IMG/VR virus record: IMGVR_UViG_3300032328_000934
Location: 14,975-78,974 of that record
Strand: one strand, 5' to 3'
Source of the DNA: a virus
Taxonomy: Duplodnaviria > Caudoviricetes
Length of the DNA stretch: 64,000 nucleotides
Below the pieces are notes generated by a model. That model was not told the DNA's origin, made no database searches, and saw only the letters and a list, made by a program, of their open reading frames with translations. A program made the translations under genes and the position numbers. Each line of letters opens with the position of its first letter. Positions within the stretch are counted from its first letter, which is position 1. This document shows positions 1 through 64,000 of the stretch, one piece after another.

Positions 1-17
1 TCCCCTCGGTTCCGAGA

Positions 18-833
18 CTAGTTGTGGACGATGAACAGCACTGACCCTGCGAGGCCAATGATTTTATTCCGTTTGCGGTACACCATGTAGTCTTGGTACT
101 TGTGCATGTGAATGCGTTCTGGGTCTAGGTGGGCGCACCACCCACACTGTGCACACGATGCTGACTTGCCAGTCTGCTCGGTACACCCGACTGTAACTTC
201 GCCAAGGGAACGCAGGAAAGCGAGTGCTTCCTCGTACTCAGCGGTAACTACAGCCCACGCAACGTGCCAACCCATGCTCAGGGCCAACTGTGCGTCCTCT
301 CGCGTCTGTACCGACGCAAGGAAGATGTGCTTCAGTGGTTGAGCATCGGCCATCTGCCAACAGGCGGTAAAGCCAATCAACGGAACGCCAAGGTCCATGA
401 ACTTGACTGCGGTATCGCAGATAAGGTCCACGTGTTCCGACCACACTTCGCCAGTGTGTGGGTGAAGAATGTCTCCGCCTGTATGCCAGCGGAAGATGTC
501 GATGATGCGGTCACCAGCAATGTGCAAGCCCAGCATTGCATCGATACGAGCACGCACGCGCAAGAGGCCAAAGTTGTCGAACGTAGCACCGACGTACGCT
601 TTCTCTGTGGTTGAGAAGCGCACGTGACCTTTGGTGGCGTAGCAGGACTTGAATCCTGCTGGCCGTTCACTCGCACGCTCACTGACTGGATGGAATAGGC
701 AAGTGGTCGGACAGGTAGGGCCTACCGGACTGTAGGTTGTACCGCCGGTGAACTTACCCTTGATTGGGCCAACCAACTTGGTGTTCGCAGTGTCGATAAC
801 CAACTTGATTGGCGTGTTTGGCGCTTTTGCCAT
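18..833 (-). CDS. Cys-cluster phage protein, Gp88/DUF7227-like (degenerate radical-SAM-like)
   Basis: Motifs TCPTTC..CYA and FRWHTGGD. Start placed at ATG 833 behind GGAG; the ORF track start is 881. Confidence 0.5.
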   Translation of the reverse strand: MAKAPNTPIKLVIDTANTKLVGPIKGKFTGGTTYSPVGPTCPTTCLFHPVSERASERPAGFKSCYATKGHVRFSTTEKAYVGATFDNFGLLRVRARIDAMLGLHIAGDRIIDIFRWHTGGDILHPHTGEVWSEHVDLICDTAVKFMDLGVPLIGFTACWQMADAQPLKHIFLASVQTREDAQLALSMGWHVAWAVVTAEYEEALAFLRSLGEVTVGCTEQTGKSASCAQCGWCAHLDPERIHMHKYQDYMVYRKRNKIIGLAGSVLFIVHN

Positions 834-886
834 GCGAGTCTCCCAATATACGTAGAAAGTTGTTGTGGCCTCTACCCTCATCCTTC

Positions 887-1228
887 CTAATGGTCGTCTA
901 CGTTCAACAGTTCCTTGTATTGGGGCAAGTAGCCTCTTGATACGAAGTGCTTATACATCCTCTCCTGCGACTCGTCTATGATTGCCTGATACTCAGGATG
1001 CTTGTAGACGAGTTCACCGGCCCGCCACTTTTCGAGGATGACTCGACCGTGGCCCGGACGCGTACGCGATTGGATAATTGCCTCGATCTCGGGACACTCA
1101 GCGGAACCGCTCTTACAGAAGTAGCGAATTACCGAGAGCCTGCTCGATGTTGTGTACCAGCTCCCGTAAATCTTCCGCGGGTACCAACACAGGAACTGAA
1201 GTAGCAAATAGGTTTGGTAGTCGGTCAC
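887..1228 (-). CDS. hypothetical protein
   Basis: AAGGAG SD before GTG 1228; tightly packed in the minus-strand operon. Confidence 0.6.
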   Translation of the reverse strand: MTDYQTYLLLQFLCWYPRKIYGSWYTTSSRLSVIRYFCKSGSAECPEIEAIIQSRTRPGHGRVILEKWRAGELVYKHPEYQAIIDESQERMYKHFVSRGYLPQYKELLNVDDH

Positions 1229-1238
1229 GGGTTCTCCT

Positions 1239-2072
1239 TTACTTAAGAAAGTTAACTGCCTCATTGGCCAAACTCAATGCCCGCCGTATTGCCGTCTTGT
1301 CTTGCTTGAGGAGTTCATTCCAGTTGGCAAGGTAGGACAGGATGTTCGCATCTGACTCTGGTGTGATGCCGAACGTGGACGCTACGAACACACTACCCAA
1401 CTCGGCTACCAGTTCCTCAAAGGCATACGCCTTGTCTTTGTGGTTACCGATATTGATTCGACCAAGACGGCTTGGATGGCCCGTCCAATGGATTGTCTCA
1501 TGAGCAAGCACAGACCAGTAGTTGTCCTCTACTGGAAAGCTTTCGACAGGAGGCATGGTGATGTCGTCTGAGGCTGGACGATAGTACGCCTGAAACCCGG
1601 TGTTGACCCGGATATGGTGGCGTTCCAGCATTGCAGTAAACCGGTCTCGCACCGCGGTCTCGGACTCCTTTACTACTTCGACTGGTGGCTCCCAACCCTC
1701 CACTTGGGTTGAGTTGAAGACAACGATGTGTCGCCAGTACACGTACTGGCCGATAACCTCCTCGTTTGCGTCTTTCTTGTCTACCATGGTTGGGTTCTTC
1801 ACTAGCGTGATGCCCTTGGCACCAGCCTTGATTTTAGCACCCAACTTTTGCCACTGCGGGAATGTGGCATAGAACTGGGTGTGCTCCGTCTGAGCAAATG
1901 CCCGATACATTGCGAGGTAGACAGCGTTGTTACCGCTGTAGACATGGCCAGTCATGGCGTTTTGAGCGGAACCGCCTTTCCACGGTCGTACCCACTTCCC
2001 GGTTTTCATACCGCTCTCGATCGCATTCACCAGCTTTTCGACAAGCATCTCTGCCGGTTTTTGATTGCTCAT
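1239..2072 (-). CDS. ardC: ArdC-like antirestriction protein (ssDNA-binding N-domain plus zincin-like metallopeptidase)
   Basis: W.RPW...N..TG..YSG.N and ATF.QW...G..I..G.KG motifs; AHETIHWTGHPSRL and YAFEELVAELGS; GGAGG SD before ATG 2072. Confidence 0.9.
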   Translation of the reverse strand: MSNQKPAEMLVEKLVNAIESGMKTGKWVRPWKGGSAQNAMTGHVYSGNNAVYLAMYRAFAQTEHTQFYATFPQWQKLGAKIKAGAKGITLVKNPTMVDKKDANEEVIGQYVYWRHIVVFNSTQVEGWEPPVEVVKESETAVRDRFTAMLERHHIRVNTGFQAYYRPASDDITMPPVESFPVEDNYWSVLAHETIHWTGHPSRLGRINIGNHKDKAYAFEELVAELGSVFVASTFGITPESDANILSYLANWNELLKQDKTAIRRALSLANEAVNFLK

Positions 2073-2088
2073 GGCAACCTCCATCTGT

Positions 2089-2119
2089 AATTGCCGGAAG
2101 TAACGTGGCCCCGGCACTC
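2089..2119 (-). repeat. leader hairpin repeat A, copy 1
   Basis: Minus strand GAGTGCCGGGGCCACGTTACTTCCGGCAATT, just upstream of the ardC SD. Confidence 0.85.
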
Positions 2120-2125
2120 GACTAA

Positions 2126-2659
2126 CTACTTGAGGGTCGCGAATGGACCCCACTCAACCATATCCAACACGGTGATGTCGTCATTGGATATGTTGGACTC
2201 TTCGATACCACTGTACAGGTCGATGGGGGAGTCCATGCTCCCGTAGTGGCAGGATAGAAGCTCTCTGCCTTTCAGGAGCAAGCTAATTGCCTGCCCTGTG
2301 TCACAGATGTGTCTTGGATTGTACGCCTTAAAGACGACTTCCCGCAACTCACGTGGGTCTTTCATCCAGACCTCACGTTCTAAGAATGCAACGATCGCCG
2401 AGGGCGTCCGTTGCATACTCTTGCGCGTCCACTCTTCGAAGCGCATCACGACGGGTGCCCGCTTTAAGAACAGGATGCCAACTGCATCCTGCTGAACCAT
2501 GTGGTCCAACAGGATGGTCGTTGTTGTGGTCGGGTCATACATCCACTGTTCGCTGTCGTTATCTTCCAATAAGGCATCCGCAAAGGTGAGCCACAGTCTC
2601 TTGTTCTCTGGCCGAGATAGCCACTGCTTTCGGATGGCAAGCGTGTCACGTTTAGTCAT
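2126..2659 (-). CDS. hypothetical protein
   Basis: 177-aa ORF, start overlaps the upstream stop. Confidence 0.7.
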   Translation of the reverse strand: MTKRDTLAIRKQWLSRPENKRLWLTFADALLEDNDSEQWMYDPTTTTTILLDHMVQQDAVGILFLKRAPVVMRFEEWTRKSMQRTPSAIVAFLEREVWMKDPRELREVVFKAYNPRHICDTGQAISLLLKGRELLSCHYGSMDSPIDLYSGIEESNISNDDITVLDMVEWGPFATLK

Positions 2660-3120
2660 TAGATAAAATCCTTTAGGTTATACCACATTTCCCCTAATGA
2701 ATATGCCGGGTCATTGAGCTTCCCGCTGACTGGGTACGTTTCGTTACGTACACAGGTTATGTACCCATCGGTACGCTCCTGCTCAATCATGCTTACTTCT
2801 CCCGCTGTAAACGGGGTAAAGGGCTTTATGCAGAAGCTGTGGGTGACGTGGTACTCTTCTTCCCCGTAGCGGTTTGGGCCATAGTGAACATCATCGAACT
2901 TTTGCACCCAAAATGGTACTGGCGTGCTACTGTCATTAATGTACATCTCCCAGAGGTAGTGAAAAGTGAAAGGCATGTAACCTAGCAAGGTATCCAATTC
3001 AACAAAGATTTTGTTCAAGTCCTCGGGCGTAGCCGAGTCCCTTTCGTACTCGATGGTTTGTTTAGCTTCATACGGTAGGTTCTCGTATGACAGCCAGAAT
3101 ACCAGTTTGATTTTTTGCAT
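2659..3120 (-). CDS. hypothetical protein
   Basis: 153-aa ORF with AGGAG SD. Confidence 0.75.
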   Translation of the reverse strand: MQKIKLVFWLSYENLPYEAKQTIEYERDSATPEDLNKIFVELDTLLGYMPFTFHYLWEMYINDSSTPVPFWVQKFDDVHYGPNRYGEEEYHVTHSFCIKPFTPFTAGEVSMIEQERTDGYITCVRNETYPVSGKLNDPAYSLGEMWYNLKDFI

Positions 3121-3127
3121 GCTACTT

Positions 3128-3166
3128 CTCCTAGTTAAGTAAAGCTTGAATGGTTAGCTACTCCAT
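3128..3166 (-). repeat. leader repeat B, copy 1
   Basis: Plus strand taagtaaagcttgaatggttagctactcca; near-identical copy at 3600-3637; both abut an SD. Confidence 0.75.
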
Positions 3167-3171
3167 ATTAA

Positions 3172-3594
3172 TTACGAAACGATTACGTAGAATCCATCAC
3201 GTTCGTCGGCGTCATCGGGTATTGCGCCCCGTTTCACCTCCCAACCCTCGGGCATTAGCCACTTAAAATGGTTGAGTAACTTTGTTTCGCGGATTGCCCG
3301 CAACGTCCAGAACGCTTTGGTGAGGCCTCTGAATTGTTCACGTTCTTCCAGCCATTCCTCCCGTGCTTCAACTACTTCGTCCCACAATTCCTGCGGGTAT
3401 GCCCAGCACTGGTTGGCCAACTGCTGTGCAAGTCCTTTGTCGTCGTCCTCAAGGACGTAATCGTACGTGAAGATGACGTGGATGCCAGAGGGGATAAGTT
3501 TCAACTCTGCGTAGGTGGCCAATTTCTTTTTGAGGAATCTCTTATCCTCCATCTTCATCCGACTCTTGTAGAGTATCTGCTGTAATCGTTCCAT
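3172..3594 (-). CDS. hypothetical protein
   Basis: 140-aa ORF with AGGAG SD. Confidence 0.75.
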   Translation of the reverse strand: MERLQQILYKSRMKMEDKRFLKKKLATYAELKLIPSGIHVIFTYDYVLEDDDKGLAQQLANQCWAYPQELWDEVVEAREEWLEEREQFRGLTKAFWTLRAIRETKLLNHFKWLMPEGWEVKRGAIPDDADERDGFYVIVS

Positions 3595-3599
3595 GGTAT

Positions 3600-3637
3600 T
3601 CTCCTAACTAAGTGAAGCTTAAGTGGTTAGCTCTCCA
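3600..3637 (-). repeat. leader repeat B, copy 2
   Basis: Plus strand taagtgaagcttaagtggttagctctcca. Confidence 0.75.
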
Positions 3638-3643
3638 CATGTA

Positions 3644-3898
3644 TTACTCTTCTACGTTATGAACAACGTAGTCGAGGTCCCAGCAGTTGGCGTTGAGCGA
3701 GATTTGGGTTTTTAACCGCTCGCGAAGTCGCTCGCTTGCGTTGGCCAAGATGAGGTTGTTGAGCTCTTCACTTGGTTGTTCATTGTCCATGTCTTCCGGT
3801 ACTTCGAATACGATTTGCTCGTCGAAAAACACCTGCACCTCAACACCGGAGTATGCGTCATAGTACGCATTACCCCACACATACACTTGCTTCTTCAT
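3644..3898 (-). CDS. small acidic hypothetical protein
   Basis: 84 aa, D/E-rich, GAGG SD. Confidence 0.7.
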   Translation of the reverse strand: MKKQVYVWGNAYYDAYSGVEVQVFFDEQIVFEVPEDMDNEQPSEELNNLILANASERLRERLKTQISLNANCWDLDYVVHNVEE

Positions 3899-4347
3899 GC
3901 TTCACCTCGTTGACGCTTCAATTCCTCGTACTTTACCATGGACGTGTGCACCTCTTCAATGAACTCCGCTTCTCGGTTACTCCCGCCTGTAAGGCCATAG
4001 TGATTGTCGCGCATTTCTTTGCGAATCTCCATCCATTTTTCAGGTGAGAGACCGAACGGGAATTCGTCTTTCAGTGCCTCATTGGCGTCCTCTTTCGAAA
4101 TGCTGTGCACAAAGACATTGTACTCTAGCTCTAGTTGTTGGATGGCCTGCCATTTTTCACTCGACCACTCACCATCGGGGCAGTGGATGCTCTCGGCAGA
4201 CCACATCATTACTCCGGGCCCGGCACTCCGGATGCCTTTGAGTTTCAGAAGTCGGCGGACTTCGCTGTCTAGGTCCTCGAGTGAGGACTGGACGACGAAC
4301 GTGATGGTCATTTCGGCCGGACCGTATACTACTCTCCAAAATTCCAT
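3895..4347 (-). CDS. hypothetical protein
   Basis: GAGGAG SD before ATG 4347; the longer track start runs through repeat A copy 2. Confidence 0.7.
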   Translation of the reverse strand: MEFWRVVYGPAEMTITFVVQSSLEDLDSEVRRLLKLKGIRSAGPGVMMWSAESIHCPDGEWSSEKWQAIQQLELEYNVFVHSISKEDANEALKDEFPFGLSPEKWMEIRKEMRDNHYGLTGGSNREAEFIEEVHTSMVKYEELKRQRGEA

Positions 4348-4365
4348 TGCGGTCTCCTCTAAGTT

Positions 4366-4398
4366 GATTGCCGGAAGTAACGTGTCCCCGGTACTCGA
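4366..4398 (-). repeat. leader hairpin repeat A, copy 2
   Basis: Plus strand gattgccggaagtaacgtgtccccggtactc. Confidence 0.85.
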
Positions 4399-4403
4399 AA
4401 AAA

Positions 4404-4916
4404 CTATTGAATAATTACCCAATCTCCGCCATCAAAGCCTGTGACGGCAATGTCTGGGGATAGTCCGTAGAAGAACGTAGCCTCGTCTTCTGGGTCTCCT
4501 TCTCGATAGTCGTCAAACCGGCAGAACTGAACGTGGTTGATACTACCGTCATCTTTCCACTGAATAGTACGATGAAAGTACCGACTCTCTTGCTCGACTT
4601 CCTCGACGTGGGCAACGAATTCATCGTCGTCTTCGTCAAGGTCGTCGTCGTCCTGATTGAACTCCGCCTCGAACGCTGAGGCGATGTCGCGAGTACGGAA
4701 CTGGAACCACTCGCGGGCCTTGTCTCGTGAGCCGTCGCCGTCGGGCTGGATGAACCGGTCCACGGCCTGCATGACCGTGAAGTGGCCCAAGTCGGGATAC
4801 TTCTCGGTCAGCCGAGTGGCCAATTGGTAGGGCACACTCTCCAAGAATGTCTGGCACAAGTCTTCGAGGATGACCAAAACTTCCTCGCTGAACCCCTTGT
4901 TGAACTCTACTGACAT
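4404..4916 (-). CDS. acidic hypothetical protein
   Basis: 170 aa with DDDDLDEDDDE tract; AAGGAG SD. Confidence 0.75.
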   Translation of the reverse strand: MSVEFNKGFSEEVLVILEDLCQTFLESVPYQLATRLTEKYPDLGHFTVMQAVDRFIQPDGDGSRDKAREWFQFRTRDIASAFEAEFNQDDDDLDEDDDEFVAHVEEVEQESRYFHRTIQWKDDGSINHVQFCRFDDYREGDPEDEATFFYGLSPDIAVTGFDGGDWVIIQ

Positions 4917-4933
4917 TACAGTCTCCTTACGTT

Positions 4934-4964
4934 AATTACCGGAAGTAACGTGTCCCCGGCACTC
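4934..4964 (-). repeat. leader hairpin repeat A, copy 3
   Basis: Plus strand aattaccggaagtaacgtgtccccggcactc. Confidence 0.85.
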
Positions 4965-4973
4965 AAGAAATCT

Positions 4974-5162
4974 CTACCAGTCAGCCCGGTGGTTGCACAG
5001 GGCAACCCACACGTCCCAATTTTGGTCTCGTATCCAGCGTTCCGCGTCTTGGCGAGCTGTCTCGCCTTTGAAAAACTTCTTCTTGCCGTTCACTACGACC
5101 TTGTAGTCATAGCCACGGGTGTAAATCGAAAACTTGTGTCTGCAGTAAACGAGTTCCCACAT
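4974..5162 (-). CDS. hypothetical protein
   Basis: 62 aa, GAGG SD, flanked by repeat A copies. Confidence 0.65.
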   Translation of the reverse strand: MWELVYCRHKFSIYTRGYDYKVVVNGKKKFFKGETARQDAERWIRDQNWDVWVALCNHRADW

Positions 5163-5181
5163 GGTACACCTCTTCTCAACT

Positions 5182-5212
5182 AATTACCGGAAGTAACGTG
5201 GCCCCGGTGCTC
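5182..5212 (-). repeat. leader hairpin repeat A, copy 4
   Basis: Plus strand aattaccggaagtaacgtggccccggtgctc. Confidence 0.85.
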
Positions 5213-5218
5213 TACTGA

Positions 5219-5587
5219 CTAGGAAGAAAACTTAACAAGGAACTCTAGGCCAGTCTCTTTGCTGACCTCTTCGCGCTTGGCCATGCAAGCGTCAAAGTCC
5301 ATCTGCCGGTCTTTGCATTCCTTCCTAACTTCTTCCACGTCTAAACAGAAGTGTCGCCAACCGAACAAAGTGTCACCGCGTGGCGATACCACCATTGCGA
5401 CAATGTTGGCGGTATAAAACCAATCCGCCGTCAGCCAGACATACTCGTACTTTTCGCGAAGACTCCTATCCTCGTCTTTGGCACACTGTATGGCTTCCCC
5501 CTTCGTGGGGAAATCGTAAAATGTCATATGCACGACACTCCAGAAATTGCGTGATGCCGAGAACACCACCACTCTAAAGCATTGCAT
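5219..5587 (-). CDS. hypothetical protein
   Basis: 122-aa ORF; start uncertain. Confidence 0.6.
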   Translation of the reverse strand: MQCFRVVVFSASRNFWSVVHMTFYDFPTKGEAIQCAKDEDRSLREKYEYVWLTADWFYTANIVAMVVSPRGDTLFGWRHFCLDVEEVRKECKDRQMDFDACMAKREEVSKETGLEFLVKFSS

Positions 5588-5867
5588 TTAGGCACCTCTT
5601 GCACAGACGGTAGCCTGTTGGTTGCACCGCCTCTAGTGTTACACGCATACACGCGTAACAGTCGAACCCCAACTCGGCAAACGTTGCTTCAAAGGCCAAG
5701 AACAATTCACTCGTTTCCACCGGGTCGAGGCCAAAGAACGTTCGACCACCGATGTGGACGACGATTCCCGCATCAAAGGTGTTTACCACCTTGATGCCCA
5801 TGCGGTTTGCTCTGTCTTGGATGTCTTCCCAGACTATGGGAATTGCTTGTTTGGGTTTGCGAATCAT
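5574..5867 (-). CDS. hypothetical protein with C-terminal CxxC...CxxC (possible Zn ribbon)
   Basis: CYAC ... CKRC; GAGGA SD. Confidence 0.65.
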   Translation of the reverse strand: MIRKPKQAIPIVWEDIQDRANRMGIKVVNTFDAGIVVHIGGRTFFGLDPVETSELFLAFEATFAELGFDCYACMRVTLEAVQPTGYRLCKRCLNAML

Positions 5868-5880
5868 GTCAGTTTCCTCG

Positions 5881-5918
5881 ATAATTGCGGGAAGTTGTCC
5901 TGTGTCCCCCGCTACCTC
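5881..5918 (-). repeat. leader hairpin repeat A, divergent copy 5
   Basis: Plus strand ataattgcgggaagttgtcctgtgtcccccgctacctc; sister of 6510-6548. Confidence 0.65.
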
Positions 5919-5935
5919 AGTGTGTGAAAAAAAAA

Positions 5936-6496
5936 CTAATTAACCGTTACTACACCGTTACTAAAACTTACGTATTGCAAGTCTTCTCCTGCGTAGTAAA
6001 ACACTCTGTTAAGCCAGCTCTCCAATTCGGCTGGGTACTCCAGACACCACGTTGTACCGCTTGGAATCCCAAGTGTTTGTAGATACCCACAGAGCAGTTT
6101 CCATCGAATGCTGTCTGGGTTTAAGAGTTCTGGAACTTGCTGTCGCTGTCGACCAAGTTGCTCGAACTCTACGAGTTGAGTCAACAGGTGGGACAGGTGG
6201 TAACTTTGGCCAAGGAACACTCGAAATGGGGTGTGCACATCTCCTACCGCGTCGGTGTACGACACGGCAAATGCATCGATCCACGCGCCAGAGACTGCGT
6301 TCTCGAAGAAATATTCCCAGTATGGGCAGTTCGCGTACACCACGGCATTGTCGTCGTTCACGATGACAACGTCTAGGCCTTCGGCAGTGAATTGCCGTGC
6401 ATCCCGCATGGCTTCAAAGCGGTCGTACCGAGTAAGTTCCTTGTTTAGGCTACGGTTCTCCATTGATTTGATACCCATAATTTTGAACTCTGACAT
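5936..6496 (-). CDS. hypothetical protein
   Basis: 186 aa, GAGGAGG SD. Confidence 0.75.
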   Translation of the reverse strand: MSEFKIMGIKSMENRSLNKELTRYDRFEAMRDARQFTAEGLDVVIVNDDNAVVYANCPYWEYFFENAVSGAWIDAFAVSYTDAVGDVHTPFRVFLGQSYHLSHLLTQLVEFEQLGRQRQQVPELLNPDSIRWKLLCGYLQTLGIPSGTTWCLEYPAELESWLNRVFYYAGEDLQYVSFSNGVVTVN

Positions 6497-6509
6497 GGTA
6501 TCCTCCTCG

Positions 6510-6548
6510 ATAATTGCGGAAAGTTGTACTGTATCCTCCGCCTACTCA
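6510..6548 (-). repeat. leader hairpin repeat A, divergent copy 6
   Basis: Plus strand ataattgcggaaagttgtactgtatcctccgcctactc; a TATAAT lies just upstream on the minus strand. Confidence 0.65.
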
Positions 6549-6555
6549 GTTATAA

Positions 6556-6759
6556 TTATACTCCTTGTTTTACCCCGTGTACGAAGAAAAAACAAAAAGA
6601 ATAATTATTATCTTCACACCCATACACAAGAGCCCATCCTAACCGGATAGACGTCTCGATTGCGAGCGCTATCCCCTCTTCCCGAGACCCCACCGACTGA
6701 GTGTCGATGCAGGTCTCGAAAAATTTGTTAATTCCCGGGAAGTCTACACTGTATTCCAT
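6556..6759 (-). CDS. hypothetical protein
   Basis: 67 aa, AGGAGG SD; 3' end runs into an AT tract. Confidence 0.5.
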   Translation of the reverse strand: MEYSVDFPGINKFFETCIDTQSVGSREEGIALAIETSIRLGWALVYGCEDNNYSFCFFFVHGVKQGV

Positions 6760-6768
6760 GATGGCCTC

Positions 6769-7176
6769 CTAGAAGAAGTACATCTTGGCACCATCATGGT
6801 GCGCGAGGTACATCGCAATCCACACTCGCTTATTACCCCGACCGGGTTCCTTGACTAACCGGTACTTGAGACTGTACTGCCCGTGACGAGGGGCCAATTG
6901 AGTCAGGATGTCTTCCGGTTTTCGAAAGTCAAACGTTGCTGGTTGAAGTCCATGCCATGTTGGCCAGTAACTGTCCCGCCGACCCGGACGGAAGTAAGGA
7001 CTCACGGCATCGAGGAAGTCCTCGCGACGCCAATCTCCGCAGTCACCGAAACATACCTCACTTTGGATGTCCTCGTCCTTTTCCTCGTCGTACTTTGTGC
7101 AAGTGCACTCACCATCGGTGAGGTCCCACAAGTCCGATACCGTTACCCACGTTTTGCTCTTAATCAAAATACCCAT
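6769..7176 (-). CDS. hypothetical protein (CxC...CxGDC motif)
   Basis: 135 aa, AGGAGG SD. Confidence 0.75.
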   Translation of the reverse strand: MGILIKSKTWVTVSDLWDLTDGECTCTKYDEEKDEDIQSEVCFGDCGDWRREDFLDAVSPYFRPGRRDSYWPTWHGLQPATFDFRKPEDILTQLAPRHGQYSLKYRLVKEPGRGNKRVWIAMYLAHHDGAKMYFF

Positions 7177-7229
7177 GATGACCTCCTAGTAAAATTGCGA
7201 GGTTGTAGCGGTTACCTGCTCCGCAGAGA

Positions 7230-7415
7230 TTACGCCTGTTGCTTGCCGTTTACGAAACGGCCCCAGTATTGGCCAGTGCCAATCTCACGGATTGACACCG
7301 AGCCTTTGGTCTCTCGAGACAGTTTGACTGCCCCGATGACCGCCTGCTTATAGTTGGGGAACTCACCTGAGTGAGTCCCCGGTTTGTCGTCCCATCGGAT
7401 GATTACGAATCTCAT
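7230..7415 (-). CDS. hypothetical protein
   Basis: 61 aa; start overlaps the upstream stop. Confidence 0.6.
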   Translation of the reverse strand: MRFVIIRWDDKPGTHSGEFPNYKQAVIGAVKLSRETKGSVSIREIGTGQYWGRFVNGKQQA

Positions 7416-8179
7416 TTAGTACTCCAAAAGTATACCACGTCATCTGACGTGATGCCAACACCGCATTGGTGCCCTATGGCAACATCCATCCAATCCTCAC
7501 GGATTGGCATGAACTTACGTTGGTACTTGCCCTCCGTCAGGGCTGGATTGAAGCTGACGAATCCCTCGTACTGCGATACGAGATAGTCTCCAAACACCCC
7601 AAGGGATTCACCCCGAGTGTCTTCACACTCAATCCAGTCTGTTTCAACTTCGGGTTGATACGGCAGGAGAATGGATTTCCAACCTTGCGAATATACCCAA
7701 CCCCCGCCCACCAAAATCGGTGAGCTGGCCACGGTCCACAGGCGAGGTGACTTAACCCCGATGAACCACGTGCCACTGGTTGGGTAAAATGACCCATCCC
7801 CCGTGGAAACGAGCAGATCGGATATTTTTGACTCATGGGGTAAACCGTCGTACCCCACGACTACCAAACGGTAACCGTACTGTGTTAGACCGATTGCCCC
7901 GATGGCACGGTCCGAAACACTTACGGACTGGATTACGTACCAATCCATAACCATTTCGTTGAACTTGGCTACCATGGCCTCGAGCTGTGGGTGCGGACGG
8001 CGAATGAACGCGGTTAACCCGTTTTCGTGGGCAACCACACCAACGGAGCCTGCCCACACTCCGGTGGGCTTCTGGAAGGTGGGAACGGTAATGTTGTACC
8101 CGAGTACAACACCGTACCGAATGGCGAGGCCGAAGCCTACGCCAGCCCCGATTTGGGGCATGGACTCATTGAAGCGCAT
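7412..8179 (-). CDS. hypothetical protein with degenerate RCC1/BLIP-II-like repeats
   Basis: QIGAGVGFGLAIRYGVVLG and WMDVAIGHQCGVGITSDDVVYFW resemble RCC1 blades; AAAGGA SD. Confidence 0.45.
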   Translation of the reverse strand: MRFNESMPQIGAGVGFGLAIRYGVVLGYNITVPTFQKPTGVWAGSVGVVAHENGLTAFIRRPHPQLEAMVAKFNEMVMDWYVIQSVSVSDRAIGAIGLTQYGYRLVVVGYDGLPHESKISDLLVSTGDGSFYPTSGTWFIGVKSPRLWTVASSPILVGGGWVYSQGWKSILLPYQPEVETDWIECEDTRGESLGVFGDYLVSQYEGFVSFNPALTEGKYQRKFMPIREDWMDVAIGHQCGVGITSDDVVYFWSTK

Positions 8180-8267
8180 GTTATTTCCTTTCAGCGCTAT
8201 CGACGATACTTGCCTGCATGCTTACCCACGCAGGAGTAGGGAGAAAAAAAGAAAAAAAATTACAAAA

Positions 8268-8573
8268 TTACCAAATAACCATGTTGCCTTCAGAGTTCCA
8301 CCGGACGTACCAATGAAACACGTCGCTGAGCCGGTTTTGCTCTTCCTCAGAGAAGTCACGGTAATTACTTGGGTATATCTCTCCCCCATGCTTCTCGTCC
8401 AGCATGCGGAAGAATCCTGAATCCACGATGATGTCGCGGATTTTCCCCGTGTCTTTCCGGTGGGCCACGACGGCAATTGCCATGAGGCGGGTAATGGTTC
8501 CCGCCACCTCACTGAAAGCAATTGCTTTTTGAATCTCTTCCCTCGAAATCATAATATCCGTCCTTTCTTCCAC
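8268..8573 (-). CDS. hypothetical protein
   Basis: 101-aa ORF in operon. Confidence 0.65.
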   Translation of the reverse strand: MEERTDIMISREEIQKAIAFSEVAGTITRLMAIAVVAHRKDTGKIRDIIVDSGFFRMLDEKHGGEIYPSNYRDFSEEEQNRLSDVFHWYVRWNSEGNMVIW

Positions 8574-9022
8574 ATTTCATACAGCGTATCTGACTTCACA
8601 ATGCGGGTGATTTCGCCCCGCTTCTTGTTTATATTTCTTATTTGTCGTAGTGAGAGACTCCACTCCATTGTGTCGTCCCATGTCCAAGAGCCGTCCCCCT
8701 CTTGGAGGAGGAGAGCCCTGATGTCTAAAGGTTCAAGCTTCAAAACCGAGGCAGCCATAAGTCGAGACCGACGGGACCACGCAACGAATTGCTCCTGCCG
8801 TGGTGTCAGGTAGCACCACGATAGGTGATAGATCGGCCACTCCGGATTGTCCTTAACAACCCAACAAATGCGAGTTACCTTGTCGTCACCGGTGATGACT
8901 TCCTGCCGGACACGGTCTTTTCGCCAAGAGTTATTCTCGGCGATCGCCTTGATGACTTTCCCCAGCTGTTGTGGGGTGGTGGTAACGAGCTCTCGGGTGG
9001 TTGTGTAGTATGCAATCTTCAC
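8549..9022 (-). CDS. hypothetical protein
   Basis: 157 aa, AAGGAG SD, GTG start. Confidence 0.7.
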   Translation of the reverse strand: MKIAYYTTTRELVTTTPQQLGKVIKAIAENNSWRKDRVRQEVITGDDKVTRICWVVKDNPEWPIYHLSWCYLTPRQEQFVAWSRRSRLMAASVLKLEPLDIRALLLQEGDGSWTWDDTMEWSLSLRQIRNINKKRGEITRIVKSDTLYEMWKKGRIL

Positions 9023-9033
9023 GATACTCTCCT

Positions 9034-9225
9034 TTATGCTTGCCGAATTTCGGCCAACACGACTACGTTAGCCTTCTCGAACTTTTCCTTGACCTCCTGC
9101 CGACGGGGGTGTGGGGGTAACACCACATACCATACCCCGTTGCCCTTACGGGCCTGCACCTTTGCTCCGGTGCCAAGGTACACCGACGTTGCGAATAACG
9201 ATGCTTTGACAATTTCCTCTGTCAT
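9034..9225 (-). CDS. hypothetical protein
   Basis: 63 aa, AGGAGG SD. Confidence 0.65.
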   Translation of the reverse strand: MTEEIVKASLFATSVYLGTGAKVQARKGNGVWYVVLPPHPRRQEVKEKFEKANVVVLAEIRQA

Positions 9226-9302
9226 TACAACCTCCTAAATAAAAGAAAAGAAAACCATAATACCCATCTATTTATATACCGCGGATGGGTACGCGGGTGA
9301 AC

Positions 9303-9608
9303 CTATTTGACCAACTTATCGAAGTTGGCCAAGGCTATTTGCGAAGCTGACCGAGCCACCGCACGGCGGGCTGTGGCCTTGCCATCGGCGAACCCCGATT
9401 GATAGCCGTCATGCAGACCACGCAAACGAGTAGCGTTTACTATCTCGTCTACTTTCGAGGCCAATGGACGGGCGGTCAACTCCCGCCGGAGCTCAATTCG
9501 CTCCTTGAGGAGCTTGTCGACGACCTCGACTGCGTTGCGGTTTGAGAACCACCACGCGCCAAGGGTGAGGACGTTAGCGAGGATGAGAGCGATTAGTACG
9601 TACTCCAT
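9303..9608 (-). CDS. membrane-anchored hypothetical protein
   Basis: N-terminal TM helix, GxxxG-type repeat; GGAG SD before ATG 9608. Confidence 0.7.
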   Translation of the reverse strand: MEYVLIALILANVLTLGAWWFSNRNAVEVVDKLLKERIELRRELTARPLASKVDEIVNATRLRGLHDGYQSGFADGKATARRAVARSASQIALANFDKLVK

Positions 9609-9684
9609 GATGTTCTCCAATATACTAAACGAATAATACCAAAATCCCCCACACAAATACATGTGTGAGGGATGGACTAATGAC

Positions 9685-10083
9685 CTACAGACAATAATCG
9701 AAATGTTTGACTATCGTTTGTAGTCCTGCGGGAGACGCAGGTACGACGAAGCTGGGTGCCCCGTCCCAACGTCCTAGTGGGAAGTCCCACACCCAGCACT
9801 GACCGTTGGTTAACTCAAAGCCGACTGCCCGACCCGAGTATCCGGCGTGTTTCTCGATGAACTTAATTAGTCCATCGTTGTCGCCGAGTAACTCTTCGAG
9901 CGTAAAACCCTCGGTGGCCACCCGATTTGCGGTGCAGTCGTTGCACTCGCACTCTGGGTCGAACTCACAGCGTTTGGGTGTAGCGGACTGCTTTGCCGTG
10001 TGTTCGAGGAAGGTTGCCCAGCCGACCTTGCACTCCTCACACAGGCATTGGGCCATACCAACTTCTTCGTAAGTGCATTCCAT
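9685..10083 (-). CDS. Cys-rich hypothetical protein (two CxCxxC motifs)
   Basis: CLCEEC and CECNDC; AAGGAG SD before ATG 10083. Confidence 0.7.
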   Translation of the reverse strand: MECTYEEVGMAQCLCEECKVGWATFLEHTAKQSATPKRCEFDPECECNDCTANRVATEGFTLEELLGDNDGLIKFIEKHAGYSGRAVGFELTNGQCWVWDFPLGRWDGAPSFVVPASPAGLQTIVKHFDYCL

Positions 10084-10104
10084 GTTAGTCTCCTTAATTA
10101 AACG

Positions 10105-10145
10105 AATAATACCATAATACCCCAAACAAACACATGTGGGGAAAC
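10105..10145 (-). promoter_or_regulatory. conserved leader motif P (putative phage-type promoter or operator)
   Basis: Minus strand TTCCCCACATGT..TGTTTGGGGTATTAT; further copies at 9632-9672, 10881-10920, 11440-11474, 12085-12122 and 12813-12848, each 20-40 bp upstream of an SD. Confidence 0.7.
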
Positions 10146-10167
10146 TTGATTTCTCCGAACCTCACGG

Positions 10168-10252
10168 TATTCGAAATCTCCGAGCCTCTGGGATGAACCG
10201 TTAGCCAAGCCTGACATTATTCGAAACCTCCGAGCCTCCGGGATGAATCGTT
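10168..10252. repeat. 35-bp direct repeat x2, 50-bp period
   Basis: tattcgaaa(t/c)ctccgagcctc(t/c)gggatgaa(c/t)cgtt at 10168-10202 and 10218-10252. Confidence 0.85.
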
Positions 10253-10270
10253 CTACACATGGTGAGCAGA

Positions 10271-10391
10271 CATTAATCGTGCAAGGGAGGGGGCTTAATG
10301 CAGGGCCATCAACCAACCGCAGTTGGTTGGTGCCCTGCTGACAACACCATTCAGTAATTCGCGCACGAATTACTGAATGACCCGAGCGTGG
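10271..10391. repeat. twin-hairpin element H, copy 1
   Basis: About 120 bp, near-identical to 11496-11617; hairpins at 10300-10338 and 10348-10379, both with CGCA loops. Confidence 0.9.
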
Positions 10392-10416
10392 AACACCACG
10401 GCGAAGCCGGGGTTGT

Positions 10417-10452
10417 GCGATGTCTGTTCGCCGCTAGGCGATCAGACAGAGC
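10417..10452. repeat. hairpin element K, copy 1 (identical 36-bp copy at 12233-12268)
   Basis: gcgatgtctgttcgccgctaggcgatcagacagagc; stem GTCTG.TCGCC/GGCGA.CAGAC. Confidence 0.85.
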
Positions 10453-10453
10453 A

Positions 10454-10526
10454 GGGACCAGGGCAGGGGCTTTGGGCAGGGACCAGGGCAGGGGCTTTGG
10501 GCAGGGGCTTTGGGCAGGGACCAGGG
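10454..10526 (+). repeat. G-quadruplex-consensus tandem repeat (12 G3-4 tracts)
   Basis: Units of gggcaggggctttgggcagggacca; shorter copies at 11629-11656 and 12202-12229. Confidence 0.85.
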
Positions 10527-10586
10527 TTGGCGATGGCCGTGCGCTCGCAAGCGCGCAGCCATCGCGGGGAAGCTAATCGCAAGCAT

Positions 10587-10625
10587 AAAAAAAGGAGACA
10601 CACAACCCGAGGGTTGTGTGTCTCC
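10587..10625 (-). terminator. intrinsic terminator T, copy 1
   Basis: 15-bp inverted repeat followed by T7 on the minus strand, directly after the cassette stop. Confidence 0.85.
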
Positions 10626-10632
10626 GGTCGCA

Positions 10633-10854
10633 CTACAGGTAGTGCGCGAAGTGGCGAGCGAGGCTCTCCACCGATTCGGCGGTGTTTGGCCCGGACCAGA
10701 CCGGCGAGTCGTCGACGCCCGGGACCGCGTCCCAGACGACGACGGTCCCGCCCCACGCGGTGTCCCAAGTCACCTCACGCCCCACACGGGACGCGTTGAG
10801 AGCGATGACGACCAAGAGGACGGTGATTGAGTGGCGAGTTGCTGAGTTGTTCAC
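10633..10854 (-). CDS. cassette gene 1, hypothetical protein
   Basis: GGAG SD before GTG 10854; bracketed by motif P and terminator T. Confidence 0.6.
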   Translation of the reverse strand: MNNSATRHSITVLLVVIALNASRVGREVTWDTAWGGTVVVWDAVPGVDDSPVWSGPNTAESVESLARHFAHYL

Positions 10855-10983
10855 TGTAGTCTCCAAACACTAATGCAGAATTGCATAATACCCCAAACAA
10901 ATACATGTGGGGAAATGCAAGTAACGAGTGAGTTAACATTAATCGGATAACCCAGGGTGCGTGGAGGAGCTAATCACAAGGAT

Positions 10984-11022
10984 AAAAAAAGGAGATACAC
11001 AACCCTCGGGTTGTGTATCTCC
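10984..11022 (-). terminator. intrinsic terminator T, copy 2
   Basis: ggagatacacaaccc-tc-gggttgtgtatctcc plus A7 on the plus strand. Confidence 0.9.
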
Positions 11023-11028
11023 GTGTGG

Positions 11029-11406
11029 TTAACGACCCTGAAGCCAAGGGTCGTTGGCTTCAGACTCGGGGTCGAAGTCCCCGTTGGATTCGGCCTCGGG
11101 GTCGAACCGCTCGATGCCGGTCGGGCCGTCCCCGTTCCATCCCGGGACCCCACCCTCCGGGTCGTGTTGCCAGTACTCCACTGGCACCGCCGGTTTCTCT
11201 TCCCATGGCGCGCGGGGGAAGGGTGTCGGCGGGTACGGCCGTGGGGCTGGCTCGTCATCCTCGTCGTCGAGGATGGACCGGTCCGGTGCGGGTGGGGTGT
11301 GGATGGTGAGGCGCGCCTCACCGTAGACCATTTCGACGACCACGCGTGTGGCGCCGAGTACGGTGACCGTGGAGTCGGACGGGACGGTAATTGTGAATTT
11401 AGGCAT
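11029..11406 (-). CDS. cassette gene 2, small beta-rich N-terminus with acidic/Pro-rich disordered tail
   Basis: 125 aa, AAAGGA SD, bracketed by P and T. Confidence 0.7.
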   Translation of the reverse strand: MPKFTITVPSDSTVTVLGATRVVVEMVYGEARLTIHTPPAPDRSILDDEDDEPAPRPYPPTPFPRAPWEEKPAVPVEYWQHDPEGGVPGWNGDGPTGIERFDPEAESNGDFDPESEANDPWLQGR

Positions 11407-11495
11407 CGGTGTTTCCTTTCTGGGAAACTATGCAAGAATTTGCAAAATACTCCAAACATATACATGTGGGGAATAGTGTATACGGAGTGAGTTAA

Positions 11496-11617
11496 CATTA
11501 ATCGTGCAAGGGGAGGGGCTTAATGCAGGGCCATCAACTAACCGCAGTTAGTTGGTGCCCTGCTGACAACACCATTCACTAATTCGCGCACGAATTAGTG
11601 AATGACCCGAGCGTGGA
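11496..11617. repeat. twin-hairpin element H, copy 2
   Basis: Hairpins at 11525-11563 and 11573-11604, each with one compensatory base-pair swap relative to copy 1. Confidence 0.9.
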
Positions 11618-11682
11618 TGTATGGACCAGGGCAGGGGCTTTGGGCAGGGACCAGGGTGCGTGGAGGAGCTAATTGCAAGCAT

Positions 11683-11721
11683 AAAAAAAGGAGATACACA
11701 ACCCTCGGGTTGTGTATCTCC
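11683..11721 (-). terminator. intrinsic terminator T, copy 3
   Basis: Same hairpin plus A tract. Confidence 0.9.
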
Positions 11722-11727
11722 GGTCGG

Positions 11728-12054
11728 TTAATTGGCCAACATGACTTCGTAGTCAGCGGCCGTATATACCTGCAAGGTGAACTCTGCCTCGAACCGACGG
11801 CGTCCCTTGCCAATCCACCGAGTCCCTAAGCTCATCCACGTCCAGCCCCACAGCCGGTATTGGGAAGACTCCACGGTGTGGTACCACCCAGCCACAACAC
11901 GGTCCGAGATGGCTTTCGCGGACTGCGGACATGCTAAGAGCATGGCCGAAACGGGGTCGGTGGCGACGCGACGCCAGACGACCTCGCGTAGGACCTGATT
12001 CGGATGGACACGGCTGAGAGATGCTCGCACTGAGCCGACGATGACGTATTCCAC
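11728..12054 (-). CDS. cassette gene 3, hypothetical protein
   Basis: 108 aa, AGGAGG SD, GTG start, bracketed by P and T. Confidence 0.7.
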   Translation of the reverse strand: MEYVIVGSVRASLSRVHPNQVLREVVWRRVATDPVSAMLLACPQSAKAISDRVVAGWYHTVESSQYRLWGWTWMSLGTRWIGKGRRRFEAEFTLQVYTAADYEVMLAN

Positions 12055-12288
12055 AGGAACCTCCTAACTAAAGAAAAGAATTCAAAATCTCTCAAACACC
12101 TACATGTGGGGAAATGCAAGTAACGAGTGAGCAGACATTAATCGGATAACCCAGGGTTGGGGGCTTCATCGAGGCCTTGGCCGAGATGCGCGAGTGACCT
12201 AGGGCAGGGGCTTTGGGCAGGGACCAGGGTTGGCGATGTCTGTTCGCCGCTAGGCGATCAGACAGAGCGGGGAGCTAATTGTAAGCAT

Positions 12289-12327
12289 AAAAAAAGGAGA
12301 TACACAACCCTCGGGTTGTGTATCTCC
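12289..12327 (-). terminator. intrinsic terminator T, copy 4
   Basis: Same hairpin plus A7. Confidence 0.9.
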
Positions 12328-12334
12328 GTGTGTG

Positions 12335-12778
12335 CTACCAACGGCAGGCATTTTCCTGCTTCGTTGCGTAATTGGCGTCTGACTCGGCTGAGTCGATGGC
12401 GGCTTGCATGTGCCAAGCCGTCCATGCCTTAGTGCCGAAATTCATCGCTTCAAGAGCGTGTTGCTCTGCGCGATGGGCACGGTAGGCGTCACTCCAACCG
12501 TTACGGGTTCCGCGACGGTGAGCTGCGGCCAAGGCTGATTTGGCTTTGTTGCTCAAGCGGATTGCCCAGACGAATTCGACGAGCATTTCACAGGCGGTGA
12601 GGACCAAACCCACGACTGCGCCGATGGCAAGGCCGTACTCGGAGGCGGCGTACGAGTAGAGATACCACACCGCACCGCCGAACAAGGTCGCGCACACCAG
12701 TGCAAGGACGAATGACCGAAACACCAACGCGCGAACGATTACGAACAACATGTTGCCGAGATTGAGAATGAGTGACAT
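12335..12778 (-). CDS. cassette gene 4, membrane protein (2-3 TM helices)
   Basis: AAAGGA SD before ATG 12778; hydrophobic N-terminal half. Confidence 0.7.
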   Translation of the reverse strand: MSLILNLGNMLFVIVRALVFRSFVLALVCATLFGGAVWYLYSYAASEYGLAIGAVVGLVLTACEMLVEFVWAIRLSNKAKSALAAAHRRGTRNGWSDAYRAHRAEQHALEAMNFGTKAWTAWHMQAAIDSAESDANYATKQENACRW

Positions 12779-13053
12779 GGTTGTTTCCTTTCTAAGAAAA
12801 CTATTGCAAAAATTGCATAATACCTCAAACATATACATGTGGGGAAAGCGCAAATGACGGATAAGGTAGCATTGATCGTGTGAGATACAGCATGACGAGT
12901 GAGAAGACACTGATCGTAACTGACGCGCACATGAAGGATAGCTCGCGTACATGGGGGGTAGACACAAAGGCCACCACTCAGACTTCGCCCCACTCCCCTG
13001 TCATACTCAAATTTTTAAAAAACACTACGACCTGTTTTGCGTTCCTGCCGCTG

Positions 13054-13083
13054 AACAAAAAAAAACACCCCCTTTCGGGGGTG
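13054..13083 (-). terminator. intrinsic terminator
   Basis: Minus strand CACCCCC-GAAA-GGGGGTG followed by T9. Confidence 0.9.
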
Positions 13084-13106
13084 AACAGGACGAACCGGCC
13101 AATTCC

Positions 13107-13156
13107 TAGCGTACTGCCATTAGCGTACTGCTATTAGCGTACTGCTATTAGCGTAC
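13107..13156. repeat. 14-bp tandem repeat x3.5
   Basis: tagcgtactgc(c/t)at. Confidence 0.85.
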
Positions 13157-13333
13157 GGCCAACGTGTCGGCAAACTTCATTGCTGCGAGATCTCCGTCTT
13201 CGATTGAATCAAAAAACTCAACCCAATGTGAATCCCCGTCGCGACTTTCCACAGAGAACACGTATTTATCGTTGCGTGTGCTCCATTGGTAGACGATGTA
13301 TACTTTGCCGTACTTGCGTCGTTTCGGTTTCAT
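13148..13333 (-). CDS. hypothetical protein
   Basis: 61 aa, AGGAAG SD. Confidence 0.6.
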   Translation of the reverse strand: MKPKRRKYGKVYIVYQWSTRNDKYVFSVESRDGDSHWVEFFDSIEDGDLAAMKFADTLAVR

Positions 13334-13342
13334 GGCCGCTTC

Positions 13343-13699
13343 CTAATAAATGACTAATCCCCGAACAGCCTTGATGTTACCATCGGCATCACGGATCGCG
13401 GTAGGGCCAGTATCGAGTGCATACACGTCTTCACGTTCTTTGCCTTCGGGGCTGTTGGCCACAATCATGCTCGTAATGTATATTACACCGTCTTCAGGAT
13501 CTGGCAGATTCTCTATCTCGGTGAACAGCGGTACGTGTACCGGAATCTCTATGTTGTTCTCCGTCCATACACTCGCAACTCGGTAGGATTTCTGGCCAAC
13601 ACGAGCGGCAGGTAAGGTCGGTTCAATAATAATGTCGGCCTCATCGACGCGAATGGTGATCGCGTGAGGGGTTAGGTTAATCAGTTTCGTCATATTCAC
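13343..13699 (-). CDS. conserved phage protein, NLTPH family
   Basis: INLTPH.I ... LP.P..G..YITS..VA ... RD..G.I motif pattern; function unknown. Confidence 0.7.
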   Translation of the reverse strand: MNMTKLINLTPHAITIRVDEADIIIEPTLPAARVGQKSYRVASVWTENNIEIPVHVPLFTEIENLPDPEDGVIYITSMIVANSPEGKEREDVYALDTGPTAIRDADGNIKAVRGLVIY

Positions 13700-13881
13700 T
13701 GTGTGTGTCCTTTAACAGTAGTGTGTTCTGCAACTTTGTAATGCATCAAGCGGGTAAGGTACTCTAGCTGATCGAGCAACATGTCCATACGTGCTGCGGC
13801 AGCATTACTTACATCTGGGCTTTGCACTTCGTCATCAATCTTTTGACGAAGTGCAGCAAACTCCTGCTCAAGTGCGGCCAT
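13696..13881 (-). CDS. small helical hypothetical protein
   Basis: 61 aa, AAGG SD. Confidence 0.6.
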   Translation of the reverse strand: MAALEQEFAALRQKIDDEVQSPDVSNAAAARMDMLLDQLEYLTRLMHYKVAEHTTVKGHTQ

Positions 13882-13892
13882 AAGACGCCCTT

Positions 13893-15344
13893 CTACTGCG
13901 TTAGTGCAGTTAGTGCAGCGGATGGATCGTAGCGATCATCCATAATTGTGGACAACATGACAGACTCTGCGGTGATGCTGTCAAGATTGCCTGACAGCAC
14001 ACTCTTCAGGATTGCCGGGGAAAAGCCACTGACCATCGCAGTATTGCGGTCGTGTTGCGTGACGCTCTTATCAAGGTCACGTACCTCGGCTTGGTTGAGG
14101 TTCCAGAATATGACTGTTGGGGCAGTGTATCCTTCGGCCTCATACTTGCGACGAATCATTTCGATTGCGCGATCGTCGTGTTTCACACAGGCATTAAACT
14201 GCATGTCCGACAGGATCAGCAACACTTGTGGCATTTCCTCTTGCGATACCTTGCCTTCCTTGGCCACGCGTAAAATCTCTTCAAGTGCGGCGTTCAAATC
14301 GGTACTTGTTTCCCAATGTGCACGAGACAGTTGATTAAATTTCTCCACAATGTTTCCCTTAAGAACTTGCAGTCGCGGTTTTGACGAAAAAGTCAAAAAC
14401 GTGTCCTTAAACGGGCCAAGGTTTTTGTCAGCGACGTACATACCCAACGAAAGAGCGACGCTCAACGCGGTCAGGCCACTCTTTGAAAGCGACACTGAAC
14501 CCATTGATCCTGAGACGTCAACGAGGGCGAGTACTCGTGCGTCCCCGACATAGTTGGGAAGCGAATTCCACTGCTGTGCAATGAAGCTCGTCTCAACCTG
14601 CCCCAAGCGATGGAAGTTTTGGCTAAGCAAAGAGACAATCACATCGTGAGGAAAGATTGCCCCAGCGTTTACTTTAACCCCTTCCTTATTGCTCTGCAAA
14701 TCGCTCACATATTGGGTGTACGCCTGCTCTGCATTGCGATAAAACGCTTTGCGGTAGCGAGCTGCGGCGACTGACGGGACGTGTGAGAAGTTAATGGAAT
14801 CCCAATCCTTCGCACACATCTTCGTCTCAACCACGTTGGTGAGCGAGACCAACATGGTACGGTATTGCTTCCAGCTCATTAACAAGTAGCAACGCAACTT
14901 GTCTGCAACAGGCCCTTTGCGGGGCATCCACTTCGCGCATAACGGATTCTTCTGCTCGAGTCCTTCGGCGATTAGGCTGAATGCGAACCGTTGGCAGCGT
15001 TCAGTCTCGAACACGAGGAGATCATCCCAGCGACCAAGTTCGGAAACGCGAGTGGCCAAACCCATTGCAAGCAACGGGCGTGAGACCTCGAGTAACCGCA
15101 AAATCTTGCGGAAAAACTCACGCTCTCCAGCTCCCTTACGCACATCACGGCCCCACAACGCAATGCGAAGTGCGTACATTGGGTTTTCAACCAATGCGGC
15201 GGTGAACGGGGCAGTAATGTCGGCGTCACGGTACTCGCTTACACTTGAAAAAAGATCAAGGCAGCGACTACCACTTGAAACAAGGCTCTTCATGCCATTC
15301 TCAGTCCGGGTTGTCTGGGCCATCACGGCCTGTGCAAAGGTCAT
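13893..15344 (-). CDS. Ro60/TROVE-like RNA-binding protein with C-terminal VWA domain (DUF2828-type)
   Basis: RDVRKGAGER, GRWDDL, AKWMPRKG, VPSVAAARYRKAF; MIDAS DVSGSMGS, T and ILSDMQF; AAGGAG SD. Confidence 0.85.
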   Translation of the reverse strand: MTFAQAVMAQTTRTENGMKSLVSSGSRCLDLFSSVSEYRDADITAPFTAALVENPMYALRIALWGRDVRKGAGEREFFRKILRLLEVSRPLLAMGLATRVSELGRWDDLLVFETERCQRFAFSLIAEGLEQKNPLCAKWMPRKGPVADKLRCYLLMSWKQYRTMLVSLTNVVETKMCAKDWDSINFSHVPSVAAARYRKAFYRNAEQAYTQYVSDLQSNKEGVKVNAGAIFPHDVIVSLLSQNFHRLGQVETSFIAQQWNSLPNYVGDARVLALVDVSGSMGSVSLSKSGLTALSVALSLGMYVADKNLGPFKDTFLTFSSKPRLQVLKGNIVEKFNQLSRAHWETSTDLNAALEEILRVAKEGKVSQEEMPQVLLILSDMQFNACVKHDDRAIEMIRRKYEAEGYTAPTVIFWNLNQAEVRDLDKSVTQHDRNTAMVSGFSPAILKSVLSGNLDSITAESVMLSTIMDDRYDPSAALTALTQ

Positions 15345-15357
15345 TGCGTACTCCTTC

Positions 15358-15624
15358 AGGTTAACGATCTGTCATGCTGTTTGTAACCTAGTAGTCAGGA
15401 TGAGTTCGAGTTATCACGCTCGAAGTTTGTTATTGAAGTAATGTTTGGTGTGCAGTACTCATCCAATCGCCCTCTCGGGTGTGTATTAACTTTTCGGGCT
15501 ACCTAAGAAGTCTGTAGTTTGCAATACTATTCTTAAGTTTTGCTGCGGGTAGCCCATTTGTAAGAATCGGATGCGGTTGGTGCTTCAAACCCATATTGTT
15601 GCTTTTGTCTTGCGGTACGCATCC
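15358..15624 (-). ncRNA. array of four closed stem-loop RNAs in the leader of the Ro-like gene (Y-RNA-like candidates)
   Basis: Stems GGATGCG/CGCATCC, GGGCTACC/GGTAGCCC, GGATGAGT/ACTCATCC and AGGTTA/TAACCT, each followed 3' of the 5' arm by RCNGCA; starts right after a sigma70 promoter. Confidence 0.6.
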
Positions 15625-15630
15625 ATCTGT

Positions 15631-15659
15631 ATAATAACCGAATTCGCGCTAGCTGTCAA
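15631..15659 (-). promoter_or_regulatory. sigma70-type promoter
   Basis: TTGACA-N17-TATTAT. Confidence 0.8.
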
Positions 15660-15855
15660 GTGGATTACGCGACGAGTTTGCCTCGATCCGCAAGTACCCG
15701 TGACGAGGGCGCATCTCCTGCAAAACACGCTCGATAAACTCGCGTGTTCCGATCACCTCAGTGATAAATTCACTGCGACTGTTAACAATGTTGAATGAAC
15801 GAATTTCATCCTTCTGCCAATCGATGGACCGATCTCTAGTCTGTAAGGTCGACAA
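15649..15855 (-). CDS. hypothetical protein
   Basis: 68 aa, AGGAG SD. Confidence 0.55.
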   Translation of the reverse strand: MSTLQTRDRSIDWQKDEIRSFNIVNSRSEFITEVIGTREFIERVLQEMRPRHGYLRIEANSSRNPLDS

Positions 15856-16156
15856 GACGTTCTCCTACTCTACGAAAAAACTGCGCTATTGGGTTGCGGT
15901 TGGCCTGTAAATGACTTGCCCGATGTATCTCAGAGGCACGGAGCCAGCGACGAAGCGAGAAGGTCAAGCAGTAGTGCGCTAAGTCCCATGCTTGGACGAA
16001 ACTGTCTGACGGGTATACTGACTCGACAATCGGGGGGAAGGCCTCTTCTACGGGGCCGTGAGTGATCTGCCAGCGATACTTACCGGTGTCGTTCTCTTGG
16101 ATCACCTCGATCGCGAATGGAGTCTCAGGAACTAGATACCGTTCGTGTCTGCCCAT
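15836..16156 (-). CDS. hypothetical protein
   Basis: AAGGAG SD before ATG 16156. Confidence 0.65.
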   Translation of the reverse strand: MGRHERYLVPETPFAIEVIQENDTGKYRWQITHGPVEEAFPPIVESVYPSDSFVQAWDLAHYCLTFSLRRWLRASEIHRASHLQANRNPIAQFFRRVGERLVDLTD

Positions 16157-16298
16157 TGGCATTCTCCTTTGTGGCTAGTTGCACCATGAGGGCAACCGCT
16201 GCTTCTCGTGTGTTTGCGTGTGCTACTGTGTGGCTGAACATCCACACTCGGTGAACCACTTCCCACGAACCATTGCGAAATTGTACGAAGTAACGCAT
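16125..16298 (-). CDS. hypothetical protein
   Basis: GGAG SD before ATG 16298. Confidence 0.55.
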   Translation of the reverse strand: MRYFVQFRNGSWEVVHRVWMFSHTVAHANTREAAVALMVQLATKENANGQTRTVSSS

Positions 16299-16309
16299 AC
16301 ATTCTCCAT

Positions 16310-16361
16310 AAATAAAAATAGAACCCTTTCTCATTATAGAGAAAGGGTTGCTACTTGTCAA
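16310..16361 (-). promoter_or_regulatory. overlapping terminator and sigma70 promoter
   Basis: TTGACA(16361-16356)-N17-TATAAT(16338-16333); TATAAT is the loop of AACCCTTTCTC/GAGAAAGGGTT, followed by a T-rich tract. Confidence 0.8.
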
Positions 16362-16625
16362 CTACCAAATTCGATCGAGTTGCTGTACGTATAACTCAAA
16401 CTCGTTACCGTTACACACACGCTCCCAATACGGCCGATCCATTGCGTTCACGTAGAGCTGCCAGATCATCTCATTGCCCGACATCGCGCTAAATCCAATC
16501 GCCCCGTGATGTCGCTCAATGCCTCGAAGAAGCGCTTGAAGCGCAGTCATGTTCCAGCGTGACACATCTATCTTAAGCGTCACGAGCCACTTATTAACGG
16601 CTAAGCGGAGTTCTGTAGGTTTCAT
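16362..16625 (-). CDS. hypothetical protein
   Basis: GGAGGA SD before ATG 16625. Confidence 0.55.
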   Translation of the reverse strand: MKPTELRLAVNKWLVTLKIDVSRWNMTALQALLRGIERHHGAIGFSAMSGNEMIWQLYVNAMDRPYWERVCNGNEFELYVQQLDRIW

Positions 16626-17283
16626 ATCCCGGTAATCCTCCCCATTTTTGCACATAGTACTCGGCATTTTTTCGAAAGTTATGATGATAGATTGCCTGCT
16701 CCACATTGTCATACTTGTCTGACGGTGCGTAATCACCACTAAAAAACGATACACCGTTGAACACGTGCAGTGGTATTCCCATCAGTTTCATACGATACAG
16801 ATAGTCACTATCTTCAAAACCCTCGGGCCAAAATTGAGTGTCGAACTCCCCAATTTCTTGGTACAGCCCGCGTGTTAGGGCGAAAAACGAGAGGGGCCTG
16901 TAGTTAGCAGCGCTATAATGCACAAACCGTTGGTTTCCTAGAGCCTTGATTGTTTCTGTGATAGTCGGCTGGTCAAGGGTAAGCCAATCCCGTGCAATGA
17001 TAATTGCATCGCAATCGCTGTCAAACGCGTTGCGGCAGAGTAGGTTCCAACTCCGTGCCAGTCCGTGATTGGCGGGGAAGTCGGTTATAATTAACGACTT
17101 CAATGGGTTAAGCGTAGTGAGCACGTCCCACCAAGACTGCTGTACTCCATGATACTCAAGCCCAAGTGAGTTATTTAGGTGAAGGTGAATCGCATCGACT
17201 TGAGACTCATCCACACTTGGAATATGCTTGTCTACTACCCAATCAAACTGGTTAACCGTAGTAATTCCGTAGCGCACTTTCAT
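16594..17283 (-). CDS. glycosyltransferase, GT-A fold (GT2-like)
   Basis: GLARSWN, IGEFDTQFWPEGFEDSDYLYR motifs. Confidence 0.8.
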   Translation of the reverse strand: MKVRYGITTVNQFDWVVDKHIPSVDESQVDAIHLHLNNSLGLEYHGVQQSWWDVLTTLNPLKSLIITDFPANHGLARSWNLLCRNAFDSDCDAIIIARDWLTLDQPTITETIKALGNQRFVHYSAANYRPLSFFALTRGLYQEIGEFDTQFWPEGFEDSDYLYRMKLMGIPLHVFNGVSFFSGDYAPSDKYDNVEQAIYHHNFRKNAEYYVQKWGGLPGYETYRTPLSR

Positions 17284-17291
17284 ACATACTC

Positions 17292-17717
17292 CTATTTAAA
17301 AACTGCCCGATCTTCTTGGACAGTCATCCATTTAGACCAGCAAGGGCGACTTGATGCCCAGTGACGCCAACCGTAACCATCTTCCCAAAGTGTTTGAAAA
17401 AGTTGATATTGTGTATAAGCCGGAGCTTTATCAGCACTAGGATAGAGAGTGACTACCTCTTTCCAATCAGATTCAAACGCTTGACGCATTATCCAACCGT
17501 CGTTCGGATTCCACACCCAGTAGTTGTTGAACTGAAAAGCACCGCCATCTCGAGTACCGTCTTTGTTTATGTTAACGGCATTCCATTTGTATGATCCGAG
17601 TGTTTGAGTATCCCCCGATTCACATGCCATAATAGCCAGTGCTTCCCGGGATAAATCTACCTGTTCACAGCCTACTGGACTGCAGTACAAAATAAACGTA
17701 ACTAGTAAGCTAATCAT
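17292..17717 (-). CDS. lysozyme-like (SLT-type) transglycosylase with N-terminal hydrophobic segment
   Basis: ALAIMACESG (catalytic E), GAFQFN, G.RHW; GAAGG SD before ATG 17717. Confidence 0.75.
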   Translation of the reverse strand: MISLLVTFILYCSPVGCEQVDLSREALAIMACESGDTQTLGSYKWNAVNINKDGTRDGGAFQFNNYWVWNPNDGWIMRQAFESDWKEVVTLYPSADKAPAYTQYQLFQTLWEDGYGWRHWASSRPCWSKWMTVQEDRAVFK

Positions 17718-17898
17718 CCTTCTCCTTTTTAACTCGTTTTTGTGTGGGTTTGGGCAAACTAACCTTAACCTTGGGGTCAAGCAGTTTTGCGAGCGAACCA
17801 TCCGCGTTGTAAATCTCTGCACTCTTGGTGTAGGTTTCAACGATTTGTGTGTTGCCGTCAGCGTTTGTGACAAGCCATTTTTTGTAGTTCTGTTCCAT
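17710..17898 (-). CDS. hypothetical protein
   Basis: 62 aa, GAGGA SD. Confidence 0.6.
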   Translation of the reverse strand: MEQNYKKWLVTNADGNTQIVETYTKSAEIYNADGSLAKLLDPKVKVSLPKPTQKRVKKEKDD

Positions 17899-17910
17899 AA
17901 ATCCTCTATA

Positions 17911-17957
17911 AATAAAAAACCTCCCCCATTATAGTGGGGGAGATTCTCGTTTGTCAA
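17911..17957 (-). promoter_or_regulatory. overlapping terminator and sigma70 promoter
   Basis: TTGACA(17957-17952)-N18-TATAAT(17933-17928) inside hairpin AATCTCCCCCA/TGGGGGAGGTT followed by TTTT. Confidence 0.8.
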
Positions 17958-17960
17958 GGG

Positions 17961-18398
17961 CTATTCGGGTTTATGTGCGTCTTCTCGGCTAATTGACACA
18001 ATTACTGTCTGTTGGCTTGTAGGATCAAGCAGGTCGTTTGCGGTCTGTTTGTCCATATCCTGCAGAAATGCGCTTACTTGGTCTTTTACTAAGCTAAGCA
18101 GAGCTGATTGCGGATTAATCGTCTGCTCCCACGCAAGCGGTTTGACTGCGGCTCGGTATATTACCTGCGAGGTAGTGAAGATGATAGTCAGGGACTGAAA
18201 GAAGAATTCGGCATCAAACTCTTTCCCTGAAGTAAGGCTGGCGGCCGGTATAATTGCAGCGGCCAGAAACGACAGGCCGAATACGAGCGCAAACTTCTGC
18301 ACACTTGGCCAGTGTGCTTGTTTTAAGCTACTTGCGACCAAAGGAATGATGATACCTACCAACAACTGATATATAAGTTCCATAGTTTTAAGATCCAT
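17961..18398 (-). CDS. putative holin
   Basis: About three TM segments; in the lysis cluster. Confidence 0.6.
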   Translation of the reverse strand: MDLKTMELIYQLLVGIIIPLVASSLKQAHWPSVQKFALVFGLSFLAAAIIPAASLTSGKEFDAEFFFQSLTIIFTTSQVIYRAAVKPLAWEQTINPQSALLSLVKDQVSAFLQDMDKQTANDLLDPTSQQTVIVSISREDAHKPE

Positions 18399-18732
18399 TT
18401 GATTTCTCCATACTGTTAATTTTGTTACTCATCTCGGCTACGAATTGTTCTAGATCTTGGATGCGATCAAGCATGCGGAGTTTATCCGACTCCAACTGAA
18501 TAATTTTTTGCTCAAGTTCCATTTGCTTTTGCTTTTCGGCTAGATTATCGCTGAGCAATTGCTCGTTCTTAGTTCTAAGCGTTTCATTGTCCGACTCGAG
18601 GGATTCGATACGTAAAAGCAAACTGTCCTGAAACTTTGCCGTGGCGTCGCTACCACTCTTTTTAAAAGATAGCCATGCTAATGCAAACGACACCACGCCG
18701 GTGATCAGTGCATACAGCGTTTGGTCGCTCAT
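18388..18732 (-). CDS. membrane-anchored coiled-coil protein (lysis accessory)
   Basis: One N-terminal TM helix plus long heptad region, between amidase and holin. Confidence 0.6.
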   Translation of the reverse strand: MSDQTLYALITGVVSFALAWLSFKKSGSDATAKFQDSLLLRIESLESDNETLRTKNEQLLSDNLAEKQKQMELEQKIIQLESDKLRMLDRIQDLEQFVAEMSNKINSMEKSNGS

Positions 18733-19454
18733 AACTCACCTCCAAAGTCAATTAGTGATGCATGCACAAACCCCAACCAATTACAATAATACCACAAGTT
18801 GCTGTTATTATACACGTCACCCGCAACTGGTTTTTGACTGAGTGCAACAGTCAATTTAGCGGGTAATACCGCAACAATGTTTAGGTCAAATTTTGGACTA
18901 CTTCGTAAATTACTGTTTACCCGTAATCGACCTAGGATAGGTGTGTCGTTAACCTGATTAGACCAGTTAACAAATTGATCGTCAATTACACCCGATGGGT
19001 CTATTTTTCGGCCAATAGGGCGAGCAATCTGTCGATGCATTACACGCGTTAATCCGCCGTAGCACTGTGCTAGTCTTGTTAACGCGTGCCACATCTCACC
19101 TGTCCAGTACAGCTCTTTTGGGGTAAAGTGCATCTCTACCCCAATAGCGTAGTAGTTACTGTACGCATCTCTGCTCACCTCTCCTGCGTGCCACGCTACG
19201 TACTTCTCGGGGTCTAATACCTGATAGATAACTCCGGACTTGTTTATAAAATAATGAGCAGAGACATTAGGCGAATTAACGAGATAATTTAACTCGGCAC
19301 TCCCCTTAGACCCAACGTTACCGTTGGTTGTGTGCACTACAAACGTTTTATACGGGTCACTGCCCTTGCGGAGGCTGTACCCTTGGCCCGGTGGGAGTAC
19401 TAGGTTCTTCTGGTGCGCTGTCTCCATTGGGAGGTGGCTGAGTAGTTGGTTCAT
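18729..19454 (-). CDS. endolysin, N-acetylmuramoyl-L-alanine amidase (Amidase_2) with C-terminal SH3-like domain
   Basis: VVHTT, SAHY, AWHAG, IGVE, MH...RKIDP. Confidence 0.88.
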   Translation of the reverse strand: MNQLLSHLPMETAHQKNLVLPPGQGYSLRKGSDPYKTFVVHTTNGNVGSKGSAELNYLVNSPNVSAHYFINKSGVIYQVLDPEKYVAWHAGEVSRDAYSNYYAIGVEMHFTPKELYWTGEMWHALTRLAQCYGGLTRVMHRQIARPIGRKIDPSGVIDDQFVNWSNQVNDTPILGRLRVNSNLRSSPKFDLNIVAVLPAKLTVALSQKPVAGDVYNNSNLWYYCNWLGFVHASLIDFGGEL

Positions 19455-20790
19455 TCTGTACCTCTGTTTTTATTTTTACCTGCTCTTCCTCATAAGTGGT
19501 ATTGTACAGTTGAGCAATCGTGTCCTTGGATATGGCACCTACCTGTTGCGCTTGAATTGCAAACTGAGTAAGTGTCGTCATATCTTGAAATTGAATTGGT
19601 GAGAAATAGGGCTGCGGCCACTCTGAAAAATTGTTGCGGGTTGCCAAGTCTTCATACAACCATTCAATCCACTGAATAATACGCTCGCGTAATTCTGCAA
19701 GCGTCGCTGTAGGACCAAGAGTTGCAATACGACTATCAGAAGAATTACTACGCAATGATTCGCCAACGGTGAGAATTCGCGGAAAACCTAATGCAAGAAA
19801 CACATCTGCGTTTGGTTCCGCGTATTTTGCCTCGTTCAGGAGTGCATCCAACGGCGGGAGAACCCACTTAATCTCGACCGTGTGGTTTGTAAAGAGATTA
19901 AACACACGATCACCAGAAGTAGCTGCGTCGGTAATAGCACGCTGCGTTGCCTCAATGTCATCCTGTGTTGCGGGGAATTGATCGCTACCCACTTTAATTT
20001 GACGCAATAACTCAATTGATCGAGACACAATCGTCTGGTCCATAAGCTTCAAATATTCTTTATGCTGCATTGCCCGAAGCGCATTCTGCAAAAATGGGAG
20101 CGGGTAATCACTATACGAGACTAGATCGGCGTATAGCGCCCTCTCTTCAATGGGGAATAACCTTTGGCCTGCCACGACTGCGCGTACGTAGGCAGGGTTA
20201 GTGCGTAATAATTCTTTGTAGGCTGCCGAATCATCAGTACCGTCGTTGCGCTTTCCTTTCTGCGTAATAAACGTTACTTCATCCATAGGAACTTCGAGGA
20301 ACACGGCGCGATCCATTCCGTTCGGTTTTTTACGCAATTTTATGTTTGTTGGATTACGTATCCACATTGAATCGGGGATCTCAACACGCCGTCGTCCAAG
20401 CGTCGGATCTAAACGGTTCAGCATTATCTGTTTGTACGTGATTCCGGGTACGGCTAACCCATGAATAAAATACTCCGTTGCCATATGCTTTAAGAACGGT
20501 TGCAGTTTTTTAGCCACTGCGTCAAAGAACTTTAGGGTAGACTCGTCATAGTCACCCTTACGGTTGCGTAATCTGGTAATAGCCAGATTTACCATACGGT
20601 TGACAACGGTGCGAGCAATTGTGTCACGTTCATAAAAGTGACGACAAAAGACAATTAGCTCATGGTACGTGTACTTCCGAGAGTTATCGAAAGGTACTTG
20701 AGTCGGATCGTAATACCCCACCGTATTTAAGTTATACATAAAAATTGGATTTGGGGTAAAACTTGCGACCGTTTTTGTTAAATTAGACAT
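19357..20790 (-). CDS. portal protein
   Basis: About 477 aa directly downstream of TerL; helical with LGFP..L motif and disordered tail; GAGG SD before ATG 20790. Confidence 0.75.
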   Translation of the reverse strand: MSNLTKTVASFTPNPIFMYNLNTVGYYDPTQVPFDNSRKYTYHELIVFCRHFYERDTIARTVVNRMVNLAITRLRNRKGDYDESTLKFFDAVAKKLQPFLKHMATEYFIHGLAVPGITYKQIMLNRLDPTLGRRRVEIPDSMWIRNPTNIKLRKKPNGMDRAVFLEVPMDEVTFITQKGKRNDGTDDSAAYKELLRTNPAYVRAVVAGQRLFPIEERALYADLVSYSDYPLPFLQNALRAMQHKEYLKLMDQTIVSRSIELLRQIKVGSDQFPATQDDIEATQRAITDAATSGDRVFNLFTNHTVEIKWVLPPLDALLNEAKYAEPNADVFLALGFPRILTVGESLRSNSSDSRIATLGPTATLAELRERIIQWIEWLYEDLATRNNFSEWPQPYFSPIQFQDMTTLTQFAIQAQQVGAISKDTIAQLYNTTYEEEQVKIKTEVQNEPTTQPPPNGDSAPEEPSTPTGPRVQPPQGQ

Positions 20791-20792
20791 AC

Positions 20793-23387
20793 TTACCTCA
20801 CTGTACTTGATGTAGTTGCTCTGGCCAGCCCCGCGGGAGCGACTACGTCGATACGCTCGCGTAATGCGGCAATAAAACATAGGTAGCTGGCATAAATATG
20901 ATCGTCTGTGCTTTCTCCATGACCTCTCGGCGACACAACAAAGTAATGGACATGTCCGCTAGTACGTCGTTGGCGTGCCACACGTTCAAGTTGAGAGACG
21001 CCCTCGGCGTCAACCTCAGAGAAACCTATAGTTTTTCTTTGTATGTGTTTAACAAGTTCACTGGTGGCCCACGCCTTGAACGACTCGGTAATCTGAGTTC
21101 CGTCGTGGATAGTTCCTACAAGAATCTTTTCGTTAAACTGTACGGGGATAATTCGCTTCGAGTACATGCTCGCTGCGTACTCAGAACGCGAAGTTAAGCT
21201 CTGTACGATACCTGCACCACCCCCACCGGCTCCGACGTCTATGGCGATCTTATTGGCACCATAGCTGCGTGCAAGATAGTCAATTGCTCGCTCTTGTTCC
21301 GGGAAGTCAATACGCTGCATTTTATAACGAACGTGGCATTTCCACATGTCGTTGACTAATGCAAATACCTGAATGATCGTAGGGTCGGAGAAACCGGTAT
21401 CGATTGCAAATACAATCCCGTCGTTCTTAGGTAAAGTTACAATTGGAAGCGCTTCCGATATAGAACGGCCAGTCTCTTTTTCTTTAGCCGTGTATTGATA
21501 CGAGAAAAAGTCGTACGGCTGAATACTCATTTGATCCCGGGAGATTACTTGGAACGTCGGTGAACCATGCTTACCAAGAACCAACTGTTGAAAAATATCC
21601 TCGTTCTCTCCCCCGTAACGACGGATCGCATCGTCCCAGTCTGCTTTAGTAAAGTATGGATTGTTTGGAGCCGGGATGCGGTACTTTTTAAACTTTGGTG
21701 TTTTGACATCAAGCACGTAAAGTGCCGTGTTTCTCATACCGTTCGGCACACCACAATAAATTTCCTGCACTCTTGGTTCCCACGTATTAATTGTAGGTTG
21801 TAGTTGATAGAACGCAGTCATAGGAAACAACTGAAACTCGTCTCCGGTAACCTTAGGAATGTGCAGACCGACCAAGTTGTTTGCCTCCTTACTACCTGCG
21901 ATACGGGCGTAAAGGCGGTGCTTTCGCGTACCCATCTGAAAGTCTAACGTGCCCTTGGATCGATTTATGTTGTTATTTAAAAAATCCTTGAGTAAAGGAC
22001 TTGTAGTAAACTTTAGAATTACCCGGTCAAGAATCGGTGTGAGCTGATTGGTGTTCGGTGTTACCAAAAGCTGCTCAGGAGTCTTTGGAAACTCAATGGT
22101 TGAGTTAACTATTTGGTAAGTCAGTAAATCCTCAAGAATTACCGAGTTGTGTACAATTATATTTTCTGAGATGTACGTCTCATCTTGATACACATGCACC
22201 GAGTACGTCTGCGCCCTTGATCCCTTGATTTTAGCGGTAACACGATCCCACTCGACTGTTTGAACTGGCGGCACGTTCTCTCGAGTTATTGAAACACTGA
22301 CTCCGGGTAGCGTAAACTCACTCCAGAACCGCCGTGCATTAACACGATCGAGTGTCTCAACTTCCCACACCGAATCGTCAATATCAAAGATATGATGCTC
22401 GGACGCATGGTCAGTTATCTTCATAGCTCGAGTCCTTACTCCAAAGTAAAGCAACAACTCTTGCCAATCTTTTACGTACTGCTCATTAAGTAACTTGATC
22501 TTTACTGACTCTAAAGTAAGGTGCCCGTATTGAGCGTAGGCTGCTTCCATAAACGTGCGGATATTGTCTAGCCTTTGATTTTTAATCCAATCTAGACGAA
22601 ATACTTGGCGAGCATCCTTGGCCAATAAATTTAACTCTTGCTTAAGTTGATTCATGTAGTGACGTACCCCACCCGCTTTAATGCGTTCTAAGAAGACACG
22701 ACCCTGCTCATCTTTGCGGTAAGTTAGGTACAGGTGGTGGGCAATATCTCGCAGCTCCGCATCGATCTTTTTAAAACGCGGGGTAATACCGACGGAGGCT
22801 TTATGAAAGACCGAGCCTGAGGCAAGGTACCCAAGTGCACGCAACTCGTGCCACGACAGCGTATCGTAAGTGCAGTGGTCTGTAGGTAACTTACCTGCGG
22901 CCGCAACTAGGTCACCAATTACTAAATCCCCCATAAGGATAAATCCTTTGGGGGTAAGAATAGGATGCAGGTCAGTCGCTTTTATTTGGTTACCGCTCGA
23001 GGTCATCAACGTCCACACCGGTTTCCACTGATCTCTTCGAATAAATCCCCGACGAAGTGTGAACTCTCCGGATGTGGAGTATCCGTAGGTCACGAAAGAC
23101 TTTCTTTTTAAAAGTTTGGTTATTGTCTCATAACCCCTGTCGGTAAGAATACGCGCCGAGGCTGGTTGACACTTTCCGATTGCACGTCCACCGGTTACTA
23201 CAATGTGTGCCGATTGATCACTGAGAATTTCTCGTTGAAACGGGCGGAAAAAGAATTCCTCGGCGGGCCAGTTGGATTTGTTCATGTCAGCTGTGTTAGT
23301 AGAGCGAAGAAACTCATTCAACCAAACGGGATCCTCTATTATCTCAAGTAGTGCGAGATCCGCGTCATCTAGCTTAGTTTTCAGCAT
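20793..23387 (-). CDS. terL: terminase large subunit (intein-containing)
   Basis: Walker A GGRAIGK|S split by an intein, Walker B TGDEFQ, nuclease AIDTGFSDPT and DDHIYA; AGGAGG SD before ATG 23387. Confidence 0.9.
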   Translation of the reverse strand: MLKTKLDDADLALLEIIEDPVWLNEFLRSTNTADMNKSNWPAEEFFFRPFQREILSDQSAHIVVTGGRAIGKCQPASARILTDRGYETITKLLKRKSFVTYGYSTSGEFTLRRGFIRRDQWKPVWTLMTSSGNQIKATDLHPILTPKGFILMGDLVIGDLVAAAGKLPTDHCTYDTLSWHELRALGYLASGSVFHKASVGITPRFKKIDAELRDIAHHLYLTYRKDEQGRVFLERIKAGGVRHYMNQLKQELNLLAKDARQVFRLDWIKNQRLDNIRTFMEAAYAQYGHLTLESVKIKLLNEQYVKDWQELLLYFGVRTRAMKITDHASEHHIFDIDDSVWEVETLDRVNARRFWSEFTLPGVSVSITRENVPPVQTVEWDRVTAKIKGSRAQTYSVHVYQDETYISENIIVHNSVILEDLLTYQIVNSTIEFPKTPEQLLVTPNTNQLTPILDRVILKFTTSPLLKDFLNNNINRSKGTLDFQMGTRKHRLYARIAGSKEANNLVGLHIPKVTGDEFQLFPMTAFYQLQPTINTWEPRVQEIYCGVPNGMRNTALYVLDVKTPKFKKYRIPAPNNPYFTKADWDDAIRRYGGENEDIFQQLVLGKHGSPTFQVISRDQMSIQPYDFFSYQYTAKEKETGRSISEALPIVTLPKNDGIVFAIDTGFSDPTIIQVFALVNDMWKCHVRYKMQRIDFPEQERAIDYLARSYGANKIAIDVGAGGGGAGIVQSLTSRSEYAASMYSKRIIPVQFNEKILVGTIHDGTQITESFKAWATSELVKHIQRKTIGFSEVDAEGVSQLERVARQRRTSGHVHYFVVSPRGHGESTDDHIYASYLCFIAALRERIDVVAPAGLARATTSSTVR
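22146..23171 (-). mobile_element. intein, 342 aa, with degenerate LAGLIDADG homing endonuclease
   Basis: Begins CQPASARILT (C1), has block B TDLHPILT, ends IIVHN followed by S+1. Confidence 0.92.
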
Positions 23388-24018
23388 CGAATGCCTCCTG
23401 ACTGAAATCATCTGACAGCACTAAGTCATCTTCCTCTACATCAGCCGAACTGCCGGATTGTTTAGAGTTAACTACAGTATATCGATGTTTTTTACGCCAG
23501 CTGGAATCAGCAATGTCGAAGAAAATATCCCTCTCCTCGCGAGAAGCTGAAACTGCTTTGTTACACTGATTACAGTTAACTTTTAGTGTAAATCGAGAAT
23601 GATCGTGCATAATAGAAAACCGTCCCAAGAGAATTTTACAATCTGGGCAGTAGAGTTTAACTAGGCGGCGTTCAAGAAAGTCTTGGGCAGTAGCCTTGAG
23701 ATTAACGATATACTCAGCTATTGAATCTGACTTGTCGTTCGTTCTGGTTTTTCTATCTAGTGCGAGTGCCCGCTCCAACTGTAGATTACGTTCAATGATG
23801 TCTTTAAGAGACGATCCCAAACGTTGAATCATATCAATATTATCTACGGGGTCGTCAGCGGTTAAGTCCTGAAGCTTTGCTTGAAGAGTTTCAATAATAA
23901 CTTGATTATTAATGAGCATTTCAAGGTTCGCTCGGTCGTTCGGAGAAGATAACGTAACTAAGTCGTATTTGTCCGAATAGTCTTTTAAAATCTCACTAAA
24001 CCTACGATTCTTTGTCAT
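23374..24018 (-). CDS. probable terminase small subunit (Zn-ribbon containing)
   Basis: Immediately upstream of and overlapping TerL; helical N-terminal half plus CPDC/CNQC. Confidence 0.55.
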   Translation of the reverse strand: MTKNRRFSEILKDYSDKYDLVTLSSPNDRANLEMLINNQVIIETLQAKLQDLTADDPVDNIDMIQRLGSSLKDIIERNLQLERALALDRKTRTNDKSDSIAEYIVNLKATAQDFLERRLVKLYCPDCKILLGRFSIMHDHSRFTLKVNCNQCNKAVSASREERDIFFDIADSSWRKKHRYTVVNSKQSGSSADVEEDDLVLSDDFSQEAFDAEN

Positions 24019-24092
24019 TTATTCCCCTTACGATAAAGGATACACAACGAAACTCGTTGGTATCCTTTATCAATGTCATTATTATCTTGTCA

Positions 24093-26258
24093 CTAGCGAA
24101 TTGGGCAGGCCCCACCTTCGCAGTCACTACCGAGGTCATCGTCTACTTCTATGTTCTCATACTGAGTTAACAACGTAATAATTGAATCGCCCGTGATTGC
24201 CGAGACAGCCGCTGAACGCTGCAAGTACTCTTCTTCCGTAATCTCCTCGTAGGGCATCAAAGGGTAAGCTGACGTAAATTTCGGAAGGAATGACACCCCG
24301 ATGTAATCGTCCCAACGTTCGAGCAAGAGCGCAATAATTGCCGCTATTTCTGAAGGCTCGAACGAGATTGTGATAGACGTATTATGATCACTCCAGTTCT
24401 CTTGCAAAATGAAGTACCGATGTAATTGATCAACGGCGGACTCAGCAGAAGCCGAGTGTTTTGCCGAGGTTTTAATCGGAAACTCAACAACCCACGTATG
24501 AGCATGGCGCAACGTGTTCTCGCGTTCCTCAGGAGACTGCGCTCGATACGCATCAGGCATGCAGGACGTGGCTTCCGGATAGATTGGGTACCCTGCTGCT
24601 TTCATGGCCATAGCCAAGGGATCTTGGCTAGAGATACGTACACGACGCACGTAGAGAGGCGCATACGAGGCATGGGCACCACTAGACACGGTAGGGAGCT
24701 GTGCGAGCGTCCCAGAGGGCTTGACGCAGGTAACCAGCAATGGCGGCGGGATTCTCAAAAGTTCTGCATAGCCGTGAGCGGAATTCTGAGCAACACGGTT
24801 AAGTGCAAAAAGCAGTCGTCTGACTGTCCAAAACTCAGCTTCTTCGGCACCGCCTACACGAATTGGATCTGCAGCTGATTTAGTTGTGTCGACACCAAGT
24901 GCATCCATAGCCTCGACGTACCCCGTAATCGACACACCGGTGAGACGGTCTCGGGCCTGTACTCTGTTCCAGTGCGGGAGTTCCAACTCCAGCGTGGCCA
25001 TACGCACACCAATAGAAGTGGCAAGCTCAACTGCTGTAGAAAGACCCTCGTAATCTAACCAAGGTTTTGCCGTTTCGGCATCACGCACGAACGCCCGCAT
25101 ATTTACTTCTGAAAGATTGCAAACCCCGTTGTCCGCGAGTAGAATCTCCGCACACGGATTAGTGCCTGCATAGTTAGGCCGTCTTTCAGCAGCAGCAGTT
25201 GCATTGATAAATCCCGGCTCCCCATTAGTCACAATCCGTGAGAAAATGTTTTTTAGTTGCTCCTCAGTTGGTTTTTCAGTAAAAAACACCGAGTTGTTAC
25301 TCATTGAGCGGAATCGTTTATCTGCTTTCGCAGGATCCGTCCAAAGATCTAATTTAGCGTCAAGAATTGAAGTATCGTTAATATCAAAAAGAGTAATCTC
25401 GCTAGAGCGGCGTACACCACCGACAACTACAGCCTCTCCGATTAGATTCATAATGTCCATAGCCTGCACAGTAGTAATGTTCCAATCGCGTGTTTGGCCT
25501 ACTACATAACCTTCGTTAAGAACATCTACAATCTTTGAATACATGTTGGATAGTGCACTTGGACCTGAGGCACGACCGCCAAAAGTCTTAAGCTGCTCTC
25601 CCGCAGGACGAACCCAGTTGTACACAACATTAAGTTTTGTAGTACCTGCGGAGAAGGCGTCAAGCAAATAGCGTAACCCGTCAACCCAACCCTCTTTACT
25701 GTCCCCAATCCAAAGAGTTGCTTCTCCGTATGAATCGTGCTCAACCATAAGTTCTGTACGATCCTGTCGACCAATTGCCGGTACCGGTACGTAATCAACA
25801 TTGTTAATTGAAAGACCGCGTTTAATTCTTGGAAGACTTTTTACATCCTCAGGAAGAACACGAAATCCTACACCAGTACCCAGCATCATAAGGTAAAAAG
25901 CATCGTAGAATGCTTGAAAGTCATCAACAATCATGAAAGAGCAGTTAAAGTTACTAAGCGGGTATTTCTTTGCGGCCTCAGTACCACCCGTCCACAAAGT
26001 ACGACCAGCGGGGAATACCTTGAGGTTGAACATGTAATCAAAAAGAAGTTCCGCTTGTTCTTTAAGATCAGTAACACCTGACTTGTCGAGTGAAATACTA
26101 TATTCGACAACACGCTTAACCGTGTCCTTCCAAGTCTCACGGCGTTTAAGATGGGGAATGAATCGACTGTAAGTACGGAGATAAACAAACTGACCCATTA
26201 GACTGGGCCAGTTTGGATTTTCATTGTACTGCGCTAAAAATTCTGGGGTAAGGTACAT
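24093..26258 (-). CDS. nrdJ: class II (B12-dependent) ribonucleotide reductase
   Basis: RTYSR, PAGRTLW, NFNCSF, GGVRRSSEI, TNPCAEI, CNLSE, VKPSGT, C-terminal CEGGACP. Confidence 0.95.
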   Translation of the reverse strand: MYLTPEFLAQYNENPNWPSLMGQFVYLRTYSRFIPHLKRRETWKDTVKRVVEYSISLDKSGVTDLKEQAELLFDYMFNLKVFPAGRTLWTGGTEAAKKYPLSNFNCSFMIVDDFQAFYDAFYLMMLGTGVGFRVLPEDVKSLPRIKRGLSINNVDYVPVPAIGRQDRTELMVEHDSYGEATLWIGDSKEGWVDGLRYLLDAFSAGTTKLNVVYNWVRPAGEQLKTFGGRASGPSALSNMYSKIVDVLNEGYVVGQTRDWNITTVQAMDIMNLIGEAVVVGGVRRSSEITLFDINDTSILDAKLDLWTDPAKADKRFRSMSNNSVFFTEKPTEEQLKNIFSRIVTNGEPGFINATAAAERRPNYAGTNPCAEILLADNGVCNLSEVNMRAFVRDAETAKPWLDYEGLSTAVELATSIGVRMATLELELPHWNRVQARDRLTGVSITGYVEAMDALGVDTTKSAADPIRVGGAEEAEFWTVRRLLFALNRVAQNSAHGYAELLRIPPPLLVTCVKPSGTLAQLPTVSSGAHASYAPLYVRRVRISSQDPLAMAMKAAGYPIYPEATSCMPDAYRAQSPEERENTLRHAHTWVVEFPIKTSAKHSASAESAVDQLHRYFILQENWSDHNTSITISFEPSEIAAIIALLLERWDDYIGVSFLPKFTSAYPLMPYEEITEEEYLQRSAAVSAITGDSIITLLTQYENIEVDDDLGSDCEGGACPIR

Positions 26259-26260
26259 CG

Positions 26261-26533
26261 TTAATCTCCTAAAGTAAAATTAATAGTTGGGTCAGTAAAC
26301 GAAAAGTTTTGCATACACTTCAAAATACTTCGTTTATTCCGTTCAAATGCAACCTGAGCAACCATAAAATTACGAAGCTTGCTCAAAAATACCTGTGACT
26401 CTTCACCACTGTAGGGTATGTATACTTGATGAAATTCAAGACTTTCTTCGGATCCTGTAACTGTATAGCGTACACAGATTGTGCCGTCTCCAATCTCTGT
26501 GTACTCTACAACTGCGTATCTTGCCATTGTCAA
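26261..26533 (-). CDS. hypothetical protein
   Basis: 90 aa, packed between mazG and nrdJ. Confidence 0.6.
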   Translation of the reverse strand: MTMARYAVVEYTEIGDGTICVRYTVTGSEESLEFHQVYIPYSGEESQVFLSKLRNFMVAQVAFERNKRSILKCMQNFSFTDPTINFTLGD

Positions 26534-26850
26534 CGCTCATCTCCGCTACCTTGAATAGTGTTTCGTTCTACGCGGCCTAACAACTTTGCTTGATTGCGTT
26601 CAAGGACCTCTTCGAGAGTAAATCCAAGATCATCCACAATACAAGTCGCATACCAGATAACATCACCCAGTTCATCAATAATTTTGTTTGCTTGCTCAAG
26701 ATCCAACTTACCGGCGGAATCTCTCAAGACTTTCTTTACTTTACCTGCTACCTCTCCTGCTTCTGATGCTAAACCTAGAGCGGGGTAAATTACTGCGAAC
26801 TGACGGTCGTAGCGCTTAGTAGACACTACAAATTTTTGATACTCGTTCAT
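26530..26850 (-). CDS. mazG: MazG-like NTP pyrophosphohydrolase
   Basis: YPALGLASEAGEVAGKVKK..RD and ELGDVIWY. Confidence 0.9.
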   Translation of the reverse strand: MNEYQKFVVSTKRYDRQFAVIYPALGLASEAGEVAGKVKKVLRDSAGKLDLEQANKIIDELGDVIWYATCIVDDLGFTLEEVLERNQAKLLGRVERNTIQGSGDER

Positions 26851-27187
26851 ACATCCTCCAAAAATTTGAAAAAAAAATCGCTAACTTATTAATAATAATA
26901 TTAATAAGTTAGTTATTATAATAACATATATAAGTATAATAAACAAGTTAGTATATATCTCTTTTATTTATATACTAGTATTTTTTTTTATTTTTGATCT
27001 GTTAGTAGTTTCCTATTCCCCACACAATTATAACAATCGTGTCAAATAGTTTTATTAGAATTAGATAAGAATTAGATGAGTGTTGTATGAGTAGAGAATG
27101 CCGCTTAGTAAATGATCAGACTAATTAGCAAATTTGTGCTAAACTTAAGTAGGTGTATATACACTAAATTTTTGGTCAGGTGGTTTT
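26851..27187. promoter_or_regulatory. AT-rich divergent control region with palindromes
   Basis: Strand switch; 14-bp-arm inverted repeat at 26881-26912, perfect 14-bp palindrome at 26912-26925, TGTTATAAT on the minus strand near 27027-27035. Confidence 0.7.
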
Positions 27188-27589
27188 ATGAGATACATTC
27201 GGTGCCTTTTTTGTGATAACGGTAAACAAAGATTTGATTTTTTATGTAGGGACTGCCGCTTACTATATGGTCCATACGAGAAAGAACTTTGGTTTACCGA
27301 GCTAGTAGCCATGGAAAGAAAGCAGACTAAAATTACTCGACAAGAGTCGACTAATTACGATGTCTCTTATCTGTCAAAAGAAATTCGCCCTCACTTGGGT
27401 TCATCCCGTGCTAGAGGAAGACCTAAAACAACAAGTTTAGTTGAGTCCTACGTACGCTCAACGTATGAACCTACGGCTTCTGTACGTCAGGTAACAGCTC
27501 GCTGTTTAGAAGCTGGTTTAGTTGTCTCTCGTGAGAGTATACGAACAATTCTAAACAAAATCAAGGTGACAAAAAATAAACATGATTAA
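27188..27589 (+). CDS. putative DNA-binding regulator (CxxC-CxxC, RGRP, HTH)
   Basis: CLFC..CRDC; GRPKT; SVRQVT...VSRESIRTIL. Confidence 0.6.
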   Translation: MRYIRCLFCDNGKQRFDFLCRDCRLLYGPYEKELWFTELVAMERKQTKITRQESTNYDVSYLSKEIRPHLGSSRARGRPKTTSLVESYVRSTYEPTASVRQVTARCLEAGLVVSRESIRTILNKIKVTKNKHD

Positions 27590-27604
27590 TAGACAGGAGG
27601 ATTT

Positions 27605-28369
27605 ATGCCATTAAACGTTCCTTCGGCAGTTACAGTAACTGTCGGCACTATAGAGATAGTAGAGAATGCCGCTACTACCCACTACCAACAATTTGTACTA
27701 ACCTCACCTGAGGGAGTTGCGCTCGGTAGTACCGCTAACCCAATTCCCATGTACACCGCTGTTTCAGGAAACTACGTATCAAATTTCAATATAGGAGAGA
27801 CAGTAGTCCCCGTAGGCGGGGCATTTTACGAGGAATCCTTAAACAATACTCTCCTTGAATTACAGACTAGCGAACTCTCCGTTAATCGACTGACGGTTCG
27901 CGGTAGTTTAAAGACTGCGGGCGATGGTCGCGTTAACGAACTTGTCGGATCTTCTAACAGCGGTTACGACGACATTTACGTTGCGTCCGGAGTATACGCC
28001 GCAAATAACTTAAACATACTTAATGCAAACGGTTCGTTCTTCACTCTTAACTCAACAACGTCTCGTCACTTTTATATACCAATGATACGATCTGGCTGGC
28101 GTGCACTTAGCTTTAGCTTTTTGGCCCCTGTGTCAGGGAGTCTTTCAATTCACGCTGACTTTGGGTCGCTTACACGAGATATACTGGTTACCGGACTTTT
28201 AGTTCTTCCTAATATTCGTTACGGCCTGCTTGGTTCTAATGTTACTACGTCAGGATCGTTGATTGGTATTCCCGCATTATCGGCACCTGTCAATGGGTTT
28301 ATTATCTCCTTTGACCCAGCTGCAACAGACGTGGGTTCTTTTGAAATTCACATTACACGAGGTGCTTAA
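27605..28369 (+). CDS. probable virion structural protein
   Basis: 254 aa, beta-rich, AGGAGG SD, first gene of the head module. Confidence 0.55.
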   Translation: MPLNVPSAVTVTVGTIEIVENAATTHYQQFVLTSPEGVALGSTANPIPMYTAVSGNYVSNFNIGETVVPVGGAFYEESLNNTLLELQTSELSVNRLTVRGSLKTAGDGRVNELVGSSNSGYDDIYVASGVYAANNLNILNANGSFFTLNSTTSRHFYIPMIRSGWRALSFSFLAPVSGSLSIHADFGSLTRDILVTGLLVLPNIRYGLLGSNVTTSGSLIGIPALSAPVNGFIISFDPAATDVGSFEIHITRGA

Positions 28370-29919
28370 TGACAGATGTTTATAAAGAAGAAGAGCTCTC
28401 CCCTAGGCAAGAAGAACTGGTCACTGACTTAATAGAACTTACTGATCGATTTGGTAAGTTTGGCCAAGGCGTTGACAGCGAGGGATCACACTACACTCCC
28501 GCAGAAAACAACCCATTCAAATCAGAGGGTTTAATCTGTGCTAACTGTGCGTTCTTTAGTCCAGATAGTAATGCTTGCTCAATTGTTATGGGTGTCATTG
28601 AACCAGAGGCAATTTGTAAGTTTTGGGTTATTGAGAATGCCGAGCTAGGTTCAGAACCGGAGGACATGCTTCAAGAAGAGGAATCGGCTATGGCCGCTCG
28701 TTACAGCGGTATTGACTTCTCGCCCCCAGCGGGTGTAAAAGCCGCCGCTAAACGTGGTCTTGCTTTGCACGACAAAGGACTCAGCGGTGACGGTCTTGAA
28801 TCGGCTACTGTGCTATGGGCACGAAAGTATACACAGGGTAAACCTGTAAGCCCAGAGCGCGCTCGAATGGGTAATCGATTCTACGGAAGAAACGCTCGAT
28901 TTGCGACCGCACCAAAAGACTCGCCTGCGTGGGTTTCGTGGTTGTTGTGGGGTGGGAGTTCTGGTCAAGGCTGGTTTGCAAAATTGGTCAAACAGATGGA
29001 TGCAGCTGACAAAAAAAGTTCGGCATCAGTGAGCGGTGCAATTTGTCTTGCAGAGGAGGCAATTGCAAACCCCTTCCTTAAGGAAATTTTTCTTATTCTT
29101 ACGGATTTTGAGCCGAACGCAAATGGGGAAGGAATTCCACGTAGCGAGGCTGAAAATATTATAAAAACTTCTCGGTTGACGCCGATTAAGATAGCCGCAG
29201 ACGAGAAGTCTTACGGTGGCCATACGGGAGCACACCCTGTAGGTGCGATCATCGAGTCATTTATGGATAACCATAATGGTAAAGATGTTATAAAAGCTCG
29301 CGCTTTTATTTGGAAAGACGAGTATCCCGCTATTTATGACCTTGTAAAGAGTCAAGCGTCCGAAGGTAATTTTATCGGTACTTCTTGGGAAGTTTACTAC
29401 ACTCATGCTGAGGAGGAGAAAGGTGTCCGCTGGCTTCGGGATGTAACGTTTGCAGGTACTTGTATTGTTGACAACCCTGCGTATGGAGATCGCACCCCGC
29501 TGCTTAGTGTCGCTGAAAAACAAACTATGGATTTAAAAGAATTAGAAGACAAAGTAACAGAGCTGACTGCACTGATTACACAAAAGGAGATTACAATTAA
29601 TGAGCTCGAGTCGAAAATCAATGTATACCAAGAAACCGACCGGCAAGCCCAAGCCGAGCGGCGGAAAGCGCAAGTAGCACAACAGTTAAGTGCTGTTTTT
29701 TCAGAAGCTGAAGTTTTGGAAAAACTTGCGTTTTACCTTGCCCTTGACGATGCTGTTATTCAGCAAGTACTTACCGATCTTACTAAGACGGTAAAGTCGA
29801 CGTCGTCTGAAAAGAAAGAACCGGTCTTTGTTCCCGAGCCCACCGGTGCCCCGTCAAATCCGACTGATCCAAAAACTCTTGCGGCGGCAATCAAACAGAG
29901 CCTTAAGGATTCAAAGTAG
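28369..29919 (+). CDS. multidomain prohead protease/scaffold
   Basis: Cys4 N-domain, WLLWGG domain, protease-like H..HPVG/GTSWEV/GTCIVDNPAY, C-terminal coiled coil; upstream of the capsid genes. Confidence 0.7.
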   Translation: MTDVYKEEELSPRQEELVTDLIELTDRFGKFGQGVDSEGSHYTPAENNPFKSEGLICANCAFFSPDSNACSIVMGVIEPEAICKFWVIENAELGSEPEDMLQEEESAMAARYSGIDFSPPAGVKAAAKRGLALHDKGLSGDGLESATVLWARKYTQGKPVSPERARMGNRFYGRNARFATAPKDSPAWVSWLLWGGSSGQGWFAKLVKQMDAADKKSSASVSGAICLAEEAIANPFLKEIFLILTDFEPNANGEGIPRSEAENIIKTSRLTPIKIAADEKSYGGHTGAHPVGAIIESFMDNHNGKDVIKARAFIWKDEYPAIYDLVKSQASEGNFIGTSWEVYYTHAEEEKGVRWLRDVTFAGTCIVDNPAYGDRTPLLSVAEKQTMDLKELEDKVTELTALITQKEITINELESKINVYQETDRQAQAERRKAQVAQQLSAVFSEAEVLEKLAFYLALDDAVIQQVLTDLTKTVKSTSSEKKEPVFVPEPTGAPSNPTDPKTLAAAIKQSLKDSK

Positions 29920-30134
29920 TGTCGTATGACATTCGTGAAGAACAACGAGTGTTCAATTTCTGTGTCTATCGTCAAGGAGACGAAAAGCCAATGCAGTGCT
30001 TTGAAACCGCCGATGAAGCGCAGGCATATTGGATGGCTTTGAACGTGGCCGATGTAACTCAGGCGTCAGCTGAGTCTAAATCAGCTGTTTCAGCTTTAGC
30101 TACAGAGTTCAAAAAATTACTAAAAAGAGGTTAA
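29919..30134 (+). CDS. small head-module protein
   Basis: 71 aa, GTG overlapping the upstream stop. Confidence 0.55.
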   Translation: MSYDIREEQRVFNFCVYRQGDEKPMQCFETADEAQAYWMALNVADVTQASAESKSAVSALATEFKKLLKRG

Positions 30135-30138
30135 ATAA

Positions 30139-30672
30139 ATGGCTGTAATTGTAACTACTCAAAACAGCACTCAAGGTGTGGCCGCTACTACCATTATGGA
30201 AGGTCGAGCCGTCACCCTGACTGCTTCGGGCGTCAGAAATGACTTGCCCAATGTCACTTACGCGTCTGTGAATCAGGAACGCGGCGTATTTATTGCGTTT
30301 TTCCCACCTGATAATTTCCCACGCCCCACTTACGAGGATCTGTACACGGTGCCGTCAACGCGCGTTTATGATCTTACTGACAGCACTTTGTATGGCGATC
30401 CAACGTTCTACAAGAAGCAATATCTTATTCCTCGTAGCATGTGGGCTGAACCGCTTGCATACAGCGGTGAGTTAGTTGCATTGCATCGAGGTCGAATTGG
30501 TATTACCTCTAGTTGTTTTGTCGATGACGCCAATATTCGCGTCCCCGGTGCCCGCGTGGCAGTCGGCGGTTCTGGTATGCTGGTCTACACTACTAATAAC
30601 TTGTACACAATTGCCGTTGTTGAGCGTTTCGCTCCTGATACCGGCGTCTTGTACATTAGCATGGGAGTATAA
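30139..30672 (+). CDS. capsid decoration/cement protein
   Basis: Position directly before MCP; beta-tulip-like size and composition. Confidence 0.6.
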   Translation: MAVIVTTQNSTQGVAATTIMEGRAVTLTASGVRNDLPNVTYASVNQERGVFIAFFPPDNFPRPTYEDLYTVPSTRVYDLTDSTLYGDPTFYKKQYLIPRSMWAEPLAYSGELVALHRGRIGITSSCFVDDANIRVPGARVAVGGSGMLVYTTNNLYTIAVVERFAPDTGVLYISMGV

Positions 30673-30675
30673 CGA

Positions 30676-31620
30676 ATGAATAAAGAAGCTTTAATGAAGT
30701 CTGTTGCCGAAGTAGCAAAGACGGCCGGTACCTCACAGTCAGGTAAATCGGCATTTGCCGAGTTGCTTATTCAACTTGTAGAGCCCAATCACTTGTCTCT
30801 TGACTTGTTCTCGACTTTTATGCCGAGCCGACAAGCGAGCCTGAATGACGTTGCCATCAAGCGCGTACGCCGCGGTAAATACTCGGTTCAATCAATGGTA
30901 CCGGGTACTTCCCATCTTGTGTCACAGCCAACGACTGTGCACGATTATCATAGCTACGTCTTCGATCGTTTGATCGGCGGTGTGCGTGAAAGTCTCTGGA
31001 ATGTGCAAAACGGCGCGGTTCAAACTGTCGATCAAATGCGTCAGCAACTGCAATTCGATCTGACCGACAACCTTGTTGCCCGTGTGTTTAACTTGTTGAC
31101 CTCAACTTGGAATTCGACGGACACCCCCAGTCACTACGCCCAAACCGCCGCAATCACTGCTGCCGGTATGGACACGATGATTGAAAACGTTATGTACACG
31201 GCCGGTACCGTCAAAGCTATTATCGGTACTCGTCGATCGCTTTTGCCTATGTACAAGTTTGCGGGTTTTAAAGAATACGCTTACGCTGATGGCAACGGTC
31301 GTATTGCTTACCCAATAAACGACAAGTTGATGGAATACCTCAACACCAGCCGTGTGGCTGTGTACATGGGTGTACCCATTATTGAACTGCCGCAAGTATT
31401 CCGCAATCAATTGCCTAACTTGCGTGAGCCACTCATTCCCGAAGATAAGATCATCGTGGTGGGTGACAACGCCGGTGAAATTTTGATGTACGGTGGTACT
31501 GAATACTACGAATCAACTGATGCATCAATCCAACCACCCGACTACGTGCTCCATGCGTGGATGCAGTACGGTATGGTTGTGGACATGCCTGAAAATATCG
31601 GTGTAATTAAGATCGTCTAA
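30676..31620 (+). CDS. major capsid protein (HK97 fold)
   Basis: 314 aa, YMGVPIIELPQ and WMQYGMVV..PENIG motifs, biased codon usage, synteny. Confidence 0.85.
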   Translation: MNKEALMKSVAEVAKTAGTSQSGKSAFAELLIQLVEPNHLSLDLFSTFMPSRQASLNDVAIKRVRRGKYSVQSMVPGTSHLVSQPTTVHDYHSYVFDRLIGGVRESLWNVQNGAVQTVDQMRQQLQFDLTDNLVARVFNLLTSTWNSTDTPSHYAQTAAITAAGMDTMIENVMYTAGTVKAIIGTRRSLLPMYKFAGFKEYAYADGNGRIAYPINDKLMEYLNTSRVAVYMGVPIIELPQVFRNQLPNLREPLIPEDKIIVVGDNAGEILMYGGTEYYESTDASIQPPDYVLHAWMQYGMVVDMPENIGVIKIV

Positions 31621-31631
31621 GGAGCATAACA

Positions 31632-32144
31632 ATGGCAATGAACAACATATATCACATGATGCAGGGTAGCGCTTATAAGCGATACACTAAAGTTCCCATC
31701 AACTTGGTTGGCGGCCTTCGTGTTGACCCGACTGACACTCGATTGCAGATTGGATGGATACTACACACGGATGAAACTGACTTTGATTTCGCCACCAAGA
31801 AACGTATGCGGTTCGTGTATGAAAATGAGGTTATTGAAATCTACTCAGAATCTGAAGATAAGTTATTTCGAAAATTAAACTCGGGGTTGTTTCGTGCAGG
31901 TTTGTTAAAAGAATTTTTCGAAACTGATGAAATAGTTAATTCTCCAAATTTTGTAGATGACTCTGAAATTAGTCGAATAGTAGAGATTCGGTCGCTGACT
32001 GAATTTCAGGCAACGATTGCCAAGTTTGACGCTCTCGCTACTCTTGAGCGAATCAAACAACAACTTATAGATCAAGGTAAATCCGTTAAAAAAGTACAGC
32101 TTTTAGAAAATAGAATAAAAGAGGTAAGTGATGTCGTGGACTGA
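31632..32144 (+). CDS. hypothetical head-module protein
   Basis: 170 aa directly after MCP. Confidence 0.65.
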   Translation: MAMNNIYHMMQGSAYKRYTKVPINLVGGLRVDPTDTRLQIGWILHTDETDFDFATKKRMRFVYENEVIEIYSESEDKLFRKLNSGLFRAGLLKEFFETDEIVNSPNFVDDSEISRIVEIRSLTEFQATIAKFDALATLERIKQQLIDQGKSVKKVQLLENRIKEVSDVVD

Positions 32145-32505
32145 CCAAGCCCTTACAGTACGGGCAGCTTCTGAGTCTTTTTTAGTTGACACTTGTACCG
32201 TTCGTACGTTTAATGGCTACAGTACTATTGACGGTGAATACACAGAATCCTTTACAAATGTAAACAACATTCCCTGCCGGTTAATAAATCGGCAGGGAAG
32301 TGTTGTACAACAACCTGATTCGCAGGAACGTGCTATGCAACTTCTGACGTCAGTAAATACTATTAGAATACAACTTCCATATGCAGTGGCTCTTACCGAA
32401 AAAGATAAAATTATTTATAACAACGTTACCTACGATGTAACGTATGTACCAGTAAAGCACAGTCTTATGGGAGCGTTTGTAGTACAAATTGAAAAAAGAA
32501 AATGA
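32131..32505 (+). CDS. head-closure (stopper) protein
   Basis: DTCTV..IPCRL..I.LPY...L...DKIIYN..TYDV pattern. Confidence 0.7.
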   Translation: MSWTDQALTVRAASESFLVDTCTVRTFNGYSTIDGEYTESFTNVNNIPCRLINRQGSVVQQPDSQERAMQLLTSVNTIRIQLPYAVALTEKDKIIYNNVTYDVTYVPVKHSLMGAFVVQIEKRK

Positions 32506-33029
32506 ACTCCGCCGAAAAAATAGAAAGATTTATTGCCTATTACGAGCGTCTTCCAGAGAACGTAACGTTAGTCATAAAAAGACAATTAGAGTCAAGTATC
32601 GTTGAGTATTTAAACTCGCTAACTCCTGATGAAACGTATCGAGCACTGGCAGATCTTAACGGCGGTGTAGTTCCGGACACGTTACCTGCGCTACCATCAC
32701 ACCGAGTTCACGTTTCTGAACGAGTGCCTGACGAGATAGTTGACCGATTAGAGTCGCACATATATACAAACGCTATTATGGACTTATATAAACTCGGCCA
32801 CGAACTCACGTTAGCGATTACTAGTGAAAGAATAAACGTGAACTCGGTTAGTAAAATGGTAGATCAGGCGGTGGCTACTGCCGCGGAAGATAGCAACCCA
32901 GTACTAAACGCGAGCTTAAATAGCTTTATTGCTTCTATTTGTACCCCGATCTACGATAAGTTTGCCGCGGACATTGTAGTAGATGTTAATAAAGAAGTAG
33001 CAGCCCGCGTTAATTCACTATTCAAATAG
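32502..33029 (+). CDS. neck-region hypothetical protein
   Basis: 175 aa, synteny. Confidence 0.55.
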   Translation: MNSAEKIERFIAYYERLPENVTLVIKRQLESSIVEYLNSLTPDETYRALADLNGGVVPDTLPALPSHRVHVSERVPDEIVDRLESHIYTNAIMDLYKLGHELTLAITSERINVNSVSKMVDQAVATAAEDSNPVLNASLNSFIASICTPIYDKFAADIVVDVNKEVAARVNSLFK

Positions 33030-33036
33030 GAAACAC

Positions 33037-33471
33037 ATGATAGTAAATGCTCTTTTTCCCAATGTCTGGCGTATAGTAGCCCGTGCAATCACGCAAATCT
33101 CCGGCCAGTATGGAGGGAGGGTTTACTATAATGTCGCACCTTCTGATACTTTATACCCATATTTAATATACCAACATGACTCAAGTCTCGGTGGTATTTA
33201 TGGGATGTTGAACACAACCGCATGGAAAGGAATTATAACATTTCGATCGCTATCTTCCAGCCTTGCGGGTGCGTCGGATAGTTTAGGGGATCTGCTTAAT
33301 AAGCTTGATCGCCCACTTGTGGTGAGCGGGATCCCTAATATTACGATTCCATTTGACGTGCAGTTTCATCCATACAAAAGTTATTCGTTCCCTGTGGAAC
33401 GTTTAAATAACTCGGCAGTCTACACGTCTGCCGTTGGAGTTGAGACATACATCACTCCAAAATTAACGTGA
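33037..33471 (+). CDS. tail terminator-like protein
   Basis: RVYYNVAP....YPYLIY pattern; precedes the tail tube gene. Confidence 0.7.
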   Translation: MIVNALFPNVWRIVARAITQISGQYGGRVYYNVAPSDTLYPYLIYQHDSSLGGIYGMLNTTAWKGIITFRSLSSSLAGASDSLGDLLNKLDRPLVVSGIPNITIPFDVQFHPYKSYSFPVERLNNSAVYTSAVGVETYITPKLT

Positions 33472-33493
33472 TACTAATTAGGAGAAAATACAA

Positions 33494-33925
33494 ATGTCAC
33501 TTGTAAGAGGAATCGAGGGTTTTTTAAAGATCTACAACTCCGCCACGTCCAGCTACGATAACGTTGACTTCGTTTCGCAATGGCAGGCTTCACTTCGTAC
33601 CAACCAAGTCGATGCCGGTCCTTTCTTGAACGACGGCGGTAAAATGTACACGTTCACTACGACCAAGCGTATTAATGGTAGCTTTCAAATCACGCTGCCA
33701 CTTGACAATCGTGCAACTCACACGCGCTTGATCAACGTCTCAAACTCGGGGGAATATATTGCAATTAAGCTGGTAGCTAAAGCAGGTTACACGATGACTG
33801 TTCCTTCGGCCATCCTGACCGGTTATCAAATTACTAACGCCGCAAACAATGAAGTCACTATGAGTTTTGACTTCATGGATAACGGTGGGTTCTCAGTGGC
33901 ACCCGCAATTAGCGGAGATTACTAA
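33494..33925 (+). CDS. major tail (tube) protein
   Basis: 143 aa, strong SD, followed by a terminator and chaperones. Confidence 0.75.
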   Translation: MSLVRGIEGFLKIYNSATSSYDNVDFVSQWQASLRTNQVDAGPFLNDGGKMYTFTTTKRINGSFQITLPLDNRATHTRLINVSNSGEYIAIKLVAKAGYTMTVPSAILTGYQITNAANNEVTMSFDFMDNGGFSVAPAISGDY

Positions 33926-33930
33926 ATAGT

Positions 33931-33975
33931 AAACAGCCTCCTCCAAATAAAAACTGGAGGAGGCTGTTTTTTTTT
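33931..33975 (+). terminator. intrinsic terminator
   Basis: cagcctcctcca/tggaggaggctg followed by T9. Confidence 0.9.
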
Positions 33976-33994
33976 ATATTAAAAGGAGTATTAC

Positions 33995-34396
33995 ATGATT
34001 GATTATGCATTTGGTTCGGGAGAGTACTACGAAAGCGTAGACGATTTATTACGAGATGACTCAATTCTCGAGGTCGATATTACTATAAAAGGTTTATCGA
34101 AGCGGGTGCGTATTCGCGCACTGTCGTTCTTGCAGATGGAAAAGATTAATCAACAGTCGTCAAAAAACGGCGAGATTGATAACATTGAATTTACGGTTAA
34201 CACTTTGGCAGAGGGCCTCGTTCGCCCTAAGATGAACCCAGCACAGGCGCGTAAGCTTTTAGAGGCTAATGGGGAGGTCGTACGTGAAGTCGCAGAAAAT
34301 ATTTGGACGCTTGGAAAAATTAGCAAAGACATGTTCGACAAGTACATCCAGACACTACAAAAAGACGCCGACTTATCGACCGACAAGTCGGAATAA
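33995..34396 (+). CDS. tail assembly chaperone (G-like)
   Basis: V.IRALS motif; between tail tube and TMP. Confidence 0.75.
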   Translation: MIDYAFGSGEYYESVDDLLRDDSILEVDITIKGLSKRVRIRALSFLQMEKINQQSSKNGEIDNIEFTVNTLAEGLVRPKMNPAQARKLLEANGEVVREVAENIWTLGKISKDMFDKYIQTLQKDADLSTDKSE

Positions 34397-34448
34397 CGGT
34401 ATACACTTATTTCTTCGTACTGCCGAATCGACTCGGGAGGAACTGGGC

Positions 34449-34658
34449 ATGTGGGTAGATCATTTTCTTCTACCTACTCAGTTCAATGCGTTACACGCTA
34501 AGAGTCTATCAGCGCTTACCTACGCACATTTGGCAGTCGTTATTGTAGCAAGACTGAGGTCACTCGAAGGTAGTGTGAGACGAAAGGAGAAACAGGCTAT
34601 TGAGAAAGAAAGAATTGAATTACGGAAAGAGGCCGATCTATTAGAACAATTTTTATAG
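34449..34658 (+). CDS. second tail chaperone segment (T-like); own ATG or frameshift product
   Basis: Frame open from before 34269; GGAGG before ATG 34449. Confidence 0.5.
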   Translation: MWVDHFLLPTQFNALHAKSLSALTYAHLAVVIVARLRSLEGSVRRKEKQAIEKERIELRKEADLLEQFL

Positions 34659-34668
34659 GAGGTAAATA

Positions 34669-37600
34669 ATGGCCGATGAGATACAGAAAGCAACAGAAGA
34701 TTTAAAACTACTGTTGCAGGCTTTGGAGGCTGTCAACGCAACTGAAAAGGGAGCAGCGCAGATTAAACCAGTGCTGGCAGAAATAGGCGGTAAAGAAGGT
34801 TTAGACGCATATAAAAGTGTAGCTGATTCAGCTGAAGCAGGAGTTTACCTGAGTCAATTGAACTCAATGATCAAGGCGCACGAGCAAATAAATAGACTTA
34901 TTCAGGAACAGATTCAACTAACTAAAACAGCAACCGAGTCAATGTCATCAAAACCAGCTCAAGGGGCAGATCAGTCTTGGTGGAATACAGTTGAACCCGC
35001 CCAAGTCTCAGTTCAAGCTCCAGCTCCAGCAGTCCCTGCTCAAGCCCCAGCAGCTCCGAGCAGGCCTGCCCCCGTGCGTGTGTCGAGATCTTCAAGTGAA
35101 CCGGTTGTTCTTCCCGTAGATCACAGAGATTCTACACAATACGCTTTGGTAAGCAGCAACACGGCACCGCCGTTAAGAAGTAGTGTCGGAAACCGCCCGC
35201 AAGGAGTTTCTGATACAGAATCAATTATTAAATACATTTCGGAAAATCCACATTTGCTTGCAACTCCTGCGGGTACCTACGACGAGGCAACAACTAAGAA
35301 AATAGTATATCTTCAACAATTAGTTGAAAGGGCATTGAAAGGGAAATCGAATAAAAATGCAGAAGCACTAATAGTCAATCAATTCAGAAGTTTATTTCCT
35401 GTAACAAAGGACTCTACTTTTCGTCAATTACAGGGCAGTGTAGGAGATCGTCCTGCTGGAATGGACTCACTTGAAAAAATTGTACAGTATGTCTCACAAA
35501 ATCCCGAGCAATTGGCGGCTGTTTCTGAAAATACACATACTGAAGAGACTGTTGAAAGATTAAATTCTTTTTTACAAGGGATTGCAAAAACTCGTTCGGG
35601 ACGTGCTGACTCTGCAACTAGAGTTCAAACTGTACTTGATTTTAGAAAACTTTTTCCTAAAGATTCTTCCAAAGTTGCAACCCAAGATTCACGCGCCGTA
35701 CTTATCGATACAATAAAAAGCGTGTTTAGTCATATAGGCATGGCTGATATGCCAGCCATTCAAAATTTACCTGAAGCAAACGACCAGTATATAATGGATC
35801 TTTTAAAGGATTCGATTGCGCGAGTCGGGGTAGTTAATCCGGATACAGGTCGGGTGAACGTAGCCAACTTAGAAGTCACACCTACGCCCTCAAGACTGGT
35901 TCGCATTATACGTGGATTAGGGAGAGTTGTTAAACAAGCAATTACGCGCCGTTCAGTCAGCACATCTGAGGTAGACGCGAGTGATCTATCTGCAGAAGTA
36001 ATAACACAAGTAGAAGATTTTAGAGAATCTGACCCTATTGAAGAACAGGTGCTGGCTGATGAAATAGGCGGAAAAATTTTTAAACCAATAGGTAATAGTG
36101 GCGGTGGCACAGTCTATGCGAGATCAAGCAGGTTTACAAATAATAAAGCGCAAGAGTCGTTGCGAAATTCAATACGAGGTAATAAAGATTATAAAGAAAA
36201 TGTAGAAGAAATTCAGGATAAAGTGGCTAATGCTCAAGGTACTGATGTAACTGGCTATGATGCTTCGTCCGTATTTCCAATATCTAGTGTTCAATCAATA
36301 TCCCAAAGTATTAAGGCCCAACGCGAGCAAGTAAACGAAGAAATTGTTGCCGGTAAGTTTAAAGAAGTTGAAATTGGCGGCAGAATTTACAGATTACCTG
36401 AAACTTTAGCAAACAAACAAGTGGCTATTGCTCGCGCCGCTCACTCGATGAGTAAAGATACTAGTCTTGTAGGTAGACGCGCTCGAAGTGATAGAAAAGG
36501 TGGCATAGGTATTTACGGTGCCGCTTCTATACAGGATGAGACAATCAACTTACACGCCGCGGCAATGCTCGAGCATTATCTTAGCAACCCAGAAGAACCA
36601 ATAGAATCTAGTTTAGATTCTCAGTTTATGCGCGAGGTTGTAACTCAAGAATTAGATATAGATCAGCCTAGAGATGCTAATACTCAAAATGCTTTGCGCT
36701 TGTATGCACAACGTTCTATAGAATCTTTGCAATCAACAGCTGACTTTGCGTATGAGAATGTGGCCGCAGCTACAAACCCGGCAGGCAGGACTGCACAAGT
36801 AAACTTTGCAGAACGGACATTGCAGCAAAAAGCATTTATAGAAAAAATTCTTTCAGCCAAGACTTCCAGAGAAGAGCGCGGCAGGATGTTAGATATACCT
36901 AAGCGTGTTTTGACCCCAGAATTGCAAGAACAACGAAATCAAATACAAAAGAAAGCAATTCAAAATTTACTAGATCAAGGTCATAGTGCAGATAAAATAA
37001 AAGAACTTGCAGAAAGTTATGCTGAGGGTACATTAACTCCTGAACAGCGACGTCCACTTCAGGAGTTAATCGACTTTGATACACATAATGAAAGAACCGT
37101 AGAAGTAGAGGGTGAGTATGAACCTTTAACAATTGATCAGGCATTAACGTATATCTACGGTGCTGATATTGCAGCAGTACCTAAGTTTGAGGACGCCTCC
37201 ATAGGTATACGAAGATATGCTACTAAAGTCAGCAAAGGGCTTGCTAAAAAGGGAGTCGCCCGTCCGGCAAGGCCTTACCGAACTAAAACTACTTTCGGTA
37301 AAATTATGGGTACTGCAACAAATGAGGGAATGTACGAATCGCTGGATGATAAACTTAAAAAAGAATCTAGTTTTGAAGATCAGCTGAGCTCAGTTGGGCT
37401 TAGAGGTACAGAGCGTGATTACCGAGATGCAGAAAGACCGGGTGTTGCTCCAGATACTGCACTAACCGGTCCTAATATGACTCGACCGTTAATGATGCGG
37501 CAAGAAATATATGATTTAGTAGACGATTTTTTTGGGCTCTCTACTGATAAAAACGCTGGCCTACTGAGCACCGTCAACTACGCGAGTCAACTCACAGATG

Positions 37601-40600
37601 GAAAAAGTGCAATAAATACTCCAGAGGAGATAAAACACACATACGATTATTACGCAGATCCAGAGGGACTAACCCCTAAGGATGCGTTAGGTTCTTTATT
37701 TGCTGGTGCTGAGGATTTTCGTAGTTTAGCCGACACAAGTCTACCTATAATTGACTATGCAAAACTAGCTACAAAAGAGTCGAGGTCTGAGTATGAACAG
37801 AGTGCATTAGATACAATTCAAAAACGAAACCCGGCATTTGCTCAATTTGACGAAGATCAGTTAAAGCGATTAGCCGCCGTAGATGTGACCAAGTCGCCTA
37901 AACAAATCGTAAGGCAAATAATTGAGATTATTGGTAAACAAGTACAAGAAGCAATTATAAGAGCCAGCACTAGAATACTAACAAGGCAAATGCAAGACAA
38001 GGCGTTAACTGACGCAGCCCAAAATGAAGATGGAATTCCGGGAATTGCTGGATTTACATTAGATCAGATAAAAGCGTTGGCCAACGCTGATACCTCAGAA
38101 TTACCATACGATCCAGCATTAGATAGTAGCGACGAAAATACGCGATCTGAAGCCATGCAACGACGCGATGAGCGGGCGTATGAAATAGATGTAATAAATC
38201 AAGTTAGAAGAACAGCGGCAGATGCAGCAAATCAAGCAGAATCACAAATTCAATCCATGCTCAATGATTACGCGACAAACGGAAATCGACCAAGAGATAA
38301 AGCGCAGGCGGAGCTTTTTGATGCTCTTGATTTTTTTGAGTTAGATACTTTTGATAACGACCTTGGTATAAACAGCGCATTTGGCCTAATTGATCGAGTG
38401 ATTGAAGATCAAACTGGTGGCATGAGTCAGCTTGACTTTTTCTCAAGTACGATGGGAAATGCTGTACCAAACTCTTCGGTAGCGGTTGACTCGAGTGAAG
38501 ACACGAGAAAGGCTGTGTTAGAAATCGGCCGAACTACTGCTCAAGAAGAAGCCGGAAGAACAACTGGTGTCACTGCTGTTCGGCGTAAAAAAGATTACGG
38601 TGAAGAGTATGACAGTAATCAACAATATGCTGAAGGTTTAATACAAAAATCGAAAAGTGCCGATGAATCCAAACGCAAAGAAGCTTTGCAAACTATTGCA
38701 ATGCATCGAGCAGTTGCTAAGCAAAGGGGTGGCGATCCAGCAATGTGGGCGTCTGAGGGCTTGATCGGGCAGGAAGAGGGGTTTAGTGGAGACCATGTAT
38801 CAAGAGCCATTCAGTTCTTAAATTACACCGCTCTGCAAAAAAAAGCTGCGGCAGGTGACACAGATGCACGGGAGGAAGCTGCTCGTATTGATGAGCAACG
38901 TGCTCTAGTTCGAGAACGCGCTTTGAACGTGGACGAGACCGCAAGGTTTCAATATAACCCCATACTTGGCGAAAGAGCCTATATTACAGTAAGCCCGTCG
39001 GGTCGAGAACTGTTACAAGGAACTCCTTACTCAGGTCAAGTTAAAACAGCAAATATGCAGGACGAATTTGGGGAGGATGTATACGAGACTGGAACTGACA
39101 TGAATCCGTTAATTGATTCGATTGAGAAGGCTAGTCTCCCTACGTTCCGTGAATCAGGAAATCCGGAATTGTACCGAGAGATGGTTTTGCTACGAAATCC
39201 AGACTTGCGAGCAATAGTTGCACAGACCAATCGGCAACTTAATCAAATAGGAAACGAGGACATAGATTCCGATTTTTTTCCCAGTGACTTAAATGATACC
39301 AGCCCGGGCGGACAGGCTGATCAAATAGACGATATGATATTGCAATTATTGAAGCGCAGAGAAGAAATCAAAAAGAAAGATAATAGAGACATGGGGCAGA
39401 CCGACTCGCCTATTCTCTCCTACTCTGCGGAAAGGTTGGTTGGTGAGCAATTAGGTGAAATGTCTACCGACGCGTACAATCGATTACATATAAACTCCGC
39501 TGCTTCATTACTTAGTGAACAAGAACGCGAAAGTTTAACGCAGGAGAGAGAAAATCTTATAAGAGACACTGGCTCAGTAAGGAAGTTTAAGCCAAGTTCA
39601 GCAAAAGAGAAAAATCGTTTACATGAAATAAACAAAAAACTTGCACAAGATTCTGCTACGAGAATGGCAATGGATCCACGCTTTGCGACACCGACCGGTA
39701 TTGGAACACCTCAGTTACTTGAGGCTATTGCACTAACTGCGGAAAACCCTGACAGAAGCGGTGTAGCAAACAAGGCAATTGAAATGTTGGCTGAGCTAAC
39801 GCCCGAAGAAATAGATTTTTTAAATACACTTGACTTAAGTGACAAAAAGAAGCGCGAGGAAGCTATCAAAAACGGTCCTACATCTGTTGTAAACTTACTT
39901 AAAAAAATAAATTTTAGAGACCCCGCTATTAAAAAGCTTTTAGCTAGCAATTATACCTTAAATATTGGAGAAGAGTCGACGCGTCGAGGAGATAGAACTT
40001 CACCAAGAAACCCAAGGCAAGCAGCTAAAAGAAGTCGGCTTCAATTAGCCAGCGATGCACTTGCAGTAAAAGAAACGGATGATTTAGGAGCATTTGTAGA
40101 ACCCGCAGAACCTAAAAGTAGTTTTAAAGTAACAACCAATGAAGATTTAATTAAGCAGATTAGGGCGTTAGATCTCGATACCGAGGAAGGTTTAGCGGAA
40201 GCCGAAAAGGTGGTAAGAGCTTCAGAGTCAGAAACGCCACTTCCCGAAGATCCAACTTTAAGAAAAGACATAGTAAAGTATTTAGTAGCTAGGTACGTAA
40301 AAAATCTTAGCAGGCCACAATCTGCACCGACGCAGTCGAGGGCTGGAGCAGTCGTTAAAAATCTGAAAGGTGTAAACGCGGTTGTTGCAGCGGAGCGTAG
40401 AGGTGAAGGTGTTAGTACACTTCGTAAACAGGGTGTAGGTGATGCACACTACGGTAACCCGTTCACACTGCAAAAACCACAAGCCGGTGAAGTACCAGTA
40501 ACTTCAGTTAAAGAAGCGGTCGATCGGTATAAAGCGTGGTTGGCAGGAACCGCCGATCAAGATGTCAAACCGGAACAGCGCGACTGGATTCTTTCACAGA

Positions 40601-43600
40601 TTGACGCGGGTGCTCTTGATGACCAAGATCTTCTGTATTACACTCAATTGAACGAGCCGTCACATGCCGATGCATTGGCTGAATTTGTAAATAATCGTAA
40701 GAGATCCGTACCAGAGCCTGAGGTTGCAACTGCGCCCGCAGTCTCTGCGCCTATGCCAGCACCAGCACCCAAAGCAGAAAAACCAAAAAGAACTAGAACA
40801 AAACGGGAGAAACCAGTTAAAGAAGTTACTCCCCCACCTGCTGAAATTGTAAAAGCTCCTGAACCGGAACCAATCGTAGTAGCTCCTGAACCAGAACCGG
40901 CCGTAGTAGCTCCTCCGCCTATATCAACTGAGACCCCTAAGCCTTCTAGCACTACCAGAGAAAGAATGACTTTGCAAGAAAGAAGGTCACGTTTGGTAGC
41001 ATTACGGTTAAAGCAAAGACATTTACCGGCAAACTCGGAATTGAATAAAAAGTACCTAACACTTCAAAAACGCAAGCCTGTTTGGTATGATGAGGATGAT
41101 ACAAATCTTGAAGCGGTAGAAGAGAAAATGAGGGAGGACTCGATTGAGCTTGGACCTCGCCACAATAGAAGCGCAAGAATAAAAGCGGCTAATAAATATA
41201 TAGATTCAATAGGAGCCCAAGTAGATGACTCCGCTGATAGCCCGCAATATGACGCTATTAGTAAGGTAAGCATGGCGAGTGACCTCGAGACAGTTGAAAG
41301 ATTAGAGTCGCGTCTTGGCTTAAGCCCGTACAAAGAAAGTCCTGTTGTACCTAGTGTAGCAACAACTCCAACACCTACTACACCTCCAGTAGCACCTTCT
41401 GAATCTACAGCTTTAGCTAGAGTTCCTAGTACGGCATTAGCTAGAGTATTGACTGCCGCCCTAGCTACAGTTCCACCCTCTACAGCATTAGCTACAGTCC
41501 CAAGCTCTACAGCATTGGCTAGAGTAGTAACTACAGCGTTGGCTACGGTTCCCGCCTCTACGGCGTTAGCTACAGTTCCAAGTTCCACAGCGTTAGCTAA
41601 AGTTATAACTACAGCGTTAGCTACAGTTCCTAGAATTGCAACTCCTGCACCCACAACCGTCACAGCTCCTACAACGCCGCTTCTTACTGGCCCGACAACT
41701 ACAGCATTAGCCACAGTGCCTAAAACTCCAGCTCCTGCAACACCTGCAACTACAGCTCCACCGGCAACAACTACAGCCTTAGCTGTGGTTCCTAAGACTC
41801 CGGCCCCTTCAACTGCGGCAACACCTGCAACTCCGACTGTACCTCCTGCAACTACAGCATTAGCAGTTGTTCCTAAAACTCCGACTCCTGCAACTCCTGC
41901 TCCTAAAGCTCCAATTATAACTCCACCTCCTGCAGCTGCTACGGCTTCGACAGTACCACTTCTTACTGGCCCTACAGCACCAGCACCTCTAATTACTTTT
42001 AGTGGAGAACCAACTGCTCCATTACCAACTATTACTGTTCCACCTGTAGCTCCTGCAACTGGACCTGCTGGGACTTCACCAAGAACTCCAAGAGCTCCAA
42101 GAGCTCCTAAACCAGCACCAGCACCAGCACCTCTAATTACCTTTAGTGGAGCTCCGACTGCTCCAATTGTTTTACCGACTGTTCCGCCTGTAACTGTAAC
42201 TCCAAGAGCTCCTAGAGCTCCAAGAGCTCCTAAACCACCACCGGCACCAATTGTTCCTTTTAGTGGAGCTCCGACTGCTCCATTACCAACTATCACTGTT
42301 CCACCTGTAGCTCCTGCAACTGGACCTGCTGGGACTTCACCGTCCACGGCTCCGTCTGGTGGTGGTATTACTGCACCGGGTGCAACTATTACAGTTACCG
42401 GCGGTACAGTTACCATTACCGGATCAACAGTTACTGGTGGAACGGGTGGCACTGGCGGTGCGGGCGGAAGCGGAACGGGTGGCACTGGCGGCACTGGTGG
42501 CGGTGGTGGCGGTGGATTCCGCAGAAGTAACCTAACTGACATGATTTTTGGTCAGATGGACGTACTAAGTGACAGAACTAAAGATGTTATACGCGCGGCT
42601 CCTGATGAACCAGCTCGAATAGCGCTTGTACAGGCAGCACGGGATCGATATGCAAAGTTACAACAAAAAGCATTGCAAACTCAAATAGACTACGGATCGC
42701 CGAGCATGATACTTAATCCTACGGTGCCCGGGCTTGTAGCGGGCTTAGATACTAGCAAAAATCCATTGCAAGACTTAAATACTATGACAGAGGCCGTGCT
42801 TCAGGATCAAATAGCTAGTGCTGTAGAAAGAGATCGAATTGAAAATGATCCAACTTTATCAGCCGCGGACAGAAAACTTGAACTCGCCGCCTTAGACGCA
42901 TCCGATCGAGAACTTAATGATTTTGCGGCCGTACTAAAAAAAGTTACAGAAGATCTCAATCGATTTCAGCAAGCGGTCCGAGTACCCAATACGGCATTTG
43001 GTAATACTTCTGGTAGGGGTGGTGGTGGTGGTGGCGGTCCAACAATTCGTACAGCTTCAGGTAAAGTATTGTCAGAGGCCGACGTACTGGCATTATCTGA
43101 TCTAGAAAGTAAACGAAATTTATACGCCTCCTTTCAAGGAAACCTGCCAAACTTAGGTTCTCGTTTTGATTCGCAATTAGATTTGACACGGAGAACTCGT
43201 AGATTTGCTGATGCAACACTTTCACAACTACCCGCCGTTGATTTAACAGGCGTTGACTTTATGGGCGACGTTGCAAAAGAGACTGCAGCAAATGCGGCAG
43301 CTGCTGAACTGCAAGATGCAATAGCACAGATAAAACCGAACACACTTGAAACTAGGCCTATTGAGGAACTTGCAGTTGATTTGTCGAGAGTTAACGAAGC
43401 GGCAATAAAACTTAACGACGTTATAGAAGGTGCTGGTAATGTAGATGCTGCACAAAGTGGTATACAAAACGTAGTAACAGCAACTGGATTTGCGGAAAGA
43501 CAGCAAGCAAGATCTGGTGCCGAGATTGATAAACAATCGGCATCAAATGCAAGAAACTTGGAAGAGAATATGCAGGCAATTGTCAGTCAGCCCGGATTGA

Positions 43601-46600
43601 TTCGCCGTCTAACCGGTGGTGTACAAAGAGAGGGCGCCCAGCATGTGCGTGAATATCTCAGAGGAATCTTCGGCGACTCTGCTGAAGGACGCAAGGCAAC
43701 TGACACTATGTTTTACAAAGATCAGATGGTTGCGTATGATGATCGAGGACGACGCCGTAATATTGTAGGTGCAAGTACACAAGAATTGCAGAACCTGCAG
43801 GCGCGAGTGAAAGCCGAAAGTGGCATGGACGTATCAATGGATGACCTCCAGCGTACTCAGCGTGCAATGGCTCGTGTTCAACAAGCCCGCAATCAATCAC
43901 CGTTTAATGACGTACTGTCGTACGGTATGTCGAAAATGCGGGATCTTGACTCACTTGGTCAAACTGTGATGGGTGTTATGAATGCACCCCAAACTATTGC
44001 ATCTACAATCAGTCAAATTGGCGACCCTCAACTTCGTACCGATCGCATAATGACCACAGCCAGAGCGTTGTCATTAAGTCCAGAAACGTACACCAAAGCG
44101 CTTGCCGCCGCTACGCAACAACAATCAAGATTTGGTGGTACACTGTCAAAAAACTTGGAGGACATGACCTCATTTATTCCTATATCGAATACGTACGGAG
44201 TGGATGTCGGCAAGTCAGTTCAAGTAGCAAGAAAGCTGGCCGCGTTTGACCCAGCACAAGGAATGCAAGGTGCAAGTATTGCGCTTAAAGAATTTTTATC
44301 GGGTAACGTGTCTTCATTGAGCCGTCGTTTCGAAATTAATCGTAGCGATTTGTCAAAGATCAACACCGGCGATGCGAACGAAATGTTGGATTCACTCGAC
44401 ACCCTTCTAGGTAAAATGGGTGTTACCGATAAACTTATTGACGATCAAGCGAACTCGTTAGCAACTAAGTACGACCGCATGACAGGTCGTCTTGAAACAA
44501 TGCAAGTGGGCTTTAGTGCATTCGCTGTTAATGCCATGACGCCAATACTTGAGCCAATACTTGGAGACAAGTCTTTCCTTGCAAAAGGTGCATTAGATCA
44601 AAATTTGCAAAAAGTTGTTACGGAGCGGTTAAAGTCCTATGGGGACTCAGTGCTAAGCGATCCCAAGACTGGATTAAAAACAGTAGATGTTTTTTCTTCG
44701 GATTTTGTTAAAAAACTGGATCCACTGTTAGGTGCAGCAAACGACTCAACTTCTACCGCTGCGTTAGATTTTACAGGTATGACTGGGAACGTGTCCAACG
44801 TTGAGTTGTACAGACGAATGGGTAATATGAGCGATAGCGATCGACGCCGTATTCAACAGAGTGCTCAAATGAGTGTACTGATGGGTATGAATCAAGAACC
44901 CGCAATACTTAAAGCTATGCGCGATGTGGGCGGGGACTTTTTTAGCGGCGAGGAATTTCAAGCACAAAGAAGACCGTTAGGATTCTACGGTCAAGCTATG
45001 GATGCACCGTTAAAAAGACAAATGCTGGATCAAGCAGAAAAGGGAATGAAATTGGGTCAGGAGGGTCAGCAGGTTGAAATTCTCCATCAAGTCGATGCGG
45101 ACACATATGACGTTAGAATGCCCGACGGTAAAAGAGAACGAGTTCGTCTTGCAGGGGTAGATGCTCCTGAAAAAAATACTAAGGAAGGTCAGCAAGCCAG
45201 TGCCTATGCTCGTTATCTGATTGGTACTGACCCTAATAACCCAAAAAATAAGAAAAAAACCGCTACTTTGTACTCAAAAGGTGACCGCGATGCTTACGGT
45301 AGACTTATGGGTAGTGTAGCAGTCGGTGGTCGTGATCTCGGTACTGCGTTGGTTGCTAGCGGTAGCGCGGCAGTCTATAACTTTGAAGGTAAATACGGTG
45401 AAGATCTTATTGCACCGTTGTCAGCACTAGAAAGAAATGCCGCAAACACAGGAATGGGCCCAATAAATGAGCAAGCCGCTCGATTAGGTTTGGGCGCTAA
45501 CTCGGAAATTTCACAAACAGTCAGAGATAAGTATTTTCGAGATAAATACATGAGTGTAGGAGGTCTCTACGGGGCTGTGGGTGGTGCTATTGGCGGCACT
45601 ATTCTCGGCGGTGTAAATGCCTTCACCGCACTTGGTGCAGCAGGTGGCGTAGCCGGAGCTGCAGGCGTAGCTAGTATACCGGTACTCCCGATTGCAGCGG
45701 GTATAGCTGCCCTCACCGCCGCAGGCACTATCGGTTACTCCGCGTATACAGATAGTAAAGATACTAGTGCCCCAAAAATGCGTGAACTGTACCGATTGCA
45801 AAGTGAGGAGGATTTACAAAAACAATCGGAAAACGTCGGTAATCAACTGTACAGACAAGCGGCGAGAGACAATCAAGCAAGAGCTTCTTTTGAACAAAAT
45901 GCAAAAAATCCTTTTCAGCAATTGTATGCCAAATCGTTTAATTATTTTAGTCCGACTGAGTCACAGAAAGCACGCGAGGCATTTGTAAGTCAGTACACTG
46001 AATCAGGCAAAGAGTTATCTAAGTATTATAATGGCTTAGCATCAGACCAAAAGAAAGTGTACGAACTGGTTGTTAATGATCCCGCAACAAAACAACGCAC
46101 AAGTGTATTTAAAGCAATTCAAATGTATCAATCGCTAATTTATCGCGATGCAGAAAAAACTGATATAGTTGCTCATACATTACTTGAGCAGAACGAAAGT
46201 AATTATAATGACTTTGCAAGTCGAGTGTACGACACCATGCAGGCATCAAAATTAATCGAAACTGCCCAAGAATACGGAATTCGAACTACGTATGAAACAC
46301 CGTATAAAGGAACTGGACCAATGGAGGCTCAACGTACCATGGGTACGGTAAGCAGTGTGATGGATCTGCAGCAGTTCTATGATCTAAGCAAAGAGCAGCG
46401 CGACTCTGTAGCAAAGCAGCTAGATGAGGCAATCAACACTCCAAGTTGGAAACGGTTTGCAACGGAATATACAGATCAAGCGATGGAAAAGCAATTTGCA
46501 ATGTCACAGCAGAGATTTACAACGTTTGTCGACAATACTGCATTGAACTCGTTGGCAGGTATGAATCCGGGTCAACTAAGTTCCTCCGTCTTTGGTTTTC

Positions 46601-48666
46601 GATCAACCGGTACTGGGAGAGCACTTGAGGATCCGTTAGACTCTGAAGGGAATCCAGTCAGTGCGTTAGTCGCACCGTCGCTGCGTGCAATGAGTCGTAC
46701 TATTTTTAACGAAGGCGTAGACTACGATGAATCTGGCAAAGAGAAGCTAAAAACTGCACAAGAGCAGGCGGTCAAGTCACTTGAACAACAGATAGTAGCG
46801 TACAGAGAACAAGAGGATTTAACGCGGCCGTTTAATTTAGCACTAAAAAGCACTTACAGTAATTTTATACAAACACTGCAAAAATCCGCGGGTGGGTATA
46901 GCGACATTATGACGTACCTTTCTCAAGGTAATCCACGTGGGTTTCTTGACGTCAGCCAGCAAATGAGCGGTTTTAATATGCAATCAATTATGCAGAACCG
47001 GATTACTACACAAAATCAAGGTGTAATGGGTATAGGTAGCGTTGCTGCAGGAACATCGGGGCCAATTGCAACCGGTAGGTCATTTAACTATGGATACACA
47101 ACTGGTCCTCAGGGTACGATTCAATATGCGAGAGACTTTATGAGGGCACCTGAGCGATCGTTGTTTAACCCGGCCGCAATTGAATCAGTTATAATGCAGG
47201 GAGTTCAGGCCAATACAGAAATCGTACAACGCAATCTTGACTTTAGCCGCAAACTCCGCGATGCTGAGTTAGCCAACAGACGCGCTATTGAAGATATTAA
47301 TCTAAACGGTATGCGTAGTTTGGAGGATATTCACCGCACATATACAAGAAATATGATACAATTAGCACAGCAATCCGAAACGTCGAAACGTTTAGGAACA
47401 GCGCAGTTTTACACCGGTGCAGTAGCAGCAAATATAGATCCAAATGAAAAAGCAAGAATCACCGCTTCGCGCGAACAAGGTCAACAAAAAGCGTCGCACA
47501 TCGAGCAGGCAGATGTAGGCACGTATCTTAAATCAAGTGACGGTATGCAAGATACAGAATTACAGAAAGCTTATGCAGAATACCAAGCGACCCCCTTTAC
47601 AAATGCTACCGTAAAAGAAGCGTCTTGGAAAAAAGTGATGGATATAGTGCAGGTTCGAAGAAGTCAGACCAAGGCCAGAATGGAGAACGCCACTGAAGTT
47701 CCGGAGCGATCTGCTGCAGAAGCGCAATTCGGTTTACTTTCTGATAATTATGATCGTGGTCAACAATATCGAAAATACGTAGATGATATGTATAACCAAC
47801 AGATGGAATTTGCAGGAAGAAGAAAGCAGTTGGGGATCAATCGCGTTGACTTAGAACGTGAGGGGGGACGTCTTCGAGAAAAAACTCCCGAGTTAGCAAT
47901 GCAGCTAGGTAAGGCACGGACTCCCGAGGAAATTAGGGCTGCTAGAAATGCGATAGAGGATAACAACGTTGCTATTCAGAAGAACAGCGAGGCACTAGCG
48001 CAGAATGCCCGTGAGTTAGAGTCAGTAACTATCACTGCCCCACTCTGGGCTGATAATTGGCGTGAGGCTGGAAAACAAATTTTAGAAAGTTCTACAAGCA
48101 CTATTTCAGGTTTGTTAAACAACTTGGAAGATTTTAATATAAATTATGCACGGCAACTAGAGGATGCTTATAAAGGCTTTAATAATGCAAAGAAAGATAT
48201 GATTAAGCAATTCACAGATGCCGCAATTGAAATTTCTCAAGCAGTTCCTGCTGAATTTGCAGGAGCGCTTAGCGCGATAACTGCGTACCAACGAATGTCT
48301 CTTAAGGCCGAAGCTTACTACAACTCGGGTAATGTTGAAGCAGCCCGATCAGTACAAAAATTAGCAAATTATAGTCTAGCTGGCTCATTGTATCCAAAGG
48401 GTAGCGTAGAGTATGACGCAATGGTAAATCAGCTTGACTCAAACGTAACAAGCATGACCGCAGAAGGAATGCGAAAAGACGATTCTACTTTAGGGCCATC
48501 CGGTTTAGGCGCGTACGGTGAAATGGGTCCTGACGGTAAGTACGTTTTGCGGGTTGTAATTAGGGGAGAAACTAAAACAACCAATACCCCTCCTCCGGGT
48601 GGTAGTCAAGGAGGAGACGGGCAAACAGGTAATGGCAGTTCAACAGTAACAGGAACCTTACAATAA
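34669..48666 (+). CDS. giant tape measure protein with embedded DUF4326-like, mucin-like and thermonuclease domains
   Basis: 4665 aa after the chaperones; tape-measure core near 44030-44500 (GASIALKEFLSGNVSSLSRRFEI); helical C-terminal part. Confidence 0.85.
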   Translation: MADEIQKATEDLKLLLQALEAVNATEKGAAQIKPVLAEIGGKEGLDAYKSVADSAEAGVYLSQLNSMIKAHEQINRLIQEQIQLTKTATESMSSKPAQGADQSWWNTVEPAQVSVQAPAPAVPAQAPAAPSRPAPVRVSRSSSEPVVLPVDHRDSTQYALVSSNTAPPLRSSVGNRPQGVSDTESIIKYISENPHLLATPAGTYDEATTKKIVYLQQLVERALKGKSNKNAEALIVNQFRSLFPVTKDSTFRQLQGSVGDRPAGMDSLEKIVQYVSQNPEQLAAVSENTHTEETVERLNSFLQGIAKTRSGRADSATRVQTVLDFRKLFPKDSSKVATQDSRAVLIDTIKSVFSHIGMADMPAIQNLPEANDQYIMDLLKDSIARVGVVNPDTGRVNVANLEVTPTPSRLVRIIRGLGRVVKQAITRRSVSTSEVDASDLSAEVITQVEDFRESDPIEEQVLADEIGGKIFKPIGNSGGGTVYARSSRFTNNKAQESLRNSIRGNKDYKENVEEIQDKVANAQGTDVTGYDASSVFPISSVQSISQSIKAQREQVNEEIVAGKFKEVEIGGRIYRLPETLANKQVAIARAAHSMSKDTSLVGRRARSDRKGGIGIYGAASIQDETINLHAAAMLEHYLSNPEEPIESSLDSQFMREVVTQELDIDQPRDANTQNALRLYAQRSIESLQSTADFAYENVAAATNPAGRTAQVNFAERTLQQKAFIEKILSAKTSREERGRMLDIPKRVLTPELQEQRNQIQKKAIQNLLDQGHSADKIKELAESYAEGTLTPEQRRPLQELIDFDTHNERTVEVEGEYEPLTIDQALTYIYGADIAAVPKFEDASIGIRRYATKVSKGLAKKGVARPARPYRTKTTFGKIMGTATNEGMYESLDDKLKKESSFEDQLSSVGLRGTERDYRDAERPGVAPDTALTGPNMTRPLMMRQEIYDLVDDFFGLSTDKNAGLLSTVNYASQLTDGKSAINTPEEIKHTYDYYADPEGLTPKDALGSLFAGAEDFRSLADTSLPIIDYAKLATKESRSEYEQSALDTIQKRNPAFAQFDEDQLKRLAAVDVTKSPKQIVRQIIEIIGKQVQEAIIRASTRILTRQMQDKALTDAAQNEDGIPGIAGFTLDQIKALANADTSELPYDPALDSSDENTRSEAMQRRDERAYEIDVINQVRRTAADAANQAESQIQSMLNDYATNGNRPRDKAQAELFDALDFFELDTFDNDLGINSAFGLIDRVIEDQTGGMSQLDFFSSTMGNAVPNSSVAVDSSEDTRKAVLEIGRTTAQEEAGRTTGVTAVRRKKDYGEEYDSNQQYAEGLIQKSKSADESKRKEALQTIAMHRAVAKQRGGDPAMWASEGLIGQEEGFSGDHVSRAIQFLNYTALQKKAAAGDTDAREEAARIDEQRALVRERALNVDETARFQYNPILGERAYITVSPSGRELLQGTPYSGQVKTANMQDEFGEDVYETGTDMNPLIDSIEKASLPTFRESGNPELYREMVLLRNPDLRAIVAQTNRQLNQIGNEDIDSDFFPSDLNDTSPGGQADQIDDMILQLLKRREEIKKKDNRDMGQTDSPILSYSAERLVGEQLGEMSTDAYNRLHINSAASLLSEQERESLTQERENLIRDTGSVRKFKPSSAKEKNRLHEINKKLAQDSATRMAMDPRFATPTGIGTPQLLEAIALTAENPDRSGVANKAIEMLAELTPEEIDFLNTLDLSDKKKREEAIKNGPTSVVNLLKKINFRDPAIKKLLASNYTLNIGEESTRRGDRTSPRNPRQAAKRSRLQLASDALAVKETDDLGAFVEPAEPKSSFKVTTNEDLIKQIRALDLDTEEGLAEAEKVVRASESETPLPEDPTLRKDIVKYLVARYVKNLSRPQSAPTQSRAGAVVKNLKGVNAVVAAERRGEGVSTLRKQGVGDAHYGNPFTLQKPQAGEVPVTSVKEAVDRYKAWLAGTADQDVKPEQRDWILSQIDAGALDDQDLLYYTQLNEPSHADALAEFVNNRKRSVPEPEVATAPAVSAPMPAPAPKAEKPKRTRTKREKPVKEVTPPPAEIVKAPEPEPIVVAPEPEPAVVAPPPISTETPKPSSTTRERMTLQERRSRLVALRLKQRHLPANSELNKKYLTLQKRKPVWYDEDDTNLEAVEEKMREDSIELGPRHNRSARIKAANKYIDSIGAQVDDSADSPQYDAISKVSMASDLETVERLESRLGLSPYKESPVVPSVATTPTPTTPPVAPSESTALARVPSTALARVLTAALATVPPSTALATVPSSTALARVVTTALATVPASTALATVPSSTALAKVITTALATVPRIATPAPTTVTAPTTPLLTGPTTTALATVPKTPAPATPATTAPPATTTALAVVPKTPAPSTAATPATPTVPPATTALAVVPKTPTPATPAPKAPIITPPPAAATASTVPLLTGPTAPAPLITFSGEPTAPLPTITVPPVAPATGPAGTSPRTPRAPRAPKPAPAPAPLITFSGAPTAPIVLPTVPPVTVTPRAPRAPRAPKPPPAPIVPFSGAPTAPLPTITVPPVAPATGPAGTSPSTAPSGGGITAPGATITVTGGTVTITGSTVTGGTGGTGGAGGSGTGGTGGTGGGGGGGFRRSNLTDMIFGQMDVLSDRTKDVIRAAPDEPARIALVQAARDRYAKLQQKALQTQIDYGSPSMILNPTVPGLVAGLDTSKNPLQDLNTMTEAVLQDQIASAVERDRIENDPTLSAADRKLELAALDASDRELNDFAAVLKKVTEDLNRFQQAVRVPNTAFGNTSGRGGGGGGGPTIRTASGKVLSEADVLALSDLESKRNLYASFQGNLPNLGSRFDSQLDLTRRTRRFADATLSQLPAVDLTGVDFMGDVAKETAANAAAAELQDAIAQIKPNTLETRPIEELAVDLSRVNEAAIKLNDVIEGAGNVDAAQSGIQNVVTATGFAERQQARSGAEIDKQSASNARNLEENMQAIVSQPGLIRRLTGGVQREGAQHVREYLRGIFGDSAEGRKATDTMFYKDQMVAYDDRGRRRNIVGASTQELQNLQARVKAESGMDVSMDDLQRTQRAMARVQQARNQSPFNDVLSYGMSKMRDLDSLGQTVMGVMNAPQTIASTISQIGDPQLRTDRIMTTARALSLSPETYTKALAAATQQQSRFGGTLSKNLEDMTSFIPISNTYGVDVGKSVQVARKLAAFDPAQGMQGASIALKEFLSGNVSSLSRRFEINRSDLSKINTGDANEMLDSLDTLLGKMGVTDKLIDDQANSLATKYDRMTGRLETMQVGFSAFAVNAMTPILEPILGDKSFLAKGALDQNLQKVVTERLKSYGDSVLSDPKTGLKTVDVFSSDFVKKLDPLLGAANDSTSTAALDFTGMTGNVSNVELYRRMGNMSDSDRRRIQQSAQMSVLMGMNQEPAILKAMRDVGGDFFSGEEFQAQRRPLGFYGQAMDAPLKRQMLDQAEKGMKLGQEGQQVEILHQVDADTYDVRMPDGKRERVRLAGVDAPEKNTKEGQQASAYARYLIGTDPNNPKNKKKTATLYSKGDRDAYGRLMGSVAVGGRDLGTALVASGSAAVYNFEGKYGEDLIAPLSALERNAANTGMGPINEQAARLGLGANSEISQTVRDKYFRDKYMSVGGLYGAVGGAIGGTILGGVNAFTALGAAGGVAGAAGVASIPVLPIAAGIAALTAAGTIGYSAYTDSKDTSAPKMRELYRLQSEEDLQKQSENVGNQLYRQAARDNQARASFEQNAKNPFQQLYAKSFNYFSPTESQKAREAFVSQYTESGKELSKYYNGLASDQKKVYELVVNDPATKQRTSVFKAIQMYQSLIYRDAEKTDIVAHTLLEQNESNYNDFASRVYDTMQASKLIETAQEYGIRTTYETPYKGTGPMEAQRTMGTVSSVMDLQQFYDLSKEQRDSVAKQLDEAINTPSWKRFATEYTDQAMEKQFAMSQQRFTTFVDNTALNSLAGMNPGQLSSSVFGFRSTGTGRALEDPLDSEGNPVSALVAPSLRAMSRTIFNEGVDYDESGKEKLKTAQEQAVKSLEQQIVAYREQEDLTRPFNLALKSTYSNFIQTLQKSAGGYSDIMTYLSQGNPRGFLDVSQQMSGFNMQSIMQNRITTQNQGVMGIGSVAAGTSGPIATGRSFNYGYTTGPQGTIQYARDFMRAPERSLFNPAAIESVIMQGVQANTEIVQRNLDFSRKLRDAELANRRAIEDINLNGMRSLEDIHRTYTRNMIQLAQQSETSKRLGTAQFYTGAVAANIDPNEKARITASREQGQQKASHIEQADVGTYLKSSDGMQDTELQKAYAEYQATPFTNATVKEASWKKVMDIVQVRRSQTKARMENATEVPERSAAEAQFGLLSDNYDRGQQYRKYVDDMYNQQMEFAGRRKQLGINRVDLEREGGRLREKTPELAMQLGKARTPEEIRAARNAIEDNNVAIQKNSEALAQNARELESVTITAPLWADNWREAGKQILESSTSTISGLLNNLEDFNINYARQLEDAYKGFNNAKKDMIKQFTDAAIEISQAVPAEFAGALSAITAYQRMSLKAEAYYNSGNVEAARSVQKLANYSLAGSLYPKGSVEYDAMVNQLDSNVTSMTAEGMRKDDSTLGPSGLGAYGEMGPDGKYVLRVVIRGETKTTNTPPPGGSQGGDGQTGNGSSTVTGTLQ

Positions 48667-48719
48667 ATCTTTAAAGCAAAATGCTGCGAGAGTACAGACT
48701 CTCGCAGCAAAGGAGGAAA

Positions 48720-49136
48720 ATGTCATACGAACTTAGTCCCATATATTTTAGTGGATACATCGGCACTAGCGGTTTTTACATGGATGCAAAAGCTAGTATT
48801 ATTTCTAAAAATACCGTAACCTTTGGGGATAAAATTGAGGCTGTAGATGGCTCTGTGCATTATTTACACAGGTCTTTTAAAGACCAGTGGAATGTAACAT
48901 GGTCGTTAATTCGTTACAACGCTCCAGTTAATTACCCGCTGGCCACAGTAGAAAAGTTAAAAACATTGTATCGTTCTGTAGCATTGTCAGGAACAAGTAT
49001 TGTAATGGGTATTGAAGGTCAGCAGTACAATGTTATCCCCGATCCTAACACATGGGCTGAGCAGTTATCCGCTAACGAGGTGTCGATGACAAGCATTCCC
49101 TACTACACTGTCAGTTTTAAATTGGTGCAAGTATGA
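48720..49136 (+). CDS. distal tail (Dit-like) protein
   Basis: First gene after TMP; AGGAGG SD before ATG 48720. Confidence 0.55.
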   Translation: MSYELSPIYFSGYIGTSGFYMDAKASIISKNTVTFGDKIEAVDGSVHYLHRSFKDQWNVTWSLIRYNAPVNYPLATVEKLKTLYRSVALSGTSIVMGIEGQQYNVIPDPNTWAEQLSANEVSMTSIPYYTVSFKLVQV

Positions 49137-50860
49137 ACTATCAACTTGGTTATCGGGTGTATATTTCCCCGGTGGGTACTAAAGTAGATATGCCCGCAAA
49201 TTTAGTACCCAGTCGCTACGTACAGGATGTGTCTATTACACATACAATGGAAACAGGTTTTACATCAGGTGTTACGCTTGGAAGAATTGCACCGCCCGAA
49301 GCAACGTTGACGTTAATTAAAAATCCTTTTAATTTGTTTACACAACGCGAGTATAATTGGCGATTAGCTAATGTACTGGTAATGTACTCAATAAACCAGT
49401 TAGATTACTACCCAGCGTTTGCTGGTTTTATAGAATCACGAGTGGAGTCTTTGACGTCAATCAGCGTACAAGCGTGCGGTTATCTAAAGTACCTCGAGTT
49501 TTATCGACATCTCACCCCTTTGTGGGAGAATAAGCCAGTTGCAACCATTGTACCTGACCCCCCGTTGCCGTATTCAAGCGTAACATGGGCCGCGTTTAAT
49601 AACTCTCAAGATCCTACAACACTCAGCGGTTCTCTTACTGGTACAATAAATACAATTCTCTGGCTTAGTGGCGGACGTCCGTTTAAGTACAAGCAATATT
49701 TAGAGGATACAGGGCAGAATCCAAGATTTTACTTTGATTGTGACCCTTCAATAATGACTCCAAAGTTTACTTGGTTAAATCAAGAAGACGTAACTGAAGA
49801 TATAACCTCTCTGTGTATTGCAGGTGGAGGCCAGATTACTCAGTCTGCAGACGGGGTAGTAAAGTTCATCAATGCACTCTCGTACACTAACAGCACTAAT
49901 AATTTTGTTTTAACTGACTCCATGTTTACTGACATGACGGTGGAAGACGAGGCAGCAGTAACTTTTGGTAAAGTAATAACCACGTTTTCCCCGCGCTATC
50001 TTGGGGCAAATAAAGCTATAGTCAATCTTTCTTTAGGTAAGTACTTACCATATGGCGAAGAGTACGAGCACGAGCTCGAGTTTTCTCAACCGGTAAGTCG
50101 TTTGACAAATAATACTTATTACGGCTCGGGTATTAGTTTTGCGGCCAGTGGCGGCTATTTCGGAATTGATGAGTTTATCACAAGTCGGGACTTTGTAAAA
50201 GCAGTTGATTACAACGGAGAGACGGCGTCGGTGTCGTTAAAAATACCTAAAGTAACTTCTGTAGTCTATCCAAAATACACTTGGGCATGGAATTCGGTAA
50301 CCGCTTCGGGTTCGTGGAGTCTAGAGGATGATGTCACTAAAACGCCGGGTCAGTTTATGAAAATTATCGTACGCAATGACGACGTCGGTCGAAGTCTTTA
50401 TTTAAGTAAATTAGTGCTATACGGTATACCGTTAGTTGCCGGTGAGCAACAAACAATCAAGCGGGATATACCATTGACGTTCAGTGGGCTAATTACCGCT
50501 GGTATTGTGCCTTCGGGCTTTAGGGAAATGCGTATGATAGAAAATTCATATGTACAATCAAAAGATCACGCAATGCGTCTGTTAAATGTAGTATCGTATC
50601 TAAGTAAAAAACCAAGACCAGTTCATCGATTTTCTAACTTAGTGTACAATCCGTTACTAAAGTTAGCGGACGTAATTACAATCAACAGTAACTTTTATCA
50701 AGTACAGGGTAAGTTTAAAGTTGTAGAAATATCTGTAGTAAACACCGGCGCCCGTATGAATATTGCTTGTGTTGATGTTACAGACTTATACAGTCGGGAT
50801 GAATTTTTTATTATAGGGCAGTCGTATCAACCGAGCGACTGTAAATTACTTTCGTGGTAA
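49133..50860 (+). CDS. tail hub/baseplate (Tal-like) protein
   Basis: 575 aa, synteny, YNPLLKLADVITI motif. Confidence 0.6.
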   Translation: MNYQLGYRVYISPVGTKVDMPANLVPSRYVQDVSITHTMETGFTSGVTLGRIAPPEATLTLIKNPFNLFTQREYNWRLANVLVMYSINQLDYYPAFAGFIESRVESLTSISVQACGYLKYLEFYRHLTPLWENKPVATIVPDPPLPYSSVTWAAFNNSQDPTTLSGSLTGTINTILWLSGGRPFKYKQYLEDTGQNPRFYFDCDPSIMTPKFTWLNQEDVTEDITSLCIAGGGQITQSADGVVKFINALSYTNSTNNFVLTDSMFTDMTVEDEAAVTFGKVITTFSPRYLGANKAIVNLSLGKYLPYGEEYEHELEFSQPVSRLTNNTYYGSGISFAASGGYFGIDEFITSRDFVKAVDYNGETASVSLKIPKVTSVVYPKYTWAWNSVTASGSWSLEDDVTKTPGQFMKIIVRNDDVGRSLYLSKLVLYGIPLVAGEQQTIKRDIPLTFSGLITAGIVPSGFREMRMIENSYVQSKDHAMRLLNVVSYLSKKPRPVHRFSNLVYNPLLKLADVITINSNFYQVQGKFKVVEISVVNTGARMNIACVDVTDLYSRDEFFIIGQSYQPSDCKLLSW

Positions 50861-50872
50861 AGGAGAACTTTA

Positions 50873-53194
50873 ATGATTTTTGCATTAGCTAATATACCTT
50901 CTGTGCTGGATGGTCAAGAACTTGCAGCGGCGGATCTTAACAACTTATCGCAGAATACTGAGATTTTAGAGCAAATAGTCAATGGCCCGGATCGACTTTT
51001 TTTAAGTAGTTGGGCATATGCGCCACCGACGTTTTTGCTTACTGTCGACCCCAACGCGCGACAAACCGACATCGGTTTTAAGTTAACTGAGATTGACGTC
51101 TGGGAAGGATCTTTTGTATACCGGGAAGGCATGCACACAGTGCGTGTTGCTTTTCAATCTTATCCTGCGTGGGAGGAATGGGGTAAAATTAAATACTATC
51201 CCGGCACGTCAACTAGTTTTAATTTTGGGGTATGTCTGTTTGCTAGCTTTAAATACATTGATGTATCTATAGAGCAGCAAATAAAAGAGCAGGCTAAATA
51301 CGCAAAATACAACTTTATGTGGAAGTATTACGAAGGCTATCAACCCGCAAATAATACTATCCCAATTGTATCCGGATTAGTAAGGAGTCACGAGGGAATT
51401 ACTTACGCAGAGTTTGATATTACTGGCATGGATTTAACCCCCGGTGAGGTCGTGCCGTTAAAGTTTAGAATAGCTGGGTACGATCAACAATACCGAGACT
51501 ACGGGAAGCTTCTTATGCATTGGCAGAGCACTTATTACTTTAGTATGATCTACGCAAATATAGCTCACCAAATTGTACCCTACACGTGGACTAATATTAA
51601 TAGTGTAGACTCGTTGAGTCAAATTAAAGAACTTGTCTCAAATCAGCAGTACTTAATTAATTATTTCCGTCTCGCCGACTATCCATTAAGAGCGTCTATC
51701 TGGGATCAAGTGTTGGGTGGTAGCAGTTTTTTTACTTTCAAAAAAGTTGACACGTTTAACGCGGATTCAGTTAGAAATTCTAATTACGGATTACTAACAG
51801 ATCGAGCATACTACTTCTTAAGCCGCTGTTCTCAACAGGCAAGATACTATATGCAAAAAAAATTCTCAATTAAAGACACTATTTCAGTTTCATACAGCGC
51901 TTCTACTAACACAAACACACGATTTACTATGCTAGGCGTGTTATCTAAGGCTGTTACAAATGCGGGGCATTATCGTTATGACCGCGATGCAGTAGAAACA
52001 GGAACGGCAAAAGATTCAGCAATAAGTCCAATTTGGATTGTAAACTATAAACCAAACGTTTTACCACCTAAAGACACTACTTCTGCGCGTGACTCGACTC
52101 GATGGAGCACAGATGACGCAGGGGGACCACAACCCAAGTTTGCTCGTACGGGTATTTTACAGACAATGGTTTCCGGCAGTAGATTTCCGGCTTCTGGTGT
52201 AACAGCTCCTGTAGGCTACAAAGATCCGGGTTATTTTTTATTTTACAAAAACACTTCATCGAACAAGGGTAACGTACAACCGGAGTTTAACGGATTCTAC
52301 TTTATTAACCCTTCCTCGTTTAATCCCGTAGCATATTATGATGCCGCCGCTACCTCAGTAATAGGGGTAAGTACAGATTACTTTGCACGTGGTGCAGAAA
52401 AAAACGCTTTATTTTTTAGTGACACATTTAATTTTAAATTTCAAAGTCAGGCTACTGTAGGTAATTCAACAAAGTTTTACCCATTAATTTACGAGGCTTA
52501 TTCTGGACTACGTAATCACGGAGAATACTTTATTCAAGACTCGGATAGTTACACTGATTTCTCTGTAGATCTAGTAGAGAATTCGACGGCTGGTACCAGA
52601 TTTTTCGGTAAAGCTAATTATATTGCTACATTCCGTCTTACTGACGTTTCTGTAAGAAACGGTTCCTACATTATGACGCCGTTTACTCGATTAAATTCCT
52701 TTGATTCTGTGTGCTACTCGGGGTTGCTTACCCAGTTAAACGGGATTAACACGCGACTGAACGCGGTAAAGAACGCTGTAGACGCTTTGGATGCGTATCG
52801 CTATATTCCCTTGTTCTGGACCAAACCTAAAAGCTTCTTAGCTCACCATGATAATCAAAGTGATTCGACGACTCCAAGCAATCAGCGTTTCTACGCTAAG
52901 CTTGAAAATAACGCAGTGTACTTTTCTAACACACGGCAGGCAGATTATTTAATTGTACGTGGACAAAATGTACAAATTGGGTGGGGTGGTTTTGATAAAA
53001 TATATCGGGATAATCCTGAGGGTGTGTGGCCAGCGGCTTTGCAGTTTGAGTATGTTAACAGTCAGTCGTTAACCGGGGACACGATAGAGACCGTTGTAAT
53101 TGGGTTGGATTCCTTGGAGGGACTAGCACACGGTGAGCGGTATTACCTGCAGGGTAAAATTATCTATGCCGCGGAGACTATGGGGGTACCTTAA
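50873..53194 (+). CDS. minor tail protein
   Basis: 773 aa, aromatic/beta-rich, synteny. Confidence 0.55.
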   Translation: MIFALANIPSVLDGQELAAADLNNLSQNTEILEQIVNGPDRLFLSSWAYAPPTFLLTVDPNARQTDIGFKLTEIDVWEGSFVYREGMHTVRVAFQSYPAWEEWGKIKYYPGTSTSFNFGVCLFASFKYIDVSIEQQIKEQAKYAKYNFMWKYYEGYQPANNTIPIVSGLVRSHEGITYAEFDITGMDLTPGEVVPLKFRIAGYDQQYRDYGKLLMHWQSTYYFSMIYANIAHQIVPYTWTNINSVDSLSQIKELVSNQQYLINYFRLADYPLRASIWDQVLGGSSFFTFKKVDTFNADSVRNSNYGLLTDRAYYFLSRCSQQARYYMQKKFSIKDTISVSYSASTNTNTRFTMLGVLSKAVTNAGHYRYDRDAVETGTAKDSAISPIWIVNYKPNVLPPKDTTSARDSTRWSTDDAGGPQPKFARTGILQTMVSGSRFPASGVTAPVGYKDPGYFLFYKNTSSNKGNVQPEFNGFYFINPSSFNPVAYYDAAATSVIGVSTDYFARGAEKNALFFSDTFNFKFQSQATVGNSTKFYPLIYEAYSGLRNHGEYFIQDSDSYTDFSVDLVENSTAGTRFFGKANYIATFRLTDVSVRNGSYIMTPFTRLNSFDSVCYSGLLTQLNGINTRLNAVKNAVDALDAYRYIPLFWTKPKSFLAHHDNQSDSTTPSNQRFYAKLENNAVYFSNTRQADYLIVRGQNVQIGWGGFDKIYRDNPEGVWPAALQFEYVNSQSLTGDTIETVVIGLDSLEGLAHGERYYLQGKIIYAAETMGVP

Positions 53195-55395
53195 TGGCCG
53201 GTAACAAACAAAAATCATTAACGAGAATTGATAACAACTATCAAATAAATTTGCGTTATCCGGATATAAACGAGTTCCTAAAAGACACTTTTTTTGCACT
53301 ACAGAACAATCAGTCAGTTGAACGAACGTTACTAGCAAACCCACGAGTAGAGACGGGTTCAACACTGAGCGTATACACAATTGTTGTTGCAGGCTACTCA
53401 GTTCAAGTTTCGTTGGGCGACCTAGTTATTTACGGGTTTTCTCCGGATCAAGAAATTATTTATGATTTCTTGATTGCTCCCGAAATTTTAGGAGAAGTAC
53501 TCACAAGCTTTAATGCAAACCGCGCTACGCAAGATGCAAGATTGCAGTCCATACAGTCCGTTTCGCTGTACAATATGGAAAGCGCCGCTAATTTCAACAT
53601 TACCATTACTAGCAAAAAAGTAGCCGAACTTCTCAGCGAGTTGTTTACGACGTATGCAGATAACATAAAAACTGAATTAGGGCTACCTGATGATGCCGCG
53701 CTGCTGGATTATGTGCTTAATAACTTATTCTCTTTGGGCTTTACGTTTATTTGTAGCTACAGATTACAGCCGGATACAGATTACATCGCTGGTTTTAGAG
53801 TACCGGTAGAGCTTTCGTATCTAGTACCCAGTTTAATAAATCAGACTGCGGTAAAGTCAACGAGAATTGATGCCCCCGTTTACGATCCAAGTCAGCCGCA
53901 AAGAGCGCCTCAGCTTTTATTCAAAGGTATCTACGATTTAACAGGTGAGTTGCAATTAACACAAACTAGTGACTCTAGCAAATACGTCGACACTGTAAAA
54001 ATTGCGGTGACCAAAGGTGATCAGCCGAGAGAGTTTAGATCAGAGTTTAGAACCGCTGATTACGTTTGGCGTACTATAAGCGGAGTCGATAACACTCCGC
54101 CGACAATAACCTACAACTACACGTTTGCTGTACAGAATGCAGCAACTAAGTATGCGGGCACGTTCGCTGTGTTCAAAAGTTCGGCCAACACTACAGGGTC
54201 TCTTACGCTAAAAACTTCAAACTATGCGGTTCAGCTAAGAAAGTTTAAAGAAGTGGGCACTAATGTGGACAAGTACGCTGCAAGCATTTCATTTAATATT
54301 GCTAACTCAAACAGCAAACAGACTGCACTGAGTACATTGTTTACAAAAGTAGATGTCGTTGGAGGGGCTAAAGTGACCGCCGCACCTAATCTATTCTTAC
54401 AAGTAGATTTGCTAAATCCACTGGACAAGACGCGTGCAGTGTCTCCAAGTTCTACACTAGAGCGCTGCGTTCTTTTAACTACGCTTAATCCAAACAGCAC
54501 TTATCAAACTAATGTCAGTACGCAAACAACTCTTTCAGGTTGTTTTGTGTACACTTCAGCAAACACGGATGCAAATCGCAGTCAGTTTTCAAAGACAACC
54601 CAACGTGTTCTTTCTACTTACTCAGGTCTGCCCAATTTTACGAGTGCTGCCTTGGGAGTAATAACACCTAAAGTGGACCTCTCTGTGTCTACTGTTAATC
54701 CTAAAGGATTGTTAGCGGTAAGTTTGCAGTGGCCGTCTTTAACTGCTGGCGAACTTAAATCGTTACATCAGTTAACTACAGCAAGCGGACTTTCCGTCAG
54801 TCTGCTGGATTCATTTATGAATGTGGTTGCAGTTACTGACAAAGTGTACGACACAGCAAATAAACTAGCACGCCTTGAGTCGTCCTTGGTTAACCCGTCA
54901 ATTACTTATTGTGCTGAGATTGATTACACAAGTACTTTGCTCACGGTCAACGGGACTTCAATTAGCGGCCTTCTGACTTCGGCAGAGCGAGCGGTCGGGC
55001 CATCCTTACGCATTTTAAAGGGCCCGACAGTAATAACAAACCGTTTAATTGATTATACAACTTCTGAGTTTGCACTACGCGACAACATTTATTGTGTTGC
55101 AACTTGGAGTCAGCCCGGTGCAAACAAAGTTCCAATAACTAAATGGGGTTCAGTGTTGCATCGACCGGCGCTCGATCAAATGGACATTACGCCCGCAAGT
55201 ATAGCTATAAGTGCTGCTCAGAAAGTATCTCTAGCAAAGTCTTTGTTTTTAGGTATTACGACTCCGCCCAAAGTATACTCAATTTATGTACTACTGCCTT
55301 GGATAACCGTGCGCGATACAGGTGTTAAAAAGTCTATTATTCGTTCTGAGTTAGTCTCCGGTAAATATACATACGCATACGCGATAAAGGTGTAA
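53194..55395 (+). CDS. minor tail protein
   Basis: 733 aa, S/T-rich, synteny. Confidence 0.55.
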   Translation: MAGNKQKSLTRIDNNYQINLRYPDINEFLKDTFFALQNNQSVERTLLANPRVETGSTLSVYTIVVAGYSVQVSLGDLVIYGFSPDQEIIYDFLIAPEILGEVLTSFNANRATQDARLQSIQSVSLYNMESAANFNITITSKKVAELLSELFTTYADNIKTELGLPDDAALLDYVLNNLFSLGFTFICSYRLQPDTDYIAGFRVPVELSYLVPSLINQTAVKSTRIDAPVYDPSQPQRAPQLLFKGIYDLTGELQLTQTSDSSKYVDTVKIAVTKGDQPREFRSEFRTADYVWRTISGVDNTPPTITYNYTFAVQNAATKYAGTFAVFKSSANTTGSLTLKTSNYAVQLRKFKEVGTNVDKYAASISFNIANSNSKQTALSTLFTKVDVVGGAKVTAAPNLFLQVDLLNPLDKTRAVSPSSTLERCVLLTTLNPNSTYQTNVSTQTTLSGCFVYTSANTDANRSQFSKTTQRVLSTYSGLPNFTSAALGVITPKVDLSVSTVNPKGLLAVSLQWPSLTAGELKSLHQLTTASGLSVSLLDSFMNVVAVTDKVYDTANKLARLESSLVNPSITYCAEIDYTSTLLTVNGTSISGLLTSAERAVGPSLRILKGPTVITNRLIDYTTSEFALRDNIYCVATWSQPGANKVPITKWGSVLHRPALDQMDITPASIAISAAQKVSLAKSLFLGITTPPKVYSIYVLLPWITVRDTGVKKSIIRSELVSGKYTYAYAIKV

Positions 55396-55397
55396 AA

Positions 55398-58300
55398 ATG
55401 ACAATAGACAATGACTATTTGAAAAACCTAGGCAATGAGGGTTTTTCATATGCGGACTCGCATCAACGGTATAAAGTACAACTACCGTTACTGCTGTCTT
55501 ACCCATCTATCTCTGGTTCAAGAGATCCCAACGATCTGTTTAAAGACGACTCGCAATACTTGGCGTACCCCAGCGGTGTGCATCAGACAATGGTGGTCGC
55601 TAATCAACAAGATCGGTATGGCAGTTTTACAATTACAAGTAGTGGTGTATTTTCTGTGTACTTACAAGTTTCAGAGTATGCTGTAGATAACAACCCCGCG
55701 TTTATTGGAACGCCAACAGTAGTCTCCGGCGAAGGAGGGTCAACAGATCTTATCTTTGCTTCGTACTACGAAGACACGCCGCTTAATCCTAGTACCTATT
55801 CGATTCCGATTACAAACAACGGTACCCACTCTATCGTGTTTCCCTTCCCTGTAACCAGCAAAGCGTTCTTAGTAACTCACTCGGGGGACACAAATTACTC
55901 TATTTCTCAATTGTTGCCGCGTAAGCTTGTGCAACGGTATGACATTGAAGTTAATTCTATCAAGGCGTACCACGTCTCTGCAACTTTGATTGATACAATC
56001 GCATTGCAGGTCTCGGACTCGATCGTTGTTGGGCCCGATTTGATTGGAGCCAAGAGTATTGATGGTTCTAAGATTATTGACGGTACAGTGTCCGGCGTGC
56101 TTATTGCAAACGGTACAGTGACCGGTAACAAAGTGCTAGCTGGGACAATATCTGGTGTACTGATAGCGGGCGGTACCATCACGGGAAACAACATTGCCGC
56201 TAGTACTATATCAGGAGCCTTAATAGCGGCGGGTACGATCACAGCGGACAACATAACAACCAGAACTATTACCGCTGACAAGATTGTGCTGAGCGGTATT
56301 ACCGCTGATCTTCTTGGCCCTGAAGCGGTGACAGCAGCGGCACTGGCATCCGGCGCGGTCATCTCCGGTAAACTGGCCGCTAATTCAGTCTTGGCCAACA
56401 ACGTAACCGCAGGAGTCATTCAAGGTTACCATGTTGCTGCAAACACTATAAGCGCGGACAAGTTACAAGTAGTTCAATTAGATGCGATAGCCGCGAACAT
56501 GGGCACACTCACGGTTAACAGCGGTATCACCATAGGTACCGAGGGATACTTGTGGGCCGGTGCTGGTTCAGCTAGTGCACCGACGACTGGCCTTAAGATA
56601 TACACCACCAGCGGTATCAGCAGATTAACTACTTTCTCTGGCGGTATTTCTCAAATAGACATTGGTAGTGATGGTAAGTTATACGCGGGTAGTGGGCAAA
56701 GCTTAAAGCTAGATTCTACTGGTATAACTTTTAAACCAGCTGTACTCGGTAGGTCGTTTTTGTTTGGCCCTGCAACGCCGCCCGATGTAAGCGCATTTCC
56801 TACGTATCCACCGGTCACTAACCTCATTAAATTTAAACCGTACTACTATACAACGACGGCGGCTGACACCACTACGTTTTATGACTACAATCAAGATGTG
56901 TACAACTTTGTAGTAGGGGCAACGCAGCGGTATACAAAGTCTAATGCTGTCGGTAATTACCCATACACTAACGAAAATTTTAATGGAATTGACGCGGTTA
57001 TTCGCGCAGGATGGTCCTCCTCCGAGTCTACCGTTTCTGGATTTATAACAACGCATCAATCCTCACTCTCATTGTTAAGTAAAGCTACGTCCTACTCCAG
57101 TTTTTTAGCAGAAACAAATTTACAAAAACTTCAGTTTGACTCTAACGGGACACAGCTCACAGACACGTCTGGGCCGATGGTACTTTCCGCAGGTTCTATA
57201 AGTCTACAAGGATCTACAAATCAATTAGATTTAGATTACTATGGGGCGTCTTTTACGGGTCCCGTTACAGTCAACAATACACTAACGGCCGGTGCTACTA
57301 CCGTATCAGGTACTCTTAATGTAGCGGGCACGTTAAGTAGTACTGGGGCAGCGTCTGCCTCAAATTTATCGGGAACTAACACCGGTGACCAAACCTTACC
57401 TGTTTACGGAGATGGTGCAGACGGTGCAGTTACTTTTGACGGCTCCTCAGCCTATAGTTTTGCAACGTACTCAAGCGCAATTTACACATTAACAAGAGAT
57501 GTCTGGGCAACCACAATTAGTGTTTCTTCAGGTTATACAGTAATTACCGCGGGGTATAGACTTTTTGCTACAACTTCTATTAATGCGGCGGGAAATATTC
57601 ACAACAACGGTTCAAATGGTTCGGGCGCAGTAGCAGGCGCGGGCGGACTAGGTGGATTCTTTAAAGCAGGTGGGGCAGGAGCTGCGGGCTTACTTGCTGC
57701 TTCAGCGGGTGCAGCTGGGACTGCTCAAGCAACACCAACGGCAAACACTTGGGTTGGGGGTGTTGGTGGTAGGGGTGGTCAAGGTAGGCTAAATAACATA
57801 GGTTTTAACGGGGGGCAGATTGCTCCTACTAATGCGACAAACCCCGCAAATGCGGACGGAGGTTCTAAAGTCACTTCTAACTATGTAAATTATCTAACAA
57901 GGTACGTGGTTGGTGCAACTAATTGGCAAATGACCCCCTCAATCGGAGGTGGTGGTGGTGCCAAGTCAGTTACCGGAACTGCTGCTACCTCAGGCGCGGG
58001 TGGTGGTGGTGGCGGTATATGTTTTCTCGCCGCGCCTGTAATTACGGGTAGCGGAACTATCTCAGCAAACGGCGGTAGCGGTGGAAATGCTGCAGGAACA
58101 GGCGGGAGTTTTGGCGGTGGGGGTGGTGGAGGTGGTGGAGTCGTGTGTGTAATTGCGAAAACTTCTGCAATAACCCCGACAGCTACAGGGGGAACTGGTG
58201 GAACATCAGTTTTTGGAACAAACGGGACACTGCCCGTAGCTCACGCTTCAGGAACAAATACGACCGCTACACAAACATTAACTATAACTCCAACACATAC

Positions 58301-58934
58301 TTTATCTAAAGGTAAGCTTTACCTAATAACTGTGCACTTAAATGTCGCTGCAGGGCTCGGTGGTTCAGGAGTTAATAGCATAACGGGCTATGGAATAAAC
58401 TGGTATAATCTTAGTGGTTCAAGAGTCGAGTATTCAACTATCGCTGCTCCTACAAGAGCTCAAGAAACTTGGTACGGATTTCACACCGGAACCGAGCCTG
58501 ATTTAGTTGATAGTCTAGATATTGTTATAAACTTATCCAACATTAACACGGCAGCAAGGGCGATTATGGACGAAATTTCGGGTTTAGAGCTTAGTACCGC
58601 CATAACAGGCAATATTGCAACTAACGCAACTAACTCGGCAACAACACTTACGACCACACTGGTGACAACACCAACGACGGGAAACATGGTGTACTCCGTT
58701 TTTACAAGAAGTGGCGGGACTGCCCCTGTAGCAGGAGCCGGTAACGTATTATTAAACAATCAAGCAGTAGCCCCGCAAATTACAAGTCAGGTATCAAGTG
58801 CACAACAGGCAAACGTACAAACTCACACAACCGCAGCGGCAGTCGCGGGATTTTCTGTAGAACTTACGGCCTCGATTGCCGGAGCTAGCGGCTCTGATGG
58901 TTGGGCTGGAAAGGTGATTAGAATATATGGATAA
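55398..58934 (+). CDS. tail fibre / receptor-binding protein
   Basis: 10-residue (G/A)TITxxxIAA repeats at about 56040-56470, Gly-rich region at 57400-58200; followed by a fibre chaperone. Confidence 0.75.
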   Translation: MTIDNDYLKNLGNEGFSYADSHQRYKVQLPLLLSYPSISGSRDPNDLFKDDSQYLAYPSGVHQTMVVANQQDRYGSFTITSSGVFSVYLQVSEYAVDNNPAFIGTPTVVSGEGGSTDLIFASYYEDTPLNPSTYSIPITNNGTHSIVFPFPVTSKAFLVTHSGDTNYSISQLLPRKLVQRYDIEVNSIKAYHVSATLIDTIALQVSDSIVVGPDLIGAKSIDGSKIIDGTVSGVLIANGTVTGNKVLAGTISGVLIAGGTITGNNIAASTISGALIAAGTITADNITTRTITADKIVLSGITADLLGPEAVTAAALASGAVISGKLAANSVLANNVTAGVIQGYHVAANTISADKLQVVQLDAIAANMGTLTVNSGITIGTEGYLWAGAGSASAPTTGLKIYTTSGISRLTTFSGGISQIDIGSDGKLYAGSGQSLKLDSTGITFKPAVLGRSFLFGPATPPDVSAFPTYPPVTNLIKFKPYYYTTTAADTTTFYDYNQDVYNFVVGATQRYTKSNAVGNYPYTNENFNGIDAVIRAGWSSSESTVSGFITTHQSSLSLLSKATSYSSFLAETNLQKLQFDSNGTQLTDTSGPMVLSAGSISLQGSTNQLDLDYYGASFTGPVTVNNTLTAGATTVSGTLNVAGTLSSTGAASASNLSGTNTGDQTLPVYGDGADGAVTFDGSSAYSFATYSSAIYTLTRDVWATTISVSSGYTVITAGYRLFATTSINAAGNIHNNGSNGSGAVAGAGGLGGFFKAGGAGAAGLLAASAGAAGTAQATPTANTWVGGVGGRGGQGRLNNIGFNGGQIAPTNATNPANADGGSKVTSNYVNYLTRYVVGATNWQMTPSIGGGGGAKSVTGTAATSGAGGGGGGICFLAAPVITGSGTISANGGSGGNAAGTGGSFGGGGGGGGGVVCVIAKTSAITPTATGGTGGTSVFGTNGTLPVAHASGTNTTATQTLTITPTHTLSKGKLYLITVHLNVAAGLGGSGVNSITGYGINWYNLSGSRVEYSTIAAPTRAQETWYGFHTGTEPDLVDSLDIVINLSNINTAARAIMDEISGLELSTAITGNIATNATNSATTLTTTLVTTPTTGNMVYSVFTRSGGTAPVAGAGNVLLNNQAVAPQITSQVSSAQQANVQTHTTAAAVAGFSVELTASIAGASGSDGWAGKVIRIYG

Positions 58935-59148
58935 ACAAACACAAGACAAATGGAAGAACATAAGAAGCAACCGGAACGGACTTCTTTCGCAAACTGACTG
59001 GACACAGCTGGCTGATGTAGACTTAACTTTTGAACTAATCGAAGCAATGCAGATGTACAGGCAAAAACTAAGGGACTTAACAAAAGACTTTAACAATCCA
59101 GACGATGTGGTATTTCCGGATAACCCATTAGAATTAGGCTTATCATAG
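58927..59148 (+). CDS. tail fibre assembly chaperone
   Basis: IRSNRNGLLSQTDWTQLADV...YRQKLRDL...FP..P. Confidence 0.85.
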   Translation: MDKQTQDKWKNIRSNRNGLLSQTDWTQLADVDLTFELIEAMQMYRQKLRDLTKDFNNPDDVVFPDNPLELGLS

Positions 59149-59156
59149 CCGAGCAT

Positions 59157-59186
59157 TTGACAAACCAAAAATAAAAGGAGTATAAT
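59157..59186 (+). promoter_or_regulatory. sigma70-type promoter, probably giving a leaderless transcript
   Basis: TTGACA-N18-TATAAT ending 5 bp before ATG 59192. Confidence 0.7.
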
Positions 59187-59191
59187 GAACC

Positions 59192-59776
59192 ATGATAGTA
59201 TCGGCCTCAAATATGGATTACTTAATCGAGCCCGTACGTATGCGGCTGGGTGATTTTACAGGTACCTCATACTCAGACCCCTTAGTACGAACTTCGTTAG
59301 TAAACGCAGTAAAGTTTCTGCAAAAACGTTGGAGATCCAAGTACCAGATTGTTGGTTCCGGTACGATTGTTAGTCCTCAACCAGCGGGCGCTGCCGAAGC
59401 GGGTCAGATCTGGGTCAGTACTTCGAATGGGTATGCGTTTATTGATGCGGGTTTTGTACTCAATGATGTATTTAGAAACCCATTCTTGGATTTCCAACAA
59501 CCTAGCCCGCCGACTATTGAGCAGAATGATGAAGATGCGATTGTATTAACAGCCGCTTACCTTATCCATCTGGCAAAAATCACTAGTAGCTCCGCCACGT
59601 TCATATCGTGGTCTACAGAAGATCTACGATACACTAACACCGAGTCTTCAAAAGCAATGAAAGTCGTACTCGACGCATTGCTCGAAGAAATAAATTATCA
59701 GTTTAAGGTAAGAATCGCGGTGCCTAAATCGACAAGACAGCCGATTAATATTGTAACTGGTACCAAAATTTACTAA
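59192..59776 (+). CDS. putative head-tail adaptor/neck protein
   Basis: LIEPVRMRLGD....YSD..V...L..AV and S.STEDLRY pattern. Confidence 0.55.
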   Translation: MIVSASNMDYLIEPVRMRLGDFTGTSYSDPLVRTSLVNAVKFLQKRWRSKYQIVGSGTIVSPQPAGAAEAGQIWVSTSNGYAFIDAGFVLNDVFRNPFLDFQQPSPPTIEQNDEDAIVLTAAYLIHLAKITSSSATFISWSTEDLRYTNTESSKAMKVVLDALLEEINYQFKVRIAVPKSTRQPINIVTGTKIY

Positions 59777-59786
59777 AGGAGTTTTC

Positions 59787-60983
59787 ATGTCAAGAACTGT
59801 TCCAGCTAAGAAAAAAATGCTCTATGTTGGGGATTTTCCGGTACAAACCGGTTTCGGGGTTGTTAGTAACAACTTAATTGCGACGTTTCGTAATGAGTAT
59901 GATCTGCACATTATGGGCGTAAACTACTACGGAGATTACGATCCATTGTGTGAAGGGCTCCGCGTTTACCCCGCCAGCCTTGGTGGCGGTGATGTATGGG
60001 GCAAAGAACGCTTGGAAACCATGGTGCGATCGATTCAACCCGACGTGGTCTTTATTCTAAACGACTGTTGGATTGCGAACGATTACATGACTGTCCTGTC
60101 GGAAATTAAAGACATTCCGTTTAAGACGGTTTTGTATACTCCGATTGATGCAGAAAATGTCAAAGCAGACTTTGCAGCGGGGTTGGTGAAGTTCGACGCT
60201 GTGGTAAGTTATACCGAGTTTGGTAAACAGCAGCTAGACAAAGCCGATGTCAAAGACGTTCACGTGGTTCCTCACGGGATTGACCGCAATACTTTCTACC
60301 CTATCAATTTGCCTAAAGGAGCACTTCGTGCTCAAATGAAGCTTAAAGAAGACGATTACATTGTGCTGTGCTTGCAACGCAATCAACCACGCAAACGACT
60401 TGATCTAACCTTTTTCTATTTCGCTGAGTGGGTAAAACGCTATGACCTGCCCGAAAACGTGAAAATATACTACCACGGTGCCCTGCAAGACTTTGGTATT
60501 GACATTATTCAATGGTGCCAGTACCTCGGTATTGAAAATCGCTTGGTGATCTCCTCGCCAAATATTACGCCAAGTCGCGGACTTACACCGGCTCAGCTCA
60601 ATATGGTCTACAACAATGCTGACGTGTTTTTCACCACAACGGCCGCTGAGGGCTGGTGTCTGCCTGTGGCCGAAGCCATGGCTGTAGGTGTGCCAGCTAT
60701 TCTACCAAACCACTCTGCACTCGGTGAGTGGCCTCGCCCCAACGCTTTTTACATGGATTGTTATCCATTTCCGCAACTTACGGATCGCGGGCTGAACACG
60801 ATTCATCACGTCACTGAAATGGAGAGTGCGATCAACGCGCTACACAAGATGTACACGGACAGTGCACTTCGGGCTGAGTTAGGTCAACGCGCGCTCGCAC
60901 ACATGCGACAATCCAAGTTTTCTTGGAGCGTGATTGGGAAACAATTTGTGGAGATTATAAATGGATGTTTTAAGAATAAATAA
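59787..60983 (+). CDS. glycosyltransferase, GT-B fold (GT4-like)
   Basis: TGFG, HVVPHGID, RNQPRKRLD, AEGWCLPVAEAMAVGVP. Confidence 0.9.
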   Translation: MSRTVPAKKKMLYVGDFPVQTGFGVVSNNLIATFRNEYDLHIMGVNYYGDYDPLCEGLRVYPASLGGGDVWGKERLETMVRSIQPDVVFILNDCWIANDYMTVLSEIKDIPFKTVLYTPIDAENVKADFAAGLVKFDAVVSYTEFGKQQLDKADVKDVHVVPHGIDRNTFYPINLPKGALRAQMKLKEDDYIVLCLQRNQPRKRLDLTFFYFAEWVKRYDLPENVKIYYHGALQDFGIDIIQWCQYLGIENRLVISSPNITPSRGLTPAQLNMVYNNADVFFTTTAAEGWCLPVAEAMAVGVPAILPNHSALGEWPRPNAFYMDCYPFPQLTDRGLNTIHHVTEMESAINALHKMYTDSALRAELGQRALAHMRQSKFSWSVIGKQFVEIINGCFKNK

Positions 60984-61137
60984 GATTTGTGCAAAGTACA
61001 TAAAAAAGCTCTTGACACAGCTTGAAAAGTCTGCTACAGTTACACCAGAGATTCGAAAGGCGGTGCTTGACGAACTCAATTCGATGGCGAGAGAATTCGC
61101 CGCAATGCGTAAGGAGCATAATCCAGATGGCTTTTAG
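60961..61137 (+). CDS. small hypothetical protein (58 aa, absent from the ORF track)
   Basis: GGAG SD then MDVLRINKICAKYIKKLLTQLEKSATVTPEIRKAVLDELNSMAREFAAMRKEHNPDGF; overlaps both neighbours. Confidence 0.6.
   Translation: MDVLRINKICAKYIKKLLTQLEKSATVTPEIRKAVLDELNSMAREFAAMRKEHNPDGF
61009..61038 (+). promoter_or_regulatory. sigma70-type promoter for the replication genes
   Basis: TTGACA-N17-TACAGT with extended -10 TG. Confidence 0.55.
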
Positions 61138-61936
61138 CAAAATGATTGAATCGATCCCAACCTACAGCTCGCCCAATGCAGCCTCTCAGTCAAGCGTGTT
61201 CATTAATACACGCGAAGGTAAACGGGTAATTCGGTTTCTTCCTGATCCGATTAACCCAACCGAACCTATGGTAGGCCCAACGGTATTGTCCGTGTGGATG
61301 CCGGTCTCAAAGAACAACCAGTTGGTACAGCGTCGCATTTTTGTTGACAGTTTGACACGGGGTGTCTTACCGTCAAAGGTAAACGAAGCCGTCCGTTGTC
61401 GGTTCTTCATGAACGTGTTAGACAAGTCGATGGTTGTTAAGTTGGAAAACGGGTCGGTAGTCTACGCCAACAACCAGAATCAGTTTATTACTTCAGTCGA
61501 CGGTCAGACTAAGACTTTGACTGACTATCGCCCAGAGCGCCACATGGCTATTCAGGTGTTAGAGGGTAGTGTGTCTAGTGGCGAAGGTCGCAATGGCATG
61601 TTGAACGACATCGAAGAGCTGTCGAAAACTATCTTTGATGAAGAGACTAACAAGCTTGTTCCGATCACTGCCATCGATATTGAGATTATTACCCGTGGTA
61701 AGGAAATCAAGACCACACGTAGCGTACATGTAGGTGTAAACCGTGATCCAATTCCGGAACACTTACTGAGCGCACCTCGGTTTGATTTGGCTAAGTTTGC
61801 TCGCCCATTCCCAATGGATGCCGTTAAGGACTTGGTAAAGGGCGCTGACTATGCCGAAGTGTGCAAGGCTTACAACATCGAGGTAATGCCTAAGCTTGTA
61901 GAACTTCCCAAAGAACCGACCTTGTTCGATCAGTAG
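61127..61936 (+). CDS. probable single-stranded DNA-binding protein (gp32-like)
   Basis: VIRFLP, RF..NVLD, DI.I.T.G..IKT.R.V pattern; upstream of primase and helicase; AAGGAG SD before ATG 61127. Confidence 0.6.
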   Translation: MAFSKMIESIPTYSSPNAASQSSVFINTREGKRVIRFLPDPINPTEPMVGPTVLSVWMPVSKNNQLVQRRIFVDSLTRGVLPSKVNEAVRCRFFMNVLDKSMVVKLENGSVVYANNQNQFITSVDGQTKTLTDYRPERHMAIQVLEGSVSSGEGRNGMLNDIEELSKTIFDEETNKLVPITAIDIEIITRGKEIKTTRSVHVGVNRDPIPEHLLSAPRFDLAKFARPFPMDAVKDLVKGADYAEVCKAYNIEVMPKLVELPKEPTLFDQ

Positions 61937-61947
61937 ATTGCTGAGTG

Positions 61948-61985
61948 GATGGCGGTGAGTAACTCTCACCGCCATCTTTTTTATT
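61948..61985 (+). terminator. intrinsic terminator
   Basis: gatggcggtgag/ctcaccgccatc followed by T6. Confidence 0.85.
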
Positions 61986-61996
61986 GGAGGTGAAGA

Positions 61997-62893
61997 ATGC
62001 CGAGCGGGCACAAAGAGACTTGTCCTGAATGTGGTGGCCATAATCTGTACGTTACCCCGCACAATGGGCTTAAATACTGTTTTAATTGCGGCTATCGTAA
62101 CGGACGAAGTCAGAATGCAGTATTTGCAAAAAATTCCGAAACCATTGAGGAGATCCGAGATTACTACAATCGATGTGTTAGTTACTATACTAGCTGCTTG
62201 TCTAACGAGGCCTACAGCTACCTACAGTCACGCGGTATTAGTGACGCAGATATTAAACAACGGCGTATTGGCTTTTGTCCTGATACACACCATAGCCTAT
62301 ATGATTCACCGATAGCAAAGACCGCCGGGATAAGCACGGGTCGCAATTCTGTTCTGCACGGTCGTATTATATTTCCGTACCTAACCCCTACAGGCCAAGT
62401 CGTTGACCTGCGTGGTCGCGCGCTAGCAGATGATGCGGTTAAGTACAAAGGTCCATTTGGTTCGGCATTTACTCGCGGTGCAGACGAGTGGCCGTACGGG
62501 GCTGAGAGTGTGGGTAATTCGTTTCTGGTAACCGAGGGTGAGGTTAAGGCTATTGTCGCAACTCAGCACGGCTTCCCTGCTGTAGGGTTACCCGGGATTA
62601 ACTCTTGGAAATGGCGAACTCGTGAGTTGGCGGGGGAGTCAGTGACTATTGTCTTTGATTCGCAACAAGATCCCGCAATTAACGAGGCGGTGTATCAAGC
62701 AGTTGATAAACTTGCAACACGCCTAAATGAGTGTAAGGTAGTCACGCTACCACTGATGGGCAACAGCAAGATGGACTTAGACACTTTTATCCTGACGCGC
62801 GGTTTTCAAGAGTTTAAACTTATACTAGACAAAGCGTTGCCCTACACCACATGGGCACAACTACTGAGGAGACCTACATGCAACAAGAAATGA
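61997..62893 (+). CDS. DNA primase (Zn finger plus TOPRIM)
   Basis: CPEC..CFNC; GRIIFP; VTEGEVKA; FDS; KMDLD. Confidence 0.88.
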   Translation: MPSGHKETCPECGGHNLYVTPHNGLKYCFNCGYRNGRSQNAVFAKNSETIEEIRDYYNRCVSYYTSCLSNEAYSYLQSRGISDADIKQRRIGFCPDTHHSLYDSPIAKTAGISTGRNSVLHGRIIFPYLTPTGQVVDLRGRALADDAVKYKGPFGSAFTRGADEWPYGAESVGNSFLVTEGEVKAIVATQHGFPAVGLPGINSWKWRTRELAGESVTIVFDSQQDPAINEAVYQAVDKLATRLNECKVVTLPLMGNSKMDLDTFILTRGFQEFKLILDKALPYTTWAQLLRRPTCNKK

Positions 62894-64000
62894 ATGACCT
62901 AATTAGTGAGTGGAGACTTCTGAGCTCATTTGTACAGTCTCCAGAGGCTATGCACCAAGTCACCCCTGCTCTGTTTACGGACGAGCGTGAAATTGTTTTT
63001 AACGCACTCAAGACTGCGTACACCCATTACGGTGAGCTTTCCTATGAGGTGATGCGTCTAGCGTTTAATGGTGACACGCCAAGCGAACTTATACCGGTGC
63101 AGTGTAATCAACGTGCGTTGGTTGATGAACTTTCTATCACTGCACGACGTCGGCAGTTACTGCGTGCAGCTGAAGTGCTTGCCTCAGAGGCCAAGGAGTA
63201 CTCACCAAATGAGTCCCGTGTTTCTGAGGTGTTAAACTTTGCTCCAATCATGCCGTCTTCGGACGTGTCGTTGCTTCCGGGTGCACAGAAGTTAATGTCG
63301 GATCTGCATCGTAAGTACAACGGTACGTACACATTTACGCACACCGGCGTTCGATTTCTTGATCAAATGCTTGGTGGCGAGTGGCTACCAAAAAGCCTCT
63401 CGGTACTCATGGCTAAACCGGGTACGGGCAAGACGGCTTTGGTTGGCCAATCGATGTTGGAGATGGCTCTTCAATACAACACGCGGTCACTGTTTTTTTC
63501 GCTAGAGATGTCAAAGGAGCAGTTGATGTCTCGCTGGGTGTCCTACATGCTAGGCATCGACACGACACTACTGCAGTTTGGTAAGCTCTCAGCAGCTCAA
63601 ATGCATTCTGTAGAGGATGCAATTATTAAATTGCAGACCCTACCAATGTCAGTAATCGACAACCCAGTTATCTCGCTCGCAAGTATTCGCAAAGAAATTC
63701 GCGATGCCGCACGTACTGGATGTCGGGTGGTCTTTCTCGACTACCTGCAGATTGTGAAACATCACAACACTGGATTAAAGAATTACGATCTTGGTGAGGT
63801 TGCACAGGGACTCAAGGAAGCCGCTAAAGAATCAGACTTGGCAGTTGTACTATTGTCACAGATGAATAAGGTCGGTGAGGGTTTAGACGCTGTGCGTGAT
63901 TCGGGTGAGGTGTCTCAAGTTGCGGACACAGTTATTGAGATGTCACCTATTGATGACTACCCGGATGAGTTAGGTAATCGGGCGATTGGCCTACGTTTTC
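62878..64000 (+). CDS. dnaB: replicative DNA helicase, DnaB family (truncated by the window end)
   Basis: Translated by hand from ATG 62878: AKPGTGKT, FFSLEMS, VFLDYLQIV, LSQMN, RDSGEVSQVAD. Confidence 0.93.
   Translation, partial: MQQEMNDLISEWRLLSSFVQSPEAMHQVTPALFTDEREIVFNALKTAYTHYGELSYEVMRLAFNGDTPSELIPVQCNQRALVDELSITARRRQLLRAAEVLASEAKEYSPNESRVSEVLNFAPIMPSSDVSLLPGAQKLMSDLHRKYNGTYTFTHTGVRFLDQMLGGEWLPKSLSVLMAKPGTGKTALVGQSMLEMALQYNTRSLFFSLEMSKEQLMSRWVSYMLGIDTTLLQFGKLSAAQMHSVEDAIIKLQTLPMSVIDNPVISLASIRKEIRDAARTGCRVVFLDYLQIVKHHNTGLKNYDLGEVAQGLKEAAKESDLAVVLLSQMNKVGEGLDAVRDSGEVSQVADTVIEMSPIDDYPDELGNRAIGLRF

Follow-up and report, generated by a model that had tools for sequence, protein, structure and literature searches.

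The minus-strand array of small genes described here is probably a hyperplastic accessory-gene array, whose repeated expression signals double as portable homology for the shuffling of whole units. It lies at positions 9300-12920 of the window, which is the entire 64,000-nucleotide stretch analysed, taken from a CheckV-complete (100%) genome of 78,974 bp (~79 kb). The array comprises six small, mutually unrelated ORFans (A to F), each downstream of a repeated leader, P. The first-pass annotation had described four cassettes, with ORFs at 10633, 11029, 11728 and 12335. These four minus-strand ORFs were confirmed, and protein comparison agrees that they are unrelated; the array nevertheless has six units, running on through E and F. 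Corrected start positions place the beginning of F at 9608 instead of 9662 and that of A at 12778. None of the cassette ORFs matched a Pfam or PHROG family. Coordinates are collected in Table 1.

Table 1. Array features in window coordinates, listed from the upstream edge in the direction of transcription.
Feature	Position	Strand	Remarks
Two S-like boxes (CGATyrrTG)	12870-12916	-	upstream edge of hot spot
Leader P1 of cassette A	12789-12847	-	-10-like core (GAGGTATTATGC), CCCCACATGT box, SD
Cassette gene A	12335-12778	-	147-aa predicted membrane protein, no family
Terminator T4	12289-12327	-	14-bp stem, U7
K hairpin and C-rich/plus-strand G4-motif repeats	12196-12268	-	K 12233-12268; repeats 12196-12229
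S box and leader P2 of cassette B	12056-12144	-	
Cassette gene B	11728-12054	-	108 aa, no family
Terminator T3	11683-11721	-	
Post-terminator block	11514-11656	-	C-rich/G4 repeats 11623-11656, twin-hairpin module
Twin-hairpin module	11514-11618	-	H 11573-11604, hp2 11525-11563; outer helix closes both
S box and leader P3 of cassette C	11416-11504	-	
Cassette gene C	11029-11406	-	125 aa, conserved EYWQHDP...NDPWLQGR motifs
Terminator T2	10984-11022	-	
S box and leader P4 of cassette D	10857-10945	-	
Cassette gene D	10633-10854	-	73 aa, hydrophobic segment at N-terminus
Terminator T1	10587-10625	-	stem variant with compensatory C-G pair, loop flipped
Long post-terminator block	10289-10565	-	K2 10530-10565, C-rich/G4 repeats 10455-10526, K 10417-10452, twin-hairpin module
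Twin-hairpin module of long block	10289-10393	-	H 10348-10379, hp2 10300-10338
S box, two DR, leader P5 of cassette E	10086-10279	-	S 10258-10279, P5 10086-10144
Direct repeats DR	10155-10202, 10205-10252	-	~48 nt each
Cassette gene E	9685-10083	-	132 aa, Cys-rich, no family
Leader P6	9613-9673	-	diverged sixth P copy, CACACATGT...TGTGTG region
Gene F	9303-9608	-	101 aa, final array unit, kept in relatives

Leaders and terminators keep a constant register relative to start and stop codons. Terminator T, a near-identical intrinsic terminator with a perfect 14-bp stem followed by T7 (U7 in RNA) on the minus strand, lies 5-10 nt past the stop codon in four of the six units. Its four copies compare with none in shuffled sequence, and the five copies of P (plus one weaker sixth, at 9613-9671) with 0.05. 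The earlier claim that each of the four ORFs has its own P and T is borne out far above chance. Copies of each repeat are near-identical (T, 47 nt perfect; P, ~60 nt; twin hairpin, ~105 nt), and repeats of up to 131 nt occur in the array. The spacer parts S, H, K, DR, the hairpin and the G-rich repeats were likewise found as annotated. They do not occur in different orders, as had been claimed; the four spacers (174, 321, 280 and 549 bp) share one colinear order (T, K/K2, C-rich repeats, an optional K, H with hp2, S, DR, P) and vary chiefly in which of the parts they contain. Apart from a single diverged block closing the arm, no S, H, hp2, K, K2, DR or G-rich repeat occurs in the complete genome outside window positions 9600-12920. 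GC content across the array is 53-59%.

The only leader core common to all copies is a -10-like GGGTATT(A/T)TGG, followed by a Shine-Dalgarno site. A scan for the sigma-70 consensus (-35 and -10) gave no match at P, and there is no recognisable -35. P is thus a putative promoter, judged by its position and the conserved -10-like core, and T would be an active terminator according to its motif. Between E and F, the CACACATGT...TGTGTG region of P6 folds into a 12-pair terminator-like hairpin immediately 3' of E; hence, terminator and promoter appear there as one composite. Expression of the array may be early. Terminase and lysis genes are located upstream on the same arm, which counts against assuming such timing.

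Based on this anatomy, each small ORFan would constitute a self-contained transcription unit formed by a lineage-specific leader, the ORF, and a strong intrinsic terminator. Because these regulatory pieces are repeated almost identically, they could also serve as portable homology. Homologous recombination between copies would then delete, insert, replace or reorder whole units, with every unit remaining expressible, and gene conversion would homogenise the regulatory pieces inside each genome. We infer both the intermediates and the recombination enzyme, for which the phage RecA-family protein together with a RecB/Cas4-type nuclease, or host enzymes, are candidates; replication template switching could lead to an equal outcome. 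The cargo probably serves host takeover or anti-defence.

Comparison with nine related metagenome contigs supports this explanation. Cassette content and order differ among them, and gain, loss and reordering were all seen, with breakpoints on shared parts. This is the opposite of an identical gene order with decayed spacers, the outcome that the first-pass annotation had set against its own proposal. Two contigs, L085 and L087, are 99.2% identical on both flanks. A single 430-bp unit, consisting of spacer, leader, gene C and T, separates them; it is present in L085 and missing from L087, and is bounded by a 47-bp perfect T repeat. In L099, gene C (98% amino acid identity) and its T are joined directly to spacer 1 and E; the two alignment blocks overlap exactly on T, and therefore unit D is missing. 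Order changes as well, from C-D-E-F in the window to C-E-D-F in L083, L085 and L087. The first cassette is swapped in relatives for A2, X, Y or a methylase. Cassette families additional to those of the window turn up among the relatives as X, Y and G, together with an EcoRI-type methylase. L081 matches the window at 98.4% identity along 9.3 kb until homology stops at 12892, an S box at the array edge; beyond it, L081 carries A2 (23% identical to A), no B, a C of 34% identity, and another leader type. B is found in L082 (94%), and L089 holds a homolog of A with 74% identity.

The regulatory pieces evolve in concert within each genome. Leader type is uniform across the cassettes of a genome, independently of ORF family, and three of the four T copies in the window have a private loop variant in common. 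Among these four copies, left-flank and right-flank types occur in all four combinations.

A simpler interpretation would be an ordinary accessory or host-takeover region with duplicated expression signals, where general mosaicism explains the differences and the repeats have no causal role. Many phages, SPO1, T5 and T7 among them, have arrays of strong early promoters. Distant phages with a Ro-like gene display identical, perfect sigma-70 promoter runs before small ORFs, with no repeated terminators, and gene G varies between relatives at a site lacking kit parts. We nevertheless regard this interpretation as unlikely, since T bounds both ends of two independent, unit-precise indels (in one case as the perfect repeat described above), the sharp drop in identity to L081 begins at the S box, and leaders and terminators are homogenised per genome.

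The relatives are short-read metagenome contigs that mostly break inside the array, and some of their cassette orders could therefore be strain chimeras. Final k-mers and reads are usually longer than a 47-bp repeat, which weighs against such chimeras. That mis-assembly of strain mixtures created the repeats or the variable orders altogether is exceedingly improbable. All data are indeed metagenome assemblies, and long repeats coincide with contig breaks; however, independent assemblies from IMG/VR, JGI and ENA projects contain these parts too, the indel repeat is short, and the C-containing form of L085 recurs in agreement in L086, from a separate sample.

The junctions of the indels lie inside long perfect repeats, as expected of homologous recombination. 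Junctions of this kind fit homologous recombination, slippage, or a putative site-specific enzyme acting on T alike. The phage encodes RecA (3.8e-34) and a RecB/Cas4-type nuclease (PDDEXK_1/Cas4; 2.3e-26). In the complete genome, no match was found to the tyrosine recombinase family PF00589 (controls positive), the serine recombinase family PF00239 or the Y1 transposase family PF01797 (RAYT), extending to the whole genome the earlier remark that the window holds no integrase or transposase.

These results bear directly on integron-like capture, in which a dedicated recombinase acting at folded hairpin sites would insert and excise circular cassettes. The resemblance is real: tandem, unrelated single-gene units each end in a hairpin-forming site, and they are gained, lost and reordered with unit precision. 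Integrons, however, rely on the IntI integrase and on promoterless cassettes expressed from one Pc, whereas the cassettes here have no integrase and each has its own leader. Their hairpin is a perfect stem with a U-tract, that is, a canonical terminator, in contrast to an imperfect attC-type site with extrahelical bases. Moreover, S and P also mark breakpoints, and the junctions fit homologous instead of site-specific exchange. The framing as integron-like in logic is unsupported because of the missing recombinase, the putative promoter of each cassette, the junctions in perfect repeats, the phage-encoded RecA and nuclease, and a closer known analogue, and we consider it very unlikely. The recombination-driven shuffling platform proposed at first is hence retained for unit indels, replacement and reordering on shared parts, without the integron-like mechanism.

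That analogue also replaces the claim of an undescribed system. The closest known system is promoter/terminator shuffling in T4-type myoviruses, whose hyperplastic regions contain PeSL (promoter-early stem-loop) cassettes (Arbiol et al. 2010, PMC2839356; Comeau et al. 2014, PMC4122927), and PeSL-mediated modular shuffling has to date been described from these phages only. In both systems, repeated composite promoter/terminator motifs flank ORFans and cluster in an ORFan-rich region (here, window 9600-12920), the motifs bound those ORFans by which near-identical phages differ, homologous recombination between motifs is invoked, and inserted genes carry their own promoter and terminator. P6 likewise resembles a PeSL as a stem-loop fused to a promoter. 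The differences are that terminator and promoter are separate modules here, 100-500 bp apart, that PeSLs have a sigma-70 consensus promoter (-35 and -10) and the leaders here no consensus -35, and that the spacers add the twin hairpin, K hairpins, a C-rich/G4 minisatellite and direct repeats.

The phage lineage differs as well. A DNA search against GenBank phages gave no match, and best identities to cultured phages, none of them T4-type, were at most 42% for terminase-region proteins and at most 29% for PolA. The contig has no terminal repeat and encodes a tape-measure-like ORF of 4665 aa. This phage belongs to an uncultured siphovirus-like lineage unrelated to T4-type myoviruses, and the array extends the PeSL mechanism beyond them. 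The same logic is found in an unrelated lineage, where natural populations show the predicted products as unit-precise indels on the repeats, reordering and per-genome homogenisation of signals, suggesting that repeated expression signals used as portable homology may be a general phage route to accessory-gene turnover.

Other known systems share fewer features. The morons of lambdoid phages are reportedly single genes with their own promoter and terminator, placed between phage genes and variable among relatives; they are isolated insertions with unrelated signals, whereas six tandem units share one homogenised signal set here. The SPO1 terminal redundancy and the T5 pre-early region serve early host takeover and have strong promoters and terminators in many repeated copies. 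Halovirus HF2 has intergenic repeats carrying promoters (PMC8707807). All three resemble the array in their dense small ORFs with a repeated promoter for each or nearly each, but their repeats are not known to take part in cassette exchange. The BIME/REP elements of enterobacteria are mosaic extragenic elements that combine palindromic units with short motifs in post-terminator intergenic positions, as the spacers do. The present elements are instead phage-borne and lineage-restricted, with no RAYT/Y1 transposase.

The additional spacer parts form a post-terminator block composed of a conserved ~25-nt tail, K/K2 hairpins, the twin hairpin and C-rich repeats of 12-13 nt. A third, diverged copy lies at the arm end after a different terminator, and no cassette follows it. 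The twin hairpin has 33 pairs, seven of them with double compensatory changes, and pairing holds in 99.6% of cells; this covariation was reached in none of 500 shuffles. The lone one-sided change (G-C to G-U) keeps pairing solely on the gene-sense strand. Hairpin-templated mutation of the DNA, without RNA selection, is another possible source of compensatory changes and flipped loops where palindromes are perfect. The genome has six plus-strand G4 motifs (0.6 expected from shuffled sequence), and every one falls in such a block, in spacers or at the arm end; the sense-strand excess of C over G in the blocks (0.24-0.35) falls in the top 1% of the arm. The number of units per C-rich tract ranges from 2 to 5 in the window and reaches 9 in L083, with 4 in L082. 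The spacer from T2 to P4 lacks the block, with neither a G-rich tract nor a twin hairpin. Rfam covariance models gave no hit at gathering scores over the whole window and none at E <= 1 within 9500-13200. The block is a conserved structured element of no known family and lineage-specific.

We read the block as standing apart from gene capture. It is probably a fail-safe transcription insulator for read-through RNA, and this is the weakest step of the explanation. Insulation could be achieved by stable hairpins and a C-rich, G-poor, Rho-loading-like tract, or by a G-quadruplex on the template strand. The strong terminator already upstream of the block and the one spacer without it count against this role. 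If the block does insulate, terminator and block together could supply compact insulating parts for synthetic constructs.

Alternatively, plus-strand G-quadruplex tracts, twin hairpins, or both might actively initiate recombination in the spacers by stalling replication or attracting RecA, which would make the array a programmed, RecA-dependent cassette-shuffling device. In Neisseria, a G4 upstream of pilE is said to drive RecA-dependent pilin antigenic variation, and strand-specific G4 motifs likewise accompany a locus that would vary by RecA-type recombination here. The concentration of G4 motifs in the blocks, the varying copy number of the G-rich tract between relatives, the phage-encoded RecA and the conservation of the hairpins with compensatory change would all suit such an initiator. 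It remains a slim prospect: the G4s are predicted motifs, both mapped indel junctions fall in T and not in the G-rich tract, one spacer has neither structure, and the block recurs at the arm end where cassettes are absent. If true, it would represent a self-contained phage diversification locus for accessory or anti-defence genes, with no need for a site-specific recombinase.

Finally, hairpins, direct repeats and G-rich tracts could be cis-acting DNA signals of a replication origin, a physical genome end or a T5-like injection stop, as the first-pass annotation also considered. Spacer 1 does hold direct repeats, palindromes and G-rich tracts together, and many metagenome contigs stop within the array. 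Still, from one gene to the next the parts keep their register to start and stop codons, the array is spanned by three contigs, namely L085, L087 and the one that contains the window, and breaks are expected at repeats with strain variation. This reading is therefore highly improbable, and for an origin in particular because a better candidate exists, an AT-rich, non-coding stretch of ~500 bp with DnaA boxes at genome positions 14,220-14,700. Of the four perfect DnaA boxes in the genome, none lies in the array and two lie in this AT-rich gap, at 14,220-14,470.

The minus-strand array is a real and well-delimited feature. Its six units, each carrying one small gene (A to F), are read from window position 12920 to 9300, with all array genes on the same strand (see the table). 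A leader of about 59 nt (P) precedes each unit, in five close copies and a weaker sixth, against a shuffling expectation of 0.05. Genes A, B, C, and D are followed, 5-10 nt past the stop codon, by T, a hairpin with a 14-bp stem and a U7 tract that occurs four times here and never in shuffled sequences; T is predicted to be a canonical intrinsic terminator. Gene E has no T, and a diverged leader copy (P6) folds into a 12-pair terminator-like hairpin directly after it. The first-pass annotation had described four ORFs, each with its own leader and terminator. Both parts are indeed present far in excess of shuffled expectations, but the units number six, and the starts of A and F had to be corrected.

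Coordinates of the array genes and of related repeated features (window coordinates unless a locus is named; L092 is the whole phage genome, L035, L060, and L072 are other phage loci)
Feature	Coordinates	Strand	Remark
Gene A	12778-12335	minus	start corrected to 12778
Gene B	12054-11728	minus	
Gene C	11406-11029	minus	
Gene D	10854-10633	minus	
Gene E	10083-9685	minus	
Gene F	9608-9303	minus	start corrected to 9608
Third copy of the post-terminator block	L092:14811-14960 (genome coordinates)	minus	arm end
Second ~46-nt repeat family	2083-2128, 4360-4405, 4928-4973, 5176-5221; also 5875-5921, 6504-6550		
Runs of identical sigma-70 promoters	L035:15190-18040; L060 and L072 (13984, 20416, 20764, 21058)		

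The spacers (174, 321, 280, and 549 bp) reuse a common kit of parts, namely S boxes, a twin hairpin (H and hp2), K and K2 hairpins, C-rich repeats with a 12-13-nt unit that read as G-quadruplex (G4) motifs on the plus strand, and two direct repeats of about 48 nt each. A whole-genome scan found these parts confined to the array, except for one diverged block at the arm end. Their proposed arrangement in differing orders did not hold, as the spacers follow one colinear order and differ mainly in the presence or absence of parts. Folding z-scores for spacer 1 (-5.2 and -7.8 on the two strands) do not discriminate between strands. Inspection of P by eye for a -35 hexamer and for sigma-B-type and Bacteroidetes-type motifs found none that fits every copy; the sole core common to both leader types and to a neighboring non-array putative promoter is GGGTATT(A/T)TGG.

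The six cassette proteins are mutually unrelated and match no family in Pfam or PHROGs. A protein atlas search with E returned no usable match, and its AlphaFold model reaches a pLDDT of only 64. A profile search with family C against 1.8 billion representatives gave six matches, of which three are partial ones to giant repeat proteins; the result is uninformative on function.

Relatives were recovered by DNA patterns, protein context, and IMG/VR. All are short-read metagenome contigs, most of which break inside the array. Pattern scans of IMG/VR for T, H, hp2, and the G-rich unit matched only contig L081, and searches for related loci with the C and E families yielded no new ones. Over 9.3 kb, L081 shares 98.4% identity with the window, a match that stops sharply at window position 12892, just past an S box. 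The L081 array carries A2 (23% identity to A), lacks B, has C at 34% identity, and uses the other leader type, while T, H/hp2, and the C-rich repeats are common to both. Contigs L085 (ENA ERZ19567623) and L087 (ERZ19400403), from different samples of one project, match at 99.2% identity on both flanks and differ by precisely one unit of 430 bp, made up of spacer, leader, gene C, and T. A perfect direct repeat of 47 bp, namely T, delimits this indel. The C-containing form also occurs in a third sample (L086, ERZ19525807). Unit D is absent from L099, where the 3' end of C (98% amino acid identity) and its T run straight into spacer 1 and E, and the two alignment blocks with the window overlap exactly on T.

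Gene order varies as well. The window reads C-D-E-F, whereas L083, L085, and L087 read C-E-D-F, with homology confirmed at 38-60% identity. The position following the upstream markers is taken by A in the window, A2 in L081, X in L085-87, Y then A in L089, and an EcoRI-type methylase in an NCBI contig known from its gene map only. In parallel, the parts are homogenized within genomes. Each genome uses one leader type across all its cassettes, regardless of ORF family, and a private T loop variant occurs in three of the four window copies, whereas all 15 T copies of seven other contigs have UGCG. Among the T copies of the window, each of the four possible pairings of left-flank with right-flank variant is represented. 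These indels, reorderings, replacements, and signs of concerted evolution therefore support the cassette shuffling proposed at first pass, for which a comparison of relatives had been suggested, and contradict the alternative of an identical gene order with decayed spacers. In L083 and L090/L091, gene G (118 aa; L083:2439-2795 and L090:1345-1701) separates F from the next conserved gene. The window and L085/L087 lack gene G, and the edges of this indel carry no kit parts.

Such differences could in principle arise from misassembly of repeats, which we regard as unlikely. The parts are the same in independent assemblies from three sources, the C-containing form agrees between two samples, and the repeat flanking the indel is perfect over just 47 bp.

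The methylase in the NCBI contig, whose marker gene is 96% identical, is a 307-aa protein (PF13651) and the first gene after the upstream markers. Further down the array arm, a 304-aa protein (window 1239-2153, minus) carries ArdC at its N terminus together with a zincin metallopeptidase domain of the polyvalent type, and an anti-restriction function is likely. Together, the two genes hint at anti-defense cargo for the cassettes.

The absence of an integrase or transposase, noted for the window, extends to the complete genome, where searches for tyrosine recombinases, serine recombinases, and Y1 transposases found none and positive controls matched. The genome encodes a RecA-family protein (3.8e-34), a PDDEXK_1/Cas4-type nuclease (2.3e-26), a PDDEXK_15 nuclease, and a family-A polymerase. 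Whole units may be moved by homologous recombination or template switching between the repeated regulatory modules. Three features fit this proposal and do not fit the integron-like logic suggested earlier: the junctions are embedded in long perfect repeats, both T and S, two different kinds of part, mark breakpoints, and parts are homogenized within each genome. Moreover, the genome has no site-specific recombinase, each cassette has its own putative promoter, and T is a perfect terminator stem, unlike an attC-like site.

A described analog exists, so the suggestion of an undescribed system is not supported. In T4-type phages, promoter-early stem-loop (PeSL) cassettes comprise composite early promoter/stem-loop motifs that flank ORFans; ORFans that differ between near-identical phages are bounded by these motifs, and motif-motif recombination yields deletions, insertions, and minicircles (PMC2839356, PMC4122927). 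The array shows the same architectural and comparative hallmarks. However, it sits in a different phage lineage, its putative promoter and terminator are separate modules rather than a composite, the putative promoter has no consensus -35, and the spacers bear additional parts. The logic of the array is thus a known one, PeSL-type modular shuffling, seen here in a new lineage and a more elaborate form, together with an unexplained conserved structured block.

This block begins after T with a conserved tail of about 25 nt that is always present. In several spacers, K/K2 hairpins, C-rich repeats, and a module of about 105 nt follow, the latter formed by H and hp2 closed by an outer helix. The arm-end copy follows a different terminator hairpin with the same tail, a diverged twin hairpin, and C-rich repeats, and no cassette lies beyond it; hence, the block goes with termination rather than capture. 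Across eight copies of the twin hairpin, double compensatory changes affect 7 of the 33 pairs, and pairing is kept in 99.6% of cells. None of 500 shuffles reaches the observed values, and slid controls collapse. The only one-sided change, G-C to G-U, keeps pairing on the gene-sense strand only, where the loops are mostly UGCG. Selection at the RNA level is likely but not proven, because some loops (arm-end H and T1) are flipped and palindromes can gain paired changes by hairpin-templated mutation.

All six canonical plus-strand G4 motifs of the genome fall within these blocks (0.6 expected). On the sense strand, no other 78-nt windows of the arm are as rich in C and as poor in G as the C-rich tracts, whose length differs among relatives. 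Our best reading, still held at less than even chances, is that the block acts as a fail-safe insulator against read-through transcripts; it would pair stable hairpins with a rut-like tract for Rho or with a template-strand G4 roadblock. A role of the G4 motifs in stimulating recombination seems improbable. The module had no Rfam match at gathering scores or at E <= 1, a covariance model of the twin hairpin gave no further copies when run on about 55 more distant loci, and the T pattern is absent from 185,579 prokaryote genomes. The module is confined to this lineage.

The array had also been considered as a replication origin, a genome end, or a T5-like injection-stop region. For the origin, a non-coding, AT-rich gap of about 500 bp between the convergent arms, just outside the left edge of the window (L092:14220-14700, genome coordinates), is a better candidate; it contains two of the four perfect TGTGGATAA DnaA boxes in the genome and two near-variants. 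As to a genome end or injection stop, the window's own contig and those of L085 and L087 continue through the array without a break.

The genome is a single virus contig of 78,974 bp (CheckV completeness 100%), and the window is its last 64 kb. Structural genes lie on the plus-strand arm and the array on the minus-strand arm. By megablast, the region matches no GenBank phage. Among cultured phages, the best relatives are cyanophages and a Pontimonas phage (28-42% identity), and the cyanobacterial HIP1 palindrome is not enriched in the phage sequence. The plus-strand tail module contains a single 4665-aa ORF (window 34669-48666), tape-measure-like and extremely long for such a protein. A probable large terminase with an intein is encoded at window 20793-23411 (minus), where an 872-aa ORF has a Terminase_6C domain and matches intein splicing weakly. 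Between ORFans further down the array arm, a second intergenic repeat family of about 46 nt (core ATTRCCGGAAGTAACGTG.CCCCGG), unrelated to the kit, may represent another class of regulatory signal. Gene u61 and its terminator are separated by a 14-bp tandem repeat, TAGCGTACTGCYAT (window 13107-13159), which has four copies in the window versus two in L081.

Just upstream of the array, a Ro60/TROVE-like vWA protein (window 13893-15344, minus; DUF2828/DUF7788, phrog_850) is common to about 80 IMG/VR phage contigs at 44-57% identity, some longer than 100 kb. In distant phages with the Ro-like gene (L035, L060, and L072), successive small ORFs are preceded by perfect sigma-70 promoters, four to six of them and all identical (TTGACA-17-TATAAT within ...TTTTGGGTATATAATA), and repeated terminators are absent. 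Repeated early promoters therefore characterize the wider group, and the full kit is lineage-specific. Three other phage loci (L028, L032, and L033, around 12930-15320) contain exact repeats of 18-22 nt, in up to eight dispersed copies, across apparent RBS and start-codon regions, which suggests a tandem family of paralogous small genes.

Follow-up and report, generated by a model that had tools for sequence, protein, structure and literature searches.

An uncultured tailed phage carries, among its small accessory genes, a pair of adjacent hairpins (element H) that is present more than once, and its copies differ by base changes matched across the stems. This raised the question of whether the hairpins act as RNA, act as DNA, or owe their perfection to the way in which palindromes mutate. 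The window analyzed here is the whole 64,000-nt stretch at positions 14,975-78,974 of the IMG/VR record IMGVR_UViG_3300032328_000934 (Caudoviricetes), and coordinates are window positions unless the genome is named. The source genome (79 kb) includes one 4665-aa tape-measure-like ORF, and the small accessory genes and their terminators lie on the minus strand.

Structure and copies of element H

H was found to be a unit of approximately 97 nt, consisting of two hairpins joined by an 8-nt linker. The hairpins of the two window copies, H1 and H2, were located with the coordinates and sequences given in the initial annotation, and a third copy, H3, was detected outside the window.

10300..10338, minus strand: hairpin 1 of H1; 7-bp lower stem, internal loop (single bulged C on the plus strand), 8-bp upper stem CAACCAAC/GTTGGTTG, loop CGCA (plus)/UGCG (minus)
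10348..10379, minus strand: hairpin 2 of H1; perfect 14-bp stem, 15 bp with a minus-strand U-G pair, loop CGCA (plus)/UGCG (minus)
11525..11563, minus strand: hairpin 1 of H2; upper stem CAACTAAC/GTTAGTTG
11573..11604, minus strand: hairpin 2 of H2; arms CATTCACTAATTCG/CGAATTAGTGAATG
genome 14824-14902: H3, third copy, approximately 70 nt left of the window

The 131-nt copies of H1 and H2 showed 93% identity. Paired swaps, which had been said to make up nearly all of the differences, were the sole ones within the 97-nt core, namely a C-G pair replaced by T-A in hairpin 1 and a G-C pair by C-G in hairpin 2. The folds of H lay far beyond chance: on both strands, z scores against dinucleotide-shuffled sequence were -6.3 to -8.7.

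Outside the source genome, six further full copies and one partial copy were identified in five related phage contigs, giving nine distinct full copies on six contigs. At least four distinct relatives are represented, and the gene contexts number four. These counts are not independent, because the copies are related by descent and recombination. All nine retained the two hairpins together with the flanks and the 8-nt length of the linker. The stems were paired in 268 of 270 cells (99.3%), and 6 of the 30 pairs covaried, with neither one-sided changes nor a G-U intermediate in any copy; no register in a slid-register control paired above 47%. The view of the hairpins as structure-preserving elements was thus borne out. 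The divergent copy on contig L093 had one mismatch per hairpin, and at the central dinucleotide of the arms four states were seen in hairpin 1 and four in hairpin 2.

No DNA match, near or distant, was found in public phage records. Strict patterns retrieved only contig L006 from IMG/VR, and of two metagenome patterns the first had no match and the second detected one 16.7-kb relative. A covariance model of H found no H in about 80 phage loci with a DUF2828 gene (approximately 50% identity). The sole match in a scan of bacterial genomes, in Streptomyces, lay within coding sequence without a hairpin and was consistent with chance. The Rfam search of the window gave no match at gathering thresholds and only chance-level matches at E up to 5.

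Several candidate identities were rejected. Small ORFs across H had no ribosome-binding site, the internal loop of hairpin 1 lacked the tandem G-A pairs of a K-turn, and the GTTRRRY core sites of integron attC were absent. A hairpin promoter of the N4 type, read by a virion RNA polymerase, has a 5-7-bp stem and a 3-nt loop; the stems of H are 14 to 17 bp with 4-nt loops, and no RNA polymerase was recognized among the proteins scanned.

Spacer architecture and orientation of the loops

H belongs to the spacers of an array of five or six cassettes at 9600-13000, where the flanking proteins had no Pfam match. Read on the gene strand, the long spacer runs from the predicted terminator T through block X, optional S hairpins with C-rich R repeats, H, block A and optional E repeats to the promoter/leader P. 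The spacers take a short form of approximately 125 nt and a long form of up to approximately 550 nt, and H is part of the long form.

9685..10083, minus strand: gene a, 132 aa, Cys-rich, without family match; downstream of H1
11029..11406, minus strand: gene c, 125 aa, without family match; downstream of H2
10086..10144, minus strand: P module, conserved putative promoter/leader; -10-like TATTAT box lying about 45 nt ahead of the ATG
9613-9671, 10857-10915, 11416-11474, 12056-12114 and about 12779-12847: other copies of the P module
10155..10252, minus strand: E module, two 50-nt repeats with GAGGCTCGGAG (sense); upstream of the gene a promoter
10417..10452, minus strand: hairpin S1, paralog of S2; loop GCTA (plus)/UAGC (minus)
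10454..10526, minus strand: R module, 12-13-nt repeats; sense RNA C-rich (53% C, 18% G)
11623-11656 and 12196-12229: shorter copies of the R module
10530..10565, minus strand: hairpin S2, 16-bp imperfect stem; loop CGCA (plus)/UGCG (minus)
12233-12268: further S copy, loop GCTA
10594..10625, minus strand: predicted terminator T1, 14-bp stem then U7; compensated C/T pair and inverted loop (CUCG) relative to T2-T4
10991..11022, minus strand: predicted terminator T2
11690..11721, minus strand: predicted terminator T3, directly upstream (sense) of the spacer holding H2
12296..12327, minus strand: predicted terminator T4

Four copies of the predicted terminator T, with its 14-bp stem and a U7 run after it on the gene strand, were thus present. 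H always stood after T-X and before A/E/P, in agreement with its reported place between a terminator and the next leader, and the downstream gene varied (gene a, gene c, the MEYVL gene, or none, as with H3). Comparison of the window with contigs L006, L093, L094, L097 and L099 showed that the spacer was kept and the flanked genes were exchanged. The spacer modules were reshuffled at short repeats such as CCACGC; in the orthologous spacers compared, the neighborhood of H was heavily rearranged and H itself was intact.

Each copy of P carried a TATTAT or TATTTT box about 45 nt ahead of the start codon. The scan found no sigma-70 match in the cassette array and P had no consensus -35, while a full TTGACA-17-TATTAT promoter was present elsewhere in the genome. 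Three other promoter candidates were discarded: block X has a -35-like TTGCGA but the variable sequence after it offers no -10, the P module read in antisense lacked a conserved -35, and a T7-like promoter (ACTCAC in the A module) had no RNA polymerase recognized among the proteins scanned.

The loops were strongly oriented. UGCG, one of the natural YNMG/UNCG-class loops (PMC5633025), was on the gene (minus) strand in 17 of the 18 H hairpins, in agreement with the class assigned to the minus-strand loop at the outset. The tetraloop called invariant was therefore nearly so, the exception being hairpin 2 of H3, where the plus strand reads TGCG, the exact reverse complement of CGCA. The S2 stem noted earlier for its CGCA loop was also present. 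Among all hairpins of the lineage with a 4-nt loop, the sense strand read UGCG 30 times and CGCA four times, and sense-strand UGCG was distributed over five unrelated non-coding stem families (T, T5, hairpin 1, hairpin 2 and S2). The loop-closing pair, which is C-G in the extra-stable C(UNCG)G form, was C-G in hairpin 1 and T, G-C or A-U in hairpin 2, and U-A in S2. In more distant phages with the DUF2828 gene, UUCG, UACG or UCCG loops numbered 26 on the sense strand and none on the antisense strand.

The plus strand had been favored initially, from G-T wobbles and G tracts. The folding energies of H were nearly equal on the two strands, both as RNA (-48.9 kcal/mol on plus, -47.9 on minus) and as DNA (-31.4 and -30.8), and wobble extension gained one pair per strand; neither measure was informative on strand choice for H or the S hairpins. 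Terminator T5 gave -34.0 kcal/mol in sense and -27.4 in antisense. As the loop UGCG in the same orientation caps the intrinsic terminators predicted in the lineage, H was read as most likely minus-strand RNA.

Origin of the swaps and possible roles of H

H3 and its ortholog differed by 4 nt within the 32-nt hairpin 2, as compared with four differences in about 333 nt of flanking non-coding DNA. The changes in the hairpin amounted to one symmetric pair and one exact loop inversion, and the terminators carried the same signature, a matched pair change with an inverted loop. Template-switch mutations with this signature have been described in hairpins (Mönttinen and Löytynoja 2022, PMC8794818), in which one event changes several bases in compensation or inverts the loop entirely, the pattern also seen in H; those cases concern RNA genes such as rRNAs and microRNAs, and what they share with H is a mutational mechanism and not a functional class. 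Concerted symmetric changes with an exact loop inversion, above the background rate, thus indicated that the paired swaps likely arise mainly by template switching within the palindromes, at the DNA level. The initial annotation had tied such an origin to freely varying loops and absent covariation; the origin stood as the likely source, but covariation was present and the loop was almost fixed. The stems are kept perfect by selection or repeated copying. H is a compact natural example of compensatory changes and loop inversions occurring as concerted events, faster than ordinary substitution, and thus a warning that covariation in perfect palindromes need not demonstrate a specific RNA function.

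For the role of H, we tentatively favor, with slightly less than even confidence, a minus-strand RNA module that would punctuate or insulate transcripts escaping the upstream terminator. The swaps would come mainly from template switching and would persist because the stems must pair. With the predicted strong terminator T just upstream, H would be present only in escaped transcripts and would serve there as a second line of punctuation. It may, with the C-rich R tract, pause the polymerase at its hairpins and provide back-up termination, may protect or process the 3' end, or both, with the outcome that the next promoter and gene would be insulated; at the end of the leftward arm, H would insulate an origin-like region. 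Several points count against the transcription and function that we infer here. Since T is strong, sense RNA across H should be scarce. The equal folding of both strands, as RNA and as DNA, counts against an RNA reading, as do the inverted loop of H3, the mismatches of L093, and the lack of a U-tract in either hairpin. The tail after hairpin 2 (GURUURUYR) had 4 to 5 U in 9 nt, and the terminator scan flagged neither hairpin.

Rather unlikely is that H is a functionless palindromic passenger of a mobile spacer, perfected by template switching and gene conversion among copies and spread by recombination between spacers. The symmetric changes and loop inversion outpacing background substitution would be expected of such a passenger, as would the one copy with two mismatches and the concentration of variation at the center of the arms, where a template-switch tract would be anchored most firmly. 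The terminator stems were as conserved as H, and high conservation here therefore needs no specific recognition. On the other hand, a passenger would not account for hairpins, linker length and flanks kept with near-complete pairing across so many contigs and gene contexts, for H remaining intact amid heavily rearranged regions, or for a loop orientation of 17:1 where about 1:1 would be expected.

The same loop bias, shared with true RNA terminators, is unpredicted by a symmetric function as duplex or cruciform, and renders it unlikely that H is a DNA-level element. As such, hairpins extruded from single-stranded or supercoiled DNA would offer a site of recognition or crossover, whether for the shuffling of cassettes, for the priming of replication or for a structure-specific protein, or would absorb supercoils between tandem transcription units. 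Perfect Watson-Crick palindromes without G-U intermediates are as compatible with an element or process at the DNA level as with RNA, and both hairpins are palindromes on both strands with equal DNA folding energies. H also co-occurs with the R repeats, which on the plus (template) strand fit a G-quadruplex motif, and a cluster of DnaA-box-like 9-mers together with an AT-rich tract is located approximately 350 nt from H3. The reshuffling of modules at short repeats, the Holliday-junction resolvase and UvsX-like recombinase encoded by the phage, and the mapping of PeSL (promoter-early stem-loop) recombination into the stem-loop (PMC2839356) point in the same direction. No HUH, Rep, transposase or hairpin-reading polymerase was recognized among the proteins scanned, which argues against it.

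A specific cis-acting RNA or small-RNA gene was judged improbable. H could in that case head a long operon downstream of it as a put-like two-hairpin antitermination signal, be processed by RNase III, or be bound by, or act as a decoy for, the DUF2828/vWA (Ro60-like) protein of the phage. The twin-hairpin layout may resemble HK022 put RNA, H1 lies ahead of gene a and further minus-strand genes in a putative operon, the internal loop of hairpin 1 is like those of T7 RNase III sites, and a gene for a DUF2828/DUF7788/vWA 'RNA-binding protein' is located 2.3 to 3.5 kb from H. However, H is upstream of the only recognizable -10 box of each cassette and is therefore absent from the transcript of that promoter; a put-like signal would stand after the promoter and before the terminators that it overrides, but H is downstream of T. 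H3 has no downstream gene, about 80 other phages with the DUF2828 gene are without H, and Rfam gave no match. Neither a promoter nor a terminator bounding H as a separate small RNA, as had also been suggested, was found. It is very improbable that H is recognized sequence-specifically, as RNA or extruded DNA, with fixed stems and freely varying matched central dinucleotides serving a phage or host factor as an address or compatibility code in the sorting, recombination or regulation of cassettes.

Relation to known systems

Conserved hairpins in the intergenic RNA of phage early regions include the RNase III hairpins between early genes of T7 and SP82, the T7 sites having an internal loop, and HK022 put, which consists of two adjacent stem-loops. 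H is like them in this respect, but they lie inside a transcript, after a promoter and before terminators, whereas H follows a strong predicted terminator and precedes the next promoter. The REP/BIME sequences of enterobacteria are mosaic extragenic palindromes, chromosomal, present in hundreds of copies and tied to RAYT transposases and to gyrase or IHF binding, with proposed roles in mRNA 3'-end protection and transcription attenuation. They share with H perfect or imperfect palindromes past the 3' ends of genes, mosaics with short motifs, and compensatory changes that maintain the stems. In contrast, H has few copies, a fixed orientation relative to the terminator, and occurs in one phage lineage only.

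The closest likeness is to the PeSL cassettes of T4-type phages (Arbiol et al. 2010, PMC2839356; Comeau et al. 2014, PMC4122927). In both, conserved composite terminator-plus-promoter spacers surround small ORFan genes in a variable region, and among related phages the spacers persist through exchange, loss or reordering of the genes that they separate. The PeSL stem-loop, a terminator/attenuator isolating cassettes, can be likened to the terminator of the H spacer. The phage carrying H is probably not T4-type. It has a 79-kb genome and a giant tape-measure-like gene, and a general scan of about 30 of the larger proteins named no T4 core genes. Unlike PeSLs, the H spacer has a promoter short of the full sigma-70 consensus, occurs in a short and a long form, and in the long form holds the extra H, S, R and E modules between terminator and promoter. 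H thus belongs to a stop/start spacer that is used repeatedly, and it varies a theme already known instead of constituting a new system. If H controls read-through or cassette exchange, it would be a simple and portable insulator part. The spacers described here extend the PeSL idea of mobile stop/start spacers for accessory-gene shuffling to a lineage of uncultured phages that is unrelated and whose spacer is richer.

Genome context and copies of the twin-hairpin element

The IMG/VR virus record of 78,974 bp, rated 100% complete, includes the window as bases 14975-78974, and was identical over the compared 15.8 kb to an ENA record assembled independently (79,019 bp), the start of which is permuted. 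A single tRNA gene was detected outside the window at L089:591-662 in the left part of the genome (genome 12390-12461, plus strand; Rfam RF00005, 62 bits), and none was found inside the window. A 4665-aa ORF (34669-48666, plus strand), in which a staphylococcal-nuclease fold (residues 3491-3595) was the sole recognised domain, presumably encodes a giant tape-measure-like virion protein. Minus-strand genes span positions 18 to 26258, with an array of small genes lacking family hits at 9600-13000. Each array gene ends in a predicted canonical intrinsic terminator on the minus strand (T; 14-bp stem followed by U7), of which T1 to T4 are four near-identical copies. Ahead of each gene is a promoter/leader block (P), also conserved, whose TATTAT-type -10 box lies approximately 45 nt 5' of the start codon. 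The G+C content of the array (57% in 10001-12000, about 40-50% across most of the genome) suggests a different origin of its genes or spacers. The P block 5' of the gene at 9303-9662 folded at 9644-9673 as a terminator-like 12-bp hairpin followed by U-rich sequence, a pairing that the other P copies have lost or lack.

The spacers contain the following features.

10300-10379: element H, copy H1, flanked by a terminator and the following P block
11525-11604: element H, copy H2, flanked in the same way as H1
Genome 14824-14902: element H, copy H3, detected by whole-genome search just left of the window, past the last minus-strand terminator T5
10454-10526, 11623-11656 and 12196-12229: R repeats of 12-13 nt (GGGCAGGGGCTTT / GGGCAGGGACCA)
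10155-10252, and L093:1860-1930 and L094:860-985 in related phage contigs: E repeats with GAGGCTCGGAG, 2 to 6 copies

Hairpin 1 of H consists of an 8-bp upper stem, a small internal loop and a 7-bp lower stem, while the stem of hairpin 2 is a perfect 14 bp. The folding of H on either strand was far more stable than that of dinucleotide shuffles (z from -6.3 to -8.7). The twin hairpins with paired swaps described in the initial annotation were all present, two swaps being the sole differences between the 97-nt cores of H1 and H2. The plus-strand loop of both hairpins in these copies is CGCA, and the unrelated stem at 10530-10565 (S2) indeed has the same loop.

Relatives were collected by three routes: the neighbouring DUF2828 gene led to IMG/VR contig L006, homologues of gene c to contigs L091-L097, and a loop-anchored DNA pattern to the metagenome contig Ga0315905_10003275 (L098 and L099). 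Public phage records gave no match to the H region. A covariance model made from the first four H copies detected full copies in L093, L094/L095, L097, L098 and L099 and one more cut by a contig end, and found no H over approximately 80 more distant phage loci. The DUF2828/DUF7788/vWA protein gene itself (13893-15344, minus strand; PHROG 850, 'RNA-binding protein', Ro60-like) is headed by a TTGACA-17-TATTAT promoter that matches the full consensus and by a long, structured leader extending to about 15660, and has homologues of approximately 50% identity on at least 80 IMG/VR contigs.

The gene-strand order around every H copy was T, X, optional S2, R, S1 and mini-hairpin, H, A, optional E, and P. 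The conserved block X contains …GCGATTAGCT…, and block A, directly after H, reads CGATTAATG…. The R repeats, located before or after H, resemble an insertion with flanking CCACGC repeats when the H2 spacer is compared with L006; their copy number is highly variable in relatives, with about twelve or more in L099, and they fit a G-quadruplex motif on the plus (template) strand only. The optional GAGGCTCGGAG repeats sit immediately 5' of the promoter of gene-a homologues and may be a regulator-binding array; in L094 an 8-nt unit is expanded in tandem, and an inverted copy lies near H3. Downstream of H is gene a (9685-10083, minus strand) for H1, L093 and L094, gene c (11029-11406, minus strand) for H2, L006 and L097, a homologue of the 9303-9662 gene for L099, and no gene for H3 and its L098 orthologue. 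In the latter two, the arm-end terminator lies on one side and a terminator-like hairpin of the plus strand on the other, and DnaA-box-like 9-mers cluster beside an AT-rich tract at a distance of approximately 350 nt. This cluster (L089:2420-2670; genome 14220-14470, left of the window) has TTATCCACA at 14242 and 14456 with TAATCCACA and TTGTCCACA close by. Located in a non-coding zone of approximately 750 bp where two gene arms converge, and kept in L098, it may be a replication origin or a DnaA-titrating region.

Covariation and the origin of the paired swaps

Structural conservation of H was borne out in nine distinct full copies, where 268 of 270 stem cells were in standard pairs and 6 of 30 pairs had changed on both sides, with no one-sided (G-U) state in any pair. 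Both unpaired cells belong to L093, the most divergent copy, and sliding the register by 1 to 3 columns lowered pairing to 21-47%. The variation clusters at the central dinucleotide of each arm (GU, CU, UC and CC in hairpin 2; CC, CU, AC and a mismatched UC in hairpin 1). A parsimony count on alignment A5 placed at least 6 of approximately 9 inferred stem events in 4 of the 30 pairs (binomial estimate ~3e-4), a clustering that may mark the spot where a template-switch tract is best anchored.

The best-matched orthologues, H3 and L098, share 95.7% identity across 6.8 kb. Their 430 nt of non-coding sequence (genome 14560 to 14990) contains four differences outside H and four base changes inside it, every one in the 32-nt hairpin 2. 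Located at 14895/14876 and 14887/14884, these changes are symmetric about the hairpin centre, and amount to a single compensated pair plus an exact inversion of the loop, the A-U closing pair being unchanged. At the flank rate, approximately 0.4 hits would be expected in these 32 nt, and four independent ones have an estimated Poisson probability of ~1e-3, symmetry not counted. T1 likewise differs from T2-T4 by an inverted loop and one compensated pair, and the T loops of relatives alternate between UGCG and CGCA. Single template-switch events in replication yield both compensatory changes of several bases and complete loop inversions (PMC8794818). The absence of G-U intermediates, together with transversion-type swaps (G-C to C-G, C-G to A-T), is consistent with this process. 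We conclude from these comparisons that the swaps were in all likelihood generated by a DNA-level concerted mechanism, and that H clearly bears the natural imprint of compensatory evolution driven by template switching. The initial annotation had named such an origin as refuting its reading, but the scenario is only half borne out, since the loop does not vary freely, its orientation is strongly biased and nearly all stem cells are paired. The terminator stems match H in conservation, so that a sequence-specific reader need not follow from the conserved sequence of H alone.

Loop sequence and strand orientation

The loop regarded as invariant proved nearly so: UGCG was present on the gene strand in 17 of 18 hairpins (9/9 copies of hairpin 1, 8/9 of hairpin 2), and hairpin 2 of H3 carries its exact reverse complement. 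Sense-strand UGCG caps five unrelated non-coding stems, namely T, the arm-end terminator T5, hairpins 1 and 2, and S2. The common terminator T has C(UGCG)G in relatives and CGCA in L091/L092 and L094; in this genome its loop is CGAG three times and CUCG once. The terminators of more distant DUF2828-gene phages are capped on the sense strand by UUCG, UACG or UCCG 26 times, and by the reverse complements 0 times. UGCG occurs naturally within the UNCG/YNMG class (PMC5633025). Taken together, we read the loop common to these stems as the RNA tetraloop that this lineage habitually uses. The coding sequence of gene c also contains GGTGAGGCGCGCCTCACC, a perfect palindrome of 18 bp (11305-11322); in relatives the identical 7-bp stem is closed by a sense-strand UGCG loop.

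Folding energies did not discriminate the strands of H (RNA, -48.9 vs -47.9 kcal/mol; DNA, -31.4 vs -30.8) or of the S hairpins, and favoured the sense strand for T5 (-34.0 vs -27.4). Loop orientation, with UGCG 30 times and CGCA 4 times among sense-oriented 4-nt loops of the lineage, points to the minus strand, contrary to the plus-strand preference of the initial annotation, and favours RNA on the gene strand.

Possible function and relation to known spacers

H is located 3' of a strong predicted terminator and 5' of the only recognisable -10 box, so that only transcripts reading through the terminator would contain it. A role tied to the upstream termination zone, and not to the downstream gene, fits all contexts of H, among them the arm end that faces the origin-like region and has no gene. 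Judging from this arrangement, we tentatively favour H as a second line at which transcripts would be punctuated and insulated. Its two stable, UNCG-capped hairpins would make the polymerase pause and, with the adjacent R tract, which as gene-strand RNA is C-rich and G-poor (53% C, 18% G) and resembles a Rho-loading tract, would support back-up termination. The hairpins might alternatively protect or mark the 3' ends of escaped transcripts.

It is rather unlikely that H is a functionless palindromic passenger whose perfect stems are maintained through template switching and gene conversion. The cruciform or single-stranded DNA role suggested in the initial annotation is possible, and a DNA-level hairpin or cruciform acting in recombination, replication or supercoil buffering is an unlikely alternative. 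A specific cis-RNA or separate small RNA (put-like antitermination, an RNase III site, or a ligand of the Ro60-like DUF2828/vWA protein) is quite improbable; it is weakened by the promoter lying downstream of H, by the lack of a downstream gene at H3, and by the absence of H in approximately 80 phages having the DUF2828/vWA protein. The earlier interpretation is, overall, partly supported.

The conservation of the spacers far exceeds that of the genes they separate; the H of L094 differs from H1 by only one compensated pair, with the neighbouring proteins visibly divergent by eye. In T4-type phages, the promoter-early stem-loop (PeSL) cassettes have ORFans set between conserved units of terminator plus promoter, through which these genes are shuffled (PMC2839356, PMC4122927). 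Here too, the spacers are kept while the flanked genes vary, and the H-bearing spacer is a PeSL-like mobile terminator/promoter spacer, differing from PeSL in the added twin-hairpin module H.

Follow-up and report, generated by a model that had tools for sequence, protein, structure and literature searches.

Tape measure proteins (TMPs) of the T5 pb2 and mycobacteriophage TM4 types contain embedded enzymes with cell-wall hydrolase motifs. Thermus phage P23-45, which has a tail of about 800 nm, encodes gp96, a TMP of 5,002 amino acids with a virion RNA polymerase at its N terminus (Chaban et al. 2024, PMC10770324). TMPs of the same type as gp96 occur in phages P74-26, G20c and TSP4. The polyvalent proteins of phages and conjugative elements were described by Iyer et al. 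in a paper that makes no reference to TMPs (Iyer et al. 2017, PMC5512222). Our own literature search retrieved no paper treating a tape measure protein together with an SNase or thermonuclease domain.

Here we analysed a giant gene within a stretch of 64,000 nucleotides of viral DNA (the window). Its product probably combines a conserved ruler half, which includes an SNase domain, with a fast-evolving N-terminal extension that has a slot for enzyme modules, the whole chain being packaged in the particle. Four features of this protein and its relatives are new: a conserved C-terminal part with a constant length of about 2,050 amino acids, an N-terminal half rich in insertions and deletions, a slot with swappable occupants, and the absence of cysteine in ten giants. 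The coordinates of all features are collected in Table 1.

The reading frame of the giant gene was open through all 4,665 codons and took up 17.7% of the 79-kb genome, so that the gene must pay for itself. Capsid, adaptor and chaperone genes were located upstream and five large tail-tip genes downstream; the giant gene directly followed the tail assembly chaperone pair and preceded the distal tail and tip genes, which is the position of a TMP gene. Annotation of these neighbouring structural genes was weak. A gene of 133 amino acids occupied the place of the G-like chaperone in all relatives with fetched contigs. The T-like open frame lies in the +1 frame relative to the G-like gene and shares 128 nt with it, and the genes of relatives at this position encoded 69-81 amino acids; the two frames may be joined by frameshifting. 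Promoter-like sites within the giant gene were no more frequent than in shuffled sequence. The DNA is best explained as that of an uncultured lineage of siphovirus-like phages whose genomes measure about 75-79 kb. A scan of bacterial and archaeal genomes, meant to infer the host, yielded no relatives.

Table 1. Positions in the window of the giant tape measure protein gene, its upstream neighbours and the parts of its product.
Feature	Position	Strand	Basis
Tail assembly chaperone (G-like), directly upstream of giant gene	33995..34396	+	phrog_344 'tail assembly chaperone', E 0.0065, weak
T-like frame overlapping G-like gene	34269..34658	+	69-aa ORF from ATG 34449
Giant tape measure protein gene	34669..48666	+	4,665 aa, no cysteine
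N-terminal block A, residues 1-870: short helices and disordered stretches	34669..37278	+	AF2
Variable insert, residues ~880-1260	37306..38448	+	Family alignment
N-terminal block B, residues 1261-1800: helical bundle-like, no recognised fold	38449..40068	+	AF2
DUF4326-like module, residues ~1921-2020, cysteine-less	40429..40728	+	PF14216 below cutoff, phrog_464
Pro/Thr/Ala-rich tandem-repeat linker ending in poly-Gly, residues ~2221-2620	41329..42528	+	Composition, repeats
Start of conserved, length-constant C-terminal module, residues ~2621-3181	42529..44211	+	Alignment
Tape-measure core, residues 3182-3316	44212..44616	+	tblastn and family alignment
SNase (thermonuclease) domain, residues ~3470-3600	45076..45468	+	Pfam PF00565, PDB thermonuclease
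Gly/Ala-rich hydrophobic membrane-like segment, residues ~3630-3690	45556..45738	+	Hydropathy
C-terminal ~975 aa, conserved	45739..48663	+	Alignment without indels

Independent assemblies from ENA, JGI and IMG/VR contained at least nine other complete or near-complete giants of 3,990-5,665 amino acids, all with the same domain order. The same synteny, with the giant gene after the tail-chaperone pair, was found in 7 out of 7 relatives, this count being restricted to those among the nine further giants whose contigs were fetched. The product of 34669-48666 is thus confirmed as an intact, real tail tape measure protein and not an assembly fusion.

To judge from the alignments, the C-terminal ~2,050 amino acids form a conserved TMP module of constant length: across five members this module measured 2,034-2,053 amino acids, compared with 1,957-2,620 for the N-terminal part. 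Its first stretch was 95-100% identical to the corresponding residues of the relatives P0002 and P0003, with zero indels and dN/dS values of 0.07-0.13. The sequence-only reading had located a recognisable tape-measure core only after about residue 3100, and this was borne out. In a tblastn search of 50,697 phage records, the core matched annotated TMPs only (32% identity, E 2e-10), those of phage D6E, the Brevibacillus phages Abouo and Davies, and the Clostridium phiCT phages. In a pairwise alignment it was paired with residues 49-180 of the D6E TMP. Within the family, core identity was 85-100%. Abouo gp20 is a TMP by its position in a module of sheath, tube, XkdN, TMP, LysM and gpD genes. Tape-measure models in Pfam, PHROGs and NCBIfam gave no match at E ≤ 0.1 with the whole protein or with seven to eight pieces of it; since the D6E and Abouo TMPs also lack a Pfam match, this TMP subfamily is simply uncovered by profiles. 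The matches from these profile scans were confined to the SNase and to the weak DUF4326 and phrog_464 matches described below.

That a nuclease follows the core, as had been read from the letters, also proved correct. The SNase profile PF00565, with a cutoff of 21 bits, matched residues 3491-3595 at 40.3 bits (E 4.7e-10), and thermonuclease from the PDB matched at E 2.4e-7. The equivalents of D21, R35, D40, E43 and R87 of Staphylococcus aureus thermonuclease were all kept in the alignment, and the catalytic residues (DADT, R, D-A-P-E and R) were invariant in five homologues. Position 41 is Ala here; at this position of SNase the metal is bound through the main chain. The embedded domain is a Ca-type SNase with an intact active site and would be active as a nuclease. 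A hydrophobic, putatively membrane-inserting segment, as expected of a TMP, follows it; this segment was the sole hydropathy peak of the whole protein and was present in all ten homologues. From the core to the end of the protein, the distance was 1,467-1,490 amino acids in all close relatives. By analogy with lambda and T5 biology, the last ~975 amino acids would dock at the tail tip.

All ten giants had zero cysteine over the whole chain. The chance of finding no cysteine in 4,665 amino acids is about 2e-11, even at the cysteine frequency of other structural proteins. This absence along the entire chain in ten homologues suggests a common physical fate for the two halves.

The N-terminal half is helical, has no recognised fold, and is a fast-evolving region under purifying selection with many large indels (dN/dS 0.17-0.28). 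The ~1900 charged helical residues described from the sequence held up in their charge (24-34% charged residues) and in mostly helical models, but the helices were short and broken by disorder and did not form one continuous helix. Domain-wise AlphaFold (AF2) prediction of residues 1-870 and 1261-2100 gave mostly short helices at low to moderate confidence. The model of block A was mostly helical with a pLDDT of 55.8. This block contained an internal duplication of about 68 amino acids (residues 158-225 and 243-311, E 6e-8), and a self-comparison that looked for repeated 'fence' motifs turned up this N-terminal duplication alone. Its dN/dS was 0.17-0.26. An exhaustive HMM search placed it solely in other giants (4,226-5,665 amino acids) and in fragments at contig ends, and against the PDB it gave neither a Foldseek match nor a profile-search match. 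The variable insert that follows was absent from P0003, L007 and L008, in which 85-100% of its alignment columns were gaps. In block B, pLDDT reached 70-90 over residues ~1315-1760 (61.7 for the whole 1261-2100 model), and dN/dS was 0.24-0.28. No clear fold match to block B was found with Foldseek against the PDB and BFVD or with VIA-align, which returned generic helical matches (best Z 5.1), and the PDB profile search returned nothing. A word-based search found no shorter proteins related to residues 1-1900, and residues 1-2080 had no tblastn match in the 50,697 phage records.

The long low-complexity linker anticipated from the sequence was confirmed: residues 2201-2600 were 48-74% Pro/Thr/Ala and then Gly-rich, with tandem repeats of 27, 78/81 and 123 nt. 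Linker length differed between relatives.

Ahead of the linker lies a slot whose occupant varies. It held a DUF4326-like module in this protein and in L007, L008 and L009, a DEDDh exonuclease in P0004, P0008, P0009, P0010 and P0012, and nothing in P0002 and P0003. For the DUF4326-like module, PF14216 (DUF4326), which has a cutoff of 25 bits, scored 19.1 bits here (E 0.0021) and 17.3 bits in L007, and phrog_464 matched at E 2.9e-5. The assignment is thus suggestive and below the curated threshold, and the DUF4326-like domain named by the sequence-only reading stands in the form of these weak matches, to a module that is cysteine-less and without a confident fold (pLDDT below 60 in this part of the AF2 model). 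The module was 82% identical to that of L007 in protein and 71.5% in nucleotides, with 45 synonymous-only versus 31 non-synonymous codon differences, compared with 13-30% identity in its flanks. Its conserved ...LLYYTQL.EPSHADAL... stretch keeps a His and contains no cysteine; the DUF4326 family presumably has a conserved Cys/His motif near the C terminus of the domain. This piece found nothing by tblastn in the 50,697 phage records and nothing in a PDB sequence search. The P0004 slot matched PF13482 (RNase_H_2) with 28.3 bits against a cutoff of 22; the DEDDh motifs were invariant in three members, and exonucleases were matched at E 3e-7 in the PDB profile search. A match between the exonuclease alignment and the phiX174 H protein (E 0.018) was dismissed as compositional.

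In the arrangement that we consider probable, the C-terminal ~2,050 residues contain the TMP core, the SNase, a Gly/Ala membrane-insertion segment and ~975 residues that would anchor at the tip of the tail. Between this module and the N-terminal extension, which has ~2,200 residues, lies the Pro/Thr/Gly repeat linker; the extension is made up of selected, fast-evolving helical blocks and one slot for small enzyme-like modules such as the DEDDh 3'-5' exonuclease of relatives. The whole chain would be stored in the tail lumen, largely unfolded or as thin helical bundles, and would leave the particle before the DNA does. Its C-terminal part might then form a channel through the envelope, and the nuclease and N-terminal modules might act at or inside the host envelope. 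The tail would be unusually long, perhaps 0.3-0.7 micrometres, according to how the N-terminal half is packed. Delivery of the modules into the host is a prediction from TMP biology. The original proposal, a TMP built like a polyvalent effector, is sustained by the position and core of the protein, its SNase and a slot that varies among relatives; the part of the proposal that concerns cargo is partly supported. Tentatively, and with considerable doubt, a more specific picture can be drawn, in which the N-terminal ~2,600 residues would be a previously undescribed kind of tail-lumen cargo. They would form a thin helical carrier, free of cysteine, into whose slot small counter-defence enzymes can be plugged, and this carrier would enter the host by threading, before the DNA. 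The DUF4326-like module may act on ADP-ribose-derived signals and the DEDDh exonuclease of relatives on nucleic acids or nucleotide signals; the envelope would be the site of action of the embedded SNase, which adjoins the membrane segment.

How much of the chain acts as ruler bears on the strongest competing explanation, which we regard as rather unlikely. The C-terminal module would measure the tail by itself (~1,480 amino acids from the core or ~2,050 from the linker, giving ~220-310 nm), and the N-terminal half would be cut at the Pro/Thr/Gly linker and then either be discarded, having served during assembly, or be housed in another part of the particle. The module stays constant across 43-100% identity, with all length variation (3,990-5,665 amino acids) upstream of it, and this pattern fits a ruler formed by part of the chain, as the sequence-only reading had favoured; a shorter effective ruler would be just as compatible with the Pro-rich linker and the constant module. 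Ordinary TMPs have the shared core among their first 50-300 residues, which would make ~3,100 residues of the giant an add-on. The two halves have different recombination histories, and Pro-rich repeat linkers are typical protease-accessible spacers. However, this protein has no protease or HExxH module, the HExxH motifs being confined to the relatives P0004, P0009 and P0010. Cysteine avoidance extends to the N-terminal half, even to a domain family that presumably has conserved cysteines; were this half purely cytoplasmic and then discarded, such avoidance would be difficult to account for. No short relative with the C-terminal module alone exists: the sole apparent case, P0005 (2,327 amino acids), was a gene call cut by a 100-N scaffold gap within a frame of 4,344 amino acids. 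Nor was a Shine-Dalgarno sequence found at the border of linker and module that could serve a nested short form. Virions of P23-45 contain the N-terminal enzyme (PMC10770324). The partial-ruler idea is weakened by the same phage, the one characterised analogue, in which a TMP of 5,002 amino acids accompanies a tail of ~800 nm. It is also weakened by the logic of tail assembly, since any TMP that remains in the particle has to be accommodated within the tail tube, and a tail of ~700 nm would not be implausible here.

It is far less probable that a divergent two-barrel virion RNA polymerase of the P23-45 gp96 type makes up the N-terminal ~1,900 residues. The architecture is analogous, with a giant cysteine-free TMP and a large N-terminal part that is not ruler (PMC10770324). 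Yet the DxDxD metal-binding motif was not conserved among four homologues, no sequence similarity to gp96 was found, the AF2 models of residues 1-870 and 1261-2100 were almost all helical and without beta-barrels (at low to moderate confidence), and no RNA polymerase was among the matches of the fold and PDB profile searches. An assembly or annotation artefact joining separate genes, a possibility the sequence-only reading had raised and for which one could cite the tandem repeats of the gene, at which metagenome assemblies can misjoin, is scarcely conceivable and has effectively been refuted already by the independent assemblies, the shared neighbours, the uninterrupted frame and purifying selection in all regions.

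If the whole chain is packed and ejected, as in the packaged-chain reading that we prefer, phage tails would be protein-delivery devices besides being DNA conduits, and the ruler protein would double as a cargo rack. With its SNase, the protein would extend the list of enzymes that TMPs are known to contain by a nuclease. With a constant ruler half, a variable front half and one clear swap site, the lineage would offer a tractable comparative system and allows a direct test of how far the rule of 0.15 nm per residue reaches for inserts that are not ruler. If the cargo-carrier reading is true, delivery of effectors fused to TMPs would be general in siphoviruses of ordinary size and not peculiar to Thermus or jumbo phages.

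Compared with known systems, the protein most resembles gp96 of Thermus phage P23-45 in architecture. Both are giant TMPs of 4.6-5 thousand residues encoded by siphovirus genomes of ~80 kb, with genes directly ahead of the tail-tip genes; both have a large non-ruler part N-terminal to a TMP with hydrophobic segments and an enzyme domain, and neither contains cysteine. By contrast, sequence similarity is undetectable, no conserved DxDxD motif and, in models of low to moderate confidence, no barrel fold was seen here, and the embedded enzyme is an SNase here and a metallopeptidase in gp96. The present protein is further set apart by its slot, which takes alternative small modules, and by its long Pro/Thr/Gly linker. 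With polyvalent proteins (Iyer et al. 2017, PMC5512222) it shares a very large size as a single polypeptide with several enzyme-like modules, the set of which varies among relatives (SNase and DUF4326-like here; DEDDh exonuclease and HExxH metallopeptidase-like motifs in some relatives), and with a predicted role early in invasion. It differs from them in being fused to a TMP and in having few recognisable modules, its N-terminal half being mostly helical without a known domain. As in the TMPs of the T5 pb2 and TM4 types, an enzyme domain adjoins a hydrophobic segment in the C-terminal half, although here the enzyme is a non-specific nuclease and not muralytic, and the chain exceeds theirs four- to fivefold in length. 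The TMPs of D6E, Abouo/Davies and the phiCT phages share a core of ~135 amino acids with the giant, but they measure 636-684 amino acids, carry this core close to their N terminus and have neither an SNase nor an N-terminal extension.

The source IMG/VR virus record (78,974 bp), of which the window covers bases 14975-78974, is rated complete by CheckV, and its giant gene is an uninterrupted reading frame of 4,665 codons that makes up 17.7% of the genome. The frame is not the artefactual fusion that had been considered earlier, as independent assemblies carry giants of this kind and the neighbouring genes were identical in order on all fetched contigs of relatives. A length-matched search found three homologues (4,437, 3,990 and 4,660 aa) in ENA and JGI assemblies, and IMG/VR contigs contributed two more frames, one of 4,476 aa and one of at least 4,470 aa. 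In an exhaustive profile search, the N-terminal 870 residues matched only additional giants of 4,226, 4,973, 4,588 and 5,665 aa and contig-end fragments. An apparent short relative of 2,327 aa was really a 4,344-aa frame broken by a 100-N scaffold gap.

The late module around the giant gene is siphovirus-like, without a sheath-sized gene. The lineage is far removed from isolated phages, which explains why the neighbouring genes are only weakly annotated; when 20 kb were compared by megablast with 50,697 phage records, no match was returned. The chaperone gene lies in frame 2 and the T-like frame, with a 69-aa ORF from ATG 34449, in frame 0, so that a G-T fusion at 33995-34658 would require a +1 or -2 shift, whereas the usual G-T frameshift is -1. 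Within the 128 nt shared by the two frames, no canonical slippery heptamer was apparent. The homologue of one small gene at a relative's locus (L009:1445-2308; 287 aa versus 175 aa) has its own SNase domain by a precomputed Pfam match; this nuclease therefore recurs on a second virion-module gene in the lineage.

Features of the late module and giant gene, in window positions
Feature	Position	Strand	Remark
Portal-like gene	28369-29919		
Capsid-like gene	30676-31620		phrog_16565; phrog_29 weakly
Head-tail adaptor	32128-32505		
Four small genes			between head-tail adaptor and 133-aa gene
Small gene, homologue of L009:1445-2308	32502-33029		between adaptor and tail genes
133-aa gene	33995-34396		weak tail-assembly-chaperone match
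T-like frame	34269-34658		overlaps 133-aa gene
Giant gene	34669-48666	+	directly after T-like frame
Helical tandem duplication	35140-35601		within giant gene
Antisense ORF	41064-42542	-	492 aa
Five genes			151, 575, 773, 733, 1,178 aa; downstream of giant gene

The sequence-only reading had placed a recognizable tape-measure core beyond residue ~3100, followed by a nuclease, and both were borne out. When residues 2880-4665 were searched by tblastn against all phage records, only annotated tape measure proteins (TMPs) matched, namely those of D6E, Brevibacillus Abouo/Davies and Clostridium phiCT phages (32% identity, E 2e-10, at residues 3182-3316). These TMPs measure 636-684 aa and carry the shared segment near their N terminus; thus, compared with ordinary TMPs, some 3,100 residues of the giant protein are an N-terminal extension. 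Curated TMP profiles (Pfam, PHROGs, NCBIfam) did not match the giant protein, and the D6E and Abouo TMPs likewise matched no Pfam profile. The nuclease is a clear SNase domain (Pfam E 4.7e-10; PDB thermonuclease E 2.4e-7) in which equivalents of the catalytic D21, R35, D40, E43 and R87 align and are invariant in five homologues. SNase-type enzymes require Ca2+ and are typically extracytoplasmic. Given its position on the N-terminal side of the protein's sole hydrophobic segment (residues 3630-3690), the domain may function at the envelope, or its target may be host nucleic acid where entry takes place.

The conserved C-terminal module, from residue ~2620 to the end, spans 2,034-2,053 aa in five members, with essentially no indels and a core identity of 85-100%. 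Close members have 1,957-2,620 aa upstream of residue 2620, and 2,524-3,999 aa precede the core across the wider family. Between P0001, the window's giant protein, and its homologue P0003 (locus L004), synonymous divergence was ~0.28 in the C-terminal module (window 42529-45108) versus ~1.7 in the N-terminal blocks (window 34669-40068). The two halves therefore recombine independently, and the difference indicates a recent recombination that swapped one half of the gene.

The long low-complexity linker described earlier is present as Pro/Thr/Ala-rich tandem repeats at residues ~2221-2620, ending in poly-Gly. The antisense ORF lies exactly opposite these repeats and is most likely a by-product of their composition, not a gene. 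Just upstream of the linker is a slot whose contents differ among relatives: a DUF4326-like module in P0001 and at loci L007, L008 and L009, a DEDDh exonuclease in P0004, P0008, P0009, P0010 and P0012, and nothing in P0002 and P0003. The DUF4326-like assignment held only in part. The module (residues ~1921-2020) matched phrog_464 (E 2.9e-5), but its Pfam score of 19.1 bits fell below the cutoff of 25, and AlphaFold gave no confident fold. It is a constrained domain, as shown by 82% protein versus 71.5% nucleotide identity to L007, with synonymous exceeding non-synonymous differences. DUF4326 has been assigned to the rhodanese-phosphatase superfamily, with a suggested role of DUF4326 in processing the phosphates of ADP-ribose derivatives (PMC9503650; PMC7824862); the cysteine-less version here may bind rather than cleave. 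The exonuclease scored above the cutoff for PF13482 (28.3 bits) and matched PDB exonucleases (E 3e-7); the three members aligned share invariant FDLET, GHNxxxFD and AHxAxxD motifs, the first two of which also occur in P0008 and P0012.

The rest of the N-terminal half forms two blocks, for which AlphaFold gave short helices interspersed with disorder and neither PDB nor BFVD yielded a match; dN/dS of 0.17-0.28 in both indicates purifying selection. A ~68-aa helical unit is tandemly duplicated (residues 158-225 and 243-311; 30% identity, E 6e-8), each copy being modelled as a small helical domain (pLDDT 75-89). Three relatives carry HExxH motifs (HEVSH/HEVAH) at differing positions, residues 243, 272 and 1304 (L002:10001-23983, L010:4821-19742 and L011:4017-17783), which are absent from the window's giant protein. 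Such motifs may mark metallopeptidase-like modules, a type that has been proposed to cleave polyvalent proteins into their parts.

Tail assembly in lambda and T5 starts at the tip and runs along the TMP, and by extension a TMP kept in the particle must lie in the lumen. Because of this logic and the precedent of Thermus phage P23-45, we lean towards storage of the whole chain in the tail, followed by its expulsion. The tail would then measure ~300-700 nm, the value being set by how the N-terminal helices are packed, as single helices or as hairpins. The main rival, in which the C-terminal module alone is the ruler and the front half is removed at the linker, is rather unlikely. The strikingly constant length of the module fits this rival, but cysteine avoidance spans the entire chain: cysteine is absent from 10 out of 10 giants, with a chance of ~2e-11 for P0001 alone even at the low cysteine frequency of other structural proteins. 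Moreover, no short relative and no nested start were found, and the giant protein lacks a protease module. 

Storage of the whole chain has its closest parallel in P23-45, whose 5,002-aa TMP, gp96, begins with a virion RNA polymerase of ~1,100 residues; this N-terminal part has been found in the virus particles, whose tails are ~800 nm long (PMC10770324). By analogy, P23-45 shows that cargo and ruler need not be alternatives and that a tail of ~700 nm would not be absurd. Like the giant protein, gp96 (L012:8288-23296) is cysteine-free, a trait on which the publications consulted are silent. The two have no detectable sequence similarity. The giant family has no conserved DxDxD motif and the N-terminal models of the giant protein, which are of low to moderate confidence, contain no barrels, so the cargo probably differs from the gp96 polymerase. 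TMP-fused enzymes such as gp96 (PMC10770324) and polyvalent proteins, in a survey that does not mention TMPs (PMC5512222), have already been published. Specific to the present family are the ordinary-sized phage genome, the clean division into two parts with a C-terminal module of constant length, the SNase embedded within that module, and the single slot that exchanges a DUF4326-like module for a DEDDh exonuclease.
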